A model generated the notes under the pieces. The model searched no databases, had not been told where the DNA came from, and was given only the letters and a program-made list of their open reading frames with translations. A stretch of DNA of 64,000 bases. It comes from Candidatus Kerfeldbacteria bacterium (GTDB taxonomy: Bacteria > Patescibacteriota > Patescibacteriia > UBA10025 > JAHIVO01). Numbering within the stretch: the first letter of the stretch is position 1; every line of letters begins with the position of its first letter. Positions 1 to 64,000 of this stretch are shown one piece after another. The position numbers were made by a program, and so were the translations under genes. Location of the stretch: assembly GCA_047946875.1 (NCBI GenBank), contig CP181398.1, positions 143,154 through 207,153 of the forward strand, in the 5' to 3' direction.

Positions 1-98
1 GGGAAGGGGATGAGCTGAGAGAAAAAGTTAATAGGGCACTATTAACTATTCGGGAAAGAGGGGAATATGATAGTTTGTATAAAAAATGGTTTGGATAA
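1..98 (+). CDS. 3' end of a periplasmic/extracellular solute-binding protein (SBP family 3-like), partial
   Basis: Frame 2 translates to ...[31 protein letters not shown]. This is the typical C-terminal motif (xYDxxYxKWFG) of amino-acid binding SBPs. Truncated by the window edge. Confidence 0.45.
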
Positions 99-123
99 AA
101 AAGATAAATAATTATTTATAAAC

Positions 124-1236
124 ATGATGAATGAAACACAACCCCAACAACCAACACCTGATCAGCAGAAACAGGTAAAAAAAGCTAAGCGGATTCTATG
201 GTTTGGTCTTATTTCGATTGTGGTGGTGGGCTTGGCTATTGCAGTTTATTTTGTATTCATTAATCCGATTGAGAGAGATATTATTAGTACGAATACAAAT
301 ATCGTAAGCACTAATGAAATGGTAAAATTTCCAGATACTGAAGTGGGCATTTCTTGTGTAGAGAATGAGGATTGTATCATCGTAGATGTAACTGAATCTG
401 TGGGGGATTGCTGCTCGATGCCGGATTGTAGAATTTGGTATACTTCAGATAATTATGTAGCAGTGAATTCGAAAGAGTATTATGATTATGCCCTAGAATA
501 TAAAGATAATAACTGTGGTGAAGTATTGTGTCCAATTTATGAACGGATGTACTGTCCTACGGGAGAACCATATGCTGATGCTGATTGCCAGAATAATGTT
601 TGTGTAAAAGTTTTATATGAAAATGATATATTACGACCTTATTCAAATGAAGCGAATGGATATTCATTAATGATACCAGTCGGATATGGAAAGAATACAG
701 AGTTATCAGGATATATCGCCCTTGATGTAGTAACTACACCATCTGCAAAATTAACATTCAATCGTATAATCGTGATGGTTGAAAATACTGATATGCATAC
801 ATATAGACTTAGTATTTTGGCTAATCCAGAAGCTGATGTAGAAAATATTAAGGAAGAGGAAGTGATAGTGGCTGGTTTGACAGCAAATAAGATTACATTA
901 AAAAATGCATTAGGAGAAACAATTATACATTATCTTGTATCATATTTAGGAAAAGTATATGACATCGAAACAACTGACTCAGTTAACCAAGAAACTATTG
1001 ATATATTTATTGCCAATTTTGAAATTACCCAACTCGATGAGGATATTAATATTGCAGATACATCTGTGTTTGAAAATAAAACATGCGTTTCAAATAATGA
1101 ATGTGGAGCTTATCCGTGTGATCAAGGCACTTGTTTGGTAAAGGAGTGTAATAGTGATGATGAATGCTCAGTCGGGACATGTGGGCAGTATGTTACTCCG
1201 GTGCCTGGATATTGCACGATGATAGATAGTTTATAA
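124..1236 (+). CDS. Membrane-anchored (N-terminal TM) Cys-rich extracellular protein, paralog 1 of a tandem family
   Basis: Has an N-terminal hydrophobic anchor. Carries a 10-Cys domain FPDTEVGISC..EDC.IVD..ESVGDCC..PDCR.WY...YVAVNS...NC...CP...CP.GEP.A.ADC..NVCVKV.YE that is shared with the next two ORFs. A second CxxC-rich C-terminal module is present. Confidence 0.7.
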   Translation: MMNETQPQQPTPDQQKQVKKAKRILWFGLISIVVVGLAIAVYFVFINPIERDIISTNTNIVSTNEMVKFPDTEVGISCVENEDCIIVDVTESVGDCCSMPDCRIWYTSDNYVAVNSKEYYDYALEYKDNNCGEVLCPIYERMYCPTGEPYADADCQNNVCVKVLYENDILRPYSNEANGYSLMIPVGYGKNTELSGYIALDVVTTPSAKLTFNRIIVMVENTDMHTYRLSILANPEADVENIKEEEVIVAGLTANKITLKNALGETIIHYLVSYLGKVYDIETTDSVNQETIDIFIANFEITQLDEDINIADTSVFENKTCVSNNECGAYPCDQGTCLVKECNSDDECSVGTCGQYVTPVPGYCTMIDSL

Positions 1237-1243
1237 TAACTAT

Positions 1244-1903
1244 ATGAAACAACAATTCCCCGAAACAATTAAAAACCCATCAACCAAAATTTGGATTATT
1301 TTTTTTGTAATTATAATAGCTCTGGTAGTTGGTGTTTATTTTTATTTTGTGCAAACTCAGGAAGAGTGGAATATAAGTATAATAAACATTAATACAACAA
1401 CGATAAAAAAGTGTAGTGATATAACTGATGAAAATGAGTGTTCCGCACGCAAGGATTGCCGACGACATGATTTGTGCCCATGTAATAATCTAAATCTAAA
1501 ATGTGGTGTAGCGCCTGAATTTCCGCCTGAAGTTACATGTGACTGTTTTATGGATGGTTTCGAATATTGCGAGGATTTGATGTGTGACGGGGTAAATGCT
1601 ACATGGATTTTTAATGGACCAGTTTCACGGTCTTGTGAGGGGGATAGCGACTGCAAGTTTGTTGATAACACGATAAATTATAGCGGGTGCTGTAGAAATA
1701 ACTCTTTTTGTCCTGATTATTCAGATCAGAAATATGTAGCAGTGAATAAGGTTACATTTAATGAGTTTAGGAGTCAATTGATGGTTGAGAATGATTGTGA
1801 TACAGCACTATGTCCAGTCGTTGATATATTACCGTGTCCTGAAGTTGAGCCGTTTTATGAAGTGAAATGTCTAAGTAATTTATGTGTAAAACAAAAAATA
1901 TGA
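1244..1903 (+). CDS. Membrane-anchored Cys-rich extracellular protein, paralog 2
   Basis: N-terminal TM. C-terminal domain CEGDSDCKFVD..SGCC...CPDY.DQKYVAVNK...NDCDTALCP...CPEVEPFYEVKCLSNLCVK is homologous to the domain of ORF 124..1236. Confidence 0.7.
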   Translation: MKQQFPETIKNPSTKIWIIFFVIIIALVVGVYFYFVQTQEEWNISIININTTTIKKCSDITDENECSARKDCRRHDLCPCNNLNLKCGVAPEFPPEVTCDCFMDGFEYCEDLMCDGVNATWIFNGPVSRSCEGDSDCKFVDNTINYSGCCRNNSFCPDYSDQKYVAVNKVTFNEFRSQLMVENDCDTALCPVVDILPCPEVEPFYEVKCLSNLCVKQKI

Positions 1904-2643
1904 AAAAAAAATCAAAATTAGTCTATCTGGTTGTTATTACTATAATTGTGATTGTGGCTATTGTTATTTTAGCATTAGCTTCTTTTGATTATTGTCCATC
2001 GGAATCGGAGAAGGTTTATGGTTTTTTTTGTAAGTCACTAGATTGGGAGGAAGTTGTCCCATCTTGTGGTGATGGTATATGTACTAGTGGAGAAGAATGT
2101 GAGAAAGGTGGTTTGTGTATATACAGTTGCCCTGAAGATTGTAAAAATATAGATATTAATACTAATACTGCAATTACTCCAATAGAAGATTGTACTTATT
2201 ATTTTGATGGATGTAATATTTGTGCTAAGGATCCAGATGGAGTTGTGGGTTGTACAGCGACATATTGTGAGCCTGGAGAGTACGAACCTTATAAATGTTT
2301 TGATGATGATACAAACAATGTTACCATTGAAACTAAGATTCAATTTCCAGACACTGAAATCGGCGTATCCTGTACGGACATTGAGGATTGTAGAATTGTT
2401 GATACAAAAGAATCTGTGGGGGATTGCTGTCCAACACCGGATTGTCGTAATTGGTATGTTAATGATGAATATGTGGCAGTTAATTCGGAATTATATAACC
2501 AACAGAGATTGGAATTGATGCAAGAAAATAATTGTGCTGTTACTGAATGTCCGCAATATTCTTCAGCCTATTGTCCATCGGGAGAGCCATTTGCTTATGC
2601 AGACTGTGTTGATAATGTTTGTGTAAAAGTTAAATATGAATAA
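1882..2643 (+). CDS. Membrane-anchored Cys-rich extracellular protein, paralog 3
   Basis: N-terminal TM. C-terminal FPDTEIGVSCTDIEDCRIVDTKESVGDCCPTPDCRNWYVNDEYVAVNS...CVDNVCVKVKYE is almost the same domain as in 124..1236. Its start overlaps the end of the upstream gene, suggesting an operon. Confidence 0.7.
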   Translation: MCKTKNMKKKSKLVYLVVITIIVIVAIVILALASFDYCPSESEKVYGFFCKSLDWEEVVPSCGDGICTSGEECEKGGLCIYSCPEDCKNIDINTNTAITPIEDCTYYFDGCNICAKDPDGVVGCTATYCEPGEYEPYKCFDDDTNNVTIETKIQFPDTEIGVSCTDIEDCRIVDTKESVGDCCPTPDCRNWYVNDEYVAVNSELYNQQRLELMQENNCAVTECPQYSSAYCPSGEPFAYADCVDNVCVKVKYE

Positions 2644-4117
2644 TAGTAAGAAACAAATTATTTGGGTAGCAGCTACAGTAATAATTTTATTTTTATTATT
2701 AATACTAGCTTTTGCAGTATATAATTATTTTATGCAGGAGGATGTATCTTTATCAAATAATAGTAATGTAGCTACAAACATTAATAATTCTAATACGAAT
2801 AGCTTAAATATAAACTCCAATGTAGATCTAAAATTATCTGATGGTTTTTTATTTTTTGATAAATCCGTTCATGATCCTTCGGATTATAGAATATCTACCT
2901 CCCAACTTAATCACATAAGTGCTGTTGGAAAAATAACAAATATTACAAAGTTGGAATTACAAAATTCAATTAATTCCGCTGGTTATAACGATGGTAAAAT
3001 ATATTATATTACTAAGGGTAATTCAAGTGATATTAATAATGCTATCGGAATATATAATATTATTGATGGTAAAAAAGAAATACTAATATCTAATGATACC
3101 GAGGAATGGATTATGAAAATATTCATCTATGATCAAAAATATATTTTTTATTTACAGGGGCCTTGTATAAGCGGTGGGCAGGAAGAGTGGGACAAATCAA
3201 AATGTAATTTATATAGGTATAATTTAGAAGAAGGTGACAATGAGTTATTTATAGAAGATATTTATAGTCAAATAGATGGTATATATTTAGCTTCTTTAAG
3301 TTTTAAATCTTATAATTCTAATGATGGAATTTTAGAAATGGGATTTAATGGAGGTGATGCCGGGGTAGGGGCAATGGCTATTTATCAGTTAGATTTAGAA
3401 TCTAAAGAAATAAATAAAATTGTAAGTGAACGTTATTATTCTTGTGAATTTGAATGTGATGAAATAGATTTAGAAAATAATAAATATTATAAATTGCGTG
3501 ATGAATTTCATAAATTACAACCTTGTGGAGAATACACATTTGGAAGTTTTGGATATTATACAATTTATAAAGATGGGATAGAAGTTGAAGGCGTAGAGCC
3601 ATGGCAAATAGTAAAATGTTTTGAACCCGCTGAAATTGAAGCTGATACATCAGATTGGCTAACGTATGAAAATAAGGATAATGTATTTTCTTTAAAATAT
3701 CCTAATACTTTCAGTTTGATCCAAGAAAGTGAAAATCATCTTGGAGAAAAAAATATAACAATGAGCACAATCAATACGAACAGTATTTATGAAAATACTT
3801 TAGGGGAAAGGAGTGATGCTATATTTATCTATCCATCAGTGGCAGCAGATTTTTTAGATAGATTGGGACATATAGGAGGAGTCCTTAGTAAAGAATATTT
3901 TGATAGTAAAGAAGCAAAAGAAAATGTAATAACAAAATTTCAGAAAATTGTTGAGATTGATGGGCGGGATGGATATCAAATGATAAATTATGAATTGGGT
4001 GAAACTATGTACACAATTATTGCAAATAATGATGAAACTTTTTTTGTAGTAGTATGGCATATTGGATTTGAGGAGGAATATTATAATGACATATTAAAGA
4101 GTATTACTTTTAATTAA
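2636..4117 (+). CDS. Membrane-anchored hypothetical extracellular protein (Asn/Ser-rich)
   Basis: 493-aa ORF with an N-terminal TM. Its start overlaps the stop of the upstream gene. No recognisable catalytic motif. Confidence 0.6.
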   Translation: MNNSKKQIIWVAATVIILFLLLILAFAVYNYFMQEDVSLSNNSNVATNINNSNTNSLNINSNVDLKLSDGFLFFDKSVHDPSDYRISTSQLNHISAVGKITNITKLELQNSINSAGYNDGKIYYITKGNSSDINNAIGIYNIIDGKKEILISNDTEEWIMKIFIYDQKYIFYLQGPCISGGQEEWDKSKCNLYRYNLEEGDNELFIEDIYSQIDGIYLASLSFKSYNSNDGILEMGFNGGDAGVGAMAIYQLDLESKEINKIVSERYYSCEFECDEIDLENNKYYKLRDEFHKLQPCGEYTFGSFGYYTIYKDGIEVEGVEPWQIVKCFEPAEIEADTSDWLTYENKDNVFSLKYPNTFSLIQESENHLGEKNITMSTINTNSIYENTLGERSDAIFIYPSVAADFLDRLGHIGGVLSKEYFDSKEAKENVITKFQKIVEIDGRDGYQMINYELGETMYTIIANNDETFFVVVWHIGFEEEYYNDILKSITFN

Positions 4118-4237
4118 ACTGATACTGATGATATGTAATCATGCTTAGCTGTTGAAAATAATTATATTTTGCAATACATATCAGGTTTGTGTGTAAAAGT
4201 ATTTAGGCAATATTAATTATTCTATAATATTATATAA

Positions 4238-4264
4238 TTAGCACTCTTGACTTGAGAGTGCTAA
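4238..4264 (+). promoter_or_regulatory. CIRCE operator (HrcA binding site), with a TATAAT at 4223-4228 just upstream
   Basis: TTAGCACTC-ttgacttga-GAGTGCTAA is a perfect match to the CIRCE consensus TTAGCACTC-N9-GAGTGCTAA. It lies 27 bp upstream of the hrcA start. Confidence 0.95.
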
Positions 4265-4290
4265 TTGGATTATAATACTTATACAACTAT

Positions 4291-4998
4291 ATGAATGAAA
4301 GAAAAAGTGCCATTTTTGGGGCTATTATCAAAGAACATGTAACTAAAGGCAATACTGTTGCCTCAAAAGTGCTTGTGGATAAGTATGACTTTCAGCTCTC
4401 TTCAGCAACTATGCGTAATGAGATGGTAGAGCTTGAAAAAGATGGTTATATATTTCAGCCTCATACATCAGCAGGACGTATCCCTACAGAAAAAGGTTGG
4501 AAGTATTATATAGAAAATTTTATTCAGAATAAGCAGATAAGTAAGAAACACAAAGAATTAATGGATGTAATATTCGATGAAGGGGGAATGAATTTTGACA
4601 TTACTGTGAAGAAAGTTTCCAAAGGCTTGGCAGAGATTTCTAAGGATGCAGTATTTGTGGGATTTTCACACGATGATTTTTATTACACCGGCTTATCACA
4701 TTTATTCAAAAATCCTGAGTTTCAAAAACTAGATTTAGTACAGCATGTTTCAGAAGTAGTGGATCATCTTGGTGAAGTTATTACTGATATGTTTGATGAA
4801 GTAAGTGAATCAGAAACAGAGATTGTGCTAATTGGAAAAGAAAATCCATTTGGTGCAGAATGCAGTACGATTGTAACAAGTTATTCGAATGGTAAAGACA
4901 ATAAAGGTGTATTTGGAATCTTGGGGCCGATGAGGATGAATTATGAAGATAACATGGCTTTGATAAAATATGCAAAAGAATTATTTAATAATGTATAA
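4291..4998 (+). CDS. hrcA: Heat-inducible transcription repressor HrcA (short form)
   Basis: N-terminal wHTH with VSxATMRNEMxxLEKDGYIFQPHTSAGRIPTEKG, the HrcA signature. Sits directly downstream of CIRCE and upstream of grpE. Confidence 0.85.
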   Translation: MNERKSAIFGAIIKEHVTKGNTVASKVLVDKYDFQLSSATMRNEMVELEKDGYIFQPHTSAGRIPTEKGWKYYIENFIQNKQISKKHKELMDVIFDEGGMNFDITVKKVSKGLAEISKDAVFVGFSHDDFYYTGLSHLFKNPEFQKLDLVQHVSEVVDHLGEVITDMFDEVSESETEIVLIGKENPFGAECSTIVTSYSNGKDNKGVFGILGPMRMNYEDNMALIKYAKELFNNV

Positions 4999-5015
4999 CA
5001 AATAATATAATAACT

Positions 5016-5516
5016 ATGTCAGACGAAAAAAAAGACTTAGAAAAAAAAGATGTTAAACTAAAACTAACTGAACTAGAAAAAACTAAAGAAAAAATGGAAG
5101 AATATTTGAATGGGTGGAAAAGGGCAAAAGCAGATTACAGTAATCAAAAAAAAGAATTTGAAAGAAAAGAACAAGAGATTATACAGTTTGCCAATGCTAC
5201 GCTCATATTAGAAATTATGCCTATCTATGACAATTTCAAACTAGCTTGGAAGCATATACCTGAAGAGCATAAAAATGAAGATGAATGGCTAAAAGGAATC
5301 GAACATATTAAGAAACAGTTTGCTGATATGTTAAAAAGATTAGGGCTAGAAGAAATCCCTACAGTAGGGGAGAAGTTTGATCCAGAGCTACATGAAGCAG
5401 TCGGTACAGAAAAAGTTGAAGGTAAGAAGAGTGGAGAAATAGTTGAAGAAATTAAATCAGGTTATAAACTTTATAACAAAGTGCTTGAACCAGCTAAAGT
5501 AAAAACCGCAGAGTAA
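5016..5516 (+). CDS. grpE: Nucleotide exchange factor GrpE
   Basis: Has a coiled-coil N-terminus and the ...RKEQEIIQFANATLILEIMPIYDNFKLAW...GYKLYNKVLEPAKV GrpE fold motifs. Located in the hrcA-grpE-dnaK context. Confidence 0.9.
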   Translation: MSDEKKDLEKKDVKLKLTELEKTKEKMEEYLNGWKRAKADYSNQKKEFERKEQEIIQFANATLILEIMPIYDNFKLAWKHIPEEHKNEDEWLKGIEHIKKQFADMLKRLGLEEIPTVGEKFDPELHEAVGTEKVEGKKSGEIVEEIKSGYKLYNKVLEPAKVKTAE

Positions 5517-5523
5517 ATACACA

Positions 5524-5598
5524 CTTGTCATCCTGAACTTGATTCAGGATCTCTAGAAAAGATTAGGGTGAGATTCCGGATCAAGCCCGGAATGACAG
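5524..5598. repeat. GC-rich nested-hairpin intergenic repeat, TTGTCAT-box family, copy A
   Basis: cTTGTCATcctgaacttgattcaggatc...attccggatcaagcccggaATGACAg. The outer stem TGTCAT/ATGACA encloses two hairpins, cctgaa/ttcagg and attccgg/ccggaat. Immediately 3' of grpE. Confidence 0.6.
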
Positions 5599-5633
5599 AA
5601 AATAATATATAATAATTTTAAAAGAATAATAAT

Positions 5634-6083
5634 ATGGCAATAATGAGATGGCGACCTTCAATGGATCCAATAGATTTAGAAAGATTTTTTGAAGAAATGC
5701 CAAGGATGCAAGCAAAAAATAATTCATATACACCAGCTGTAGATATCTACCAAGATAAGGATAATGTCGTTGTAGAGACACCATTGGCTGGGGTAGATCC
5801 TGAGAAAGTAAATGTATCAGTGGAAGATGATGTATTAAAAATAGAAGGTAAATCAGAACATAGATCAGAAGTAGATGAAGATAACTATTATAGAAAAGAA
5901 GTACGACATGGTAGCTTTTATAGGGCAATAGCTCTACCTACCAGTGTAATAGCTGATAAAGCAGAGGCTAACTTCGAAAATGGAATGCTTAAAGTAATAA
6001 TCCCAAAAGCTGGTGAAGTTAAACCAAAAACAATCAAAGTAAATATAATTAAAAAAGATAAATCTAAAAAAATTCAGGCATAG
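5634..6083 (+). CDS. Small heat shock protein, Hsp20/alpha-crystallin family
   Basis: Alpha-crystallin domain AVDIYQDKDNVVVETPLAGVDPEKVNVSVEDDVLKIEGK...GSFYRAIALP. Confidence 0.9.
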   Translation: MAIMRWRPSMDPIDLERFFEEMPRMQAKNNSYTPAVDIYQDKDNVVVETPLAGVDPEKVNVSVEDDVLKIEGKSEHRSEVDEDNYYRKEVRHGSFYRAIALPTSVIADKAEANFENGMLKVIIPKAGEVKPKTIKVNIIKKDKSKKIQA

Positions 6084-6119
6084 CCTGATCCGGCTTTGCC
6101 GGAAATTAACAATATATAT

Positions 6120-6509
6120 ATGAAAATAATTGGAGGAAATAATATTCCACCACCAGGAGGTTCGCAAGGACCGCCAGGATCAGGGGGGAGATCAGGAAAA
6201 CCAGAACAGATAAAGATAGATGCCAAATGTACTATCTGTGGTAGTCTATATGACTTCGGTAAATTGGAAGTAATACAGGAAGAAGAAGGCGCAACATTGA
6301 TGTATATCAAATGTTCTGTCTGCCAAAGCGCCGCTCTATCGATAGTGGCTATTGGATCATTCGGGATCAAAGTATCGAGTGTAATCACAGATCTGGAAAA
6401 AGATGAAGTTATGCATTTTCAAGAAGAGAGATCAGTACAGAGTGAAGATGTTTTAGCTCTACATGAGGAGTTAGAAATTACAGATAATTTTTTAGAAGAG
6501 ATTAATTAA
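6120..6509 (+). CDS. Zinc-ribbon protein with a Gly/Pro-rich N-terminus, inserted in the heat-shock operon
   Basis: The ATG at 6120 follows GGAGG-poor AT-rich spacing. The track ORF starts at a TTG at 6096. Contains CTICGS...CSVCQS (CxxC-x23-CxxC) and an acidic C-terminus. Lies between hsp20 and dnaK. Confidence 0.6.
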   Translation: MKIIGGNNIPPPGGSQGPPGSGGRSGKPEQIKIDAKCTICGSLYDFGKLEVIQEEEGATLMYIKCSVCQSAALSIVAIGSFGIKVSSVITDLEKDEVMHFQEERSVQSEDVLALHEELEITDNFLEEIN

Positions 6510-6556
6510 AATATAATATAAATAAAATAATTTTATAAAAGAAAGGAATAAACAAA

Positions 6557-8533
6557 ATGAGTAAAATACTCGGAATTGACTTAGGTACTACTAACTCAGC
6601 TATGGCAATAATTGAGGGCGGAGAACCAAAAGTATTAGAAAATAAGGAGGGCAACAGAACTACACCGTCAGTGGTAGCTATTACCAAGACAGGAGAGCGT
6701 GTTGTTGGGCAGATTGCCAAAAGACAAGCAGTAACTAATCCAGAGAATACAATCTATTCTGTGAAAAGGTTGATTGGTCGTCATTGGAATGATGATGAAG
6801 TACAGCATGATGTAAAAACAATGCCTTACAAAATCGTTCAAGCAGGAGAAGGTCTTAAAGTGGCTATGAACGGTAAAGATCAAACTCCTCAGGAAGTTTC
6901 AGCAATGATTCTACAGAAGCTTAAGGCTGATGCAGAAGCTAAGTTGGGCGAGAAGATAGAAGAGGCAGTTATTACTGTGCCAGCTTATTTTGATGATGCA
7001 CAGCGCCAAGCTACCAAAGATGCTGGTGAGATTGCAGGTCTGAAAGTAAAACGTATTATCAATGAGCCAACCGCAGCTGCTCTAGCTTATGGTTTTGATA
7101 AGAAAAAAGATCAGCAAATTGCTGTTTATGATCTTGGTGGTGGTACTTTTGATATCTCTATCTTAGACGTAACCGCCGATACTGTTGAGGTTAAATCTAC
7201 CAATGGTGACACTCATCTTGGTGGTGATGATTTTGATAAGAAAATTATTGACTGGATGATAGATGAATTCAAGAAAGATCAAGGAATTGATTTATCCAAC
7301 GACAATATGGCTTTACAGAGGTTGAAAGAAGCAGCTGAGAAAGCCAAAGTAGAACTATCAACTGCTACAGACACAGAAATCAACTTACCATTCGTCACAA
7401 CTGACGATACTGGCCCTAAGCATATGGTTATGAAGATGACTCGTGCACAATTAGAAGAACTAGTTAGTGAACTTATCGAGCAAACTATGGAGCCAGTTAA
7501 GAAAGCATTGGAAGATGCTAAATTAAAAGCTTCAGACATCGAAGAAGTTATCATGGTCGGTGGTATGACTCGTATGCCAAAAGTATTGGAGACTGTAGAG
7601 AAATTCTTCGGCAAGAAACCTCACATCGGTGTTAATCCTGATGAGGTTGTAGCCTTGGGTGCAGCTGTACAAGCTGGTGTTATGCAAGGTGAAGTTAAAG
7701 ACGTCTTGTTATTAGACATTACTCCATTGACTCTAGGTATCGAGACATTAGGTAGTGTTTCTACTCCATTGATCGAGAAGAATACAACTATCCCTACTTC
7801 CAAATCTCAAATTTTCTCAACTGCTGCAGATAATCAAACATCCGTAGAAATCCACGTATTACAAGGTGAGAGATCTATGGCTGGTGATAACAAAACATTA
7901 GGTAGATTTATCTTAGCTGGTATTCCACCATCTCCTAGAGGTGTGCCACAAGTAGAGGTATCTTTCGATATCGATGCTAATGGTATCTTGAATGTGAAAG
8001 CCGTGGACAAAGCTTCTGGTAAAGAACAATCCATCACTATCACTGCTTCATCTGGTCTATCTAAAGATGAAGTAGAGAAGATGAAACAAGATGCCAAAGC
8101 TCATGAAGCAGAGGATGCTAAAAAGAAAGAAGGAGTTGAGACAAAAAACCAAGCAGAATCATTAGTCTTCACCGCAGAGAAGTCATTGAAAGATGCAGGT
8201 GATAAGGTTAAAGATGAAGTGAAAAAAGAAGTAAATGAAAAGATCGAAGCCCTTAAGAAGTTGAAAGATAGCGATGATTTATCAGCTATTAAGAAAGCTA
8301 CTGAGGAATTATCCGTAGCTATGCAACAGATTGGTGCTGCCATGAATGAGGCTCAGCAAAAGGCTGACGCTGCAAAGCCTAAGGAAGGTGATAAAAAAGA
8401 TCCTGAAACAAGTTCAGGAGGTAATGGTAAAGATAAAGGACCAGTAGATGCAGAGTTTGAAGATGTGAAGAAAGATGGAGAAAAGAAAGAGGATGATAAA
8501 AAGGAAGAAGAGAAAAAAGATGATAAAAAGTAA
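6557..8533 (+). CDS. dnaK: Chaperone DnaK (Hsp70)
   Basis: [17 protein letters not shown] and VGGMTRMP signatures. Lys/Glu-rich C-terminal tail. RBS AAAGGAA upstream. Confidence 0.97.
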
Positions 8534-8545
8534 TTAGTTTAAATA

Positions 8546-8577
8546 GCGCGGGGCATTTGCCCCGCGTGATTTGTATA
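8546..8577 (+). terminator. Intrinsic terminator after dnaK
   Basis: GCGCGGGGC-attt-GCCCCGCG hairpin followed by a T-rich tract. Confidence 0.7.
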
Positions 8578-8613
8578 TACGTTGAGTTTAAAAAAATATT
8601 ATGGAATTAATGT

Positions 8614-9516
8614 ATGGAAAAAAATGAAAATTTAATATCAAAAAATATTGTAGTTATTATTGTATTTGTATTTGGGATTTTTATGCTTGGCGCGCTGGTA
8701 TACGATGCCTTTACTTCAAAAACATTAAGCGCAAGAGAAAGTACACTTATTTCAATTTTTAGTTCTTTTTTAATTGCACAAGGTTTTTACATTTTTGGTA
8801 AAACATCATCACGTATAGAAGCAATGGAAGGTTTTAAAGGGGAAACACAGAAAGCTTATCGTCGTTCAGAAATTATTAAAAAGAGTTCTGAAACCATACA
8901 GGCAATGTTGAGTTCACGAATGGGTGTATATAAAGCAAAAAAAGAATTGAATAATTCTGATCGAGACGCAATTCTAGAGATTTTTAGAAGTGGAATATTA
9001 CAAATGGACAGCTTAATTGATCATTTAAATGCTTCAATGAAGGATTGGGCAGACATTATTCCTGAATTTGTGGACAAAAGAAAAGAAGTAAATAAAAAAA
9101 TTGCAGATATAAGAGATGAATTAAATAAACAAAGAATCACTTTTTTAGAGGAAGTTGATAAAGTTAAAAAAGCAACTGAAAAGAGTGATGGGGAAAAGAA
9201 AAATGAGATTGATATATTAAAAACAAAAATAGGTGCACTTGAATCTGAAAAGTATTCAGAAATTAAACAGATAGATCCTCTGGATTCATTAGTATCCTCA
9301 CCAAGCGGAATGGGAGTTGTCTATAGTAATGCAGATAATGTTAGAATATTAAATTCAAATGAAGGTATTTTACCGAGAAGTTTTGTAGATGATTCTTTAA
9401 TTTCATCAGAAAATATGTTTCAATCTCGTGTCCCAGATTTAACAAAAGTTGAACCAAATGTAATTACTGGCATTCAAGTAAAAAAAGTTAAAAGCAAAGA
9501 AGAAACAAAGAAATAA
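8614..9516 (+). CDS. Hypothetical membrane protein with a coiled-coil region
   Basis: 300-aa ORF with one N-terminal TM and a long Lys/Glu-rich helical region. Confidence 0.6.
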   Translation: MEKNENLISKNIVVIIVFVFGIFMLGALVYDAFTSKTLSARESTLISIFSSFLIAQGFYIFGKTSSRIEAMEGFKGETQKAYRRSEIIKKSSETIQAMLSSRMGVYKAKKELNNSDRDAILEIFRSGILQMDSLIDHLNASMKDWADIIPEFVDKRKEVNKKIADIRDELNKQRITFLEEVDKVKKATEKSDGEKKNEIDILKTKIGALESEKYSEIKQIDPLDSLVSSPSGMGVVYSNADNVRILNSNEGILPRSFVDDSLISSENMFQSRVPDLTKVEPNVITGIQVKKVKSKEETKK

Positions 9517-9575
9517 TAATGAATTATCAAAGAATTAACCAAACCCTAGGAGCAGGCCTCTGTGCCTGCGACGCC

Positions 9576-9612
9576 ATAAAAAAACTGAGCGCACCCAGGG
9601 ACGGATGCGCTC
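9576..9612 (-). terminator. Rho-independent terminator on the minus strand (repeat copy 1 of 2)
   Basis: Minus-strand RNA GAGCGCA-uccgucccuggg-UGCGCUC followed by U7. The 29-nt core gcgcacccagggacggatgcgctcggagg recurs identically at 11161-11189. Confidence 0.6.
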
Positions 9613-9631
9613 GGAGGTTAATTACATACTT

Positions 9632-9771
9632 TTGTCACTTCGAACCTGCCTGCTCGCCTCGCTAAAGCTCGGACGAAGCGGGCCGGTAGGCAGGCGAAGA
9701 GAGAAGTCCTTATAACGATATTAGCATTTACTAACCTGATAAAGATCTCTCCGCTTCGGTCGAGATGACAA
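9632..9771. repeat. Long GC-rich structured intergenic element (extended member of the TTGTCA-box family / candidate sRNA)
   Basis: TTGTCAc at 9632 and ATGACAA at 9765 bracket a long imperfect hairpin: cttcg/cgaag, cctgcct/aggcagg, cgcttcg/cgaggcg. GC content is far above that of the flanks. The 73-aa minus-strand ORF track entry here is probably not coding. Confidence 0.45.
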
Positions 9772-9839
9772 ACGTTAGTTAAATTAAAATCTATAAGAAG
9801 TGTGGCTAAATTAAATTTTAATAATAGGAGAACGATCAA

Positions 9840-10241
9840 ATGGCAAATAAAAAAATTAACCCAGTTTCCTTAAGGATACCAACAAAAGCCTATAGTCAAG
9901 GAGTTCTTGTTCCTTGCGGACAAAGTAATTTACTTTTTATTACTGGGCAGTTACCTCAAGATATTGATGGTAAAATTATCCACCAAGATGATGTAGGGGA
10001 GCAAGTTAGGCTTGTTTTTTCAAGGATTTCTGATATTTTGAAAGAAGCAGAGATGTCTTTCGATGATGTTGTGAAGCTCCAGATTTATGTGAGTGATATA
10101 GGTTCTGCAAAGACTGTATCCTCTATTAGAGATGAACTCTTTGGAGTTAGTAAACCCGCAAGCACACTTGTAGAAGTGTCAGGCTTTGTAAAAGAAGGTT
10201 GCAACGTTGAAATTGATGCCGTTGCAGCGAAGCTTGTTTAA
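9840..10241 (+). CDS. ridA: RidA/YjgF family reactive-intermediate deaminase
   Basis: GQLPQD...VRLVFSRISDILKEAEMSFDDVVKLQIYVSD...VEVSGFVKEGCNVEIDAVA matches the RidA/L-PSP fold. Confidence 0.85.
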   Translation: MANKKINPVSLRIPTKAYSQGVLVPCGQSNLLFITGQLPQDIDGKIIHQDDVGEQVRLVFSRISDILKEAEMSFDDVVKLQIYVSDIGSAKTVSSIRDELFGVSKPASTLVEVSGFVKEGCNVEIDAVAAKLV

Positions 10242-10274
10242 CTAACTTCTTTAGATTCGTTAGGAGGCTTACTC

Positions 10275-10342
10275 TTGTCATTGCGAGCAAAGCGAAGCAA
10301 TCTCATGAGATCACTTCGTCATTTTATTCCTCGTGATGACAA
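10275..10342. repeat. GC-rich nested-hairpin intergenic repeat, TTGTCAT-box family, copy B
   Basis: TTGTCATtgcgagcaaagcgaagcaatc...cgtgATGACAA immediately 3' of ridA. Same outer stem as copies A, C and D. Confidence 0.55.
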
Positions 10343-10359
10343 ATTAGAAAATAATATCT

Positions 10360-10815
10360 ATGAATTACCAAAGAATAATACAACAAATAGTTGAGCAGGC
10401 GAGAGAGTTGAAAGATATTAGCACAACAGAGAATAAAGCACGTGTGAACTATGCTTGTATTTTTTCGCAATCTAAGAAGGAATATAAGGAGTTAGAAACA
10501 GACGTGGCGCAATACGGTAAGCTAATAAAAGAAACAAAGATGGGGAATGTGTATTTAGTAGAGCCGATACAGACATGGTCTGGATTAGTAAAGATAGTAA
10601 AAATAAGAAAACCAGATCCTGAGCGACCTGAGCGGGGAGACGCTGATTTCACAGTAAGGGATTATAAGGTGTTTAAAAAAGAATATTTAGATAAGCCTGG
10701 GTTTAGTTTGATAGAACGTCCTGATATGGAAATGATAGAATTAGCTGATCCAAATTTTAATGTCTTGGCTTATTTCTCTAACCCAACACTTGGAGAGGTA
10801 TTGGGTATTAATTAA
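10360..10815 (+). CDS. Hypothetical protein
   Basis: 151-aa ORF with no recognisable motif. Confidence 0.55.
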   Translation: MNYQRIIQQIVEQARELKDISTTENKARVNYACIFSQSKKEYKELETDVAQYGKLIKETKMGNVYLVEPIQTWSGLVKIVKIRKPDPERPERGDADFTVRDYKVFKKEYLDKPGFSLIERPDMEMIELADPNFNVLAYFSNPTLGEVLGIN

Positions 10816-10852
10816 AAAAGGACCCAATAGTTGAATCCTTTACGTTAAATAT

Positions 10853-11071
10853 TTAGGCATAGTAGCACACAGTTGCCATCAGACTTATTCCGCAACAAAT
10901 TAGAGTGGCATTTCGATAGTACTTGCGAGTTCCTAGATCAATTGCCCAACGATGAAATTCATCGCAGATGCACAAGAAATAACAAATTGAGCTTACAAAA
11001 AGTACGGCAAGTCCTCCAAAAATGATAAGCGCCCATGCGGCTTCCCAAGCAGAATTGTATTCCACTATCAT
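10853..11071 (-). CDS. Small hypothetical membrane protein (72 aa, two predicted TM, Cys-rich)
   Basis: Sequence MIVEYNSAWEAAWALIIFGGLAVLFVSSICYFLCICDEF...LICCGISLMATVCYYA. Preceded on its own strand by a structured GC-rich leader plus terminator hairpin. Confidence 0.5.
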   Translation of the reverse strand: MIVEYNSAWEAAWALIIFGGLAVLFVSSICYFLCICDEFHRWAIDLGTRKYYRNATLICCGISLMATVCYYA

Positions 11072-11149
11072 AATATACCCCTTTATTAAATAGCAATTTT
11101 ATTATATTAAGTTTAGCTAGATAGGGTTGTTTTGTCAAAAAAAACCTGT

Positions 11150-11183
11150 AAAAAAAGTAGCGCACCCAGGGACGGATGCGCTC
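11150..11183 (-). terminator. Rho-independent terminator on the minus strand (repeat copy 2), in the 5' leader of the 10853..11071 gene
   Basis: Minus-strand GAGCGCA-uccgucccuggg-UGCGCU followed by U7, with the core identical to 9584-9612. Its position between a structured element and the downstream ORF suggests an attenuator. Confidence 0.55.
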
Positions 11184-11194
11184 GGAGGATTTCA

Positions 11195-11280
11195 TAACCA
11201 TAGAGAGCACACTTTCCGCCCATCTTCGCCTTTGACGAAACTAATGGCGGGCAGGTCTAGTGTGCGAACGAAATAGTATT
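11195..11280. repeat. GC-rich nested-hairpin structured element (outer stem GCACACT/AGTGTGC)
   Basis: gaGCACACTttccgcccatcttcgcctttgacgaaactaatggcgggcaggtctAGTGTGCg. Nested CCGCC/GGCGG and ttcg/cgaa stems. Contains the GGCGGGCAGG box. Confidence 0.5.
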
Positions 11281-11284
11281 TATA

Positions 11285-11359
11285 TTGACATGGATGTCTA
11301 TTCATGATATTTTGGTATATAAATAAAAACATAAATTGAACTTAAAAAAAGGATAAAAA
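11285..11359 (+). promoter_or_regulatory. Promoter/5'UTR module P1 (75-bp repeat copy 1)
   Basis: TTGACA, then a 17-bp spacer, then TG-n-TATTTT, then a conserved AT-rich leader ending in an RBS GGA. About 90% identical to 11609..11686. Confidence 0.6.
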
Positions 11360-11515
11360 ATGGCAGTAGATGATAAAAATACCGAATGTCCTCATTGTAA
11401 TGGACGTACAACCTGTACTTGCTCAAGTTGCGGAGCTTATGTCACTGGCAGGGGTGGAAAGGAATGGAAAAAGGGTATTTGCAAGGTTTGTGGTGGCTCT
11501 GGTAAAGCCAGATAA
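11360..11515 (+). CDS. Unannotated 51-aa Cys-rich miniprotein with DnaJ-type zinc-finger motifs
   Basis: Too short for the ORF track (under 60 aa). Sequence MAVDDKNTECPHCNGRTTCTCSSCGAYVTGRGGKEWKKGICKVCGGSGKAR, i.e. CxxCxG...CxxCxG...CxxCGGSG. Driven by promoter module P1 and followed by a terminator. Confidence 0.6.
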   Translation: MAVDDKNTECPHCNGRTTCTCSSCGAYVTGRGGKEWKKGICKVCGGSGKAR

Positions 11516-11551
11516 TCCTGGTAAGTAGTTTCAAAAGCTATGATAGTAACT

Positions 11552-11584
11552 CCGTTGATTAATTTTAACGGGGTTTCATTTTTT
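11552..11584 (+). terminator. Intrinsic terminator after the miniprotein gene
   Basis: CCGTT-gattaatttt-AACGG hairpin followed by gTTTCATTTTTT. Confidence 0.5.
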
Positions 11585-11608
11585 GTAAAACAAAAAATTA
11601 CAAAAGGA

Positions 11609-11686
11609 TTGACATAGACGTTTATCTATGATATTTTGGTATATAAATAAAAACATAAATTGTACGTAAAAAAAAGGAGAAAAACG
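11609..11686 (+). promoter_or_regulatory. Promoter/5'UTR module P2 (75-bp repeat copy 2)
   Basis: TTGACAtagacgtttatctatgatattttggtatataaataaaaacataaattgtacgtaaaaaaaaGGAGaaaaacgATG, a near-duplicate of P1. Confidence 0.6.
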
Positions 11687-12034
11687 ATGTCAGATATGTC
11701 TTGTATGGTACCACGTGAAAAGGTTGCATTAAGAATTACAACAGGTAATGATAATGATCAAACCGTTTATGTATTCGGTCCCCCAGACAAAAATGAATTT
11801 AGAAAGGTTCAACGAAATGACGAAAAACCTTTCACAGCTAAGATAATGGGACCAGTTGTAGATGAGATTTTGGTTGATGATGTGGTAGTGGGCATATACA
11901 CACAATTAGCTAATAAGCAGGTCCTAGCGCATAAAAAAATGCTTGAAGTGGGCACTCCAATGGGACTTTGGACTGAACCTGATGCCAAAGAAACTCGAAT
12001 TTCAAGACCTATTATCAAGATAGAGATTATTTAA
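11687..12034 (+). CDS. Hypothetical protein (116 aa)
   Basis: Start ATG at 11687, 7 nt after a GGAG RBS. The track ORF extends to 11660. Sequence MSDMSCMVPREKVALRITTGNDNDQTVYVFGPP... Confidence 0.6.
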   Translation: MSDMSCMVPREKVALRITTGNDNDQTVYVFGPPDKNEFRKVQRNDEKPFTAKIMGPVVDEILVDDVVVGIYTQLANKQVLAHKKMLEVGTPMGLWTEPDAKETRISRPIIKIEII

Positions 12035-12049
12035 ATCTTTTATCTAAAA

Positions 12050-12077
12050 CCTCCAATTTTTACTGGAGGTTTTTTTA
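12050..12077 (+). terminator. Intrinsic terminator
   Basis: CCTCCA-atttttac-TGGAGG hairpin followed by T7. Confidence 0.75.
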
Positions 12078-12102
12078 TATTTGAAAATAAGTATGTATAA
12101 AT
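12054..12102. repeat. Direct repeat DR-a (about 48 bp) flanking the metallopeptidase gene
   Basis: caatttttactggaggtttttttatatttgaaaataagtatgtataaa matches 14142..14190 (caaatttttactggaggtttttttatatgttataataagtatatatgaa). Confidence 0.6.
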
Positions 12103-12167
12103 TCTCTTGGTAATAAAAAAACACTTTAGAAAAACTAAAGTGTTTTTTATTGAAAAGTTTTTATAAT

Positions 12168-14015
12168 TTACTCCGCTATTTGAAGTAGGTCAGCGGTGGT
12201 AAATTTCTGCGATCCGCCGGTGTCTTTGTTAGTGATGGTGAGCGTGACATCTTCTTTTGTTCCGTCTGATGTTATCAGCTGCATGGTGTCAGTATCTAAG
12301 GAGTTATCACCGAGTGGGATTTTGACATGAATTTTATCTAAAGTAACTACCTTTGATGTGCCAAATGAAACGGTTGCCTCAGAGTCAATGTCAATATCGC
12401 CACCTACTAATGTTGAATCTTCTCTGGTATCTTTAAATAGAATTGTCGTGGTGGCAAACTCTGTCGTCGATGAGTATTCTTTACCGCTGATAGATATTGT
12501 GTATGTAGTATCAACTAATGATGTGTCAGTTGGTATTGTTCCTATTTGCTGTTTAATGCTTTCTATACTATAAGCTTCAGCTTTATTTTCTACTATAATA
12601 TCGATATATGAAGTTTGTTCACCGCGTGCACTGGAATACGGAGCAAGGCGATTTGTAATTTGTCGCTCATTCACAAGACCATAGCGGAAGTCTAGATTAT
12701 AGCCGCCACACATGACTGACGAATATGTCCCTTTGATATTATTTGATACATACGAACATCCATTAAAGTACCCAACATCTAACGCTTCTTTTACTTGGCC
12801 TTCAAGATCACCCCACCATAATTCCGCTACAACTACAGAACTTGCGCAGTTTGGAAAACCTGGACTATTGGATCCACTAGAGTCAATTCTTTCATCTCTG
12901 AGTAGGAAAGCTTGGTGGCCAAATTCATGATGGAAAACATGGCGAATACCGCGCACGGCCCCTTGTTCCATCTCAAGAAAATCAGTAGTCGCTATATATG
13001 AATCTCGATTGTAATGCGCATAACCGACAACCCCGTCGGGGAAGGTAGTGTTACATAGGAAAACAGGATAAACGATGCCATTACTGATACCACTCTTTTC
13101 AATCGCCCAATTGTAATGGTCAGCTCCAAATTCGCAACTTGTTAGGAGTTGCTCATTGAGGTACCAAAAATTATATTTATCTAAATTATCTTTAAGTACT
13201 TCCATTTCAGCGAATGGCTTTACCTCAGTTAGCCAGTTATATTCCGGATGGCCCGCTCCATAATATGTTAAGTTAAATGGTTCAACATTATACTGATCAT
13301 TTAAGTCGATTAACACTTTACTTTTGATTATTACCTCATTTATCGATGGCTGATCTGATCCGATAAATACGACATTTACACGATTTGCATTCTTATCATT
13401 ATGATTACTATACAACTCTTTTAATATAGGTATGCATGTACAACCATTACACTGCTCATCAAGTCCGCATCCACCATTATAATCGCATTCTTCCCCTAGT
13501 TCTGGTTGAATTTGCCCATCTCCACATGAATATTTACACGCACCATCATCACAGTACCAATAATTTCCATACCGCACCGAACAATCCGCTTCTGTAGAGC
13601 TAAATTCAGGCCCTAAAAGGGCTTCGGTTTCTTCATTAGCCTCTGTATCAATACTAGCACCACGGATGACAGGGGTATTGATTTCTGGGCTATTTGGGCA
13701 ATAATAATCAACTACATGATCGCTAGTTTCGCAGTTATCAGTGTATTTATTAATCTTTCCATAGCCATTATCAATTGTCACCCATCCATGCCTTTTAAAG
13801 GCATCTTTTCCGTCTGAATCACGGCATATTGGTGTACCACTTAAAATAGGATCAGTTTCTGAGTCCGGTCCAATTATTAATCCATACACAAGTCCACCTC
13901 CGGCGATAACGGCCGCGAGTATCATCGTAGTGAGCGCAATCATGACTGGTGTCTGGATTTTTGTTGAAGTGATTTGTTGGATTTGTTTGTTCATAGGTTT
14001 TTTCTTAGGAGGCAT
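12168..14015 (-). CDS. Membrane-anchored secreted zinc metallopeptidase (HExxH), Cys-rich
   Basis: N-terminal TM (IALTTMILAAVIAGGGLVYGLII). HEFGH motif (VFHHEFGHQAFLLRDE) with downstream Glu candidates, i.e. gluzincin-like. Many Cys pairs (CGDGQ...CDYNGGCG...CNGCTC). Confidence 0.75.
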   Translation of the reverse strand: MPPKKKPMNKQIQQITSTKIQTPVMIALTTMILAAVIAGGGLVYGLIIGPDSETDPILSGTPICRDSDGKDAFKRHGWVTIDNGYGKINKYTDNCETSDHVVDYYCPNSPEINTPVIRGASIDTEANEETEALLGPEFSSTEADCSVRYGNYWYCDDGACKYSCGDGQIQPELGEECDYNGGCGLDEQCNGCTCIPILKELYSNHNDKNANRVNVVFIGSDQPSINEVIIKSKVLIDLNDQYNVEPFNLTYYGAGHPEYNWLTEVKPFAEMEVLKDNLDKYNFWYLNEQLLTSCEFGADHYNWAIEKSGISNGIVYPVFLCNTTFPDGVVGYAHYNRDSYIATTDFLEMEQGAVRGIRHVFHHEFGHQAFLLRDERIDSSGSNSPGFPNCASSVVVAELWWGDLEGQVKEALDVGYFNGCSYVSNNIKGTYSSVMCGGYNLDFRYGLVNERQITNRLAPYSSARGEQTSYIDIIVENKAEAYSIESIKQQIGTIPTDTSLVDTTYTISISGKEYSSTTEFATTTILFKDTREDSTLVGGDIDIDSEATVSFGTSKVVTLDKIHVKIPLGDNSLDTDTMQLITSDGTKEDVTLTITNKDTGGSQKFTTADLLQIAE

Positions 14016-14141
14016 ATTGCTATAATTTAATATAATATTTTATCACTTCATTATTATACGCTAATATTACGTTAAAATCAAAAAACCCAAATTTAAAGGC
14101 TTATCAAAAAGATATAGATTATTTAGAGAATTATTAAATCT

Positions 14142-14190
14142 CAAATTTTTACTGGAGGTTTTTTTATATGTTATAATAAGTATATATGAA
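14142..14190. repeat. Direct repeat DR-b (partner of 12054..12102)
   Basis: See DR-a. Copy b lacks the left arm of the terminator hairpin and includes the ATG of the downstream HD gene. Confidence 0.6.
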
Positions 14191-14734
14191 CTACGAAAGA
14201 ATAAACCAAGCTATTGAATACGCGTCTGAAATGCATCATGATTTACGTTATAAATATAACGATAATAAGTTTCAGGTTGCTCACATTTTTTTTGTTGGTG
14301 CTATTTTGATGAAACATGGTTTTGACGATGATGTTATTATCGCTGGTTTCTTGCATGATGCGATAGAGGATACAGATGTTACCAAAGAAGATATTGAGAA
14401 AAGGTTTGGTAAAAGAGTAGCAGACTTTGTAGAGGCAGAGACAGTGGATCAGACTATTGAATGGAAGAAGAGACAGTATCTTATGCAGGATAATGTACGT
14501 AATGCTTCTCTTGAAGTTAAAGCTATCAAAACCGCTGATCAATTACATCAATTAAACTTGTTTACTGACGATAGCCATCTTGCCAGTCAGAACAACTATA
14601 TCAACCAAAAAGGTGCTAAGAAAGCTTATTGGAAATATGAGCAGTTATTAGAGGCTATTGGGACTGGTTGGTCACATCCAATCCTTGATGATGCATATGT
14701 ATTACTCAAGAAGATGAAGAAAAAATATCTTTAA
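14186..14734 (+). CDS. HD-domain (p)ppGpp hydrolase-like protein (SpoT/Mesh1-type small alarmone hydrolase)
   Basis: H..H-x22-GFLHDAIEDTDVTKEDIEKRFG ... IKTADQLHQLN, the RelA/SpoT HD hydrolase signature. No synthetase domain. 182 aa. Confidence 0.7.
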   Translation: MNYERINQAIEYASEMHHDLRYKYNDNKFQVAHIFFVGAILMKHGFDDDVIIAGFLHDAIEDTDVTKEDIEKRFGKRVADFVEAETVDQTIEWKKRQYLMQDNVRNASLEVKAIKTADQLHQLNLFTDDSHLASQNNYINQKGAKKAYWKYEQLLEAIGTGWSHPILDDAYVLLKKMKKKYL

Positions 14735-15348
14735 TAATTTGTACTTTCTATAACCTGCCAAAGGTGGATAGGTGTTAAGTAACAAAGAGTTCTAAGAGTC
14801 TTCAAGACACTTTTTTTAATACCATAATTAGTATGGGATGGTTTAATAAATATCCTTGGACCTACATAATACTAAAAACTATATTTTGATAAATATTTTA
14901 GATAATAAATGATGTAAAAAAAATAACTGACTTCGTTTTTATACGAAGTCAGCTTATTACCCCACAATGGTTATATCGACAACAACCGTCTGTAATTGTC
15001 GATATCAAAAAAAATAATTCAAAGAACGTTTTTCCTTATACCAGGACAGGTAAAGGTTATCCGATTAGTTGGATGGGGTGGGTACGAATAATAATATTAT
15101 AACAAATAATTCATTAGGTCAAGGTTGGATTGTTTTCAAAAAAAAATGAGGCGCTCGTGAACATATTGCATATGTTCAGTCATGGCAGCCTCATTAAGTA
15201 AATGTTACTCTTTCAAGTTTTAGTTATAGAAAGTACAACTCTTTTCTGATCGTCTAATCATCCTTTTATTTTTATGGTGTTTATATTATATCAATCATTT
15301 GGGTAGCTAGTCAATGAATTAATATCTAAAATATGCTAAAATATATGC

Positions 15349-16029
15349 ATGGAAAATGAACCAAAAAATATAGATATTAAAATGTTAGCGATAATATTTA
15401 CATTAGTATCAGTACTGATTATCAGCGGTATTTCTTTTTATTTGATATCAGAAAGCAAAGGCACGAAAATAACAATACCTGTTGTAAATTCAACGACAAA
15501 TACAAATACTAATACTAACATTATAAATGTGAATCAAGATTTAAATACTAATTATTTTCCGTATATTGCGCCAAGTACTGCAATGTATGATCTTTATCTT
15601 TGTCCTGGAGTGACTATTTCGAACCCTTCAGCTACAGATTGCTTTTATACTACAAACTTGATAAGTGATGATAGTACGATAAATATTCATGGAAGCTATA
15701 TAAATAACGTAGGAGTAGATTGGCAAAGTTTATTTGTAGTAGTGAAAGATTGTCCCACTTGCGATGTTCCTAGATATTTAGATTTTGATACTGCTACACG
15801 GAGTATGACTGCATGTTCGATATCTGGGCAAATTGATCCAAATAATTTTGGTGTTTTTAATCAATTTATTTATCCTTCCACAGATGATTGGTCAGAAGAA
15901 ATATTAAGCGCTAAGGATCATGTTAGAATAGAAATTGATAAATATTTTAAAGAGGGGAATGATATTTATATGATACAAGCATCACCAGCCGGCTGTGATC
16001 TGCTAGTAACAAATTTCCAGGTATTATAA
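15349..16029 (+). CDS. Membrane-anchored hypothetical extracellular protein
   Basis: N-terminal TM followed by a Thr/Asn-rich linker (TNTNTNTN) and a Cys-containing domain. Confidence 0.6.
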   Translation: MENEPKNIDIKMLAIIFTLVSVLIISGISFYLISESKGTKITIPVVNSTTNTNTNTNIINVNQDLNTNYFPYIAPSTAMYDLYLCPGVTISNPSATDCFYTTNLISDDSTINIHGSYINNVGVDWQSLFVVVKDCPTCDVPRYLDFDTATRSMTACSISGQIDPNNFGVFNQFIYPSTDDWSEEILSAKDHVRIEIDKYFKEGNDIYMIQASPAGCDLLVTNFQVL

Positions 16030-16039
16030 ATTTAAGGTA

Positions 16040-16066
16040 ATATAAAAACCCGCCAGATGGCGGGTC
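16040..16066 (-). terminator. Terminator for cspA (minus strand); the hairpin is also usable on the plus strand
   Basis: ACCCGCCA-ga-TGGCGGGT hairpin followed by a U-run on the minus strand. Confidence 0.7.
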
Positions 16067-16090
16067 TTTACGCTATAAATTTAAAAAAAT

Positions 16091-16288
16091 TTACGCTTTG
16101 CTGACTTTTGTAGCTGCAGGACCTTTTGGAGTATCTGAGATCTCGAAAGTAACAGCGTCACCTTCTTGAAGTTCATTATACTCGACTCCTTCCAACTCAT
16201 TTGAGTGGAAAAATAAGTCTTTGTCTTGGTCTTCAGCTGTAATAAAGCCAAAGCCTTTGTCAGTCAATTTTTTTATTGTTCCTTGCAT
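16091..16288 (-). CDS. cspA: Cold shock protein (CspA family)
   Basis: MQGTIKKLTDKGFGFITAEDQDKDLFFHSNEL..., with RNP1 (KGFGFI) and RNP2 motifs. Long 5'UTR upstream, as is typical of csp genes. Confidence 0.93.
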   Translation of the reverse strand: MQGTIKKLTDKGFGFITAEDQDKDLFFHSNELEGVEYNELQEGDAVTFEISDTPKGPAATKVSKA

Positions 16289-16573
16289 GTTTGTGTAGAA
16301 ATAAAAATTGAATTAAATAGTTATAGTAGCTTTTGAAATTCGACTTATATTTCTATACTAACTATACTCTAAACGCACTTTTCAATAGATCTAAAATCAA
16401 ACTATCGATTAGATTGTTCACCATTATACTAGCAAATAAAGGAATATTTGTCAATGGTAGTGATTAGTCCAATAAAAAAAGACCTAATTATTACTAGGTC
16501 TTAGGTATTAGATAGTATCAATAAATAGCGAAATATGCTAAAATACTGACATAATTAATTAAAAGTTAACAAT

Positions 16574-16885
16574 ATGAATGGACAACCAGCCGGCCAACAG
16601 GGTCAACAAATTAATATAAAAATAGATGATGCTACTCTAAAAGGAGTGCATGCTAATGCAATGGGAATTTCTCATGCTAAAGAAGAGTTTGTATTAGATT
16701 TCATGAATATCTATCCTTGGCAAAAAGTAGGTGTTGTGACCGCAAGAGTTATCACGGGACCAGGTCATATGAAAAGAATTTATAAAGCGTTGGAAGAAAA
16801 TATAAAAAAATATGAGGAAAAGTTTGGCAAGATAGAAGAAGCACAGTCTCCACAAGATGGGGAGATAGGTTTTAAAACTGCATAA
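16574..16885 (+). CDS. Small hypothetical protein (DUF3467-like)
   Basis: 103-aa ORF. The family assignment is by recollection only. Confidence 0.5.
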   Translation: MNGQPAGQQGQQINIKIDDATLKGVHANAMGISHAKEEFVLDFMNIYPWQKVGVVTARVITGPGHMKRIYKALEENIKKYEEKFGKIEEAQSPQDGEIGFKTA

Positions 16886-16937
16886 AAAAAGCCCGCACAT
16901 TAAATCGTGAGGGCTATTAAACTTTTTGGTGGTTTGT

Positions 16938-17330
16938 TTACTCGGGTACGATTTCGAAAAACTTTTTCAAATAATTCATTGAATGAGTAAAGAAGTTGGC
17001 AACATTACATTCGTAGATAATAAAGTCACCTTCTTTGTCTGCGATGCTAACGTAGTAAGTTGACCCTTTTCGGAATACCGTTTCATCACCTTGTTCAATG
17101 TTCTCTTTGCATTTGACAAGGATAACTTTAATGAAGAAGTTTTTGGATTCATCTTCTGAGAATGATACGATACCGCCACCACCCTTGTAGATATAAACAA
17201 AAGTGTCACTATTCTCAGTATCCAACTGTCGGATAAAGTAAATTTTTCCAGAGACGAATTCATAACCATCTTTGACCACCGTTTTGGTGCATTTCAGTTT
17301 TAAAGAGCTTTGGATTTTCTGCACATCCAT
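16938..17330 (-). CDS. Hypothetical protein
   Basis: 130-aa ORF on the minus strand, convergent with the 16574 gene. A GGGG loop is present. Confidence 0.55.
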   Translation of the reverse strand: MDVQKIQSSLKLKCTKTVVKDGYEFVSGKIYFIRQLDTENSDTFVYIYKGGGGIVSFSEDESKNFFIKVILVKCKENIEQGDETVFRKGSTYYVSIADKEGDFIIYECNVANFFTHSMNYLKKFFEIVPE

Positions 17331-17463
17331 CTTTCACCTCACTATTGTTATATTTTTTAATATTAACCGTATTAAACTTATCAATCGAAAAAACGATTGT
17401 CAATGATAATAAAAGAATTATAATTGCTTAATTAATATGGTAATTTAGCAGAATTATTGTATA

Positions 17464-18564
17464 ATGTCAAGTACTAGTAACCAACTTAATTATATGAGAG
17501 TAGAGAATAAAGAAGAAGAAAAAAAGATAGATAAATTTATACCCCCACAACCAATTGGTAAAGTTGCTACTTTGATTGGTCTAGTGGTAGCTAGTACAGC
17601 TCTTTTTTGGTTAGCATGGCATAACGCTATTACATCTGGTTTAAGTTTTGCCTTTAGTTGGGAAAATATATTATTGGTTCTTTCTACATTATTGGCAATG
17701 TGTTTAATGTTTACGATATTGGCAATGGCTGAAGTATTAGTAACGAAGAGAATACCTTTATTATTAATGGCAATTTTTTCTTCTGCTACTATGTTTCTTT
17801 TTTTCAAACCGTCTTTTTGGAGTATGGTAGGATTTTTATTAATGCTATTAGCATTCTTGGCATGGAGAAGAGAGATTAGACAAGATGAAAAAACTAGGGT
17901 AAAATTTGTACCACAAAAAATAATCGATAGTGGATTAAAGATGGCGGTCAGTTTGATATTATTAGCAGCTTGTTTCAATTTTTTTAGCTTCATGACAACA
18001 AGACCTAATGCAGAAATTGAAACTATGAATAGTTTGGTAAGTAATAGCACGGAGACTGTAGAAAGTGGCTTATTATTATATTATGGTGATAGGTATGACC
18101 CAGATATGGAGCTAGATACATTTATCAATAATATTAGTTCTTCAGTTGGTGATGCGATAATAGATGATAAGGTTAAGGTTGATACAGGCAATGAAGAGTT
18201 GGACAATGCTTTAGGTGATGCAATTACAGATAGTCTTGGAGTTGTACAACAGGAAGTAGTCGAAGAACTTAGGAATAGTTTTTTAGCAACGTTTAATATA
18301 GAAGCAACAGGTGATGAGAGTATGAATAGTATTATTGAAAAAATTGTACATGCAAATATTACAGAATTTGTTGATCCATATCTTGAGTTTGTACCGGCAT
18401 TATTAGCAGTCGGTTTGTTCTTTCTTCTTAATATATTTAATTTTATTTATAGAGAGTTAATTAAATGGTTTAGTTATCTATTGTTTCATATCTTTATTTG
18501 GATTAAGTTTATCCATATAAAGAAGATACAAATAGAAGCAGAAAAAATAGCATTATCTGAATAG
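17464..18564 (+). CDS. Hypothetical polytopic membrane protein
   Basis: 366 aa with several predicted TM helices flanking an acidic central domain. Confidence 0.6.
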
Positions 18565-18572
18565 TATACATT

Positions 18573-19703
18573 ATGGCAAATAAAGATTTATATGAAATTC
18601 TTGGAGTGGCTAAAGAAGCTAGTCAAGATGAAATAAAAAAAGCTTATAGAAAACTTGCTCATCAACATCATCCAGATAAATCTGGAGGTGATGAAGCTAA
18701 ATTTAAAGAGATTAATTCAGCTTATCAAGTGCTTAGTAATGAGCAGAAGCGCCAACAATATGATCAGTTTGGTCAGAATTTTAATCAAGCTGGTGGTGGG
18801 CAAGGAGGCCAAGGTGGTTTTGGTGGTGGGATGAATTGGGATGATTTCGCTCGTGCGTCTGGTGGTCAGCAGGGACCGTTTGGTCAAGGTGGTCAGGGAG
18901 CTGAGTATGATATGGGAGATATATTCGGAGATATTTTTGGTTTTGGTAAACGTGGTGGAGCAAGCTCTGGTGCCTCAGCACAAGGTGGTGATATACAGGC
19001 TGAAATGCAAATTGAATTCAAAGAAGCTGCTTTCGGAGCAGAAAAGGTAATAGATTTATATAAGCATGCCACTTGTTCACATTGTAAGGGGAATGGAGCA
19101 GAGCCAGGTTCAAAAATTGATACTTGTAAAAATTGCAATGGGCAGGGTAAGGTAGAGAGAGTGCAGCAAACTGTTTTAGGTGCATTTCGTACGGCAACTG
19201 TGTGTCCTGAATGTCGTGGTGAAGGTAAAAAATATGACAAGAAATGTAAAGAGTGTAGCGGTGACGGAAGAGTAAAAGAATCTGAAAAAATCAAAGTAAA
19301 AATTCCAGCTGGGATAGCAGAAGGTGAGACGATACGATTATCTGGAAAAGGGGAAGTAGGTCTAAAAGGAGCACCAGCGGGTGATCTTTATGTTACGATG
19401 AGAGTAGTTAATGATCCAAACTTTAATAGAGAGGGTGATGACATTTTGTCAGAAGTTAATATCAGTATTTCCCAAGCTACTTTAGGAGATAAAATAAATA
19501 TAATGACTTTGGATGGCGAAGTGACTTTAAAAGTTCCATCTGGTACTCAATCAGGTAAAGTGTTTAGTCTTAAAGGAAAAGGGACTCATCATCTACGTAT
19601 ACGTGGACGTGGCGATCATTTAGTAACAGTGAATATTCAAATACCTACAAAATTAAGTAGAGACCAAAAGAAGTTATTTGAACAATTATCCAAGTTAGAT
19701 TAA
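18573..19703 (+). CDS. dnaJ: Chaperone DnaJ
   Basis: J-domain with HPD ([12 protein letters not shown]), a G/F-rich region, four CxxCxGxG zinc-finger repeats and the C-terminal substrate-binding domains. Confidence 0.95.
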
Positions 19704-20347
19704 TGTCTATTAAATGTATAATTTTTGACTACGATGGTGTGATCGTGGATTCTTTTGATGAAATGCATGCGGTTTATCAGATACTATGCAAAGAGTTAGG
19801 GTATAAATGTCCAACCGACAGGGAAGTTTTTAGAAAAATGTATGGTAATGACTACAGTGATTTGTTAGTCTCTTTAGGTGTGCCTAAAAAACTTTGGGAA
19901 AAGGGATCTGAAATTTATTACCGAGAGATAGTAAAAAGAAATTCGTTACCATTTTCACAGATTAAAGAGCAGTTAGATATACTTTCAAAGAAATATGTAC
20001 TTTATGTAGTTTCTGCTACGAGTCAAGAGGAGGTTAAGTCAAAATTAATCAAAAATAATTTAGATAAGTATTTTAAGAAAATTTTTGCTAGGGGTCATTA
20101 TTCAGAAATGTTCAAAAAAGCTGAAGCTATAAAGTCTATTATTAAAGAGGAAAAAGTTGGTCTTGATGAAGTGATCTATGTTGGAGATATGAATAGAGAT
20201 TATGAACGTTCAAAAGAGGCAGGATTAAAAAATATTATTATTTTAGATTATGGATGGGGGAATACAATAACAACCGATCAAGCTGTTAAAGTTAAAAAAC
20301 AAGAAGACTTATTGGATGTAATAGAACAATGTGATTTAAAGTATTGA
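19703..20347 (+). CDS. HAD-superfamily hydrolase (phosphatase-like)
   Basis: Motif I IKCIIFDYDGVIVDS. Motif IV YVGDMNRDYERSKEAG. Confidence 0.75.
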   Translation: MSIKCIIFDYDGVIVDSFDEMHAVYQILCKELGYKCPTDREVFRKMYGNDYSDLLVSLGVPKKLWEKGSEIYYREIVKRNSLPFSQIKEQLDILSKKYVLYVVSATSQEEVKSKLIKNNLDKYFKKIFARGHYSEMFKKAEAIKSIIKEEKVGLDEVIYVGDMNRDYERSKEAGLKNIIILDYGWGNTITTDQAVKVKKQEDLLDVIEQCDLKY

Positions 20348-20359
20348 TTTTTATCAATA

Positions 20360-20372
20360 ATTGTGATATAAT
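20360..20372 (+). promoter_or_regulatory. Extended -10 promoter upstream of the 20408 gene
   Basis: TGaTATAAT (TGnTATAAT). A GGAGGT RBS sits 6 nt before the ATG. Confidence 0.5.
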
Positions 20373-20407
20373 ATATTTGTTAATTAATTAACAGGAGGTA
20401 TAGTCAT

Positions 20408-21022
20408 ATGATACCAGTTGCTTGGGCAGCAGAAACCGCAGAGGTTGCTGTCGAATCTGCAAATATAATGCAGAACATCGATTGGACCAGACCGACATGG
20501 GATTTATTCATAATCTTATTTTTTATCGTAGCTGCATTTTTATATGGATTGTCATTAGGTCGTGATAGAATAATTGTTATTTTGGTTAGTATTTACATGT
20601 CTCTAGCTATTATCGAGCACGCTCCATTTCTCAATTCAGAGTGGTTGCATGATTGGATTAACGGTGTTGTAAATCAATTTTTTGTATTTCAAATATCAGC
20701 ATTCTTAATACTGTTTATTGTTTTATTTTTGGTGATTACGCGTTCCGCTCTGATGAAGACGATAGCCTCTTCAGATACTGCTGGTCCATGGTGGCAGGTT
20801 TTATTATATAGTACTTTGCATGTTGGGTTGCTTGTTAGTATAGTATTATCATATCTACCAGCTGATACTGTGGAGCAGGTATTAGCGCCATTAACAAAAC
20901 AAGTCTTTACAACGGAGGTGGCTCAATCAGTCTGGATATTATCACCAGTGGTAGCAATGATAGCGTTCAAAGGTACTGGCTCTAGAAAACGTAAGAAAAG
21001 AGAAATAGCAGACGAAGAATAA
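20408..21022 (+). CDS. Hypothetical membrane protein
   Basis: 204 aa with 4-5 predicted TM helices. Confidence 0.6.
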   Translation: MIPVAWAAETAEVAVESANIMQNIDWTRPTWDLFIILFFIVAAFLYGLSLGRDRIIVILVSIYMSLAIIEHAPFLNSEWLHDWINGVVNQFFVFQISAFLILFIVLFLVITRSALMKTIASSDTAGPWWQVLLYSTLHVGLLVSIVLSYLPADTVEQVLAPLTKQVFTTEVAQSVWILSPVVAMIAFKGTGSRKRKKREIADEE

Positions 21023-21084
21023 AAAAATAGGCTATGAAATAAGCCTAGATAATTTTGCTGGACGTAATAATATTACGTTTTTTT
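21021..21084. terminator. Bidirectional terminator pair between convergent genes
   Basis: AGGCT-atgaaata-AGCCT is preceded by A7, making a minus-strand terminator. ACGTAATA-ATATTACGT is followed by T7, making a plus-strand terminator. Confidence 0.65.
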
Positions 21085-21085
21085 A

Positions 21086-21958
21086 TTAATTTAGTAGTAA
21101 TATAAATGCAATCCCGCCAAGCATGATAGCAGCTCCGAATATTCTATATTTAATATTAGTTTCTTTAAAATAATAAGCACCTAGGACAATGCTACCAATA
21201 ATTAAGCCACCTCTTTTAATAGCGATGGCATAGGAGACGAATGTAGTTTCTAAACCTATTAAAAATAATATATTAGCTACAGCTGTGATGATAGCGGCAG
21301 AGATAAGAAGAGGGAGGTGACCAGTAATCATTTTCTTATAATGGTGACGATGTCTCATACCCATCCAGATGCTCATAAAGATTGCTTCTATCAGAACGGT
21401 TGCGAATAAATAAAATTCTATTGAACTTTTTTGCATGGCCATTTTAGCGAAGTTAGCATTGAAACTCCATATTAAAGCAATTATAATAATATAAAGGCTA
21501 GCCTTATGTGAAAAAATATTTTTTATTCTTGCCATTAATCCATTCCTAAGCTCCTCACCTTTTAATAATATAGCACCAGCAACAACTAATAGAATACCGA
21601 TGATACCATATGTATTTGGTAGTTCTCCAAGAAAGAAATATGAAGTAGCAATCAAGAATACTGGAGTGAATGAAAGCAGGGGAAGGGTTGCGGATATTGG
21701 AGCAAGTTTTTCACTTTTTATTAGTAATATATTTGTTATGATAAGCAAAGGAACATCGATAGCAATAATCAACCAGAAAGTTGGATCAATTTCAGGTAAT
21801 CCATTTTTCCATAAAAAAATTGCATAAATTGGTACAGAAAAAGTAGCAACCGCCCAAAAAATAATATTGACAGTGTAACTTTTTGTTGCTTTTTTCTTCA
21901 GCACATCTACGGATGGGTATAGTAGTGAAGCGATAATTATTAATATAAATCCACTCAT
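21086..21958 (-). CDS. EamA/DMT-superfamily transporter (10 TM)
   Basis: 290 aa with about 10 TM helices in two repeated halves, typical of EamA. Confidence 0.6.
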   Translation of the reverse strand: MSGFILIIIASLLYPSVDVLKKKATKSYTVNIIFWAVATFSVPIYAIFLWKNGLPEIDPTFWLIIAIDVPLLIITNILLIKSEKLAPISATLPLLSFTPVFLIATSYFFLGELPNTYGIIGILLVVAGAILLKGEELRNGLMARIKNIFSHKASLYIIIIALIWSFNANFAKMAMQKSSIEFYLFATVLIEAIFMSIWMGMRHRHHYKKMITGHLPLLISAAIITAVANILFLIGLETTFVSYAIAIKRGGLIIGSIVLGAYYFKETNIKYRIFGAAIMLGGIAFILLLN

Positions 21959-22017
21959 TTTTTGAATTATTAAAAAGGTTAGTAACTAAGATTAGTCGCT
22001 ATTTTTTTATTTGTTAA

Positions 22018-22971
22018 TTAGTTCGTTTTGTTGATATTTATTCCAACTTCTTTCCATTCGGACATTACTTCATCAATATCAGATGAATTAACGGTAGTAT
22101 GTTCAGCATCTTTATTGCTTATGTTTGCTAGTTTTACTTTTGCGGCGGCTTCATCCATTAGATCAATAGCTTTATCGGGAAAAACCCTGTCATGCATGAA
22201 TTCTCCAGAAAGTTTCACACACCGAGCTAGTGCATCATCACTAATTTTTACTTGGTGATGATTTTCATATTTTGATCTTATGCCTGCTAATATTTTGATA
22301 GTATTTTCAGCACTTGGTTCGTTGACCATGACTGGTTGGAATCTTCTTTCTAAAGTTGAATCATGTTCAACATATTTTTTGTATTCTTCTATTGTAGTTG
22401 CTCCTACCATTTGGAGTTCACCACGTGCTAAGGCAGGTTTGAGAATATCGGCAGCGTCAATTGCGCCGGTTGCTTCACCAGCTTCAGCAAGTGAATGCAT
22501 TTCATCAATAAATAATATAATTGTTCTTTTGGCCGCGATTATTTCGTCTACTAATGATTTCAATCTCTTTTCAAATTCCCCTCGATATTTAGTACCAGCA
22601 ACCATTCCACTTAAATCCAAAGATAAAACTTTTTTGTTTGCTAGATGGGGGGTAACATCACCGGTAGCTATTTTGTTCGCTAATCCTTCAACTATTGATG
22701 TTTTGCCTACGCCAGACTTTCCGATGATTACAGGATTATTTTTAGTTCGACGAGAGAGTATTTGGATTAATCTCTCAATTTCATGTTCACGACCAATCAC
22801 TGGATCAAGTTTGTTATTGATAGCTAGGTTAGTAAGATCTTTTGAATACATTTGTAGTACATTCATGCCGGATGTATTTTTTTTACTTTCTTTGTATAAC
22901 CAAAAAATAATTACACCCAGTACTATGAGTATAAGTAACAATGATGAAGATGTTGCGCTTAGGTTGAACAT
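22018..22971 (-). CDS. Membrane-anchored Clp/Hsp100-type AAA+ ATPase, D1 domain only
   Basis: N-terminal TM (LLLILIVLGVIIFWLY), then LDPVIGREHEIERLIQILSRRTKNNPVIIGKSGVGKTSIVEGLANKI (ClpB/ClpC NBD1 Walker A), Walker B ILFIDEMH, and a sensor/arginine region. There is no N-domain, M-domain or D2. Confidence 0.8.
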   Translation of the reverse strand: MFNLSATSSSLLLILIVLGVIIFWLYKESKKNTSGMNVLQMYSKDLTNLAINNKLDPVIGREHEIERLIQILSRRTKNNPVIIGKSGVGKTSIVEGLANKIATGDVTPHLANKKVLSLDLSGMVAGTKYRGEFEKRLKSLVDEIIAAKRTIILFIDEMHSLAEAGEATGAIDAADILKPALARGELQMVGATTIEEYKKYVEHDSTLERRFQPVMVNEPSAENTIKILAGIRSKYENHHQVKISDDALARCVKLSGEFMHDRVFPDKAIDLMDEAAAKVKLANISNKDAEHTTVNSSDIDEVMSEWKEVGININKTN

Positions 22972-22983
22972 AATGATTTTATT

Positions 22984-23925
22984 TTATAACCACTTTCTTC
23001 TTTTAAAAAAACTAAATACTAATATTGCTACAAAAATCTCAAGAACTAGTAAGGCTACAAAACCAAACTCCCATTCTATAATAGGAGTGCCTGGAGCACC
23101 AATACCTAAGAGGGTTGCGACAAGAGTTAGAACAAATATTACTACAGAAATAACTGTAAAAGTTTTCATGATATGGTTTAGGCGGAATGAAATTAATGAT
23201 TCATTTGTATCATTAACTGCTTCGATAGATTCTTTGAAACTATCTAATGTATCCCAAATTTCTTTAACTTTATCAATTAAACTATTGAAGTATATATTTG
23301 ATTTACTAACATCAAAAAATTGTAATTGTTTATTTGCTGCTTCTAATTTCTTAATAATATTTTTATGTGCTTGCATTGATCTACGGAAATTAACAACATT
23401 TCTACGGGAGGCTAATATTTTACCTACCATGTCTTTTTCTTTGCCACGAAATATTAATTTTTCAGTTTTATGAATATCAACACTAATATGATCAAGCATT
23501 GGGAAACAATGACCAACTAATTTATTTAGCATTTCGTATAGCACTATTATTACATTGTTGGAAAGAAATTCATTTTTTTCATTATGATGAACGGATTTTT
23601 TTAGATGGTTAAAATGACTTACTATAGTATCTAACTTTTTATCATGAATGGTTATTATATAATGTTTACTGATAAAAAAATCTATTTCTACTGCAGTAAT
23701 TTCACCAGTCTTTCTATTATATAGGGGATAAAGCATAACTAAAAATATATGATCTTTGTAAACATCAATTTTAGGTCTTTGCCCATTAGTAATACAATCC
23801 TCAAGATTAATGGGATGAAAGTTGAAATTCTTTTTTAGAAATTTAATTTCTGGGCCATCACTTTTTCTGACGTCCGTTACATCAATCCATCGAATATTTT
23901 TTGCCCTAATTTCATTTATTGGCAT
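22984..23925 (-). CDS. CorA-family divalent cation channel-like protein lacking the GMN motif
   Basis: N-terminal cytoplasmic domain of about 250 aa plus two C-terminal TM helices. RLNHIMKTFTVISVVIFVLTLVATLLGIGAPG aligns to the CorA LNxxMKxLTxxSxIFxPLTxIxGxYGMN region, but GMN is replaced. 12 bp upstream of the AAA+ gene on the same strand. Confidence 0.65.
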   Translation of the reverse strand: MPINEIRAKNIRWIDVTDVRKSDGPEIKFLKKNFNFHPINLEDCITNGQRPKIDVYKDHIFLVMLYPLYNRKTGEITAVEIDFFISKHYIITIHDKKLDTIVSHFNHLKKSVHHNEKNEFLSNNVIIVLYEMLNKLVGHCFPMLDHISVDIHKTEKLIFRGKEKDMVGKILASRRNVVNFRRSMQAHKNIIKKLEAANKQLQFFDVSKSNIYFNSLIDKVKEIWDTLDSFKESIEAVNDTNESLISFRLNHIMKTFTVISVVIFVLTLVATLLGIGAPGTPIIEWEFGFVALLVLEIFVAILVFSFFKRRKWL

Positions 23926-24058
23926 GATTTTTATTTTTTGTTTTAGTATTTATATTGTAGCATACTTTAGCGATTTTTGCAAGTTATATGCTTTAAATAA
24001 AAAAGAGACGAATATGTATTCATATACGTCTCTTCTACTCAATTTTATTATGCTATCT

Positions 24059-24568
24059 CTATCTTCTACTGTGGTACACTGGCATTGTTGCCAGTACCGG
24101 ACCATATACATCGTCAGTTAAGTCAATAACTCGACCTGTATTATAGTCGAAACTTTGGTTGATCCTTCTGAACCAACCTCGCACGAAGATTGTCCTCTCT
24201 CGTTGATCTTTTTTGTTTTTGATGAAAGCGTGTCCCCAGCTTCTTTTGGCTCCGAATTTCTTGGCACCAAAAGGTAAATTTACCCAGTTGAGCCCATCCA
24301 ATGAATACTCAGCGCTAGAAAGCTCCCAATCTCTGGGTGCTTTATAAACTATGTATAGTTTCATTCCTCTACCTTGTATAGGGTAGGCACTGAGTAGATG
24401 GAGCCTAGTATTCCATTGATTAGATGGATATACCTTGAAAGCATCTTTAGAAGGGGGTTTGTTTTCAGGTCTTTCTAATACCTGAATATTTACAAAACGT
24501 CCACAGCTTTGGCAAATCAGCATAATAAAAATAACAAAGAGCATTAGTAGCGTATTATGGAGTTTCAT
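24059..24568 (-). CDS. Hypothetical secreted protein (signal peptide)
   Basis: MKLHNTLLMLFVIFIMLICQSCG, i.e. a signal peptide. 169 aa. Confidence 0.55.
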   Translation of the reverse strand: MKLHNTLLMLFVIFIMLICQSCGRFVNIQVLERPENKPPSKDAFKVYPSNQWNTRLHLLSAYPIQGRGMKLYIVYKAPRDWELSSAEYSLDGLNWVNLPFGAKKFGAKRSWGHAFIKNKKDQRERTIFVRGWFRRINQSFDYNTGRVIDLTDDVYGPVLATMPVYHSRR

Positions 24569-24741
24569 GTCACTCCTCCTTCTATATGTATAACAATAGT
24601 TTCAGATTAAACAGACATTTAAATATATCATTGATATAAGGATTTGTCAATAGTAAGCATACTAACATTGATTAATAAAATTTTACCTTGATTTTTCATC
24701 AAAAATATGATATAATAATTATATAAATGAATTAATTACTA

Positions 24742-25314
24742 TTGTTTATGCCAAACCCAATAAATAAGCCTGATTTATCTAGTCCGGATACTAAAAGGGG
24801 TGCAACTTCTGAAATTGAGGATATTTTTGAGCATGAAGATGCTAACAAAGTAGAACAACAACCCGAGCCAGTTGAAGTAAAAGTGACTTTACCTGAAGTT
24901 AGTAAAGAAATTACTCCAGAAAAGAAAGTTGAAAAAGAACAACAAAAAGAAAATGAAATCAATCAGATGCAACAAGCCCCTCCTCCCGTACAACCGGACC
25001 CAGTAGTAGATAAGACAACTGTTTCTGAAGAAAGAAGCGTTGATTTGATGAAAATTGAAAATATATTATCTGATCATTTAGATGAACTTTTTTTACAGAT
25101 GACACCGCAGGAACAAATGGCATTTAAGAAAAAAGGAGAAGAGACGGCAGAAAAAGTTAATGAATTATTAAAAGAAACTAAAATTAAAGTAAAAGAAATT
25201 TTAGTATTAATTAAAGAATGGTTGAAAATAATACCTGGAGTAAATAAATTTTTTATTGAACAAGAGGCAAAAATTAAAACTGATAGATTACTAAATCTTA
25301 GAGAAAGAGAATAA
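24742..25314 (+). CDS. Hypothetical acidic/coiled-coil protein
   Basis: 190 aa, Glu/Lys/Gln/Pro-rich, located upstream of the large ATPase. Confidence 0.5.
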   Translation: MFMPNPINKPDLSSPDTKRGATSEIEDIFEHEDANKVEQQPEPVEVKVTLPEVSKEITPEKKVEKEQQKENEINQMQQAPPPVQPDPVVDKTTVSEERSVDLMKIENILSDHLDELFLQMTPQEQMAFKKKGEETAEKVNELLKETKIKVKEILVLIKEWLKIIPGVNKFFIEQEAKIKTDRLLNLRERE

Positions 25315-25364
25315 AATATTTAGTATTCATATATTTAAGTGGTATCAATTATAGTTAAAAAATT

Positions 25365-27869
25365 ATGAATGTATTTGCAAATTTGATGGAAAATTCTGCT
25401 TTTCCAATTATTTTAGTTGGAATTTCTGTTTTAATTGTTGCGATAAGTTCTTTTTTAATTATTCGTCGTAACATGAGAAGTCAAAAAAAATTACCTAATG
25501 CATTGCAAAAGGTAATGTTATTGATCACTCTACCAAAAGAGTCAGAGATAAAAGAAGGAGAAAATAAACAAGAGTCTGTTGAAGAAATGTTGGTTGAGGC
25601 AGAAGCATTTTTAAATGCATTAGGCGGTATGAAGGCTCAACGTGGCGCTGCTAGTATAGTTGGAGGAAGAACTGATAATTTTTCATTTGAGATTGTTGCA
25701 TATGGAGGATTAATTTCATTTTATGTTGTTATTCCTAGATACTTACGTGATTATATGGAACAACATATTAGTGCTCAATATCCAGATGCGCAAATTGAAG
25801 AAACGGAAGAATTCAATTTATTTAGTCCCCAAAGTAAAATTGCAGCTACTACTCTAACATTTAAAAAGCAGTACATATTTCCCATAAGAACATATCGTGA
25901 GTTAGATGTTGATCCATTAAGTTCTCTTACTAATGTTTTATCAAAAATCGCTCCAGACGAAGGTGCGGTTATTCAGTATGTTGCCAGATCAGCAAAAGCA
26001 GAATGGAGAAATTGGGGAGCTCGTGTTGCAAAAGATATTCACAATGGTAGGGCGGTAAAAGAAGCTGTCGGAAGGAATGGTTTTTTGGGATTTCTTTTTG
26101 GATTATATAGAACTTTTGTACCTGAGAAAAAAAATGAATTAGACAAACAACATCAGTTATCAGCACGTGATGAGGAAATTGTAAAAAGTTTGGAAAACAA
26201 GGTTAGTAAGGCAGGGTTAGATGTAAATATTAGAATTATCGTTTCAACAAAGTCGCAAGAAAGATCACAAAAATATTTAAAAGATATTGTTGATTCTTTT
26301 AGTCAGTATTCTTCTTTTGAATATGGTAATGGTTTCGTGAGAAATGATCCGTATTTCAAAAAAGACCAATTAATATTGGACTATATTTATCGTACATTTA
26401 ATAAGAAAAAATTGTTGGTACTTAATACAGAAGAGATGGCGAGTTTATTTCACTTTCCTTTAGTTACCACAGAAACTCCTAATATTCGTTGGTTAGTAGC
26501 ACGTAAAGCACCAGCCCCAACCAATCTACCTAAAGAAGGATTGGTATTAGGTAAGAATCTTTATCGTGGCGAAGAGCATGTCGTTCGTATTAAACCTAAG
26601 GATCGACAGAGGCATGTATATGTAATAGGTAAATCTGGTGTTGGTAAATCTGTATTATTATCGAATATGATAATCCAAGATATTATTAATGGTGAGGGAG
26701 TCGGTGTTATTGATCCACATGGAGATTTGATTAATGATATATTAGCTCATATTCCTAAAGAGCGAGCTGAAGATGTTATACATTTCAATCCATCAGATCT
26801 TGATAGACCTATGGGTTTGAATATGTTAGAGGTATCTAGTCCAGATCAAAAAGATTTTGCGGTACAAGAAATGATTTCTATTTTTTATAAATTATTTCCA
26901 CCGGAGATGATTGGGCCGATGTTTGAACATAACATGAGGAATGTTATGTTAACTTTAATGGAAGATGAAGAAAATCCTGGTACTATTACAGATATTCCAA
27001 GGATGTTTACAGATCCTGCTTTTCAAAAATATAAATTATCCAAAGTAAAAGATCATGTTGTTAGAGCTTTTTGGGAACAGGAGATGGCTAAGACTTCTGA
27101 TTTTCATAAATCAGAGATGCTAGGATATTTGATCTCAAAAGTTGGTCGTTTTGTAGAGAATAGTATGATGAGAAATATTATTGGTCAGCCAAAGTCTGGA
27201 TTCAATTTTGAAGAGGTGATGAATAACAAAAAGATATTATTGGTTAATTTATCAAAAGGTACAACTGGCGAAGTAAATAGTAGTTTGTTAGGTTTAATAT
27301 TAGTATCTAAGCTTCAGATGGCTGCAATGAAAAGAGCATCGATGGCAGAAGAAGATAGAAAAGATTTTTACTTATATATTGATGAGTTTCAAAATTTTGT
27401 TACAGACAGTATCGCTACAATTTTATCTGAAGCTAGAAAATATCGTTTGGATTTAACTATTGCACATCAATATATTGGACAGCTACTTCAAGATAATGGG
27501 GATTCTAAGATTAAAGATGCTGTATTTGGTAATGTTGGTACTATGTTGGCTTTTCGTGTAGGCGTAGATGATGCTGAAGTATTAGCAAAAGAATTTGATC
27601 CAGTATTTAATGAATTTGATGCTATTAATGTAGAGATGTATACAGCTAATGTAAAATTATTAATTGATAATACTACTTCCAAGCCATTCAATATGATGAC
27701 TTATCCGCCACAACCTGGTAATCCAGAAATAGCTAAAAAAATAATCGAATTATCTAGATTGAAGTATGGTACTGATCGTAAAGTCATCGAAGCCGCAATG
27801 GCGGAAGTATCTAAGTTGGGGAATACTAAACCAGCACAAGGTCAGGCGACTGGTGAGAAAAGTATGTAA
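25365..27869 (+). CDS. FtsK/HerA/TraD-superfamily P-loop ATPase with N-terminal TM (T4SS coupling-protein / DUF87-like)
   Basis: Walker A VYVIGKSGVGKSVLLSNM...IDPHGDL. Walker B FYLYIDEFQNF. The 400-aa N-terminal region is of unknown function. Confidence 0.65.
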   Translation: MNVFANLMENSAFPIILVGISVLIVAISSFLIIRRNMRSQKKLPNALQKVMLLITLPKESEIKEGENKQESVEEMLVEAEAFLNALGGMKAQRGAASIVGGRTDNFSFEIVAYGGLISFYVVIPRYLRDYMEQHISAQYPDAQIEETEEFNLFSPQSKIAATTLTFKKQYIFPIRTYRELDVDPLSSLTNVLSKIAPDEGAVIQYVARSAKAEWRNWGARVAKDIHNGRAVKEAVGRNGFLGFLFGLYRTFVPEKKNELDKQHQLSARDEEIVKSLENKVSKAGLDVNIRIIVSTKSQERSQKYLKDIVDSFSQYSSFEYGNGFVRNDPYFKKDQLILDYIYRTFNKKKLLVLNTEEMASLFHFPLVTTETPNIRWLVARKAPAPTNLPKEGLVLGKNLYRGEEHVVRIKPKDRQRHVYVIGKSGVGKSVLLSNMIIQDIINGEGVGVIDPHGDLINDILAHIPKERAEDVIHFNPSDLDRPMGLNMLEVSSPDQKDFAVQEMISIFYKLFPPEMIGPMFEHNMRNVMLTLMEDEENPGTITDIPRMFTDPAFQKYKLSKVKDHVVRAFWEQEMAKTSDFHKSEMLGYLISKVGRFVENSMMRNIIGQPKSGFNFEEVMNNKKILLVNLSKGTTGEVNSSLLGLILVSKLQMAAMKRASMAEEDRKDFYLYIDEFQNFVTDSIATILSEARKYRLDLTIAHQYIGQLLQDNGDSKIKDAVFGNVGTMLAFRVGVDDAEVLAKEFDPVFNEFDAINVEMYTANVKLLIDNTTSKPFNMMTYPPQPGNPEIAKKIIELSRLKYGTDRKVIEAAMAEVSKLGNTKPAQGQATGEKSM

Positions 27870-27966
27870 ATAATTCATGAGTAATTATAATAAATATATA
27901 GCAATATTTATTATTGCAAGATTATTACTAATAATTCCGATTTTTTTTCTGTGAAGGCCATAACAG

Positions 27967-28271
27967 ATGTTAGTATTTGTGGTGTACTTAATTAAGATGA
28001 TGAAACTTATACTTTTACACAAGATATTTCTGTTACTGATCCCTGTATAGCTATAGCATGGGATAATATATCTTTAAATCTAAATAGTTATACTATTACA
28101 ATTAGTAAGAATGGATATCAAATTGCAACTTATACAATTACGCTAGGAAGTTCTCAAATTTTAAATTTTATATTGATCACAAATTATAGTAGTCAGTTAC
28201 TAGTTGTAGAAGAAGAATATGTTGCTCCAATTATTCCTCAGGTTAGAATAAATGAAGTGGATAACATATAG
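27967..28271 (+). pseudogene. Frameshifted small secreted-protein gene (-1 frameshift)
   Basis: The frame starting at ATG 27967 encodes a 27-aa signal-peptide-like segment (MLVFVVYLIKMMKLILLHKIFLLLIPV*). The frame shifted by -1 then stays open for 92 codons (27996..28271: DETYTFTQDISVTDPCIAIAWDNISLN...) with no start codon of its own. Confidence 0.3.
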
Positions 28272-28303
28272 ACATATAGTAAAAAAATAGTTATGATATT
28301 GGT

Positions 28304-28840
28304 ATGATAAATTTATTAATACTATTTCTTTTATTAATTGGGATTTTAATAATATTTGGTACAGCAATGTATGCAAGTTTTAGTGCTGCTCCTTGGTTAC
28401 CAGTTTTTAAAAAGGATATAAAAAGAATAATCCGATTGGCAAATTTAAAGCCAGGAGAGGTAATTTATGATCTTGGCTCAGGTGATGGTAGAGTTCTTAT
28501 TGGTTTAGCGAATAATTCAGAAGCAAGTAGAGTTATTGGGTATGAAATTTCTTTTCTTTTTTATGTTATTTCATATTTAAGAATTCTTTTTTTAGGCTTA
28601 TCAAATAAAGCTGAAATTATATTCGGAGATTTTTTACGTAGAGATTTAAGCAATGCTGATGTAATTTTTTTCTTTCTTACACCGATGGCAATGAAAAAAT
28701 TAAAACCAAAATTTGAAAAAGAATTAAAAAAGGGAACTCGAATAATATCTTACAGTTTTTCAATACCGGGTTGGGAAAAATTAAAGGTTGATCGTCCTAA
28801 TGAATCAGATATGCCTATACATATATATGTAGTTGACTAG
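28304..28840 (+). CDS. Membrane-anchored class I SAM-dependent methyltransferase
   Basis: N-terminal TM, then motif I VIYDLGSGDGRVLIGLA and post-I acidic residue. Confidence 0.65.
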   Translation: MINLLILFLLLIGILIIFGTAMYASFSAAPWLPVFKKDIKRIIRLANLKPGEVIYDLGSGDGRVLIGLANNSEASRVIGYEISFLFYVISYLRILFLGLSNKAEIIFGDFLRRDLSNADVIFFFLTPMAMKKLKPKFEKELKKGTRIISYSFSIPGWEKLKVDRPNESDMPIHIYVVD

Positions 28841-28948
28841 ATTGGTTATTTTAGATAGAATTGGTATGTAAAAAAAATACAAAAAGTCAACAAAAATACC
28901 AATAAAAACAAATAAAATATAAAATAAAAGAAAAAAGGAGACAAAATA

Positions 28949-29587
28949 ATGATAAAACAAAACAAATTAAACCAAATACAAAAAATGCTTGATACAGCGT
29001 ATGTCTCTATAGAGAATGCACGCCATCTTATGAATCAAATGGTTGGAAAAGAGAACCTAGAAAAAATTGATGTTTCAGATCAGGCAAAAGAAGTTGGTAA
29101 GGTAGAATTTAATGAAGGTGAAAAAATTGTAGAAGGTGTATTCGATGGTCAAAACATGATTGGACCTGATGGTAAACAATATAGTATCCCAGCAAATTAT
29201 GCATCAAAATCAAAATTAGTAGCTGGTGATACTCTTAAACTTACTATATTACCTGATGGAACTTTTTTATATAAACAAATTGGTCCAATAGATCGAAATC
29301 GTCTGGTCGGAATATTGACTAAAGATGATACAACAGATGAGTATAAGGTAATAGTCGGAGAAAAAATCTATAATGTATTATTAGCAAGTATTACATATTT
29401 TAAGGGTGAGGCTGGTGATGAGGTGGTAATATTAACTCCTAAAGATAGAGAATGTGAATGGGCTGCTGTAGAAAATATTATTAAAATTAAGGATAAAGAA
29501 GTAAAGGAAGAAGCAAATGTTACAGCAAAAGAAGTAAAAACTGAATCCGTTTTGGATAATGTTGAGGAGATTGAAGATTTAGACTAG
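28949..29587 (+). CDS. Hypothetical protein
   Basis: 212-aa ORF with a good AGGAGA RBS. No known motif. Confidence 0.6.
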   Translation: MIKQNKLNQIQKMLDTAYVSIENARHLMNQMVGKENLEKIDVSDQAKEVGKVEFNEGEKIVEGVFDGQNMIGPDGKQYSIPANYASKSKLVAGDTLKLTILPDGTFLYKQIGPIDRNRLVGILTKDDTTDEYKVIVGEKIYNVLLASITYFKGEAGDEVVILTPKDRECEWAAVENIIKIKDKEVKEEANVTAKEVKTESVLDNVEEIEDLD

Positions 29588-29672
29588 AAAATATAAATAT
29601 ATACCTAAATTTAGTTGATTTATTGTAGCTATTATTATAGAATATAAAAGCTAACAATAAGTTTATTAATTT

Positions 29673-31292
29673 ATGTCTCAAGCTATATATAGAAAATATC
29701 GTCCAGCGCTTTTTGAAGATTTGGTAGGCCAAAATCACATAAAAGTAACATTACAAAATGAGATTGAGAATAATAGAATAGCTCATGCTTATTTGTTTTC
29801 TGGTCCTCGTGGAGTTGGTAAAACGACTACTGCAAGATTATTAGCTAAAGCAATAAATTGTGAAGACAAGAAAACAACTGAAGCATGTGATAAATGTAGT
29901 TTTTGTAAAGAGATAAATGCAAAACGATCAATGGATGTTATAGAAATTGACGCTGCATCTCATACTGGAGTAGATAATGTTAGAGAAAATATTATTGAGA
30001 ATTCTAGATTTACGCCCCAGCATTTGAAATATAAAGTGTTTATAATTGATGAGGTGCATATGCTATCTTTATCAGCTTTTAATGCATTGCTAAAAACACT
30101 TGAAGAGCCACCTGAACATGTAATTTTTATTCTTGCCACAACAGAGATTCATCGTGTACCAGAGACAATAATTTCTAGATGTCAGCGTTTTGATTTTAAG
30201 CGTGTTAATATTAGCGATTTGATAAGTCGATTGAAATATATAGCTGGTAAAGAAAAGGTAAAAATAGAACAAGCATTATTAGAAAATATTGCCCAACGCG
30301 CAGAAGGGTCAGTAAGAGATGCAGAAGTATTACTTTCCCAAGTTCTTACTTTAGGAGAAAAAGAATTAACTATAGAAAATTCATCTATGGTGATACCTCG
30401 TTCTAATATCAATATGGTTGTTGAGTTATTTTTTTATTTATTAAAGAATGATGGCGCGAGTGCAATATCATTAGTAAATAAACTTATTGATGAAGGTGTT
30501 AACATTCAAGATTTTAATAAAGATTTAGTAGATTTTATGAGACGGGTATTACTATCTAAAGTTAGTAATTCCTCTAATGAATTATCTGGAATTTCTTTAG
30601 ATGAAAAAATTATTAAAGATATTCAAAAACAGGTTATAAATATATCAGTAGGACGTTTGGTAAAAATGATAGAAATTGTTATATCAAAAAATAATGAATT
30701 TAAATATTCGAATATTATACAATTACCGTTAGAGTTAGCTATCTTAGAAATTGTTGATACGGAAGATGATTCTGAAAATGATAATTTACTCAGCCCGCCA
30801 AGTGGGGGACAGAAAAGTGACAAGACTAATATTGCTAAACCTAAAATATTAAAACCTAAATTAGCACCTGATAAAAAAGTAATTAAAAGTGAGACATTAA
30901 CTAACAAAAGTAAATCAGTGCCTCGACCGGCACTTTTTGAAAAAATCAAAGAGTCATGGCTAGAGTATATTACCGGTTTAAGAGAGCATAATCATTCAAT
31001 AAGTATGATCATGAAGGTTGGTGTCCCAGTATCTTTTAAAGATGAAACTTTAACAATAGGTTTTCGTTATAAATTTCACTCTGAAAAAATTGAGGAAGTG
31101 GAGGTTAAGAATATTATTGAAAAATATCTTGAAGAGCAGTTAGGTCAGCATATTAAAATAGCGGTAACTTTGTTATCGGAAAATGAATTTAATAAATATA
31201 TTGATGAGCCTGATTTTTCCAGTAATACATCTAATGTATTAAATCAGGCCGTTGAGGCATTTGGCGGGGAAGTTTCAGAAGAAGAATTATAA
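29673..31292 (+). CDS. dnaX: DNA polymerase III subunit gamma/tau
   Basis: GPRGVGKTT Walker A, zinc module CDKCSFC, DEVHMLS Walker B, and the SRC sensor. Confidence 0.93.
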   Translation: MSQAIYRKYRPALFEDLVGQNHIKVTLQNEIENNRIAHAYLFSGPRGVGKTTTARLLAKAINCEDKKTTEACDKCSFCKEINAKRSMDVIEIDAASHTGVDNVRENIIENSRFTPQHLKYKVFIIDEVHMLSLSAFNALLKTLEEPPEHVIFILATTEIHRVPETIISRCQRFDFKRVNISDLISRLKYIAGKEKVKIEQALLENIAQRAEGSVRDAEVLLSQVLTLGEKELTIENSSMVIPRSNINMVVELFFYLLKNDGASAISLVNKLIDEGVNIQDFNKDLVDFMRRVLLSKVSNSSNELSGISLDEKIIKDIQKQVINISVGRLVKMIEIVISKNNEFKYSNIIQLPLELAILEIVDTEDDSENDNLLSPPSGGQKSDKTNIAKPKILKPKLAPDKKVIKSETLTNKSKSVPRPALFEKIKESWLEYITGLREHNHSISMIMKVGVPVSFKDETLTIGFRYKFHSEKIEEVEVKNIIEKYLEEQLGQHIKIAVTLLSENEFNKYIDEPDFSSNTSNVLNQAVEAFGGEVSEEEL

Positions 31293-31394
31293 AATAATGC
31301 GGGATCGACTACCTTCGCATATATGCTACGGCAGGCAGGTCTAATGGTAGGGTTATAGTTGTTAAATTTATTCTAAACTATAGTTCTAAATATT

Positions 31395-31465
31395 ATTAAT
31401 TCAATGCGGGATCGTCTAATGGTAGGACAGCGGCCTCTGAAGCCGCTAATCCTGGTTCGAGTCCA
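31395..31465 (+). tRNA. tRNA-Gln (anticodon CUG)
   Basis: Acceptor stem TGCGGGA/TCCCGCA, D-arm TCTAATGGTAGGA, anticodon stem-loop GCGGC-CUCUGAA-GCCGC with anticodon CUG, T-arm CCTGGTTCGAGTCCAGG, and discriminator G. CCA is not encoded. Confidence 0.85.
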
Positions 31466-31738
31466 GGTCCCGCAGAATTTAAACAGTTAAAATATCATAA
31501 AATAAAAATATAATTAGGGCACTTGCCCTACTAATAATTGGGAGGTCCAGGCTTGCCTGCCGATAGGCAGGTCCCGCAATTTAATCAATAAAAAAAGTCC
31601 TTTAGTATTAAAGAACTTGGATTTTTTTATTTGATTGTTATACTTTTGGATAGCACTATTAGCTATTTTAAAAGCATTATGATAGGGTGTATTTGTAAAG
31701 AGTAATATAGTTACTCTTGTTTTTTTACTATAAATGTT

Positions 31739-33010
31739 ATGAAAAATGAAAATACATCTAATTTTTATGGGCTCGGATTAGCTCCGAAACTTCTTGATAT
31801 ATTAGATAATAATAAGTTTACAACTCCGACGCCAATCCAAGAAAAAACTATCCCTTTGTTAATTGAAGGAAAAGATCTTATTGGTATTGCTCAAACAGGG
31901 ACTGGCAAAACGTTGGCTTTTGGTATTCCGATGATGCAAAATATTGCACGTTTAAAAACACGTGGACTTATCTTAGTGCCTACAAGAGAGTTAGCAGCAC
32001 AAGTTAATGAAGTATTATTACAGCTTGGTAAATCATTGGGTCTGAAAACTGTCGTTATAGTTGGTGGCGCTCCTTCACATCCACAGAAAAAAGCACTTCG
32101 AACTAAACCACATATTATTGTTGCTACACCTGGACGATTGATTGACCATCTTTCACAAAATAAATCATTACTAGAGGATATCGGTATTTTAGTACTTGAT
32201 GAAGCGGATCGTATGTTAGATATGGGGTTTGCTCCGCAGATAGAAAAAATACTTATTAAAACATCAAAAAAAAGACAGACCATGTTATTTTCTGCTACTA
32301 TGCCACAATCGATTGTTGCTATAGCTAATAAACATATGAGTTTGCCTTTGCGTGTAGAGATAGATCAGCCTGGTACTACTGTTAAAGAGATTGATCAAGA
32401 AGTAATTTTCCTCTCTGTTAGTGATAAGATAAAAATGTTAGAGATAATGCTCAATCGTTATCGTGGATCAATATTAGTTTTTTCTAGGACGAAACATGGC
32501 GCCAAAAAATTAACTACAAAGATTCGTGCTATGCATTATACTGTTGCTGAAATTCATTCAAACAGAAGTTTGGCTCAGCGGAAATTTGCTATTGAAGGAT
32601 TCAAAAAAGGTTCACATCGAATATTGGTAGCGACAGATATTGCTGCTCGAGGGATTGATGTGAATAACATTGAGTTAGTAATAAATTATGATTTGCCAAG
32701 TACACCTGATGATTATGTTCATCGTATAGGGCGAACAGCCAGAGCTGGTAAAAAGGGTAAAGCAGTTTCATTTGCTACTATGGATCAGCAAAGAGATGTT
32801 CAAGATATTGAAAGGTTGATAAAAATGCAACTTGCTGTTGGTGCAGAAAGTTTAACACCAAAACCTGTACAACGAGGAGGACGTCAACAACGAGGTGGTA
32901 ATTCTAATAACCGTTCAAACTCATACAAAAGAAGAAATAACTCAGGTAATTCTGGTAGATCACACAATAAAAGAAGATATCCAAAGTCTAAGGGGTTTAA
33001 GCGTTTTTAA
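31739..33010 (+). CDS. DEAD-box ATP-dependent RNA helicase with basic RGG/KRR C-terminal tail
   Basis: Q-motif TPIQ, AQTGTGKT, DEAD (VLDEADRMLDMGF), SAT, and HRIGRTARAG. Confidence 0.93.
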   Translation: MKNENTSNFYGLGLAPKLLDILDNNKFTTPTPIQEKTIPLLIEGKDLIGIAQTGTGKTLAFGIPMMQNIARLKTRGLILVPTRELAAQVNEVLLQLGKSLGLKTVVIVGGAPSHPQKKALRTKPHIIVATPGRLIDHLSQNKSLLEDIGILVLDEADRMLDMGFAPQIEKILIKTSKKRQTMLFSATMPQSIVAIANKHMSLPLRVEIDQPGTTVKEIDQEVIFLSVSDKIKMLEIMLNRYRGSILVFSRTKHGAKKLTTKIRAMHYTVAEIHSNRSLAQRKFAIEGFKKGSHRILVATDIAARGIDVNNIELVINYDLPSTPDDYVHRIGRTARAGKKGKAVSFATMDQQRDVQDIERLIKMQLAVGAESLTPKPVQRGGRQQRGGNSNNRSNSYKRRNNSGNSGRSHNKRRYPKSKGFKRF

Positions 33011-33087
33011 AAAAACCAGCCAAAAAGAAGAAATAGTTAATGATTTTAAAAACACGTATTGAAATAAGTAGGTGTTTTTAGTTTAAA

Positions 33088-33121
33088 ATAAAAAACCCGG
33101 TGCTTGTAAAAACATCGGGTT
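33088..33121 (-). terminator. Terminator for the 33131..34612 gene (minus strand)
   Basis: ACCCG-atgtttttacaagcac-CGGGT hairpin followed by a U-run on the minus strand. Confidence 0.55.
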
Positions 33122-33130
33122 AACTTTTGA

Positions 33131-34612
33131 TTATATCGAACATCTACTTAATAGATAGTTAAATACATCATCAACAGTATAATCATCATCTTCGTTATGC
33201 ATAAGGTGCTGAAGAAAATCTAAATTCTGACCTTGTGTTACTATTGGTGGTTCGAGTAATCCTTGTAGTAGACGTTGACCTAAATCAACGGTTGAAAATA
33301 GACCATTACAGAGACATCCGCGTCCGATCGTATCTTCGATTCGACCTTCTTTGAAGACGTAGGCCTTTTCTGGTTCTGCGGGACATCGGTATCCTACCGT
33401 ACCATTATCTCGAAGATAAGGTTGGATAAGTCCACCAATATCACATATTCGTCTACGTAATGTGTAGATTGTAGAATCTCCAATAGTGCCTGGTATCCGA
33501 GCAACTTTGAACGTAAAACCGGTCGGGGAAATACGTGGATCATTGAAGATAATTAGTCTTCGGTTATATGCTTCCTTCCGTATGTAATTACAGATAATCG
33601 TATTAATACCAGATATATCGCAGAGACTAAAGATGGTTCCTACTTGGATACCTATGGCTCCTAGTGATTGGGCTTGTGCTAGTGCTTCTGGGCTGGCACA
33701 AGCTCCTGCACGGTAAAAAGGGAGTCCAATATCTCTGAGTAGTTGGTAATCAAATTCATCACGTTTACCGTAAATTGGTTGACCGTCATCAGTTAGGATA
33801 ACTTTACCGCGTGGGTTCATACTATGCCCACCAGCATCAGAGGCTTCTTCCACCCAGCCATCGATTTTTTGATCGTTGGATCTTGTCATCGCCTGTGCAA
33901 TCACGGCTGATGAAATGATTGGGAAAAAGTAAGGTCTCTTAAGTTTTGGTAACGGACAATGCATAAATTCCCGAGGGTTGAATTTCATCAGAAATTTTTT
34001 CGTATTTTTTGCACCAATAACGTGGATCTCATAAGTTGCGGGATTATGTTTTAGCAATTGATCCAGAATGCCTGATATCTGTGTTGCGATACCAGCTCCG
34101 ATAAAAAGGTAATTTCCATGCGCCAATAGCATACCGTATAGAGCGAAAATAAGTGGCATTTGTAGCTTTTCAAGGTAGTTAACACCTACCTTGCCTTTAT
34201 GACCTTCTTTTGCTAACCAAATCTGACAAAAGTTAGAAATTATCACTAGCTCAATTAAATCCCGTGAAGGAGTTAAGGTAAAGTGTTCAATATATTTGAA
34301 CGGTGTGGTTGGAGATATTCCGCCATCTACGTAATATCGTTCTAAAATTCTTGTGGCCATTTCTTGGTCAGGGAAAGCGGCCAAAGCTCTTCGGTAGTGA
34401 CCACCAGGATCGCCGTTTTGAAGAATACGTGGCACTACAATGTGTATGCCTGTGCCTGAGACGACACCAAGTCCTTCTTCATGTTGGGAAACTTCACGGA
34501 CAATTTTCTCTTGAGAGACATAGATGCCCATGCCACCACATATAATAGTTGGATGTCGGCGCATCCAAGTACGTATTTTTAGCCAAATGCGATGTATTAG
34601 TTTTGTTAGCAC
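33131..34612 (-). CDS. TIM-barrel flavin-dependent oxidoreductase, nitronate monooxygenase / PfaD-like enoyl reductase family (GC-rich, possibly acquired)
   Basis: 493 aa with Gly-rich nucleotide/FMN loops (ICGGMGIYVS, IGAGIATQ). Codon GC is clearly above that of neighbours. The family assignment is by motif resemblance only. Confidence 0.5.
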   Translation of the reverse strand: MLTKLIHRIWLKIRTWMRRHPTIICGGMGIYVSQEKIVREVSQHEEGLGVVSGTGIHIVVPRILQNGDPGGHYRRALAAFPDQEMATRILERYYVDGGISPTTPFKYIEHFTLTPSRDLIELVIISNFCQIWLAKEGHKGKVGVNYLEKLQMPLIFALYGMLLAHGNYLFIGAGIATQISGILDQLLKHNPATYEIHVIGAKNTKKFLMKFNPREFMHCPLPKLKRPYFFPIISSAVIAQAMTRSNDQKIDGWVEEASDAGGHSMNPRGKVILTDDGQPIYGKRDEFDYQLLRDIGLPFYRAGACASPEALAQAQSLGAIGIQVGTIFSLCDISGINTIICNYIRKEAYNRRLIIFNDPRISPTGFTFKVARIPGTIGDSTIYTLRRRICDIGGLIQPYLRDNGTVGYRCPAEPEKAYVFKEGRIEDTIGRGCLCNGLFSTVDLGQRLLQGLLEPPIVTQGQNLDFLQHLMHNEDDDYTVDDVFNYLLSRCSI

Positions 34613-34883
34613 CAGGTGCGCTCCTTTCCTTTTATGTATATGTTAAAAAGCTATTTTTTTTAATAATATCTGTCATTTAACTATAATATCTATAGTATAG
34701 TTTTATGCAGTATTTAAGCCTAACATAGTCAAAATATGTTAACAAGTTTATTTTAAAGGCATTAATCATTAATTACTTGAAATAATATCGATATAAGTGT
34801 AAGCTAGTATAATTATTTAAATAGCTACTATATTTTAATGGGGGGATTTATATTTCGTTTCCTTTGTTATTGTTAAAAATATT

Positions 34884-35699
34884 ATGAATAGAGAAATATT
34901 AAAATTAAAAAATGTAAATAAAACCTTTTTTGAAGAAGAAAATTTTGAAGTACTAAATGATGTAAGTTTAACTGCAAAAGATGGAGAGTTTGTTTGTATT
35001 TTAGGTCCAAGTGGTTGTGGTAAGACAATTTTATTGTATTTGATTGCTGGATTTTTAACCCCTACTTCAGGAGAAATAACTTTAAACGATAAAATAATTA
35101 CAAAGCCTGGTACTGACAGAATGATGGTCTTTCAAGATTATATATTATTTCCATGGAAAACTGTATACGAAAATATTTTATTTGGACTTTATCACAGTAA
35201 TATTGATGAAGATCAAAAAAAAGAAATAGTGATGAATCATTTGGAGCTTGTTGGATTAACCAAATTTAAAGATTGGTATATTCATAAATTGTCTGGAGGA
35301 ATGCAACAAAAAGTCTCTATCGCTAGGGCTTTAGTCGTCAATCCTGAAATTTTACTTATGGACGAGCCTTTTTCTGCTATTGATTCCCAATATAGAAAAT
35401 TTTTGAGACAGAGTTTAGAGAAAATTTGGCAGCAAAAGAAAAAAACAATTATTTTTGTAACTCATAGTATTACTGAAGCATTAAAATTAGCAGACAAAAT
35501 TTACGTAATGAGTGCTAGACCAGCTGTCGTAAAGGAAATTGTGGATATTAACTTGCCAAGACCTAGAGATAGGTCGAGTAGAGAATTTATAAATTTAGCA
35601 GCAGAATTAAATAATCTAGTTTTAAAAGAGTTCGAATTAATGATGTCCAGTCAATCTACTGAGAAATCATTAGGAGAGCTATTGAAAGGAAATTTTTAG
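34884..35699 (+). CDS. ABC transporter ATP-binding protein (NitT/TauT family)
   Basis: Walker A LGPSGCGKT, signature LSGGMQQKVSIARAL, Walker B ILLMDEPFSAID. Confidence 0.9.
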   Translation: MNREILKLKNVNKTFFEEENFEVLNDVSLTAKDGEFVCILGPSGCGKTILLYLIAGFLTPTSGEITLNDKIITKPGTDRMMVFQDYILFPWKTVYENILFGLYHSNIDEDQKKEIVMNHLELVGLTKFKDWYIHKLSGGMQQKVSIARALVVNPEILLMDEPFSAIDSQYRKFLRQSLEKIWQQKKKTIIFVTHSITEALKLADKIYVMSARPAVVKEIVDINLPRPRDRSSREFINLAAELNNLVLKEFELMMSSQSTEKSLGELLKGNF

Positions 35700-35700
35700 T

Positions 35701-36729
35701 ATGTTTAAAAAAATGTCAAAAGTAGAGCAAGTTTTAATAATTGTAGCTATAATAGTGATTTGTTTTTTATTATTTAGTTCTAATACTACAGAAACCAGAC
35801 CAACTATAAAAATTGGGTATAATAGTCAAAGTGTAAACTATGGTCCAATGATGATTGGTATAGAAAAAGGATATTTTGAGAATGATGACTACAATATTGA
35901 AGTAGTAGCATTAAAGTCAGGAAAAGATATCAGACAAGGCGCGGCTACTGGTCAGTTGGACTTAGGATTATCTAGTGCGTCAAATTTTTTCACTATTATT
36001 GCGGCCGATGCGCCAGTAAAAATTATTGCTCCTGTTGCAGTTTCTAATACATTGTTATTCGTAAGGCCTGACGATGGTATTGAAACTTTTGAAGATTTAA
36101 AAGGTAAAGTAATACAAGGAGGGAAGTCTGGCCAATCTGAATTTGTTTTTGTTAGGGCATTAAAAATTGAAGGTATTGATATTTCGGAGATAGAATTTCT
36201 AGATATTGATAAAGGATTTAGACCATTAGCTTTGATGGAGCAAAAAGTATTAGATGCTATACCTGGCAGTAGTTATAACAAAGGTAATTTTGATGATTTT
36301 GGAATAGCGGTTCATAAAGAATGGGTAGAAAAAGGTTATGGAGATACATCTTGGCCAAATACGGTCATTGCCACTAATACCGAATTTCTTGAAAATAATA
36401 ATGAGGTTATTGAATTTATTCTTGGTGCATTGATTAAATCGCATGAATATTTTGAGAATAATACAGAAGATTCCGCCCAGTTAATAGCAGACCATATAAA
36501 TCGAGAAAGCTTGGAAACAGCAGAATATACAAAAGAAGAGGTACTAATCTCATTGAATAGTGGTCTTAATTTTTCGTTATGGTATGACCCATCACAATTA
36601 GTGGATATGGCGCAAACGTCTTTCGAAAGTGGTGCACTGGAAAAGAATTTGACTCAGGATGATTTATTAGATTTGCGATATGAGGAATTATTAAAGAAAG
36701 CGCAAGATGAAATATACGATCAAGATTAA
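35701..36729 (+). CDS. ABC transporter substrate-binding protein (NMT1/SsuA-like)
   Basis: N-terminal TM/signal anchor. Periplasmic-binding-protein-like fold sits between the ATPase and permease genes. Confidence 0.65.
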   Translation: MFKKMSKVEQVLIIVAIIVICFLLFSSNTTETRPTIKIGYNSQSVNYGPMMIGIEKGYFENDDYNIEVVALKSGKDIRQGAATGQLDLGLSSASNFFTIIAADAPVKIIAPVAVSNTLLFVRPDDGIETFEDLKGKVIQGGKSGQSEFVFVRALKIEGIDISEIEFLDIDKGFRPLALMEQKVLDAIPGSSYNKGNFDDFGIAVHKEWVEKGYGDTSWPNTVIATNTEFLENNNEVIEFILGALIKSHEYFENNTEDSAQLIADHINRESLETAEYTKEEVLISLNSGLNFSLWYDPSQLVDMAQTSFESGALEKNLTQDDLLDLRYEELLKKAQDEIYDQD

Positions 36730-37495
36730 AGACAAATTATTAGCAGCAATTCCATTCGTATTGGTATTAGTCATTTGGTATGTATTTTATTATTTCAAAA
36801 TAACGCCACAGTGGTTAATACCATCTCCGCAAGAAACTTTCGTTACTTTTGTTGAATTGATCAAGGATGGAACAATATTTGAATTAGTGTTGGTCAGCGC
36901 CTCTAATGCTATTCCTGCTTTTTTATTGTCATTAGTAGCTGCAGTATTATTTGGTACTTTGATCGGGATTAATGATACGATTAGAAAAATATGTTTTCCT
37001 TTTTTATCTGCATTTTACCCAGTTCCATCTTTGGCTTGGTTGCCATTGATAATATTGTTTATAGGATTTACTAAAGAAGCAATCTGGTTGGTAATATTTA
37101 TTTCTAGTTTTAGGAAAATAATTTACAATGTTATAGCTGGCGTTAGGAATGTGAAGGGGAGTTGGATTTTGGCCGGTAAGAATTTGGGATTAAGTAAATT
37201 CGAAATTGTGATGAAGATCATTTTGCCCGGAGCTTTCCCCCAGATAATGACAGGAATAAGAATGGGGTTTGGTTCTTCGTGGAGATCATTAATAAGCGCA
37301 GAGATGCTTATTGCTACTGCAGGTGGACTTGGTAAATTTATATGGATGGCACAATGGTTTCTAAGTTTTGAAAAAGTAATTATCGGTATAGCTATCATTG
37401 CATTGATTGGGCTGGGTATTGAGGAATTAGTATTCAAAAAATTGGAGAAAAAAACACTAGAAAAATGGGGTTTTATTAAAGAACAAAGTAGTTAG
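36707..37495 (+). CDS. ABC transporter permease (SsuC/TauC-like)
   Basis: 6 TM helices and the EAA-like loop of binding-protein-dependent permeases. Overlaps the stop of the SBP gene. Confidence 0.85.
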   Translation: MKYTIKIKDKLLAAIPFVLVLVIWYVFYYFKITPQWLIPSPQETFVTFVELIKDGTIFELVLVSASNAIPAFLLSLVAAVLFGTLIGINDTIRKICFPFLSAFYPVPSLAWLPLIILFIGFTKEAIWLVIFISSFRKIIYNVIAGVRNVKGSWILAGKNLGLSKFEIVMKIILPGAFPQIMTGIRMGFGSSWRSLISAEMLIATAGGLGKFIWMAQWFLSFEKVIIGIAIIALIGLGIEELVFKKLEKKTLEKWGFIKEQSS

Positions 37496-37549
37496 TCTAT
37501 ATATTTGCTATTTTTTAGCAAATGGGGCACAATATGGGTAGAATAACAT

Positions 37550-37741
37550 ATGGACGGAACTATTAGGGAAAATATAAACATAGGCCAAGACGTGGCCGTG
37601 GTAAAAAAAGAAGACCAAAGAACCGGACAACTAACCCAAGGTGTTGTTCTGGATATTTTAACTAATTCAGCAAATCATCCTCATGGTATCAAAGTGAGAT
37701 TAGAGTCGGGAATTGTCGGAAGAGTTAAAGAAATTTTATAA
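37550..37741 (+). CDS. Small protein, YwbE/DUF2196-like
   Basis: 63 aa, MDGTIRENINIGQDVAVVKKEDQRTGQLTQGVVLDILTNSANHPHGIKVRLESGIVGRVKEI. The family assignment is recalled and moderately confident. Confidence 0.5.
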   Translation: MDGTIRENINIGQDVAVVKKEDQRTGQLTQGVVLDILTNSANHPHGIKVRLESGIVGRVKEIL

Positions 37742-37799
37742 ATAATTAATTCCCGTAAAGTCAGATTAGGCTTTACTGGAAACTAAATAGAAAAAATAT

Positions 37800-38444
37800 A
37801 TGTACGATAGAAAAGAAATGTTTAGGACTACTTGCAGTGACTGTGGAGATAGCTGTGAAGTACCTTTTAAACCAACTGGTAGTAAGCCAGTATTATGTAG
37901 CTCTTGCTTTGGGCAACAAGGCGGAGGAAGATCAAATGGTCGTGACAATAGATCAGGTGGCGGACGTGGTGGTAGATTCGGTGGTCGTGACAATAGATCT
38001 GGTGGGAGAGATAGAGGTGACCGTGAAATGCATTCAGTAATTTGTGATGACTGTGGTGATAATTGCCAAGTACCATTTCGACCAACTGCTGGTAAACCAA
38101 TTTATTGTGATAAATGTTTTGGTAAGCACAATGATCGTGGTGGAAGAGGTGGAGACAGAAAAGGTGGTGATAGTTTCAGAGAAAAGCGTGGTGGTGGAAA
38201 CAATGATAAAATGGCAAATGAACTTAGTTCTATGAATAGTAAGTTAGATAGACTAATAACTTTGCTTGACCCTTCAGCTAAATCTGAAAAGAAAACTACA
38301 CCAAAAAAAGTTAAAGATGAAACTGTAGCTCCATTAGATCTAGACCTTGATGTTAAGCCAAAAGCAAAGACTGCAAAGAAAACCGTAAAGAAGAAAGCTG
38401 TTGCAAAAAAACCAGCTAAGAAGACCGTTAAGAAAAAAAAGTAA
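37800..38444 (+). CDS. Tandem zinc-ribbon protein with RGG repeats and a Lys-rich histone H1-like tail (putative nucleic-acid binding)
   Basis: Two repeats of CxDCGDxCxVPFxPTxxKPxxCxxCF separated by RGG/RDNRSGG tracts. C-terminus KTAKKTVKKKAVAKKPAKKTVKKKK. Confidence 0.7.
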   Translation: MYDRKEMFRTTCSDCGDSCEVPFKPTGSKPVLCSSCFGQQGGGRSNGRDNRSGGGRGGRFGGRDNRSGGRDRGDREMHSVICDDCGDNCQVPFRPTAGKPIYCDKCFGKHNDRGGRGGDRKGGDSFREKRGGGNNDKMANELSSMNSKLDRLITLLDPSAKSEKKTTPKKVKDETVAPLDLDLDVKPKAKTAKKTVKKKAVAKKPAKKTVKKKK

Positions 38445-38716
38445 ATTAGATAGATTAGAAAAAACTCCGTCCATTAAGTTGGGCGGGGTTTTTGGGTTGA
38501 TTGTTTTATTTGTACTTTCTGACACCAGAAAGTACCAAAGAGTGCTGGGGGTTTCAATGCGCGAGCAGATAAATATAAATTATATATAAAAATGGCTTAG
38601 AGAAACCCCCAGACCCCAACTCATTAACTATTATCTTTATGTATAATTTGATTTTAATAGTAATAAAAAAGTGGGTCTGGAAATTTCCAAACCCACAGTA
38701 TATTCTTTTGACGAGA

Positions 38717-39232
38717 TTATGCCTCGCCGCGCATTTGGGTATTCATATCTACCCATCCTGCTATGAATGTCCGACAGTAGCGCATGAACCGTACTAACCA
38801 CCATCTCTTGAAAGAGGTGATCTTGTAGTATGGTTCGTCAGCCTGATGACCGCGTAGAATTTTTTGATAGAGGGCTTTGACATTCTTGAAAGTGTCACCA
38901 ACTATCATAATTTCAACTACATTTTTCCTACCGATCCTACTTGTTTCTGTAATCAGACGTACAAGGGCGGAAGTGTGTCTAAAATCGTAATGTTCACCAC
39001 AATCAATTATTTCATGATGGTTAACATCAGTGATTCTGATGAAAAATGTTACACGAGAAATTGGCAATGAACAGGGAACTTCGTTTTCTTTGATTTCGAT
39101 GTAGTAATCGAAATTTTCATCTCGTATGAGGGTACTAGTCCCATTTGGGCTGACCAATTTATTATGTCCAAGACCTTCTTGGATGGTCCAGCCATTAGGA
39201 AGCTGATTTGTGTCAATGTACAAACGAAACAT
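38717..39232 (-). CDS. Hypothetical protein (GC-richer than surroundings)
   Basis: 171-aa ORF with no recognised motif. Local GC is elevated. Confidence 0.5.
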   Translation of the reverse strand: MFRLYIDTNQLPNGWTIQEGLGHNKLVSPNGTSTLIRDENFDYYIEIKENEVPCSLPISRVTFFIRITDVNHHEIIDCGEHYDFRHTSALVRLITETSRIGRKNVVEIMIVGDTFKNVKALYQKILRGHQADEPYYKITSFKRWWLVRFMRYCRTFIAGWVDMNTQMRGEA

Positions 39233-39415
39233 TTGATACTCCTTACCTCTTTTGATTGGTTCTGGGTGTTACCCATCATCCATCGCTAGTAGGTAATAAA
39301 AGTGTTGTAAATCATATCTCACGTTGTGTGAAATATAACTATGTATGATAGTACTGTTTAGGCATTTTGTCAAGGGTAGTTTGATTTATATCTTAAAATA
39401 AGAGAAGATAGGACT

Positions 39416-39943
39416 ATGAATAATAACTTACCAACATCAGAAGACTTCCAACATATCAAAGAAAAATTGATTGACTATTTATCTAGGCAGGGTTTCTCAG
39501 AAGCTAAGTTGATCCAGAAAGTTACTGATCTTAAACGTCGTTACCCAAAAACAAAAAGGTATTTTTTTTATACTAAAGAAAATATTATAAAAGTAACAAA
39601 TGAATTGAAAGATTTGGGCTTAATTAACGATCGAAAATATGCTGAGAGTGTATTGCGACAATTGAAAGATAGAAAAGATGGTATTCAGCGAATTCGCCAA
39701 AAAATGTATACTCGACTTATTCCTACAAGTATTATTAATGAAGTATTAGGGGAATGGCAGGATCAGGGCACTAAGCAGGATGATAGTATAATTATTAGAG
39801 ATGCAAAAAGGAAATATGAAAGACTATGTGAAAAGCATCAGGCAAAAAAAGAAAAATATACTATTCAAACAAAGTTATATGCTTTTATTGCTCAGAAAGG
39901 ATATACACCGGATCAGATTAAAGAAATAATTGGAAAGATTTAA
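39416..39943 (+). CDS. recX: RecX-like regulatory protein
   Basis: 175 aa, three-helix repeat pattern with conserved basic/aromatic positions (LSRQGFSE...LKDLGLINDRKYAESV...). Moderate confidence. Confidence 0.5.
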   Translation: MNNNLPTSEDFQHIKEKLIDYLSRQGFSEAKLIQKVTDLKRRYPKTKRYFFYTKENIIKVTNELKDLGLINDRKYAESVLRQLKDRKDGIQRIRQKMYTRLIPTSIINEVLGEWQDQGTKQDDSIIIRDAKRKYERLCEKHQAKKEKYTIQTKLYAFIAQKGYTPDQIKEIIGKI

Positions 39944-40078
39944 TTATATTATTTTTTGTACTTTCTGAGAAAATCTCAGCCTGCCCGCCTCTGGCGGGAC
40001 CCCAAAAGCATAAACTATCTAATAGGGTAATAATTATTAGAATAAAAACGATATGTTGATTTATGATATAATGTATAT

Positions 40079-40255
40079 ATGGGAAAAAATTTTGTAATAT
40101 ATTTTTTTATTTTTGTAGTAGGAATTATTGGTAGTTATATACCATTACTTTGGGGTGATAGTCTTTTTTCTGTTTGGTCAGTCATTTTATCTGGGGTTGG
40201 TGGGTTTGTTGGAATATATGTAGGATTTAAATTAAATAAGATAATGGGTAATTAG
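40079..40255 (+). CDS. Unannotated small membrane protein (58 aa, 2 TM)
   Basis: MGKNFVIYFFIFVVGIIGSYIPLLWGDSLFSVWSVILSGVGGFVGIYVGFKLNKIMGN. Below the ORF-track size cutoff. Confidence 0.4.
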   Translation: MGKNFVIYFFIFVVGIIGSYIPLLWGDSLFSVWSVILSGVGGFVGIYVGFKLNKIMGN

Positions 40256-40268
40256 ATATATTTAACTG

Positions 40269-40790
40269 ATGATATTTAGTAATAACTGTATGAGACTACC
40301 AATAAGAAAACAAGGAAAATATTCTGATAAAAAATCAGATTTATATATAACGGAAGAAAAAGCGCAAAAGTATAAAGAGGAGCTAGATAAGCTCAAAAAA
40401 TTTTTTCAGCCACATACGATTATAGAAGTTAAGAGGCTTGCGGAGATGGGAGATTTTTCTGAGAACGCTGCCTATCAAATGGCTAAGGGGAAATTGCGAG
40501 GTATTAATTCACGAATATTAAAATTAGAGACAGCTATTAATAAAGCTATAGTTATTAAAGTAAGTAGCCAAACTAATATAATTAACATTGGTCATAGGGT
40601 TGTTGTAGAGATGGATGGAGTTAAAAAAGAATTTAAAATACTTGGTTCAGCAGAATCAGATCCAAGTAAAGGAATTATTTCGCACACTTCTCCTCTTGGT
40701 ACAGTTTTGATTGGGAAAAAAGTAAATGATATATTCAATATAGAGATCGCTAATAAAGAAGTTAAGTGTAAAATATTAAAGATTAAATAA
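40269..40790 (+). CDS. greA: Transcription elongation factor GreA
   Basis: N-terminal coiled coil with GDFSENAAYQMAKGK (the GreA GDLSENAEY motif) and a C-terminal FKBP-like domain. The true start may be the ATG at 40290. Confidence 0.85.
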   Translation: MIFSNNCMRLPIRKQGKYSDKKSDLYITEEKAQKYKEELDKLKKFFQPHTIIEVKRLAEMGDFSENAAYQMAKGKLRGINSRILKLETAINKAIVIKVSSQTNIINIGHRVVVEMDGVKKEFKILGSAESDPSKGIISHTSPLGTVLIGKKVNDIFNIEIANKEVKCKILKIK

Positions 40791-40888
40791 ACAAGCTTGT
40801 GAGTTTAGCCACAGGCTTATGTTGATTTTTGGTTGAAATATAGATAAGATAGGGGTATATTTATAAACTAATTAATTGATTCAAAGAT

Positions 40889-43609
40889 ATGAAGAAAAAA
40901 TCTGTATTAAGTATTATAATCATCCTATTGATACTAGGAATATTTGTTCCAATTTTAGTTGGTTTGTCAGCTGATTGGCTTTGGTTTTCAGCTCAGGGGT
41001 TTGCTACCATCTTCAGTACAATATTATTAACCAAGATCATCTTAGGGGTAATAATAGGTTTAGTTACTTTTGGTATTATTTATCTTAATTTTAATATTGC
41101 TCATCGCCGTACCAAAGATCAGCCTGTTATTCTCAGTAATCTACGTCCTGGTTTAGATATATCCAGAATTATATACAGATTATTATTGCCAATATCATTA
41201 GTGATAGGAATATTGACTGGTATAGTTGGATCTGGTTATTGGGAAGTAGTACAACAATTTATTCATAGTGTAAGTTTTGATGCTGTTGATCCTTTGTTTG
41301 GACGTGATATTTCATTTTATTTTTTCACTTTGCCAGCTATAAAGATGTTGATAGGATTTTTGTTTTGGATAACAATTGTCTCAATATTAGGAGCGTCTAT
41401 TCAATATTTGGTTAAAGGATTAATGACTATCAGAGGCAAGAGGATCGAAACAGCTCGCATAGCCAAAAATCATCTTTCTGTTTTGATGTCAATATTTTTC
41501 TTAATTATGGCTGGACATGTATATTTTAATAGCATGACTAATTTATTATATTCTAATACGGGTCCTTTTGTTGGTGCAAATTATTCTGATGTTTATGCTA
41601 CTTTACCTATACAATGGGGACTACTTGGAATTGCTTTGTTTATCGCAATTATTTTTCTTGTTACCCTCCTCAAGCCAATCAAGCGGTTAGTACCTTCTAT
41701 GATAATAATTTATATTTTGGTTTCTATTTTAGGTGGAGTATATGCATCAATAATTCAGAAGACAGTAGTATTACCTAATGAATTAGTAAAAGAGACTCCA
41801 TATATAGAAAGGAATATTTTTGCAACTAGAGCTTCATTTGGATTGGATCAGGTAGTTAAGCGTGAACTAGGTAATGAGGAAACAACATTGACCAGTGAAG
41901 ACATAAAAAATAATGAATTAACTATTAAAAATATTAGGTTGTGGGATAGGAAGCCTCTGTTAGATACTTTTGGTCAGATTCAAGAAATTCGAACTTATTA
42001 TGATTTTGTTTCTATTGATAATGATCGCTATACAATAGATGATGAATATCGTCAGATTATGGTTTCGCCTCGTGAGTTAAATACTGCTAGTTTACCATCT
42101 CGTACTTTTATTAATGAGCGATTGGTCTTCACACACGGTTATGGTTTAGCCTTAGGTCCAGTCAACGAGGTAACCAAAGAAGGTTTACCGTTATTATTTG
42201 TAAAAGATCTACCACCAGTCTCAAGTACTGAATCTATTAGTGTGGATAAGCCAGAGATATATTTCGGGGAGCTTTCTTCGGATTATGTTTTTGTAAATAC
42301 AGGAGCCGATGAATTCAACTATCCATCTGGTGATGAAAACGTATTCACTAATTATGAAGGGGAAGGTGGAGTTGCTCTAGATTCCTTCTTAAAGAAAGCG
42401 CTATTCGCTGTGAATTTAAATTCATTCAAGATATTTCTATCCAATGATATTAATAATGATAGTCGTGTCTTGTTACATAGGAATATTACTGATCGAGTAG
42501 AAAAAGTAATGCCATTCCTAGAATACGATGGTGATCCTTATCTTGTTATTACTGATGATGGGGGATTGAAGTGGATTTATGATGCTTATACTATTAGCAA
42601 CGATTATCCTTATGCTAATTCCGTTACAGCGATTACTACCAATAGTGAAGTTACTTCAGCACTCTATACAACCAAGATTAATTATATTCGTAATTCAGTA
42701 AAAGTTGTGATTGATGCTTATAGTGGTGAGATGAAGTTCTATATAGCTAATGAGCAGGATCCAATTATTCAAACTTACGCAAATATTTTTCCTGATACTT
42801 TCGAATCTTTGGATACTATGTCTGATGATCTTAGATCGCATATTCGCTATCCAGAAGATATTTTCAAATATCAGACAGAGATTTATTCTACTTATCATAT
42901 GGAACAACCTCAGATTTTTTATAACAAGGAAGATAAATGGGAAGTGCCACGTATTAGTGAGGATCGAGCCGATCCAATGATGCGTCATATGATTATGAAG
43001 TTGCCGGCTGAGGAACAAGAAGAGTTTATCTTGATGCTACCTTATACTCCTCGTAGCAAAGACAATTTGGCAGCTTGGATGGTAGCTAGGTCTGATGGAA
43101 ATAACTATGGCGAGTTGGTTGCTTATAGCTTCCCCAAGCAGAAATTGATTTTTGGTCCGAAACAGATAGTTAATAGGATTAATCAAGATGCTGATATTTC
43201 TAGGCAGATATCTCTTTGGGATCAACGTGGGTCAGAAGTTAACCACGGTAATCTATTGGTTATTCCTATCGAAGAATCATTGATTTATGTACAGCCATTA
43301 TACTTGAGAGCAGAAGGTGGTAAGATCCCAGAATTGAAACGAGTAATAGTAGCTTATGAAAATCAGATAGCTATGGCTGAGACTCTTGGTGGAGCGCTGG
43401 ATATTATTTTTAGTGGCGTCGTCGCAGCACCGACTACTGATGATACTATTGATACTTCAGTGGATACGGAAGTAGTTACATCAGCTGATCTTATTATCCA
43501 AGCCAATACTCATTACCAAGCAGCTATAAATGCGCAACAGCGTGGTGACTGGGCGACTTATGGTCGTGAGATAGAAGCTTTGGGAAATGTGTTGGATAAA
43601 TTGAAATAA
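40889..43609 (+). CDS. UPF0182-family large membrane protein
   Basis: 906 aa. N-terminal region of about 7 TM helices followed by a large extracytoplasmic domain. The size and topology match UPF0182. Confidence 0.6.
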   Translation: MKKKSVLSIIIILLILGIFVPILVGLSADWLWFSAQGFATIFSTILLTKIILGVIIGLVTFGIIYLNFNIAHRRTKDQPVILSNLRPGLDISRIIYRLLLPISLVIGILTGIVGSGYWEVVQQFIHSVSFDAVDPLFGRDISFYFFTLPAIKMLIGFLFWITIVSILGASIQYLVKGLMTIRGKRIETARIAKNHLSVLMSIFFLIMAGHVYFNSMTNLLYSNTGPFVGANYSDVYATLPIQWGLLGIALFIAIIFLVTLLKPIKRLVPSMIIIYILVSILGGVYASIIQKTVVLPNELVKETPYIERNIFATRASFGLDQVVKRELGNEETTLTSEDIKNNELTIKNIRLWDRKPLLDTFGQIQEIRTYYDFVSIDNDRYTIDDEYRQIMVSPRELNTASLPSRTFINERLVFTHGYGLALGPVNEVTKEGLPLLFVKDLPPVSSTESISVDKPEIYFGELSSDYVFVNTGADEFNYPSGDENVFTNYEGEGGVALDSFLKKALFAVNLNSFKIFLSNDINNDSRVLLHRNITDRVEKVMPFLEYDGDPYLVITDDGGLKWIYDAYTISNDYPYANSVTAITTNSEVTSALYTTKINYIRNSVKVVIDAYSGEMKFYIANEQDPIIQTYANIFPDTFESLDTMSDDLRSHIRYPEDIFKYQTEIYSTYHMEQPQIFYNKEDKWEVPRISEDRADPMMRHMIMKLPAEEQEEFILMLPYTPRSKDNLAAWMVARSDGNNYGELVAYSFPKQKLIFGPKQIVNRINQDADISRQISLWDQRGSEVNHGNLLVIPIEESLIYVQPLYLRAEGGKIPELKRVIVAYENQIAMAETLGGALDIIFSGVVAAPTTDDTIDTSVDTEVVTSADLIIQANTHYQAAINAQQRGDWATYGREIEALGNVLDKLK

Positions 43610-43665
43610 TAGAATAGTTTTAGATAAAAAAGCTTGTGAGTTTAGTCACAAGCTTAGGTCGATAT

Positions 43666-44115
43666 TTATATAGCACGAATGGTCGAACTGGCTAGGGGAG
43701 TGATAATACGGTTATTGTAAACCGTAAATTTTTCCCCAATTCTTCGGTGTTTCAAATCATCAGTGATTCGTAGTGCGACTACATACATAAAATCTTTGTC
43801 ACCAGGTTGGTGATGAATGACATTTGTATATCCACCGGAAAGTTGTTGGTGGACAGTATAGTGTCCATCCATCAGATCAGCTATGATAGTCGACTGGACG
43901 AAAAGGGGATACCCTTCATGCGTCAGTGATGTAGCGCCGTCTGCACCAGGGACAACTGAGTTGGAAAGTATGAAAATACCGCCAAAGACGTAGATAAAAC
44001 ATAATGCGATTAGGCATTTGTCGAATTTCGTGAACATTGCTATTGCCTCGCTTTCTTTTGTTTTTTGTTTGGAATGTGCAATATACAAATATACCCCATA
44101 CATGGGTATTGTCAA
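43666..44115 (-). CDS. Hypothetical membrane-anchored protein
   Basis: 149 aa with one TM (LIALCFIYVFGGIFILS). Confidence 0.5.
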   Translation of the reverse strand: MTIPMYGVYLYIAHSKQKTKESEAIAMFTKFDKCLIALCFIYVFGGIFILSNSVVPGADGATSLTHEGYPLFVQSTIIADLMDGHYTVHQQLSGGYTNVIHHQPGDKDFMYVVALRITDDLKHRRIGEKFTVYNNRIITPLASSTIRAI

Positions 44116-44165
44116 TCCTGTTTTGAAGGGTAAAAACTAATTACCTCATTTGTTATAATCAATCC

Positions 44166-44190
44166 ATATGAATGGAATTTTTAGGTAATT
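44166..44190. repeat. Partial copy of the truB 5' end (t0)
   Basis: atATGAATGGAATTTTTaggtaat. 16 nt match the truB start ATGAATGGAATTTTTGGTAT. Confidence 0.4.
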
Positions 44191-44210
44191 AGATATGGTA
44201 TACTTTAATC

Positions 44211-45242
44211 ATGAATCCACAAGAATATTTAGAAAATAGAATAAAAGACTGTACGAAATACAAACTTAGTGAAGCAGATGAGAAGTTTATAAAAGATAAT
44301 TCTTTGAGAGAGTTTCTTTTTAAACAGATGACACGAAAAAAATTTAGACGATACAAGCTTACAGATCTGACGAAAGAAAAGATTAATGAAGCGCTTGATT
44401 ATTGTATGTCTGACAACAAACCAATTATTTTTCGTTTATGGTTTGGTGGTTATAAATTATGGCGTTATCCGACTACCCCAGAAGTTGAATGGGCTGAATT
44501 TTTTGTGTTAGCACATTATTGTGAGTTTTTGGCTCCATTGATAGCTACTTATAAACCCGGAATAAAATTGTTATTTACTTCTGATGATGTTTTTGTAGAA
44601 AGATTGAATAATATTCCCAAGTCAGATACGGATGCTTATTATAATTCCTTTCAAAAATTATTAGATGAATTTAGAAAGTATTTCCCTAAAAATTTTGAGG
44701 CAGATATGATTAGACATAGCGCATTATATGATTCAGAAAAAGAATTTGAAGTAGATTTTACTGAACAGGTTACTATAGCTAAGAAAACTTGGAAGAGTAG
44801 TCGAACGCTTGAACAGATAGCTTCTAAATTTCAAATATCAAAGATGAATATCAAGTGGGATGGTGTGGAAGATCTAACTAAATTATCGGAAGAAGATAAG
44901 CAAAAAAAGATTGAACAAAGTATTATCTATCATGATGCGTTGGTCCAAATGCCGAAGATACGAGCTTGGGGTTTTACACCAGATAAAATAGCTATTTCTA
45001 ATAATCCTTTTCCTGGAGGAATTGCCATTGGTGCAACCAAAAATTCTATTGTACGTTTTTGGGTAGGGACTGGTGTTTTGGAAACAAAAGATGATACTTA
45101 TGCAGATCGTATTTTTTCTATCCAACAATATGAAGATAGTAAAGATATATCTTGTCAGGAAATAAAAGTTGATTTTATTCCATTGAAAAATTTTTCTAGT
45201 GTTAAACTATATAATCAAAAATTTGAATTTGCTAATAAATAA
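44211..45242 (+). CDS. Hypothetical protein
   Basis: 343-aa ORF bracketed by truB-start copies t0 and t1. Confidence 0.6.
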   Translation: MNPQEYLENRIKDCTKYKLSEADEKFIKDNSLREFLFKQMTRKKFRRYKLTDLTKEKINEALDYCMSDNKPIIFRLWFGGYKLWRYPTTPEVEWAEFFVLAHYCEFLAPLIATYKPGIKLLFTSDDVFVERLNNIPKSDTDAYYNSFQKLLDEFRKYFPKNFEADMIRHSALYDSEKEFEVDFTEQVTIAKKTWKSSRTLEQIASKFQISKMNIKWDGVEDLTKLSEEDKQKKIEQSIIYHDALVQMPKIRAWGFTPDKIAISNNPFPGGIAIGATKNSIVRFWVGTGVLETKDDTYADRIFSIQQYEDSKDISCQEIKVDFIPLKNFSSVKLYNQKFEFANK

Positions 45243-45256
45243 TTACATTTAGAATT

Positions 45257-45331
45257 ATGAATGGAATTTTTGGTATCAACAAATAGGTGGGGCCTACTTC
45301 GCATGATATTATAGATCAGTTGCGTTGAAAG
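45257..45331. repeat. 75-nt duplicate of the truB 5' end (t1), carrying an in-frame stop
   Basis: tATGAATGGAATTTTTGGTATCAACAAAtAGGTGGGGCCTACTTCGCATGATATTATAGATCAgTTGCGTtGAAAG versus the genuine truB start at 46476..46551. There are 3 mismatches, one of which makes AAA-TAG. Confidence 0.8.
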
Positions 45332-45401
45332 GAATGGGTGATTTTTCTAACTAGGGGATGGTTGACAATTGGTTGACAATAGTATATACTGTAGTTGACA
45401 A

Positions 45402-46475
45402 TTGGTTTACAATGAAAATATGATAACTAAGGAAAAAATATTAAAAATTGCTAAAGAAAAGGGAAAAGTTGTTTCATCTGATTTATCAGTGCAGTTTTCT
45501 GTTTCGCGCCAGTATTTAAATCGTTTAATAAAAGATCTTGTTGATACTAATAAACTCATAAAATTAGGCGTAACGCGAAAAGCTTTTTATGTACTTCCAG
45601 AATATGTAGAGGCACATCAAGAAATGTTGCCAGTTCGGTATGTAAAGTTATTTAAGAATAAAGGACTTGAAGAGCATAAGGTGCTTAATCAAATTGAACA
45701 AATGTTTCCGATATTAAAACAACTTCCAGAGAATATACAAAGTATTTTTACATATGCTTTTTCGGAAATGCTTAATAATGCAATTGAGCATTCTAGGTCT
45801 ATTGCAATTGGCGTGGAGGTATCGGTGCTTAAAAATGAACTTTCATTTATTATCCAAGATTCAGGTATTGGGATTTGGCGTAATGTTATGAAGCAACGTG
45901 GCCTTAAATCGGAGATGGAAGCAATTCAGGATATTCTTAAAGGTAAAACAACTACTATGCCAAAATCACATTCCGGTGAAGGAATATTTTTTACTTCTAA
46001 AGTGGGAGATATATTTACTCTCGATAGTTTTGGATACCAGCTTATTATTAATAATGAGACACCTGATATATTTGTAAAAAAAGTTAAGAAAATAAAGAGA
46101 GGAACTCATGTATCATTTAAGATGTCTACAAAGTCAACCAGACATTTGAATGAAGTTTTTAAGAAATATACTAACCTGTCTGATAAAAGTGATTATGGAT
46201 TTGATAAAACAGAAGTAATAATAAAGCTTTATGCTATTGGTGGTGTGCATATTTCTCGTTCACAAGCGCGCAGAGTATTAACAGGTTTGGAGAAATTTAA
46301 AGTTATTGTTTTTGACTTTGATAAAGTGTCTACAGTAGGTCAGGCATTTACTGATGAAGTTTTTCGGGTATTTCACCATAAGTATCCAAAAATTAAACTT
46401 GAGGTTGAAAATATGTCTGAGGGAGTTAAGTTTATGGTTGAACGAGCACAAAATGAAGCAAAGTCATTAAGATAA
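45402..46475 (+). CDS. wHTH + HATPase_c-like + DUF4325/STAS-like regulatory protein
   Basis: N-terminal HTH (VSRQYLNRLIKDLVD), an ATP-binding region resembling anti-sigma-factor kinases (AFSEMLNNAIEHS...DSGIGI), and a C-terminal STAS-like domain. Confidence 0.6.
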   Translation: MVYNENMITKEKILKIAKEKGKVVSSDLSVQFSVSRQYLNRLIKDLVDTNKLIKLGVTRKAFYVLPEYVEAHQEMLPVRYVKLFKNKGLEEHKVLNQIEQMFPILKQLPENIQSIFTYAFSEMLNNAIEHSRSIAIGVEVSVLKNELSFIIQDSGIGIWRNVMKQRGLKSEMEAIQDILKGKTTTMPKSHSGEGIFFTSKVGDIFTLDSFGYQLIINNETPDIFVKKVKKIKRGTHVSFKMSTKSTRHLNEVFKKYTNLSDKSDYGFDKTEVIIKLYAIGGVHISRSQARRVLTGLEKFKVIVFDFDKVSTVGQAFTDEVFRVFHHKYPKIKLEVENMSEGVKFMVERAQNEAKSLR

Positions 46476-46476
46476 T

Positions 46477-47118
46477 ATGAATGGAATTTTTGGTATCAAC
46501 AAAAAGGTGGGGCCTACTTCGCATGATATTATAGATCAATTGCGTCGAAAGACAGGCATTAAAAAGATTGGACATGCTGGAACATTGGATCCTTTGGCTA
46601 GTGGTGTTTTGGTCGTGGCGATTGGAAAAGAATTTACTAGGCAGATTGATACTATCGTTAAGACTGAGAAAGAATATATAGCTAAGGTAAAATTTGGTTT
46701 TAATAGTACGACGGATGATGAAGAGGGCGAGAAAGAAGAGATAAAAATAAGCAATGAACCGACTAAAGAAGATATAGAGAAAGTATTACCAAAATTTATT
46801 GGTGAGATTAAACAAATGCCACCGGTATATAGCTCGGTGAAAGTTAGTGGTAAACCTGCTCATCGTCGAGTCAGAAAAGGAGAGGATGTGAAGTTGGGAA
46901 CTCGGGATGTATTTATTAAAAATATTGAGATACTAGATTATCAATGGCCGTATTTAGAAATCAAGATTGTGACTGGACCGGGAGTTTATATTCGTTCTCT
47001 GGCTAGAGATATTGGGAGTGAATTAAAAGTTGGTGGATATTTGAGCGGTTTGATTAGAACAAGAGTTGGGGATTATAATATAGATGATGCGGTGACGGTA
47101 GAGAAGTTTAATGGTTAA
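46477..47118 (+). CDS. truB: tRNA pseudouridine(55) synthase TruB
   Basis: GINKKVGPTSHD...GHAGTLDPLASGVL catalytic Asp motif. Confidence 0.92.
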   Translation: MNGIFGINKKVGPTSHDIIDQLRRKTGIKKIGHAGTLDPLASGVLVVAIGKEFTRQIDTIVKTEKEYIAKVKFGFNSTTDDEEGEKEEIKISNEPTKEDIEKVLPKFIGEIKQMPPVYSSVKVSGKPAHRRVRKGEDVKLGTRDVFIKNIEILDYQWPYLEIKIVTGPGVYIRSLARDIGSELKVGGYLSGLIRTRVGDYNIDDAVTVEKFNG

Positions 47119-47121
47119 TTA

Positions 47122-47184
47122 CTTGTCATGCTGAACTTGTTTCAGTATCTTTATAGACCCTGAAATAAATTCAGGGTGACAAGA
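47122..47184. repeat. GC-rich nested-hairpin intergenic repeat, TTGTCAT-box family, copy C
   Basis: CTTGTCAtgctgaacttgtttcagtatc...accctgaaataaattcagggTGACAAG. Immediately 3' of truB. Confidence 0.6.
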
Positions 47185-47319
47185 GAGAGTATATTTGATT
47201 CTTGGATTCCAGCCTTTAGGCTGTTACATATAAAACCCTAAAGCCTGCCTGCCGGCAGGGGTTAATTCTTTGTTATTATAATAGATGACAGAGGGGGGTG
47301 AATAATATATAATGTAGCT

Positions 47320-48204
47320 ATGTTTTATAGTTATTACTTTATCGTAAATCCAGTGGCTGGTATGGGAAAAAAGTTATCTTTTGTAAGTGAGATAACTTCT
47401 TTTTGTCAAAGGAATTATTTGAACTATAAATTGGTAATGACTCATCGACCAAAAGAAGCTATAGAACTAGCTAGAGAGGCGAGTAAAAAATATGAAGTTA
47501 TTGTAGCGGTTGGAGGAGATGGTACAGTCAATGAAGTGGTTAACGGTATAGCTGATACAGATGCAAAATTGGGGATTATACCTATTGGGTCTGGTAATGA
47601 CTTTGCTAAACAAATGGGTTTGACATATAACTTGAGTAAAGATTTAAGAATATTGATGGATGGTAAACTTAAAACAGTAGATCTAGGCAAAGTGAATGAT
47701 AGACATTACTTTATCAATGGTGTTGGTGTTGGGTTTGATGGAGAAGTAGCTTATCATGTTAGAGATTTTCTGAAATATGCAAAAGGTTTCTCTGGTTATT
47801 TACTTTCAGTATTTAGGACATTAGCTACATATAAATTTCATAAGGTTAAATTTTTTATTGATGGAGAGAAGGTAAAAGAAGAAAAAATATTATTGATAGC
47901 TACATGTAATGGGACTACCTATGGCGGAGGATTCAAAGTAGCTCCTTCAGCCAAAGTTGACGATGGTTTGTTTACCGTATGTTTTGTTAGTAAGATGGGT
48001 AAATTTTATGCGATGAGAAACATTCCGAAGATATTACAGGGGACTCATGTGTCATTACCAGAGGTTAGCATGTATACAGGTAAAAGTGTTAAAATTAAGT
48101 CAGAGAAGGAATTATTCTCACAACTTGATGGAGAGATACTACCGCCGATGAAAGAATTTAGTATGGAGATGGTTCCATCTAAAATTAAAGTAATAAGAAA
48201 ATAA
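47320..48204 (+). CDS. Diacylglycerol kinase catalytic-domain lipid kinase (YegS/DagK family)
   Basis: VAVGGDGTVNEVVNGI and the GSGNDF motif. Confidence 0.85.
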   Translation: MFYSYYFIVNPVAGMGKKLSFVSEITSFCQRNYLNYKLVMTHRPKEAIELAREASKKYEVIVAVGGDGTVNEVVNGIADTDAKLGIIPIGSGNDFAKQMGLTYNLSKDLRILMDGKLKTVDLGKVNDRHYFINGVGVGFDGEVAYHVRDFLKYAKGFSGYLLSVFRTLATYKFHKVKFFIDGEKVKEEKILLIATCNGTTYGGGFKVAPSAKVDDGLFTVCFVSKMGKFYAMRNIPKILQGTHVSLPEVSMYTGKSVKIKSEKELFSQLDGEILPPMKEFSMEMVPSKIKVIRK

Positions 48205-49199
48205 TGACTAAATTTAATATTGAAAATTTTTTTAAAAAGTCCGGCAAAGCCGGATCCGGCTCCGCTGGAAAAAAAACCTGGGGGCAATTAGTTCGCTTTA
48301 TCACTAAGCTCCAGAATATCATGAAAGCGGAAAATAAAGATAGTAAAGGTAAGCTACAAAATAAAATCAATGAAATTAAGTCTGACGAGCCATTTTTCGA
48401 ATATCCTATTGTATATATACCACCAGTTGGAGAGTTGATTTTGGTTGGTGATACGCATGGCGATTCGGAATCTATTAGAGCTATATTGAAACAAGAGAAT
48501 TTTATAGCCAAAGCAGAGGCAGGTAAAAAAGTTTATTTAGTTGTAACTGGTGATTATGCTGATCGCGGAAAAGAGGATGTACAGAATATTGAATTGCTTT
48601 TTATGTTAAAAGAAAAATATCCAAAGTTAGTTTATTTGTTACGCGGAAATCATGAAGAGGCCTCAATGGGTCAGCACTATGGATTGTTTGGGTCTTGTAT
48701 AGAAAAATTCGGTTATGAGAAAGGGCAATTAGTCTTCCAAAGGCTAAATGATTTATTTGAAAAATTACCTGTTGTGGCGGTGACTGGGAATGGGGTGGTA
48801 GCTGTTCATGGTGGCGTACCTATCAGTACTATTAACTCGTTAAAAGAATTAAATGACGAAGATAATCTTACAGATATAAGATGGAATGATCCCACAGAAG
48901 AGATTGATCATTTTGTCTATAACTATAGACGAGGAAGTAATTATCTATATGGTAAAAAAACATTTGATAGTTTTATGAAGGGAATAGGAGCTAACGTTTT
49001 ATTTCGATCACATGAATATGTTGCAAATGGTCATAAAAAATTATTCAATAATAAACTGGTTTCTATTTTTTCTAATGGAGGCGATAGTAAAGAAAGTGGA
49101 TTTGCGGATTTTATATTGCACCCAAAGTATGTAAAAGTAGATCTGAGTAAGCCAATCAAAAAATGGTCAGACAATAATATTATAGAAATTAAGTATTAG
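48204..49199 (+). CDS. PPP-family metallophosphoesterase (Ser/Thr phosphatase / ApaH-like)
   Basis: GDTHGD, GDYADRG and LRGNHE motifs. Has a Gly/Ser-rich N-terminal extension. Confidence 0.85.
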   Translation: MTKFNIENFFKKSGKAGSGSAGKKTWGQLVRFITKLQNIMKAENKDSKGKLQNKINEIKSDEPFFEYPIVYIPPVGELILVGDTHGDSESIRAILKQENFIAKAEAGKKVYLVVTGDYADRGKEDVQNIELLFMLKEKYPKLVYLLRGNHEEASMGQHYGLFGSCIEKFGYEKGQLVFQRLNDLFEKLPVVAVTGNGVVAVHGGVPISTINSLKELNDEDNLTDIRWNDPTEEIDHFVYNYRRGSNYLYGKKTFDSFMKGIGANVLFRSHEYVANGHKKLFNNKLVSIFSNGGDSKESGFADFILHPKYVKVDLSKPIKKWSDNNIIEIKY

Positions 49200-49279
49200 T
49201 AAATTGAACGTTTTATAAAGGGGTTGGCTAGATTCTGTTGTTGTGCTATAATTTCGACTATTAAAAAGTAACCTTAAAA

Positions 49280-50344
49280 ATGATGAAAATCGCTGATTTT
49301 CCAGTAGGACTTACGTTCGATGACGTTCTATTAGAACCACGCTTTTCTGATGTTGTGAGAAGTGAGGTAGATCTGAGTGCCCAGGTTACAAAAAAAATAA
49401 AGATTAAAATTCCCATTATAGCTGCCGCTATGGATACGGTCAGTGAATCAGCCATGGGGATTGTTTTAGGTAAATTGGGAGGTCTAGCAGTATTGCACAG
49501 AAACAACACGATCGATGAAGCAGTAACTATGGCCAAGAAAGTTAAAAGTAAAAGTTTAATTACTTCTGTTTCAGTTGGTCCGCATGATTTAGAAAGGGCA
49601 GTAGCATTGGATAAGGCTGGTGTAGATATTATTGTTGTAGATTGTGCTCATGCACATAACAAAAAAATCATTGCTAGTGCCAAGAAAATAAAGAAAAGTA
49701 TTAAAGCTCAATTGATGGTAGGTAATCTAGCAACAGCTGAAGCGGCAGAGCAATTCGTCGGTTTCGTTGATGCTATCAAAGTAGGTATCGGACCAGGCTC
49801 TATTTGTACAACTAGAGTTGTAGCTGGGATTGGCGTACCACAGTTATCAGCAATACTTGATGTAGTACGAGTAGCTAAGAAAAAGAATGTGCCAGTAGTA
49901 GCCGATGGAGGATTAAAATATTCTGGAGATGTAGTAAAAGCTTTAGCAGCAGGGGCATCTACGGTTATGCTTGGATCAATGTTGGCAGGTACTAAAGAAT
50001 CACCAGGAAAAGTTATTAAAATAAACGGTCAAACTGTAAAAGTATATAGAGGGATGGGAAGTCTAGGAGCAATGAAAAAAGGTCAGTCTACTGATAGGTA
50101 TTTTCAAAAAGGTAATAAAAAGTATGTCCCTGAGGGAGTAGAGGGAGTAATAAAATATAAAGGTACAGTAGAAGAAGTAATATGGAATCTTGTAGGTGGA
50201 TTAAAAAGTGGGATGGGGTATATCGGAGCGAAGAATATTGAGCAGATGAATAAAAAAGCTAAATTTATACGTATTACCAATGCAAGCCTAAAAGAATCAC
50301 ATCCACATACAATTACTATAAATAAAAAAGCACCAAATTATTAA
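49280..50344 (+). CDS. IMP dehydrogenase / GMP reductase family protein lacking CBS domains
   Basis: LTFDDVLLEP N-terminus and the catalytic loop GIGPGSICTTR. 354 aa is the GuaC-like length. Confidence 0.8.
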   Translation: MMKIADFPVGLTFDDVLLEPRFSDVVRSEVDLSAQVTKKIKIKIPIIAAAMDTVSESAMGIVLGKLGGLAVLHRNNTIDEAVTMAKKVKSKSLITSVSVGPHDLERAVALDKAGVDIIVVDCAHAHNKKIIASAKKIKKSIKAQLMVGNLATAEAAEQFVGFVDAIKVGIGPGSICTTRVVAGIGVPQLSAILDVVRVAKKKNVPVVADGGLKYSGDVVKALAAGASTVMLGSMLAGTKESPGKVIKINGQTVKVYRGMGSLGAMKKGQSTDRYFQKGNKKYVPEGVEGVIKYKGTVEEVIWNLVGGLKSGMGYIGAKNIEQMNKKAKFIRITNASLKESHPHTITINKKAPNY

Positions 50345-50352
50345 ATAAATAT

Positions 50353-51342
50353 ATGCCAAGAGAACATAATACACATAGAGCAGAATTACACGCCCATTTA
50401 GGGTCGTCTGTAGCACCATCTATTCTTTGGTCTATTGCACACCAACATGGTATCAAACTACCTAGTAAGGATTATTGGCATTTTGAAGATATGATTACGA
50501 TGACTGGTAACGAGAGAAATAAATCTCTGGATGATATGCATAATAATTTGTTTTACTGGACTGAGTTGATACAGTCGTCGCCTAATGCAATTGAAGATTC
50601 GGTACGTAGTGTTATCGGTGGAGGATATAGGAAATGTAATTTAACTATTCAAGAACTTAGGTTTAATCCAATGTTTAGAAATAGAGGTGGTGAGAAAGAT
50701 CTTGATCATATTATAGTATCTTCTTTGTGGGGATTAGACAGAGCAATGTTAGAATTCCCACAAGTACGAGCTGGAATTATACTAATGATGGATAGAACAC
50801 TTACTTATGAACAAAACTCTATAATTGTAAAAAAAGCTGTTAGATATAAAGATAGTGGAATTATTGGGATTGATTTGGCTGGTCCTCAGAGAAAATCTTT
50901 TTCAATAAAAAAACACGCTCAATTATTTAGGCAAGCTAAAGCTGCGGGTATGGGAACTACTATTCATACAGGTGAACAGGGAAGTTTGTCAGAGATGAGG
51001 TATGTGGTTAACGAAATCAAGCCTGACAGAATAGGTCATGGCCTACTTTGTGTTAAGGATAAAAAAATAATGGATAGTATTGTAAAACAAGATATAGTTT
51101 TGGAGTCATGTCCTACCTCAAATATTAAAAATAGTGTTGTTAAGAATGCGGCTGAATTAAAAAAGATTTTTCATGCTTATCTAAAAAATAAAGTTAAGTT
51201 TACAATCAATACTGATGGACCAGAGATGTATGATTCAAATATTTGTCAGGAGCAGGATTTCCTAGTGAAGAAAAAAATACTTACACCTGCTGACGTAAGA
51301 CAATGTAATAAGTGGGCTTTCGAAAGTACTTTTATCCAATAA
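50353..51342 (+). CDS. add: Adenosine/adenine deaminase family protein
   Basis: ELHAHLGSS metal-binding motif and the C-terminal INTDGPE (xNTDDP-like). Confidence 0.75.
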   Translation: MPREHNTHRAELHAHLGSSVAPSILWSIAHQHGIKLPSKDYWHFEDMITMTGNERNKSLDDMHNNLFYWTELIQSSPNAIEDSVRSVIGGGYRKCNLTIQELRFNPMFRNRGGEKDLDHIIVSSLWGLDRAMLEFPQVRAGIILMMDRTLTYEQNSIIVKKAVRYKDSGIIGIDLAGPQRKSFSIKKHAQLFRQAKAAGMGTTIHTGEQGSLSEMRYVVNEIKPDRIGHGLLCVKDKKIMDSIVKQDIVLESCPTSNIKNSVVKNAAELKKIFHAYLKNKVKFTINTDGPEMYDSNICQEQDFLVKKKILTPADVRQCNKWAFESTFIQ

Positions 51343-51354
51343 CAATATATTAAT

Positions 51355-52884
51355 ATGAGGGATGTAATTTTTGTTCTTGATTTTGGTTCTCAATATTCAC
51401 ATTTGATAGTTAGACGAATTCGTGAGATGGGTATTTTTGCTGAATTAATGCCCTATAATACGAAGCTTGAAGTTCTAAAAAAAGCAAAAGGAATAGTATT
51501 GTCTGGTGGTCCTCAAAATATTTCTGGTAATTCAGCATTAAAAGTAGATAGAGGCATCTTTAATTTGAATGTTCCAATTTTGGGTATTTGTTTTGGATTG
51601 CAATTGATATCACATCAGCTTGGAGGCAAGATAGAAAGATCTAGTAAGAAAGAATATGGACCTACGGTAATAAATATTACAACATCAGGGAAATTATTTG
51701 CTGGTATATCAAAAAAACAAATGACTTGGATGTCTCATGGCGATAAGGTTAGTAAATTACCGGCTGGGTTTAGGGCTTTAGCCAGTTCAGATAATTGTAA
51801 ATATGTAGCTATCTCAAATGAAAAGAAAAACATATTTGGTTTGCAGTTTCATCCAGAGGTTTCTCATACTAAAAATGGTAAAAAAATACTAGGTAATTTT
51901 ATAAAATTAACTAAGGCAAAAAAAACTTGGTCAATGAAAGATTTTATTGATAATAAAATAACAGAGATTAAAGACCAGATTGGAAAAGATAAGGTTGTTT
52001 GCGCCTTGTCAGGCGGAGTTGATTCATCAGTGGCATCTACTTTAGTAAATAAAGCGATCGGTAAACAGTTGTATTGTATATATGTAGATACAGGTATGAT
52101 GAGACAAAGGGAGACAGAACAAATTATAAAGACGTTTAGATCTTACCAAAAAATTAATCTTAAAGTGATCAAGGCTGAGAAGTTATTCCTAAGTAAGTTA
52201 AAAGGTATAATTGACCCAGAAAAGAAAAGAAAAATTATTGGAGAAATATTTATTCGTATTTTTGAAAAAGAAGCTAAAAAGATAGGTAAAGTAAAATGGT
52301 TGGTGCAAGGGACTTTATATACAGATGCTATTACTTCTGGAGTTAGTGTAGGTAAAAAAGCGGCCGTGATTAAATCTCATCATAATGTCGGAGGATTGCC
52401 GAAGAAATTTGGATTTACTTTGATAGAACCTTTTCGTTGGTTATATAAAGACGAGGTAAGAGAAGTTGGTAAATTATTGGGTTTACCTGATTCTGTAGTT
52501 CATAGACAACCATTCCCTGGTCCAGGTTTAGCTGTCAGAATAATAGGAGATATTACCAAAGAGAAATTGGAAATTTTAAGAAAAGCAGATTGGATAGCAA
52601 GGGAGGAAATAGAGGCAAGTGGCTGGCACAAGAGGTCACAACAGTATTTTGCAGTATTACCAACTATTAAGTCGGTTGGAGTTCAGGGTGATGCCAGGAC
52701 TTATGGTTATCCCATTATAATTCGCGCTGTTTCAACTATAGATTTTATGACAGTAGATTGGACACCATTCCCACATTCATTATTAAAAAAAATATCAGTC
52801 AGGATTACAAACGAAGTTAAAGAAGTAAATAGAGTGTTGTATGATATCACTTCTAAACCCCCAGGTACTGTTGAATGGGAATAG
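51355..52884 (+). CDS. guaA: GMP synthase (glutamine-hydrolysing)
   Basis: GATase (GICFGLQ), PP-loop SGGVDSSV, and the C-terminal dimerisation domain ending in PPGTVEWE. Confidence 0.95.
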   Translation: MRDVIFVLDFGSQYSHLIVRRIREMGIFAELMPYNTKLEVLKKAKGIVLSGGPQNISGNSALKVDRGIFNLNVPILGICFGLQLISHQLGGKIERSSKKEYGPTVINITTSGKLFAGISKKQMTWMSHGDKVSKLPAGFRALASSDNCKYVAISNEKKNIFGLQFHPEVSHTKNGKKILGNFIKLTKAKKTWSMKDFIDNKITEIKDQIGKDKVVCALSGGVDSSVASTLVNKAIGKQLYCIYVDTGMMRQRETEQIIKTFRSYQKINLKVIKAEKLFLSKLKGIIDPEKKRKIIGEIFIRIFEKEAKKIGKVKWLVQGTLYTDAITSGVSVGKKAAVIKSHHNVGGLPKKFGFTLIEPFRWLYKDEVREVGKLLGLPDSVVHRQPFPGPGLAVRIIGDITKEKLEILRKADWIAREEIEASGWHKRSQQYFAVLPTIKSVGVQGDARTYGYPIIIRAVSTIDFMTVDWTPFPHSLLKKISVRITNEVKEVNRVLYDITSKPPGTVEWE

Positions 52885-52952
52885 CATATTAGTTGACTTT
52901 GCATTATTGATAATGTTAGGCTATATTAAGATAATAATTAATATATAAAAAT

Positions 52953-53306
52953 ATGCCAGGTGAATTAAGAGAAATAAGAGAAAGTGTAGAAAAGGCTGAA
53001 AAGCCTAAGAAAGAAATTGAAATGATGGCAGATTCCGCAAAAAATGATTTGTGGGTAGAAGTAAGCCAAGGAGAAGTAAGTTCTGCTTCGATATTGGATG
53101 GGAAGGATGGATTCACTGATGAGAGCAGAGAAGTAATGAATGCACAGATTATGCAAATCAGAGAATTGTTTAACCAAGCTGTAGAAAAACTCGGTGATGG
53201 TGAAGGAGAATCGGAAGATGTTGGTGACGGTCTATTAAAAGGATTAGAAAGAGGTTATGTAGAAATGCTAGAAAAAAAGATATCTGATTTAGAATTAGTA
53301 CTATAA
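52953..53306 (+). CDS. Hypothetical acidic protein
   Basis: 117-aa Glu-rich ORF. Confidence 0.5.
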   Translation: MPGELREIRESVEKAEKPKKEIEMMADSAKNDLWVEVSQGEVSSASILDGKDGFTDESREVMNAQIMQIRELFNQAVEKLGDGEGESEDVGDGLLKGLERGYVEMLEKKISDLELVL

Positions 53307-53324
53307 ATACATGTTAATAAAAAA

Positions 53325-53348
53325 GGCGGTTATATTACCGTCTTTTTT
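53325..53348 (+). terminator. Intrinsic terminator
   Basis: GGCGGT-tatatt-ACCGTC hairpin followed by T6. Confidence 0.6.
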
Positions 53349-53518
53349 GATTGACTTAAAATATAATATTTGGTAAAGTTTGTTTGGACAATAATCTAAT
53401 AAACATAAAAAGAGCAAATTAAAAATTATGTAAACCTTGACTTAGGAGGCAAGGATTTTTTTGCATGAAAATATATTTGTTGAAAATAAGAAATTTAAAC
53501 TCTAAATAGAGGTACTAA

Positions 53519-54826
53519 GTGGTGGAAAATAGAAACAATGCTGTATTAGGTTGCCAATGGGGCGATGAAGGTAAAGGCAAAGTTGTTGATCTTCTTTGTG
53601 ATGACGCTGATATAGTTGCTCGATTCCAAGGCGGTAACAATGCAGGACATACCATCGTGTTTGAAGGGAAAAAATATGTTCTTCATCTTGTCCCATCCGG
53701 GATATTCCGTCCAAATACTATTTGCGTAATAGGAAATGGTCCGGTGCTCGATCCATTCGCGTTTGTAGAAGAACTTGATAATTTGAAAAAATGGGAAGTA
53801 GATTATGAAGGCCGGATATTCATATCTGGAGCTACGAATCTAATCTTACCATATCATAAGATTATTGATGGTCTTCGTGAAAAGAGTCGTGGCGCTGGTT
53901 CTATCGGTACCACTAAACGAGGTATCGGTCCAGCATATGGCGATAAGACATTCCGTAGTCCAGTTATAAGTATAGCTGATCTAGTTGATTCACGAGATGG
54001 TTACAGCCGTCTTAAGGATTTGTTGGAAGTTAACCGCCTAGCTAAGGCACATTTACTTGATGGCCTTCCTGAAGAAGATCAGATTGACTGGGATGAGTTA
54101 TTCAAATCCTTAGTGGCTATGGCAGATATATTCCGTCCAATGATGGCGGATATTTCATTGCTTATAACCGAAGCTTACAAAGCTGGCAAGAAGATTGTCT
54201 TCGAAGGTGCTCAAGGAGCAATGTTGGATGTAGATCTTGGTACAAGGCCTTATGTAACTTCATCGCATGTTATTACAGGCGGTATTTGTACTGGATTGGG
54301 TATTGGTCCCAGGTTGATCGGTGCAGTAACTGGAATAATTAAAGCATACACTACTCGTGTAGGTGCAGGACCTTTCCCAACAGAACTTTTCGATGAGACA
54401 GGTGCCTATCTTTATAAAAAAGGTGAAGAAATTGGAGCTTCTACTGGACGAGACAGACGTTGTGGTTGGTTGGATTTAGTTTTATTGAAGCATACTTGTC
54501 GGATCAACGGTGTTGATGATTTTGCTCTTACCAAGATAGATGTGCTGGACGGCCTTGAAGAAATTAAGGTCTGTGTGGCTTATATGCTTGATGGTATAAA
54601 AATCACTGAAATGCCAGTTGATATGGGTAGACTTGGTGACTGTATACCAGTCTATGAGACTATCCCTGGTTGGGAAGGTGAGACAAGAGGAGTTACTTCT
54701 TATGAAGATCTTCCTGAAGGAGCAAAAAGTTATATCAAATACATTATTGATGCGCTTGGTATAAATCCGTCTCTCATTTCCACAGGTCCTGATCGGGAAG
54801 AAACTATTATTCTCGAAAATCACTAA
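53519..54826 (+). CDS. purA: Adenylosuccinate synthetase
   Basis: GCQWGDEGKGKVVD P-loop, GGNNAGHT, TTKRGIGPAY. A GTG start is inferred. Confidence 0.95.
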   Translation: MVENRNNAVLGCQWGDEGKGKVVDLLCDDADIVARFQGGNNAGHTIVFEGKKYVLHLVPSGIFRPNTICVIGNGPVLDPFAFVEELDNLKKWEVDYEGRIFISGATNLILPYHKIIDGLREKSRGAGSIGTTKRGIGPAYGDKTFRSPVISIADLVDSRDGYSRLKDLLEVNRLAKAHLLDGLPEEDQIDWDELFKSLVAMADIFRPMMADISLLITEAYKAGKKIVFEGAQGAMLDVDLGTRPYVTSSHVITGGICTGLGIGPRLIGAVTGIIKAYTTRVGAGPFPTELFDETGAYLYKKGEEIGASTGRDRRCGWLDLVLLKHTCRINGVDDFALTKIDVLDGLEEIKVCVAYMLDGIKITEMPVDMGRLGDCIPVYETIPGWEGETRGVTSYEDLPEGAKSYIKYIIDALGINPSLISTGPDREETIILENH

Positions 54827-54843
54827 GTAATATTTATTACAAA

Positions 54844-54871
54844 CCTCGGTTGTTACAATCGGGGTTTTTTA
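54844..54871 (+). terminator. Intrinsic terminator after purA
   Basis: CGGTTGT/ACAATCG stem followed by GGGG and T6. Confidence 0.6.
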
Positions 54872-54946
54872 TTATTTTAATTTTGTTTTGATCACTTCTC
54901 GTTACTCGCCTTGCCTGTCGGTAGGAAGGAATGATAGCAAAAAAAT

Positions 54947-55026
54947 ATTGTCATCCTGAACAAAGTGAAGGATCTAATTATAACAAATCAAGGTTAAAGA
55001 TTCTTCGCTACACTCAGAATGACAAG
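54947..55026. repeat. GC-rich nested-hairpin intergenic repeat, TTGTCAT-box family, copy D
   Basis: TTGTCATcctgaacaaagtgaaggatc...ctcagaATGACAAg, located between the convergent purA and GIY-YIG genes. Confidence 0.55.
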
Positions 55027-55028
55027 TT

Positions 55029-55322
55029 TTACCACCATTGAGCTAAATCAGTCCAGTCTGAATTAATACTATCAATTAATCTAATTTTCTTTATTCTTAA
55101 CCACCCTTTCAACTGCTTTTCCCTCATAATAGCGTCTTCTATATATTGATGCTCTTCATAATAAACTAATTTATTAAGATTATATTTAAATGTAAACCCT
55201 TTTTGTAGCTTATTCTTATGCTCAAATACTCTCCACTGTAAATTAGAAGTAACTCCAATATACAGAATTTTATTAGACCAATTTGTCATTATATATACAT
55301 AATATTGTCTATTCATACACAA
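55029..55322 (-). CDS. GIY-YIG nuclease-domain protein
   Basis: YYVYIMTN...ILYIGVTSNLQWRVFEHK...GW matches the GIY-YIG motif. Confidence 0.85.
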   Translation of the reverse strand: MCMNRQYYVYIMTNWSNKILYIGVTSNLQWRVFEHKNKLQKGFTFKYNLNKLVYYEEHQYIEDAIMREKQLKGWLRIKKIRLIDSINSDWTDLAQWW

Positions 55323-55472
55323 AATCCCTAATAGTTATTAGGGAAGTTATTTTTATTTTATCTAATTTAAATGAGTTTGTATAGAGGGTTGACAAATTGT
55401 ATTAATGTGATATAGTGAATCGTTAAATAAAAAATAAACAAAGTAAATCACATTAAAAAGGAGGTAACGAAA

Positions 55473-55832
55473 ATGTCGTTACCATTACCATTAACCGTCG
55501 TAGTTGTATTGTCGGATAGACATAGCCAACCCTATCCTGATAACTTTCAACGTAAGTTTGCAACTATGGTAGCTGCAAAATTTTCGGAAATCTTCGATAG
55601 AAATATTGGGGATGTATTGATAACTTTCACTCCGGAATTGACACCTACAGTGACTGTGGAGAGTGGAATATTTGTCTATTTTCCGGGTGGCAATGAGTCA
55701 ATTTATCGTTCAGTGGAGCGTGTAATTGGAGAGGCTCGTGATAAGCACTTATTACCGGTTGTGAAGATGTATTTGATCCCACTTGATCCGGATAAGACCT
55801 GGGTCGGTGGACAGCTCGTAAGTACTGAGTAG
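55473..55832 (+). CDS. Hypothetical protein (GC-richer)
   Basis: 119 aa. TTGACA -35-like box and AAGGAGG RBS upstream. A hairpin plus T-run follows the stop. Confidence 0.55.
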   Translation: MSLPLPLTVVVVLSDRHSQPYPDNFQRKFATMVAAKFSEIFDRNIGDVLITFTPELTPTVTVESGIFVYFPGGNESIYRSVERVIGEARDKHLLPVVKMYLIPLDPDKTWVGGQLVSTE

Positions 55833-55953
55833 TCATTTTGTACAAATATCGCCCTGTCTTGTTATGAGATGGGGTTTTTTTATTGACTAATATAATAAAA
55901 AAGCCTCAGGGATAAACCAAAGGCTTCTAAAAGATCAACAGGTGGAATCTAAA

Positions 55954-56232
55954 CTATTTCAATTTCTTTCCACAACCAGTACAAAAGGTTCCTACCTGAT
56001 TTTCCTCGCCGCAATCCGGGCAAGGATTACCAGTTTTCTTGGGTTGTAAGGCCCCAACGATAGATGTATCACTACATTGTGTGCCACAATCTGGACAATA
56101 TTTTCCATTCATTGCTGGTAGAGGCATCCGACGACCACAAGAAGTACACTTATGGTTAGGATTCACCATATGATTACCATCAGCAGAAAGTCCAATAGCC
56201 ATCTTAGTTTTGTTATTTCTTCCCATAGTCAT
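55954..56232 (-). CDS. Double zinc-ribbon protein (about 92 aa)
   Basis: Start MTMGRNNK at 56232, with GGAGG 8 nt upstream on the minus strand. CTSCG...CPDCG...CPDCG...CTGCG, i.e. four CxxC pairs. Confidence 0.6.
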   Translation of the reverse strand: MTMGRNNKTKMAIGLSADGNHMVNPNHKCTSCGRRMPLPAMNGKYCPDCGTQCSDTSIVGALQPKKTGNPCPDCGEENQVGTFCTGCGKKLK

Positions 56233-56445
56233 TTTAATTCCTCCGAGTAGGTAGATGTGAAGTCTTACTGATTTAATAATAATTGACAATAAAATCTATC
56301 ATATGTATTAACATTTGTCAATACATAATAAAAACCCTGATTATTTAGTAGTTAGGGTATTTTTATTGACCAATATAATGCAAAATGATAAGGTAATTTA
56401 ATCACAAAAAATAGAACTTTAATAACAGAAAAAAAGGAGAGAGTA

Positions 56446-57789
56446 GTGATTATACGCTATACACCAGAACTCATTGGTTCAATATTCACAGATCAAGCTA
56501 AATTTCAAAGCTGGCTTGATGTAGAATTAGCCTTTGTCAAAATACGATGTGAACGAGGAGATTATCCTGAAGATATTTACCCAAGGATGGTAGTCCAGGC
56601 TAAGTTTGATGTTAACGAGATTATTGAGCTTGATAAAAAAATCGAGCATGATATGTTAGCATTTATTGAAAACGTACGCTCATATATGGATGAAGACCTT
56701 CGTAAATATTTCCACAAAGGACTAACTTCTTATGATATAGAAGTACCAGCTCAGTCAATAGTTCTTCAGCGTGCTGAAGAAATTATATTAACTGATCTTA
56801 ATTCTCTGGTCATGGCCGTTAGGATGCAGGCTTCAAGGCATATGTGGACTTACCGGATGGGTATGTCTCATGGGAAAGATGGAAAACCAAGTACATTTGG
56901 TTGGTTGTTAAACTCAACCGCTTTAACTGGTTTTGAACTTGGTCAAAAAAATCTTCAAGAATGTTTTAAACAAACAAGGTTGGCAAAATGTTCAGGAGCA
57001 ATGGGTAACTATATGACTATTACTCCGGAGCTTGAAGAGGCTGTTCTTTCAGAACTAGGTCTTATTCCTAGAGCCTCTACGCAGATTAATATGCGTGACG
57101 TCTTGGCAAATCTTCTCTCTCAAATCGCTACTATCGGTGGTGTGATGGAGAAGTTAGCAATCGATCTAAGATTGATGGCCACTAGTCGTTTTGAAGAAGT
57201 TTGTGAACCTCGTCGTAAAGAACAAAAAGGTTCTTCGGCTATGCCACATAAGAAGAATCCAATTATTCTTGAGCGGGTGACCGGAATGTCTTCTCTACTT
57301 CGTTGCTACGATCAAGCAATGAAAGAAAATATCAAAACTTGGTTAGAGCGAGATATTGCTCAGTCCAGTGTTGAACGCATTGCGATGGTTGACTCATTAG
57401 TATTGTTTGATTACATGCTTCAGAAAATGACTTGGATTATGAATAATCTGGTCGTGGATCGTGAAAACATGATCAGAAATATTGATGCATCATATGGTAT
57501 CTGGGCTTCGGAAGATGTTAAACTAATGCTTTGCGATATGGATTTTGATACGGATGAAGTATATATATTCGTTCAGCAATGTGCTTTTACTGCCCTTGAA
57601 GATCGCGTGTCTTTTAAAACTGTTTTGCAGACTACAGTATTTCCGCCGGCAAACAAACAGTTCATTGACGTTGTTGATCTCAAAAAGCTTGATGAATGTT
57701 TTGATTATGTATCAAAGCTTGTAAATCTGAAAAAGATGTATGAAAGATCCAATTTAGATTTTGAAATTGCTCTTGAACCAAACTGTTAA
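56446..57789 (+). CDS. purB: Adenylosuccinate lyase
   Basis: Fumarate-lyase signature GSSAMPHKKNP. 447 aa. Confidence 0.93.
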   Translation: MIIRYTPELIGSIFTDQAKFQSWLDVELAFVKIRCERGDYPEDIYPRMVVQAKFDVNEIIELDKKIEHDMLAFIENVRSYMDEDLRKYFHKGLTSYDIEVPAQSIVLQRAEEIILTDLNSLVMAVRMQASRHMWTYRMGMSHGKDGKPSTFGWLLNSTALTGFELGQKNLQECFKQTRLAKCSGAMGNYMTITPELEEAVLSELGLIPRASTQINMRDVLANLLSQIATIGGVMEKLAIDLRLMATSRFEEVCEPRRKEQKGSSAMPHKKNPIILERVTGMSSLLRCYDQAMKENIKTWLERDIAQSSVERIAMVDSLVLFDYMLQKMTWIMNNLVVDRENMIRNIDASYGIWASEDVKLMLCDMDFDTDEVYIFVQQCAFTALEDRVSFKTVLQTTVFPPANKQFIDVVDLKKLDECFDYVSKLVNLKKMYERSNLDFEIALEPNC

Positions 57790-57850
57790 ATACAAAAAAA
57801 TAACCGCCAGAGTTTAAACTTCGGCGGTTTTATTTTGCGTAAGAAAGAAA

Positions 57851-58129
57851 TTATCTTACTTTCTCTGCTGGATCGTCGAATGATATGTAGACTTTATCAT
57901 CTTTGCCACCATTTTCGACTGGATCAATCGGCTTAATGATGATGGTTCGGCTATTTTTTTCGAATCCGACAATATGTCCAGTGACTTCGCCATCATTCGT
58001 AAAAACCCTGATTTTTTTTGCGTGTCTTGGCATGGCGAGTTTTACGCCTCCGCCATCTTTTGGAAGTTGGGAAAGCAAATTTTTTGCAGTAGTGTGGATT
58101 TGCCTATTATCGGCTGTAGTGAAGCACAT
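57851..58129 (-). CDS. Hypothetical small protein (GC-richer)
   Basis: 92-aa ORF with a Gly-rich loop. Confidence 0.45.
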   Translation of the reverse strand: MCFTTADNRQIHTTAKNLLSQLPKDGGGVKLAMPRHAKKIRVFTNDGEVTGHIVGFEKNSRTIIIKPIDPVENGGKDDKVYISFDDPAEKVR

Positions 58130-58402
58130 ATAATCCCTCCAATGGAATAGTTATACTATTATCAATATCATTTGTTTTTTCTGATGATACATTTAATAGA
58201 ACTATCCATCGGGGTTTGTGAGGAGAGTACTCGATTTTTTCATTAAATTCCTCTAATAAAAAGGTTTGCGATTAAAAGCTTATTTATGCTTTATTATTTT
58301 TTAGGAGCATCTTTGTAGTCAATTTGACACCTTACTATATATTATTATAGGTGTCAATGGGGTTTTCAGCAAGGTCTAAAAATGATAAAATTATTATAAT
58401 AT

Positions 58403-59146
58403 ATGAGAATAAAAACAATAAAAACAAGGTTAGTATGTCCACCAAAGGACGACATATTTGAAGTTATCTCAAGGTCAATCAAAAGGATTTCAGAAGGATC
58501 TATTTTGGTAATTGCATCAAAGATTGTAAGTATTCACCAAGGTAGATGTATCCCAATAGATAAGGTATCTGATAAAGACGAATTAATTAAAAAAGAAGCT
58601 GATAAATATTTATCAAGGAAAGCTGTCCCAAAAGGATATGCTATCTTAACTTATAAAAATAAGCTATTAATTCCATCTGCTGGTATTGATGAATCTAACG
58701 TTGGTGATTATTATTTACTCTGGCCGAATAACTTAAATAAATTTACAAAGGAAATTTATAATTATTTACGTAAGAAATATAAGGTAAAAGATTTTGGCGT
58801 TATTATCTCAGATAGTCATACCGTACCATTACGTAGAGGGGTTATGGGGATTGCGTTATCATATTTTGGTTTTCGACCGCTTAATGATTATAGAGGAAAG
58901 AAAGATTTATTTGGTCGTAAGTTCGAAGTTGCCACTACTAATGTAGTTGACAGTTTGGCAGTAAGTGCAGTATTGGAGATGGGAGAGGGTACAGAACAAA
59001 CACCATTAGCCATGATCACAGAGTTACCATTTGTGAAGTTTAGCGCTAGACCATATAAACCAAAAGATAAAAATAAAAAATTAGAAATTTCATGGAAAGA
59101 AGATTTGTACGGACCATTGTTGAATGCTATTAAATGGAAAAAATAA
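58403..59146 (+). CDS. F420-0:gamma-glutamyl ligase (CofE)-like fold protein
   Basis: 247 aa. LIPSAGIDESN...GVIISDSH...GVMGIALSYFG resembles the CofE/F420-ligase family. The assignment is tentative. Confidence 0.45.
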   Translation: MRIKTIKTRLVCPPKDDIFEVISRSIKRISEGSILVIASKIVSIHQGRCIPIDKVSDKDELIKKEADKYLSRKAVPKGYAILTYKNKLLIPSAGIDESNVGDYYLLWPNNLNKFTKEIYNYLRKKYKVKDFGVIISDSHTVPLRRGVMGIALSYFGFRPLNDYRGKKDLFGRKFEVATTNVVDSLAVSAVLEMGEGTEQTPLAMITELPFVKFSARPYKPKDKNKKLEISWKEDLYGPLLNAIKWKK

Positions 59147-59147
59147 T

Positions 59148-60005
59148 ATGAGTAATAATAAACCCATAATTCAGTCATCGCAATATAAAGAATCTTTTTT
59201 TGAAAATATTATTAATCATCCTCGAAAATACTTTATAATAATATCAATAATTCTATTAGCAATAATATTTGGGGGCATCTTTTTTGATGCAAATGAATTT
59301 ACTTTTTTTATATTTAAGTATTTATTAAATCCGCTATTATATCTAACCTGTTTTATTACCCTTATTTACATAATTTATAAAAGGATTGGTATAGGGAATA
59401 TTTTGAAACATTGGGCACATTATTATAAATTTGATTTTGCACATGAAAATGTAAAAGAGAAAATTCAACAACGGTTTAATGAGAATTTAAGGAAAGGTTT
59501 TTTTAAAGCCAGATCAAATATTGAAGTATTTTTTTCACAGAAATTTTATATAAATGGTAAATATAAAGATCGTGATATAAAAGTATTTAGTATTATTGGG
59601 AATCCTAGTTTTTTGTCATATAATATTCCAACAATGGGTAATAAAAGAAAGTTTCATGGATATTGTTTTGAGATTTCAATAAGTAAAATTCCAACCCATG
59701 CGTTTATTACAAAAAATTTTTTAGGTGAAAAAGACAAGTTAGATATTGAAAGCAATGAGTTTGAAAAATTATATAACATTGACGTTTCTCGTAAAGGATT
59801 AGTATTACAATTATTAGATCCTGTTATACTAGAATTAATTCTTGATTCAGGTGTTACGGCGATTGAGTTTTCTGAATCAAGTATAATAATATATTCATTT
59901 AAAATATACGATTTAAAATATGAAACACTTGATCATATGTTAGAAAAAGGAATTAAAATTGCTGAACAGGTAGATAGAAATTTTCCATTAAGTAAGTATA
60001 ATTAA
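59148..60005 (+). CDS. Paralog A of an unknown-function family (2 TM plus a conserved C-terminal domain ending QVDRNFP)
   Basis: C-terminal domain YCFEISISKIP...LQLLDPVILELI...AIEFSESSIIIYS...IKIAEQVDRNFPLSKY is shared with 61082..61915 and 61908..62546. The track ORF starts at 59124. Confidence 0.65.
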   Translation: MSNNKPIIQSSQYKESFFENIINHPRKYFIIISIILLAIIFGGIFFDANEFTFFIFKYLLNPLLYLTCFITLIYIIYKRIGIGNILKHWAHYYKFDFAHENVKEKIQQRFNENLRKGFFKARSNIEVFFSQKFYINGKYKDRDIKVFSIIGNPSFLSYNIPTMGNKRKFHGYCFEISISKIPTHAFITKNFLGEKDKLDIESNEFEKLYNIDVSRKGLVLQLLDPVILELILDSGVTAIEFSESSIIIYSFKIYDLKYETLDHMLEKGIKIAEQVDRNFPLSKYN

Positions 60006-60006
60006 T

Positions 60007-60528
60007 ATGCTAATAATAACAAAAAAATTTACGTTAAGACCATTCAAAAAAACTGATGCAAAAGATATTGCTAAGTTTATCAATGACAAAACTATTTATA
60101 TGAATACTCTACATATTCCATATCCATATAGATTAAAAGATGCCAAAGAATGGCTGGCTAAAATTATTCCGCAATACCGGAAAGAAAAATCAAGAAGCTT
60201 TCATCTAGCCATAGAAATTAATAAAGAAGTGGTTGGGTGTGTTGGTTTGATGGAGATACAGGGTGGACATAAAGCAGAGCTAGGTTATTGGCTGGCGCGA
60301 AAACATTGGAAAAAAGGTATAATGAGTGAAGCGGTAAAAGAAATGATTTTGTATGGTTTTAAAAGATTTGTTTTAGTAAGAATTTATGCTCATGTTTTTA
60401 AACATAACAAGTCATCACAAAAGATATTAATTAAAAATGGTTTTAAAAAAGAAGGAATTGCAAAAAAAGGCATTATTAAGGACAGTAAATTTTTAGATGA
60501 AATTTTATTCGCTAAAATTATAAAATAA
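60007..60528 (+). CDS. GNAT-family N-acetyltransferase (RimJ/RimL-like)
   Basis: LRPFKKTDAKDIAKFIND...HLAIEI...VGCVGL... and a Q/RxxGxG/A-like acetyl-CoA loop. Confidence 0.75.
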   Translation: MLIITKKFTLRPFKKTDAKDIAKFINDKTIYMNTLHIPYPYRLKDAKEWLAKIIPQYRKEKSRSFHLAIEINKEVVGCVGLMEIQGGHKAELGYWLARKHWKKGIMSEAVKEMILYGFKRFVLVRIYAHVFKHNKSSQKILIKNGFKKEGIAKKGIIKDSKFLDEILFAKIIK

Positions 60529-61073
60529 TGGAAATAGAAATAAAAGCACAAGTAAAAAACTTTACTGAGGTAAAAAAGAATCTAAAAAAAATAGGTGCTA
60601 AGTATATTGGTAAAAAAAATCAGATTGATTATTATTATTCACTTTATAAACGCTCAATTGGCAAAAAAAGAGGTAGTGTAATGCGCGTTAGGCATGACAG
60701 AATTATTGGGGAGACTAGGCTAGAGTTTCATAAGCCTAAGAATATTTATGCAGCTGAAGAAATTGAATTAGAGGTACATAGTTTACCAATAGTAAAAAGA
60801 ATACTTAAGGAAATGAAAGCTAAACAAGAATTTGTAATTGATAAAGAGAGGTTGGTATACAGGAAAGGTAAAATAGAAATTGTTTTAGATACTATTAAAG
60901 CCCTTGGCACTTTTGTAGAGGTTGAGATAGAGGGTAGGGATACCAAAAAAAATAGAAAATTGTTATATAAGATGCTTGATCAACTAGGAATAGAAAAAAG
61001 TCAGATATTATTACATGAAAGATATCATGGAATGATATTAAAAAAGAGGGGGATAATGCATGCATATTTTTAA
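60528..61073 (+). CDS. CYTH-domain protein (class IV adenylyl cyclase / triphosphate tunnel metalloenzyme-like)
   Basis: N-terminal EIEIK (ExExK) motif, MRVRHD, and a second acidic strand EVEIE. Confidence 0.65.
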   Translation: MEIEIKAQVKNFTEVKKNLKKIGAKYIGKKNQIDYYYSLYKRSIGKKRGSVMRVRHDRIIGETRLEFHKPKNIYAAEEIELEVHSLPIVKRILKEMKAKQEFVIDKERLVYRKGKIEIVLDTIKALGTFVEVEIEGRDTKKNRKLLYKMLDQLGIEKSQILLHERYHGMILKKRGIMHAYF

Positions 61074-61081
61074 ATAGTTAT

Positions 61082-61915
61082 ATGGAAAAGATAAAAAAAC
61101 AAATCGTTTGGGTTGGTCCGTTAATTATTGTTTTATTGGCAGGATTTTTTGGAATGAGCCAATCGGGTTATGAAAGCGATATATTAGGAGTGGTACAATT
61201 AATTTTTGCATTGTTCATTTTATTATTGTTTGCAATAATGATTTTTTCTTTTAGTTCATTTTATTCTTGGAAGACCACAGTCAAAAAATGGGTGAGTGAT
61301 AACAATTTTAATTTAATTGAAGAGGGGAAAAAACTTCAATTGGAGCGCATAAATAGTAATCCAAATAAATCTTATTTTAATACCAGGAATATTAAATTTA
61401 ATATTAATAATAAGTATTTTGTTTTTGGTAATGTAAAAGGTAGGAAAATTTGGTTTTACCCATTTATCGGATACCCTCCACAGGGATCATATTTGCAAAC
61501 TTCAAAAAATCCATTCCATATGATTACAGATACAATATTACCAGTAGATAATTCAGTAGGTCATATTCAAGGTTGGTGTATGGAAATAGAAACAATTAAA
61601 TTACCATTAACTATGGATGTATACAGAACGTATGTAAGGCCAAAGGATGAAATAGATACTGAGAGTAATTCATTTGAAAGACTCTATCATATCGATGTTA
61701 AAAATGGACAAGGAACTTTACAATTACTTGATCCAGTCATGATAGAGATAATTACAAGTTCCAAAATTGTAGCTTATGAATTTTCCGATCGTAGCGTAGC
61801 ATTGTTCTATACTATGCATTCAATAAGTAGAGATAAAATTGATCAGATGTTAAATGTTGGTATTAAAGTAGCGGAGCAAGTAGATCGTAATTTTCCTTTA
61901 GGTAAATATGAATAG
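61082..61915 (+). CDS. Paralog B of the unknown-function family (2 TM plus conserved domain)
   Basis: WCMEIETIKLP...LQLLDPVMIEII...AYEFSDRSVALFY...IKVAEQVDRNFPLGKYE. Confidence 0.65.
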   Translation: MEKIKKQIVWVGPLIIVLLAGFFGMSQSGYESDILGVVQLIFALFILLLFAIMIFSFSSFYSWKTTVKKWVSDNNFNLIEEGKKLQLERINSNPNKSYFNTRNIKFNINNKYFVFGNVKGRKIWFYPFIGYPPQGSYLQTSKNPFHMITDTILPVDNSVGHIQGWCMEIETIKLPLTMDVYRTYVRPKDEIDTESNSFERLYHIDVKNGQGTLQLLDPVMIEIITSSKIVAYEFSDRSVALFYTMHSISRDKIDQMLNVGIKVAEQVDRNFPLGKYE

Positions 61916-62546
61916 TAATAAAAAAAATTTAGAAAAATGGGCAAAAGACAAAGGGTTAGATTTTTTTGCTATTAATGCAAGGAAACAGATTAAAAATCGT
62001 TTAAAAATGAATCCTAATAAAAATTTTTTTGCCGCGAATGAAATTAGACAAATATTTAATAGGTCTAATGCTGTGATGATACCTGAAAAATATATTGACG
62101 GTCCTTATATTGAGGGATATATCAGAAAAAGGATGATATATATCTACCCAATTAAAGGAGCAATGTTTTTGTCTCATTTTGGTAGTAATTTTATTGGAGT
62201 ATGTTTAGAAATAGGAACAAGTAAAATTCCTGTAAATGCTTTAGTAACGCGAAAATATTTATATGATTTTGATAAGTTAGATACTGAAAGTAGATATTTT
62301 GAAAAGTTATATGATTGCAACATCCAACGGGAAGGAAAAATTTTACAATTATTAGACCCAGTAATGATTGAATTAATAGAATATTCAAGTATCTCTGCAA
62401 TAGAGTTTTCCGATTCAAGTATAGTTTTATATAGTATTATTTTCCCCCCGAAGATAGAAAAAATAAATTATTTAACATATTGGGGAATAAAAATCGCTGA
62501 TCAAGTAGATCGTAATTTTCCTATGAGTAAATATGAAAAAAAATAA
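61908..62546 (+). CDS. Paralog C of the unknown-function family (soluble, no TM)
   Basis: VCLEIGTSKIP...LQLLDPVMIELIE...AIEFSDSSIVLYS...IKIADQVDRNFPMSKYE. Overlaps the stop of paralog B. Confidence 0.65.
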   Translation: MNSNKKNLEKWAKDKGLDFFAINARKQIKNRLKMNPNKNFFAANEIRQIFNRSNAVMIPEKYIDGPYIEGYIRKRMIYIYPIKGAMFLSHFGSNFIGVCLEIGTSKIPVNALVTRKYLYDFDKLDTESRYFEKLYDCNIQREGKILQLLDPVMIELIEYSSISAIEFSDSSIVLYSIIFPPKIEKINYLTYWGIKIADQVDRNFPMSKYEKK

Positions 62547-63039
62547 CCAAAAAATTATAATAGTAGATGAACAAGATAGTATTATAGATTTTAAATATCG
62601 AGAAGTTGTTAGTAAGCAAGATATTTATAGAGTTTCTGCATTATGGATAACAAATTCCAAAAGCGAAATATTGTTAGCACAAAGAGCGTTTAGTAAAAAA
62701 CGTAATCCGGGTCAATGGGGACCAGCCGTTGCTGGAACAAATGATAAGGGAGAGACTTATGAATCTAATATCATTAAAGAAGCGGAAGAAGAAATTGGTT
62801 TAAAAAACTTTGAATACAAAAAAGTTATGAAAGATAGAAGAACGGGTAGACTGGAAGGTTATAATTTTTTTTGTCAGTGGTTTAAGTCTATTATCGATAA
62901 AGATATTAATGAATTTGTTTTACAAGAAGATGAGGTAGAGAAGATAAAATGGTTTACTAAGGATGAAATTAATAATAAAATAGAAAATGACCCAAAAAGT
63001 GTGACTAGTTATATTGATTATTGTATTAATAATTTATGA
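62533..63039 (+). CDS. NUDIX hydrolase
   Basis: Nudix box GTNDKGETYESNIIKEAEEEIGL (GX5EX7REUXEEXGU). Confidence 0.8.
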   Translation: MKKNNQKIIIVDEQDSIIDFKYREVVSKQDIYRVSALWITNSKSEILLAQRAFSKKRNPGQWGPAVAGTNDKGETYESNIIKEAEEEIGLKNFEYKKVMKDRRTGRLEGYNFFCQWFKSIIDKDINEFVLQEDEVEKIKWFTKDEINNKIENDPKSVTSYIDYCINNL

Positions 63040-64000
63040 ATAAAAATAATCAAAAAAAAGATTTGTTTGATGATAAGTTGGCTAAAGATATAAAAGCTAA
63101 TGCGCCTTTAGCTGATCGTATTCGCCCAAATAGTCTTGAAGATTTTGTAGGTCAAGAGGATATTATTGGTAAAGGAAAAATACTTCGTAGAGTGATAGAG
63201 AATGATGAAATATTTTCTATAATTTTTTGGGGACCACCAGGATCAGGAAAAACAACTCTTGCTAATATAATTGCTGAGATGACTAAATCTTATTTTGTAA
63301 GTATTAGTGCCGTAACTTCTGGAATTAAAGATTTGAGAGAGGCGGCTAAAGAAGCACAAGATAGGAGAAAGCTTCATAATGAAAGAACTATTCTTTTTGT
63401 AGATGAAATTCATCGATGGAACAAAGCACAGCAGGATGCTTTTTTACCGTACGTAGAGAATGGCACAATTACTTTAATTGGAGCAACAACAGAGAATCCT
63501 TCGTTTGAAATCATCTCTCCATTACTCTCTAGATCAAGGGTTTTTGTGATGAAAAAGCATGGAGTTAAGGAGCTTAGTAAAATCATAAAAAGAGCGATTT
63601 TAGACGATAAATTAGGCCTAGGCATCCATAAGGTGCAGATTGCTCCAAAAGCCCTAGATACGCTAATACAGGCCTCAAACGGGGATGCTAGAACTGCATT
63701 AAACGCCTTAGAAATAGCTGTAAAAGTTACAAAAGCTGATAATAAGGGCATAAAGCATTTGGACCTAAATACTATAGAAGATGCATTGCAACACAAGGCT
63801 TTGCAATATGATAAAAAAGGGGAAGAGCATTATAATGTCATCTCTGCTTTTATCAAATCTATGCGTGGCTCAAATCCTGATGGAGCGTTATATTGGTTGA
63901 ATAGGATGGTAGAAGCAGGGGAGTCGCCTGAGTTTATAGCACGTCGGATGGTTGTATTTGCATCTGAGGATGTTGGTATGGCTGATCCGAAAGCATTACA
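63036..64000 (+). CDS. rarA: Replication-associated recombination protein A (RarA/MgsA AAA+ ATPase), 3'-truncated by window end
   Basis: ATG at 63036 overlaps the TGA of the NUDIX gene. RPNSLEDFVGQ, GPPGSGKTT, DEIHRWNKAQQDAFLPYVE, and the sensor-2 region. Confidence 0.9.
   Translation, partial: MNKNNQKKDLFDDKLAKDIKANAPLADRIRPNSLEDFVGQEDIIGKGKILRRVIENDEIFSIIFWGPPGSGKTTLANIIAEMTKSYFVSISAVTSGIKDLREAAKEAQDRRKLHNERTILFVDEIHRWNKAQQDAFLPYVENGTITLIGATTENPSFEIISPLLSRSRVFVMKKHGVKELSKIIKRAILDDKLGLGIHKVQIAPKALDTLIQASNGDARTALNALEIAVKVTKADNKGIKHLDLNTIEDALQHKALQYDKKGEEHYNVISAFIKSMRGSNPDGALYWLNRMVEAGESPEFIARRMVVFASEDVGMADPKAL

Follow-up and report, generated by a model that had tools for sequence, protein, structure and literature searches.

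Three copies of the start of truB, one functional and two orphan, bracket the two mutually unrelated genes that precede truB in the window (the whole 64-kb stretch of DNA analysed here). The evidence supports well the interpretation of these copies as junction scars left at the truB 5' end by gene insertion with long target duplication, a layout that matches a known but mechanistically unexplained mode of gene gain. All coordinates below are window positions on the + strand.

Copies of the truB start in the window

A repeat search of the window returned a direct repeat of 76 nt between 45256-45331 and 46476-46551 (96% identity, 3 mismatches), which begins 1 nt 5' of the truB ATG. The sequence-only reading had described it as the first 75 nt of truB, which is correct apart from a shift of one in the coordinates. 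Copy C (46476..46551) is functional and comprises the first 75 nt of the intact truB gene (46477..47118, 213 aa; Pfam TruB_N, E 6e-46), while copy B (45256..45331) is an orphan spanning truB nt -1 to +75, with a match that stretches weakly to 45246 by BLAST. The 28-mer from the repeat start has exactly two occurrences in the window and none in 100 shuffles. The short third copy, placed earlier near 44166-44190, is equally real: the 15-mer ATGAATGGAATTTTT occurs three times (at 44168, 45257 and 46477) against 0.08 expected from shuffles, and repeat search and alignment delimit copy A, ATATGAATGGAATTTTT(A)GGTA, at 44166..44187, either as 17 exact nucleotides (44166-44182) or as 22 nt with a 1-nt insertion.

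Both orphan copies carry early stops, a frameshift in A and TAG plus TGA in B. The insertion in copy A gives rise to a 6-codon mini-ORF (MNGIFR*, 44168-44188). In copy B, whose mini-ORF reads MNGIFGINK*, the A>T mismatch at position 28 changes codon 10 from AAG to TAG, as had been noticed before, and the C>T mismatch at position 70 is a second nonsense change (codon 24, CGA>TGA) that had been missed. The remaining mismatch, A>G at position 63, is synonymous and is the state seen in a relative, L045.

The sequence shows an extended -10 element, TGTTATAAT (P_A, 44151..44159), 8 nt upstream of the copy A ATG, and this element is likely the original leaderless promoter of truB. Because of this spacing, the original truB start was probably located at copy A. 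The same TGTTATAAT-N8-ATG geometry is present at the start of an HD-domain gene (14186); across the window, a -10-like hexamer lies 5-10 nt before the start codon in 14 of 60 genes and an SD-like motif is present in only 12 of 60. Since the boundary was duplicated at each insertion, truB stayed intact.

Gene 1 (44211..45242), the distal cargo, is an ORF of 343 aa that encodes a conserved Patescibacteria protein with 79 homologues. An extended -10-like element, TGGTATACT (44196..44204), stands 6 nt before its ATG and may function as its promoter. The Pfam match of the protein to DIT1_PvcA is weak; its AlphaFold2 model (pLDDT 92) retrieves PIsnA/PvcA with Foldseek (E 2e-9, TM 0.6-0.67), and the predicted fold is that of PvcA/IsnA (isonitrile synthase). 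In the three relatives examined, at 84%, 64% and 60% identity, gene 1 adjoins an FKBP gene and not truB, the closest of them (P0002, 84%) having been compared by gene list. Gene 1 was therefore probably relocated to the truB locus.

The gene 2 module and its flanking repeats

Gene 2 (45420..46475), the proximal cargo, is co-oriented with truB, with 1 nt between its stop codon and the truB ATG; no terminator-like site was detected by scanning between 44200 and 47200, including this gap. The coordinates given earlier for both cargo genes hold as ORFs, but the start of gene 2 is most likely the ATG at 45420 and not the TTG at 45402, because the resulting 351-aa product matches gene 2 homologues. 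The protein combines a wHTH, a SpoIIAB-like GHKL ATPase/kinase and a STAS-like DUF4325, with Pfam matches to DUF4325/STAS-like and HATPase and an AlphaFold2 model (pLDDT 81) whose best PDB fold matches are SpoIIAB and other GHKL proteins. A PDB sequence search gave no significant match, and a hit to a lambda-integrase core-binding domain (E 0.13) is attributable to chance, the region folding as SpoIIAB/GHKL. For both cargo genes, the defence and annotation libraries PADLOC, NCBIfam and PHROGs yielded a weak DrmA match (E 1e-3) and a PHROG of unknown function, and nothing firm.

Judging from DNA identity across loci, gene 2 demonstrably belongs to a self-contained module that moves horizontally among Patescibacteria. 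The module (45344..46481, about 1.1 kb) consists of a promoter found by scanning (TTGACA-17-TATACT, 45362-45390), four operator-like boxes TTGACAAT/TTTACAAT (45362-69, 45373-80, 45395-402 and 45406-13), gene 2 and a TAA-T-ATGAA junction. The block 45356/45362-46481 shows 66-78% DNA identity across otherwise unrelated loci. There are more than 6,400 homologues of gene 2, and the best 120, at 66-88% identity, lie in unrelated Patescibacteria contexts and are labelled with many different phyla. Homologues elsewhere have as neighbours HinfI, N6/N4 methyltransferase, HsdR, GmrSD, PD-(D/E)XK and other defence genes, and the targets of the module include the truB 5' end, the 3' ends of priA, of a PD-(D/E)XK nuclease and of a DEAD-helicase, and hsdR. 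No gene 2 relatives were found in plasmid and phage collections, IMG/VR returned only distant ones (31-44% identity), and the literature on DUF4325 and on gene insertion in the Candidate Phyla Radiation contained nothing on the module.

At five of nine distinct loci, gene 2 is flanked by imperfect direct repeats, 35-116 nt long, that derive from a neighbouring gene and mostly from its end (the window, L048, L049/L052, L059/L060 and L064/L065). Such repeats surround control genes in about 15 of 400 Patescibacteria loci or fewer (Fisher p = 2e-5 against gene 2), and they flank none of the 24 distant gene 2 relatives in viral contigs of IMG/VR. In L048, four copies of the priA 3' end divide three cargo blocks, the gene 2 homologue adjoining the intact priA. 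Other cargo is bracketed in the same manner in L004, where a 93-nt copy of the truB 3' end surrounds a 3-kb insert, and the window itself holds three to four further gene-bracketing repeats. The proposal of tandem cassettes added at one attachment point is thus retained in part: cargo is stacked with boundary copies in between, here as in L048, and gene 2 is mobile, but the module uses at least five targets instead of a single site. Nor is the truB start a general insertion hotspot as had been suggested, a long truB-end duplicate being present in only one of 31 other Patescibacteria truB loci (at the 3' end) and a 5'-end duplication in none of them.

In L004, L048 and L049 the orphan copies keep the reading frame and stop codon of the intact ones, and 50% of the orphan/intact differences are synonymous, where 21% would be expected (p = 2e-4). 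In this regard, the orphan copies at these loci look like the ends of once-functional alleles. In addition, sequences behind the gene 2 stop, joined through TAATATG or a degenerate TAATATA, appear to be fossil stubs: hsdR' in L059/L049 and a 5' fragment of a C5-methyltransferase gene in L046. L049 and L052 are 99.9% identical over 3.5 kb, with 5 differing positions in the orphan-repeat region, and directly past this region a 271-nt segment is exchanged for one of 982 nt.

Proposed homology-guided integration and its alternatives

The allele-like character of these orphan copies fits with an integration guided by homology (Campbell or "ends-in"), in which incoming DNA brings along a stub of the target gene, and this is the mechanism that we infer. 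Also in line with it are the fossil stubs, the segment exchange between L049 and L052, the mismatch-free core of the L004 copies, and the age of copy B and the pS contrast described below. The incoming DNA would carry a short stub of the end of the target gene, and could have originated either as a circle that such repeats released by recombining with each other or as DNA acquired by uptake from a close relative. Host homologous ends-in recombination would then integrate it, and by geometry alone the cargo would end up with a copy of the stub on each side. Further events at one boundary would stack cargo genes, and a module moving to a new site would retain its old stub as a fossil. Taken as a whole, the explanation of the truB copies as long-target-duplication scars produced through ends-in integration of stub-carrying DNA has, in our judgement, about an even chance of being correct.

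Campbell-type integration is the single-crossover, ends-in insertion of circular DNA with a fragment of a chromosomal gene, as occurs with suicide plasmids. A copy of the fragment then lies on either side of the insert, the gene survives once in intact form where the fragment contains the gene end, and recombination between the repeats excises and restores the circle. The geometry at the truB locus is identical, whereas the locus has no known circle, replicon or delivery vehicle and the 17-22 nt of copy A are few for RecA-dependent exchange, this copy being more in line with microhomology or a recombinase core. Differences of the kind that donor and resident alleles would give under Campbell-type integration are seen in L004, L048 and L049, and the window pair B/C, with its 3 differences, is uninformative: the two copies are too similar for their sequences to separate a donor allele from an in-situ duplicate, and two of the three differences being nonsense is a pattern of decay and not of allelic difference.

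The age of copy B bears on the history of the locus. The congener L045 (84-86% DNA identity) shares the identical gene 2-TAA-T-ATG-truB junction; its homology with the window begins exactly at 45344, the region upstream differs, and neither copy B nor gene 1 is found within the 440 nt available upstream. Copies B and C differ at 3 positions, where about 19 differences would be expected if B were as old as the split between the window and L045 (P = 7.5e-6), and by this count B is much younger than the junction common to both. That the insertion of gene 2 by itself created copy B in the window lineage is thereby rejected as a full account, and the simple tandem-addition history drawn from the sequence-only reading is not supported by the comparison. 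Either B was lost in L045, or the module recently re-integrated in the window lineage, or gene conversion homogenises B and C. Between the window and L045, pS amounts to 0.32 in gene 2 and 0.31 in truB codons 1-25, against 0.55 in the rest of truB and a diacylglycerol-kinase-family gene (47320-48204) (p = 3e-7 for the contrast). Tested alone, truB codons 1-25 give p = 0.11, which is not significant, and constraint instead of transfer could account for the low pS in gene 2.

The genome and metagenome contigs scanned yielded no empty site, in which P_A would directly precede a lone truB start, and the insertion at the truB locus is for this reason inferred and not seen. The truB relatives in these scans reach at most 66% identity and share no neighbours with the window except for L022, where tRNA-Gln and truB are present without gene 1 or gene 2; at 62% identity, its truB is too distant for L022 to count as the empty site. 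In the same relatives, no variation was found in the number of cassettes at truB, the comparison that had been put forward as a check.

An alternative that we consider unlikely is that the gene 2/truB junction region was duplicated in situ, once or twice, by replication template switching, unequal sister-chromatid exchange or staggered-break repair, and that gene 1 was later put between the copies by replacement or illegitimate insertion, with no incoming stub DNA. The 96% identity of B and C, the youth of B relative to the junction shared with L045, and the repeats of L064, which are 97-100% identical, all agree with such a history. Moreover, by BLAST, B and C continue to match upstream of the repeat for about 10 nt, which beside C belong to the gene 2 3' end (CATTTAGAAT vs CATTAAGATAA). 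This is a hint that gene 2 and truB were already joined in the template of B, although an extension of this length is weak in AT-rich sequence. In-situ duplication leaves unexplained, however, the differing cargo between successive copies here and in L048, the enrichment of repeats at gene 2 in particular and the allele-like, synonymous-rich divergence of orphan copies elsewhere, even if this divergence could also have arisen where the intact gene underwent allelic replacement after an in-situ duplication.

Integrase-less elements accrete in tandem at att sites, as CIMEs do beside ICEs/IMEs in streptococci and IMEX at dif, in systems that depend on a defined recombinase and one conserved core. 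It is conceivable, though rather doubtful, that the truB start holds an att core at which CIME/IMEX-like cassettes were added serially by an integrase or Xer-type enzyme encoded elsewhere. The exact 17-nt segment ATATGAATGGAATTTTT is common to all three junctions (with T as its first position in copy B), and the length of copy A is more readily reconciled with a recombination core than with homologous recombination. Accretion at tRNA or gene-end att sites would look similar to the tandem arrays of the window and L048, in which copies of the presumed attachment sequence separate elements that lack their own recombinase. In L004 the copies are identical over a central core of some 60 nt (BLAST gives 56 nt) and every mismatch lies to the sides of it, in the manner of attL/attR.

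Against a recombinase acting in trans, no tyrosine or serine recombinase is found in or beside the array within the 64-kb window. Pfam searches of approximately 45 of its ORFs, along with precomputed Pfam matches for 36-57 kb, returned no integrase, transposase or prophage gene, and neither cargo protein is predicted to adopt a recombinase fold, the predicted folds being SpoIIAB/GHKL and PvcA. Furthermore, the module sits at no fewer than five unrelated targets without a shared core, so that each genome would need an enzyme of different specificity. The truB-start repeats have neither dyad symmetry nor dif- or attC-like structure, and repeat lengths are not fixed, ranging from 17-22 and 76 nt here to 35-116 nt elsewhere. 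The earlier suggestion of a site-specific attachment point served by a recombinase is not upheld by these results, and integrase-mediated island or CIME accretion likewise fits poorly, with no recombinase found in the window and the gene 2 module at differing targets.

Other classes of mobile DNA were discarded on similar grounds. A repeat search detected no terminal inverted repeats at the module ends and no inverted repeats at the junctions, which, together with the lack of a transposase among the window ORFs searched and the varying length of the duplications, argues against an IS element or DNA transposon. Integron cassettes are disfavoured by the lack of an integrase among the same ORFs and of attC sites (no Rfam or attC-like matches in 43-48 kb) and by boundaries that are direct copies of coding sequence, and an IMEX by the lack of dif and of a recombinase.

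In homology-facilitated illegitimate recombination, a short homologous anchor from a related gene on one side of the foreign DNA is combined with a microhomology join on the other, and the classical outcome is insertion with deletion in the recipient and not direct duplication of the anchor. Such a process would account for the allele-like orphan copies and for the recurrent TAATATGAA junction, whereas the truB anchor is directly duplicated. The process reportedly takes place during natural transformation, as de Vries and Wackernagel and also Prudhomme and colleagues are said to have described in 2002.

Mis-assembly of a metagenome bin, or a chance or functional similarity of translation-start regions, is very improbable: the source is a metagenome-assembled genome, AT-rich, and the shortest copy has only 17 nt, but the repeats exceed the shuffled expectation (2 against 0 for the 28-mer, 3 against 0.08 for the 15-mer), the same pattern is present in unrelated assemblies, and an assembly artefact is unlikely because independent assemblies have the gene order in common, as do several contigs (truB with the same neighbouring genes on at least three, the same arrangement throughout the matches of an exact truB look-up, and the proteins of gene 1, gene 2 and truB, with consecutive NCBI accessions XOU94614-6, on 4 contigs each, the largest of 1.31 Mb) and because the 76-nt repeat, which carries 3 mismatches, is shorter than a sequencing read.

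Relation to known gene gain and wider significance

Contrary to the notion of an undescribed capture mechanism, the layout at truB matches insertion with long target duplication, whose closest known case is provided by restriction-modification gene complexes (Nobusato et al., 2000; Furuta, Abe & Kobayashi, 2010, PMC2853133). Most cases of this class come from naturally transformable bacteria; no mechanism is known for them, and one proposal is a cycle in which the units insert, amplify via the repeats and are released (PMC2853133). In both situations one to few cargo genes lie between direct repeats longer than 30 bp, of variable length and often overlapping the end of a neighbouring gene, and there is no transposase or integrase; in the window this follows from the Pfam searches of approximately 45 ORFs and from the cargo folds. 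Gene 2 has repeats of 76 nt (96%), above the 30-bp limit, whereas gene 1 alone, between A and B with 17-22 nt, falls below it. A pair of filled and empty genomes is part of the definition of the class (Furuta et al., 2010, PMC2853133), and for the truB locus the contigs scanned gave no close relative with an empty site. The truB locus differs further in its cargo, a wHTH-GHKL-STAS regulator-like gene and a PvcA-fold gene with no restriction-modification domain in either, as well as in its Patescibacteria host, in the stacking of cargo with three to four copies of one boundary and in the fossil stubs of earlier targets that the module carries.

Little is understood of gene gain in Patescibacteria, whose tiny genomes contain few mobile elements that can be recognised as such. 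In this context, the truB locus and its parallels point to recurrent, recombinase-free addition of single genes at gene boundaries that leaves the neighbouring gene unbroken. Scars of this type have been known from restriction-modification systems for more than 20 years, still with no mechanistic explanation. With thousands of copies in many contexts, the gene 2 module lends itself to a test between ends-in integration, a trans-acting recombinase and replication template switching, for which its repeat lengths, crossover points, fossil stubs and filled/empty pairs would supply the data.

A bolder extension, to which we assign a low probability, is that the gene 2 module is a selfish cassette of a new, recombinase-free kind that spreads by DNA uptake and ends-in integration through Patescibacteria and some other uncultured lineages. 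Each residence would add the first or last 40-120 nt of the adjoining gene (hsdR', methyltransferase' and truB stubs), and the stub thus picked up would serve as the address in the next genome, while the DNA-binding GHKL/STAS protein might promote retention or insertion of its own module. If this were true, the thousands of metagenomic copies of the module would open the mechanism of long target duplication to study. On a practical level, orphan fragments of gene starts and gene ends such as A and B are prone to being mis-called as pseudogenes or small ORFs in genome annotation.

Copies of the truB start and the genes between them

The window was matched to contig SWBW01001817.1 of GCA_008633325.1, from Candidatus Kerfeldbacteria (Patescibacteria). 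The start of truB occurs three times in it: in the intact gene (46477-47118), as copy C (46476-46551), and further upstream as copies B (45256-45331) and A (44166-44187). Copies B and C form a 76-nt direct repeat of 96% identity, and the repeat search of the window also returned a three-member 17-nt family, ATATGAATGGAATTTTT, at 44166, 45255 and 46475; copy A reaches 22 nt once a 1-nt insertion is allowed. The first 28 nt of the repeat have two exact matches in 64 kb and none in 100 shuffles, and a 15-mer of the truB start is found three times against 0.08 expected, which confirms the repeats first described in the sequence-only reading. That reading had also considered that the repeats might come from assembly. 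However, truB is present on at least three contigs with common neighbouring genes, and the gene 1, gene 2 and truB proteins bear consecutive NCBI accessions (XOU94614-6), each on four contigs, the longest of 1.31 Mb, so that misassembly is unlikely.

A frameshift leaves copy A reading MNGIFR*. Against the true truB start, copy B has changes at positions 28 (AAG>TAG), 63 (synonymous) and 70 (CGA>TGA), the first and last of which give in-frame stops at 45284-45286 and 45326-45328. Stop-creating changes account for 8 of the 225 substitutions possible in these 75 nt, and a post hoc calculation under random substitution gives P = 0.004 for two nonsense changes among the three in copy B. The early stops in copy B and the frameshift in copy A may reflect selection against the translation of orphan TruB N-termini, or chance.

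Between copies A and B lies gene 1 (44211-45242), with an extended -10-like element of its own 6 nt 5' of its ATG and a confidently predicted PvcA/IsnA isonitrile-synthase fold (predicted structure pLDDT 92; Foldseek E 2e-9). Gene 2, between copies B and C, most likely starts at the ATG at 45420, giving a protein of 351 aa, as long as its homologues, and its stop is 1 nt from the truB ATG. The protein combines an N-terminal winged helix with Pfam DUF4325 (STAS-like) and HATPase domains, and the closest folds to its AlphaFold2 model (pLDDT 81) are the anti-sigma kinase SpoIIAB and other GHKL ATPases; a nuclease or recombinase fold was absent from the model and the fold search. A weak phmmer match of residues 73-165 to the lambda integrase core-binding domain (2oxo, E 0.13) is probably due to chance, the fold search returning SpoIIAB/GHKL in that region. 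Ahead of gene 2, the promoter scan detected a strong promoter-like site (TTGACA-17-TATACT, 45362-45390), which sits within four TTGACAAT/TTTACAAT boxes as read from the sequence.

Ahead of copy A, TGTTATAAT lies 8 nt 5' of the ATG, a geometry identical to that at the window gene start at 14186. A -10-like (TATAAT-like) hexamer precedes the start codon by 5-10 nt in 14 of 60 window genes, and an SD-like motif is found in only 12 of 60, suggesting widespread use of leaderless mRNAs by this organism. Given the spacing of TGTTATAAT and the scarcity of SD-like motifs in the window, copy A is plausibly the original, leaderless truB start.

Related truB loci

The comparison of truB loci that the sequence-only reading had proposed yielded distant relatives only: those retrieved by our truB scans do not exceed 66% identity. 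Among them, L022 has the order dnaX - tRNA-Gln(ctg) - truB - diacylglycerol-kinase-family gene - IMPDH, common to the window, and lacks genes 1 and 2. The tRNA-Gln(ctg) and truB genes are directly adjacent in L022 (5887-6000) and 15 kb apart in the window (31405-46476), where the interval includes greA, UPF0182 and a recX-like gene. A metallophosphoesterase gene (48204-49199) between the diacylglycerol-kinase-family and IMPDH genes of the window is absent from L022. Separately, an 834-aa window protein (25365-27869) with weak matches to a type IV secretion coupling protein (VirD4/TrwB-like) is present in L022 at 73% identity.

The informative relative is the congener L045 (Logan SRR7042394_438), reached via gene 2. 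Its DNA is 84-86% identical to the window over gene 2, truB, the kinase-family gene, the metallophosphoesterase gene and the IMPDH gene, and the gene 2-TAA-T-ATG-truB junction is identical in both. Homology starts exactly at 45344, 12 nt past copy B, and upstream of this point L045 carries an unrelated gene, for which the window has no homologue. Since L045 has the same junction and homology starting only past copy B, the gene 2-truB junction either predates the window's copy B or has passed from one of the two lineages to the other.

Copy B and the window truB have five to six derived states in common against L045, and copies B and C differ at 3 positions, compared with ~19 expected for a neutral orphan dating from the window/L045 split (Poisson P = 7.5e-6). 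Measured against L045, the window has a synonymous divergence (pS) of 0.32 for gene 2 and 0.31 for truB codons 1-25, compared with 0.55 for the rest of truB and the kinase-family gene together, the test for lower pS giving p = 3e-7 for gene 2 and p = 0.11 for truB codons 1-25 alone. These values fit a unit of promoter, gene 2 and truB stub whose common ancestor is more recent than that of the sequence around it; the lower pS of gene 2 may alternatively be due to constraint.

The gene 2 module and scars with other cargo

Homologues of gene 2 number more than 6,400; the 120 best match it at 66-88% identity and come from bins whose names point to many classes of Patescibacteria and to a few other phyla. 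Two variants of gene 2, on contigs of 3.9 kb (P0201, Logan) and 4.9 kb (P0202, NCBI), reach at least 90% identity. A DNA block that starts at the first operator box and ends ~5 nt beyond the stop (45356/45362-46481) is 66-78% identical between loci otherwise sharing nothing, and at other loci defence genes are frequent neighbours of gene 2 (HinfI, N6/N4 methyltransferases, PD-(D/E)XK nuclease, HsdR, GmrSD, Fic, SocA/Panacea). The block is a mobile module, and it lies between direct repeats of a neighbouring gene, mostly of a gene end, at five of nine distinct gene 2 loci, two of the other four having less than 450 nt of upstream sequence. The repeated element is the truB 5' end in the window (76 nt), the priA 3' end in L048 (35-63 nt), the 3' end of a PD-(D/E)XK nuclease gene in L049/L052 (73-86 nt), pieces of hsdR in L059/L060, and a terminator plus DEAD-helicase 3' end in L064/L065 (~116 nt, 97-100% identity). 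As a control, Patescibacteria loci chosen independently of gene 2 contain ~10 comparable repeat pairs in ~416 kb (Fisher p = 2e-5).

In L048, four copies of the priA end (376-438, 3347-3370, 4830-4892 and 6081-6143) divide three cargo blocks, namely a 483-aa gene with a RimK-like gene, a 415-aa gene, and the gene 2 module, the last adjoining intact priA. This arrangement is the window's architecture plus one unit. The three orphan priA ends have a common allele (…DHVPDTWIID…), and the resident priA ends in …SHVPVGWIID….

The long-duplication scar extends beyond gene 2 loci. L004, from a bin assigned to Kuenenbacteria, has the final 93 nt of truB again beyond a 3-kb insert (6884-6975 vs 9969-10061, 88% identity), whose two genes encode a membrane protein of 864 aa and a protein of 138 aa. 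Within the window, an imperfect direct repeat of ~55-90 nt and 87% identity (12015-12101 vs 14105-14190, listed also as 12047/14136) brackets a 615-aa gene on the minus strand (12168-14015). Within it lie the 3' end of the gene at 11660-12034, a terminator hairpin, the extended -10 TGTTATAAT and the start codon (ATG, 14186) of the HD-domain gene, with the -10 and the start decayed in the upstream copy, and the scar is of the same kind as that at truB. Other repeat pairs flank the UPF0182 gene (40783-40830 vs 43620-43667; 48 nt, 85%, greA stop plus hairpin), a small zinc-ribbon ORF (11284-11360 vs 11608-11684; 77 nt, 86%, promoter plus 5'UTR) and two small genes (9579-9617 vs 11150-11188; 39 nt, 92%, hairpin GAGCGCACCCAGGGACGGATGCGCTC).

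A REP/MITE-like palindromic element (TTGTCATCCTGAACTTGATTCAGGATCT) has three copies in the window (5525-5552, 47123-47150 and 54948-54975), that at 47123 being immediately 3' of truB. Unlike it, a 208-nt element of GCAATGACGG type is inserted into an orphan repeat copy in L064 (3142-3349).

A candidate mechanism and its place among known systems

The coding-end repeats of L004, L048 and L049 keep the reading frame and stop codon in the orphan copy, and 50% of their differences from the intact copy are synonymous against 21% expected (p = 2e-4). Because frame and stop are kept and the differences are mainly synonymous, these orphans look like the ends of once-functional alleles and not like decayed in-situ duplicates. 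In the L004 repeat, a central core of ~60 nt is identical (56 nt by BLAST) and every mismatch falls outside it.

L049 and L052 are 99.9% identical over 3.5 kb, with five differing positions in the orphan-repeat region, past which a 271-nt segment in L049 (4176-4446) corresponds to a 982-nt segment with a 312-aa gene in L052 (3534-4515). The swapped segment begins inside the orphan PD-(D/E)XK-end repeat, directly past the gene 2 module, with 99.9% identity on both sides, and has the appearance of a cargo exchange at strain level, anchored within the repeat. At several loci, 5' fragments of other genes follow the gene 2 stop at a TAATATG junction (stop, T-ATG). L059 has an hsdR 5' fragment fused to an internal hsdR piece directly 3' of the stop (4058-4134), L049 a degenerate hsdR start (4058-4102) at a degenerate junction, TAATATA, and L046 a frameshifted C5 DNA methyltransferase start (…VTFVDLFAGTGGF; 6058-6110). 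These fragments look like fossil stubs of earlier neighbours.

Homologous 'ends-in' (Campbell-type) integration fits the allele-like orphans, the L004 core, the L049/L052 swap, the fossil stubs and the negative recombinase search of the window. Incoming DNA would carry a stub of the target gene's end and integrate through it by homologous recombination, an event that would necessarily duplicate the stub and leave the target gene intact; the similarity of copies B and C would then be maintained by excision and re-integration through the repeats. Copy A, however, with its 17-22 nt, is a better fit to microhomology or to a recombinase core than to homologous integration. Searches of window ORFs, repeats and Rfam returned no recombinase, transposase, terminal inverted repeat, attC-like hairpin or Rfam element, and no genome with an empty site (single truB start, no insert) was seen among the relatives compared. 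From each of integrase-driven accretion, integron cassettes and transposons, the locus departs in a defining feature.

The truB locus descriptively matches insertion with long target duplication, a class first established from restriction-modification genes of Helicobacter and since recognised in several bacteria, most of them naturally competent. Its marks are repeats >30 bp and of variable length, gene-end overlap, no mobility genes and an unexplained mechanism; a cycle of insertion, amplification via the repeats and release has been proposed for it (PMC2853133). In contrast to that class, the cargo here is not restriction-modification, the host belongs to the Patescibacteria, and cargo is stacked with 3-4 boundary copies, plus fossil stubs. 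The class has a filled/empty-pair criterion, whereas the truB locus is known here from the filled form alone. The sequence-only reading gave a fair description in picturing cassettes stacked at one boundary, but its site-specific hotspot or new capture mechanism is unsupported as stated: no recombinase was found among the window ORFs searched, and what it called undescribed belongs to a known, mechanistically unexplained class (PMC2853133). New here is a small module, that of gene 2, bearing the scar repeatedly, and because it does so the mechanism becomes testable by comparative genomics.

Distant relatives of gene 2 (31-44% identity) are found in 39 viral or prophage contigs of IMG/VR (L069-L107), and flanking repeats were seen around none of 24 such relatives in viral contigs. 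According to a published catalogue, DUF4325 genes are transcriptionally coupled to a VapC-like PIN group (PMC5499597), and the wider gene 2 family may be part of conflict or mobile-element systems.
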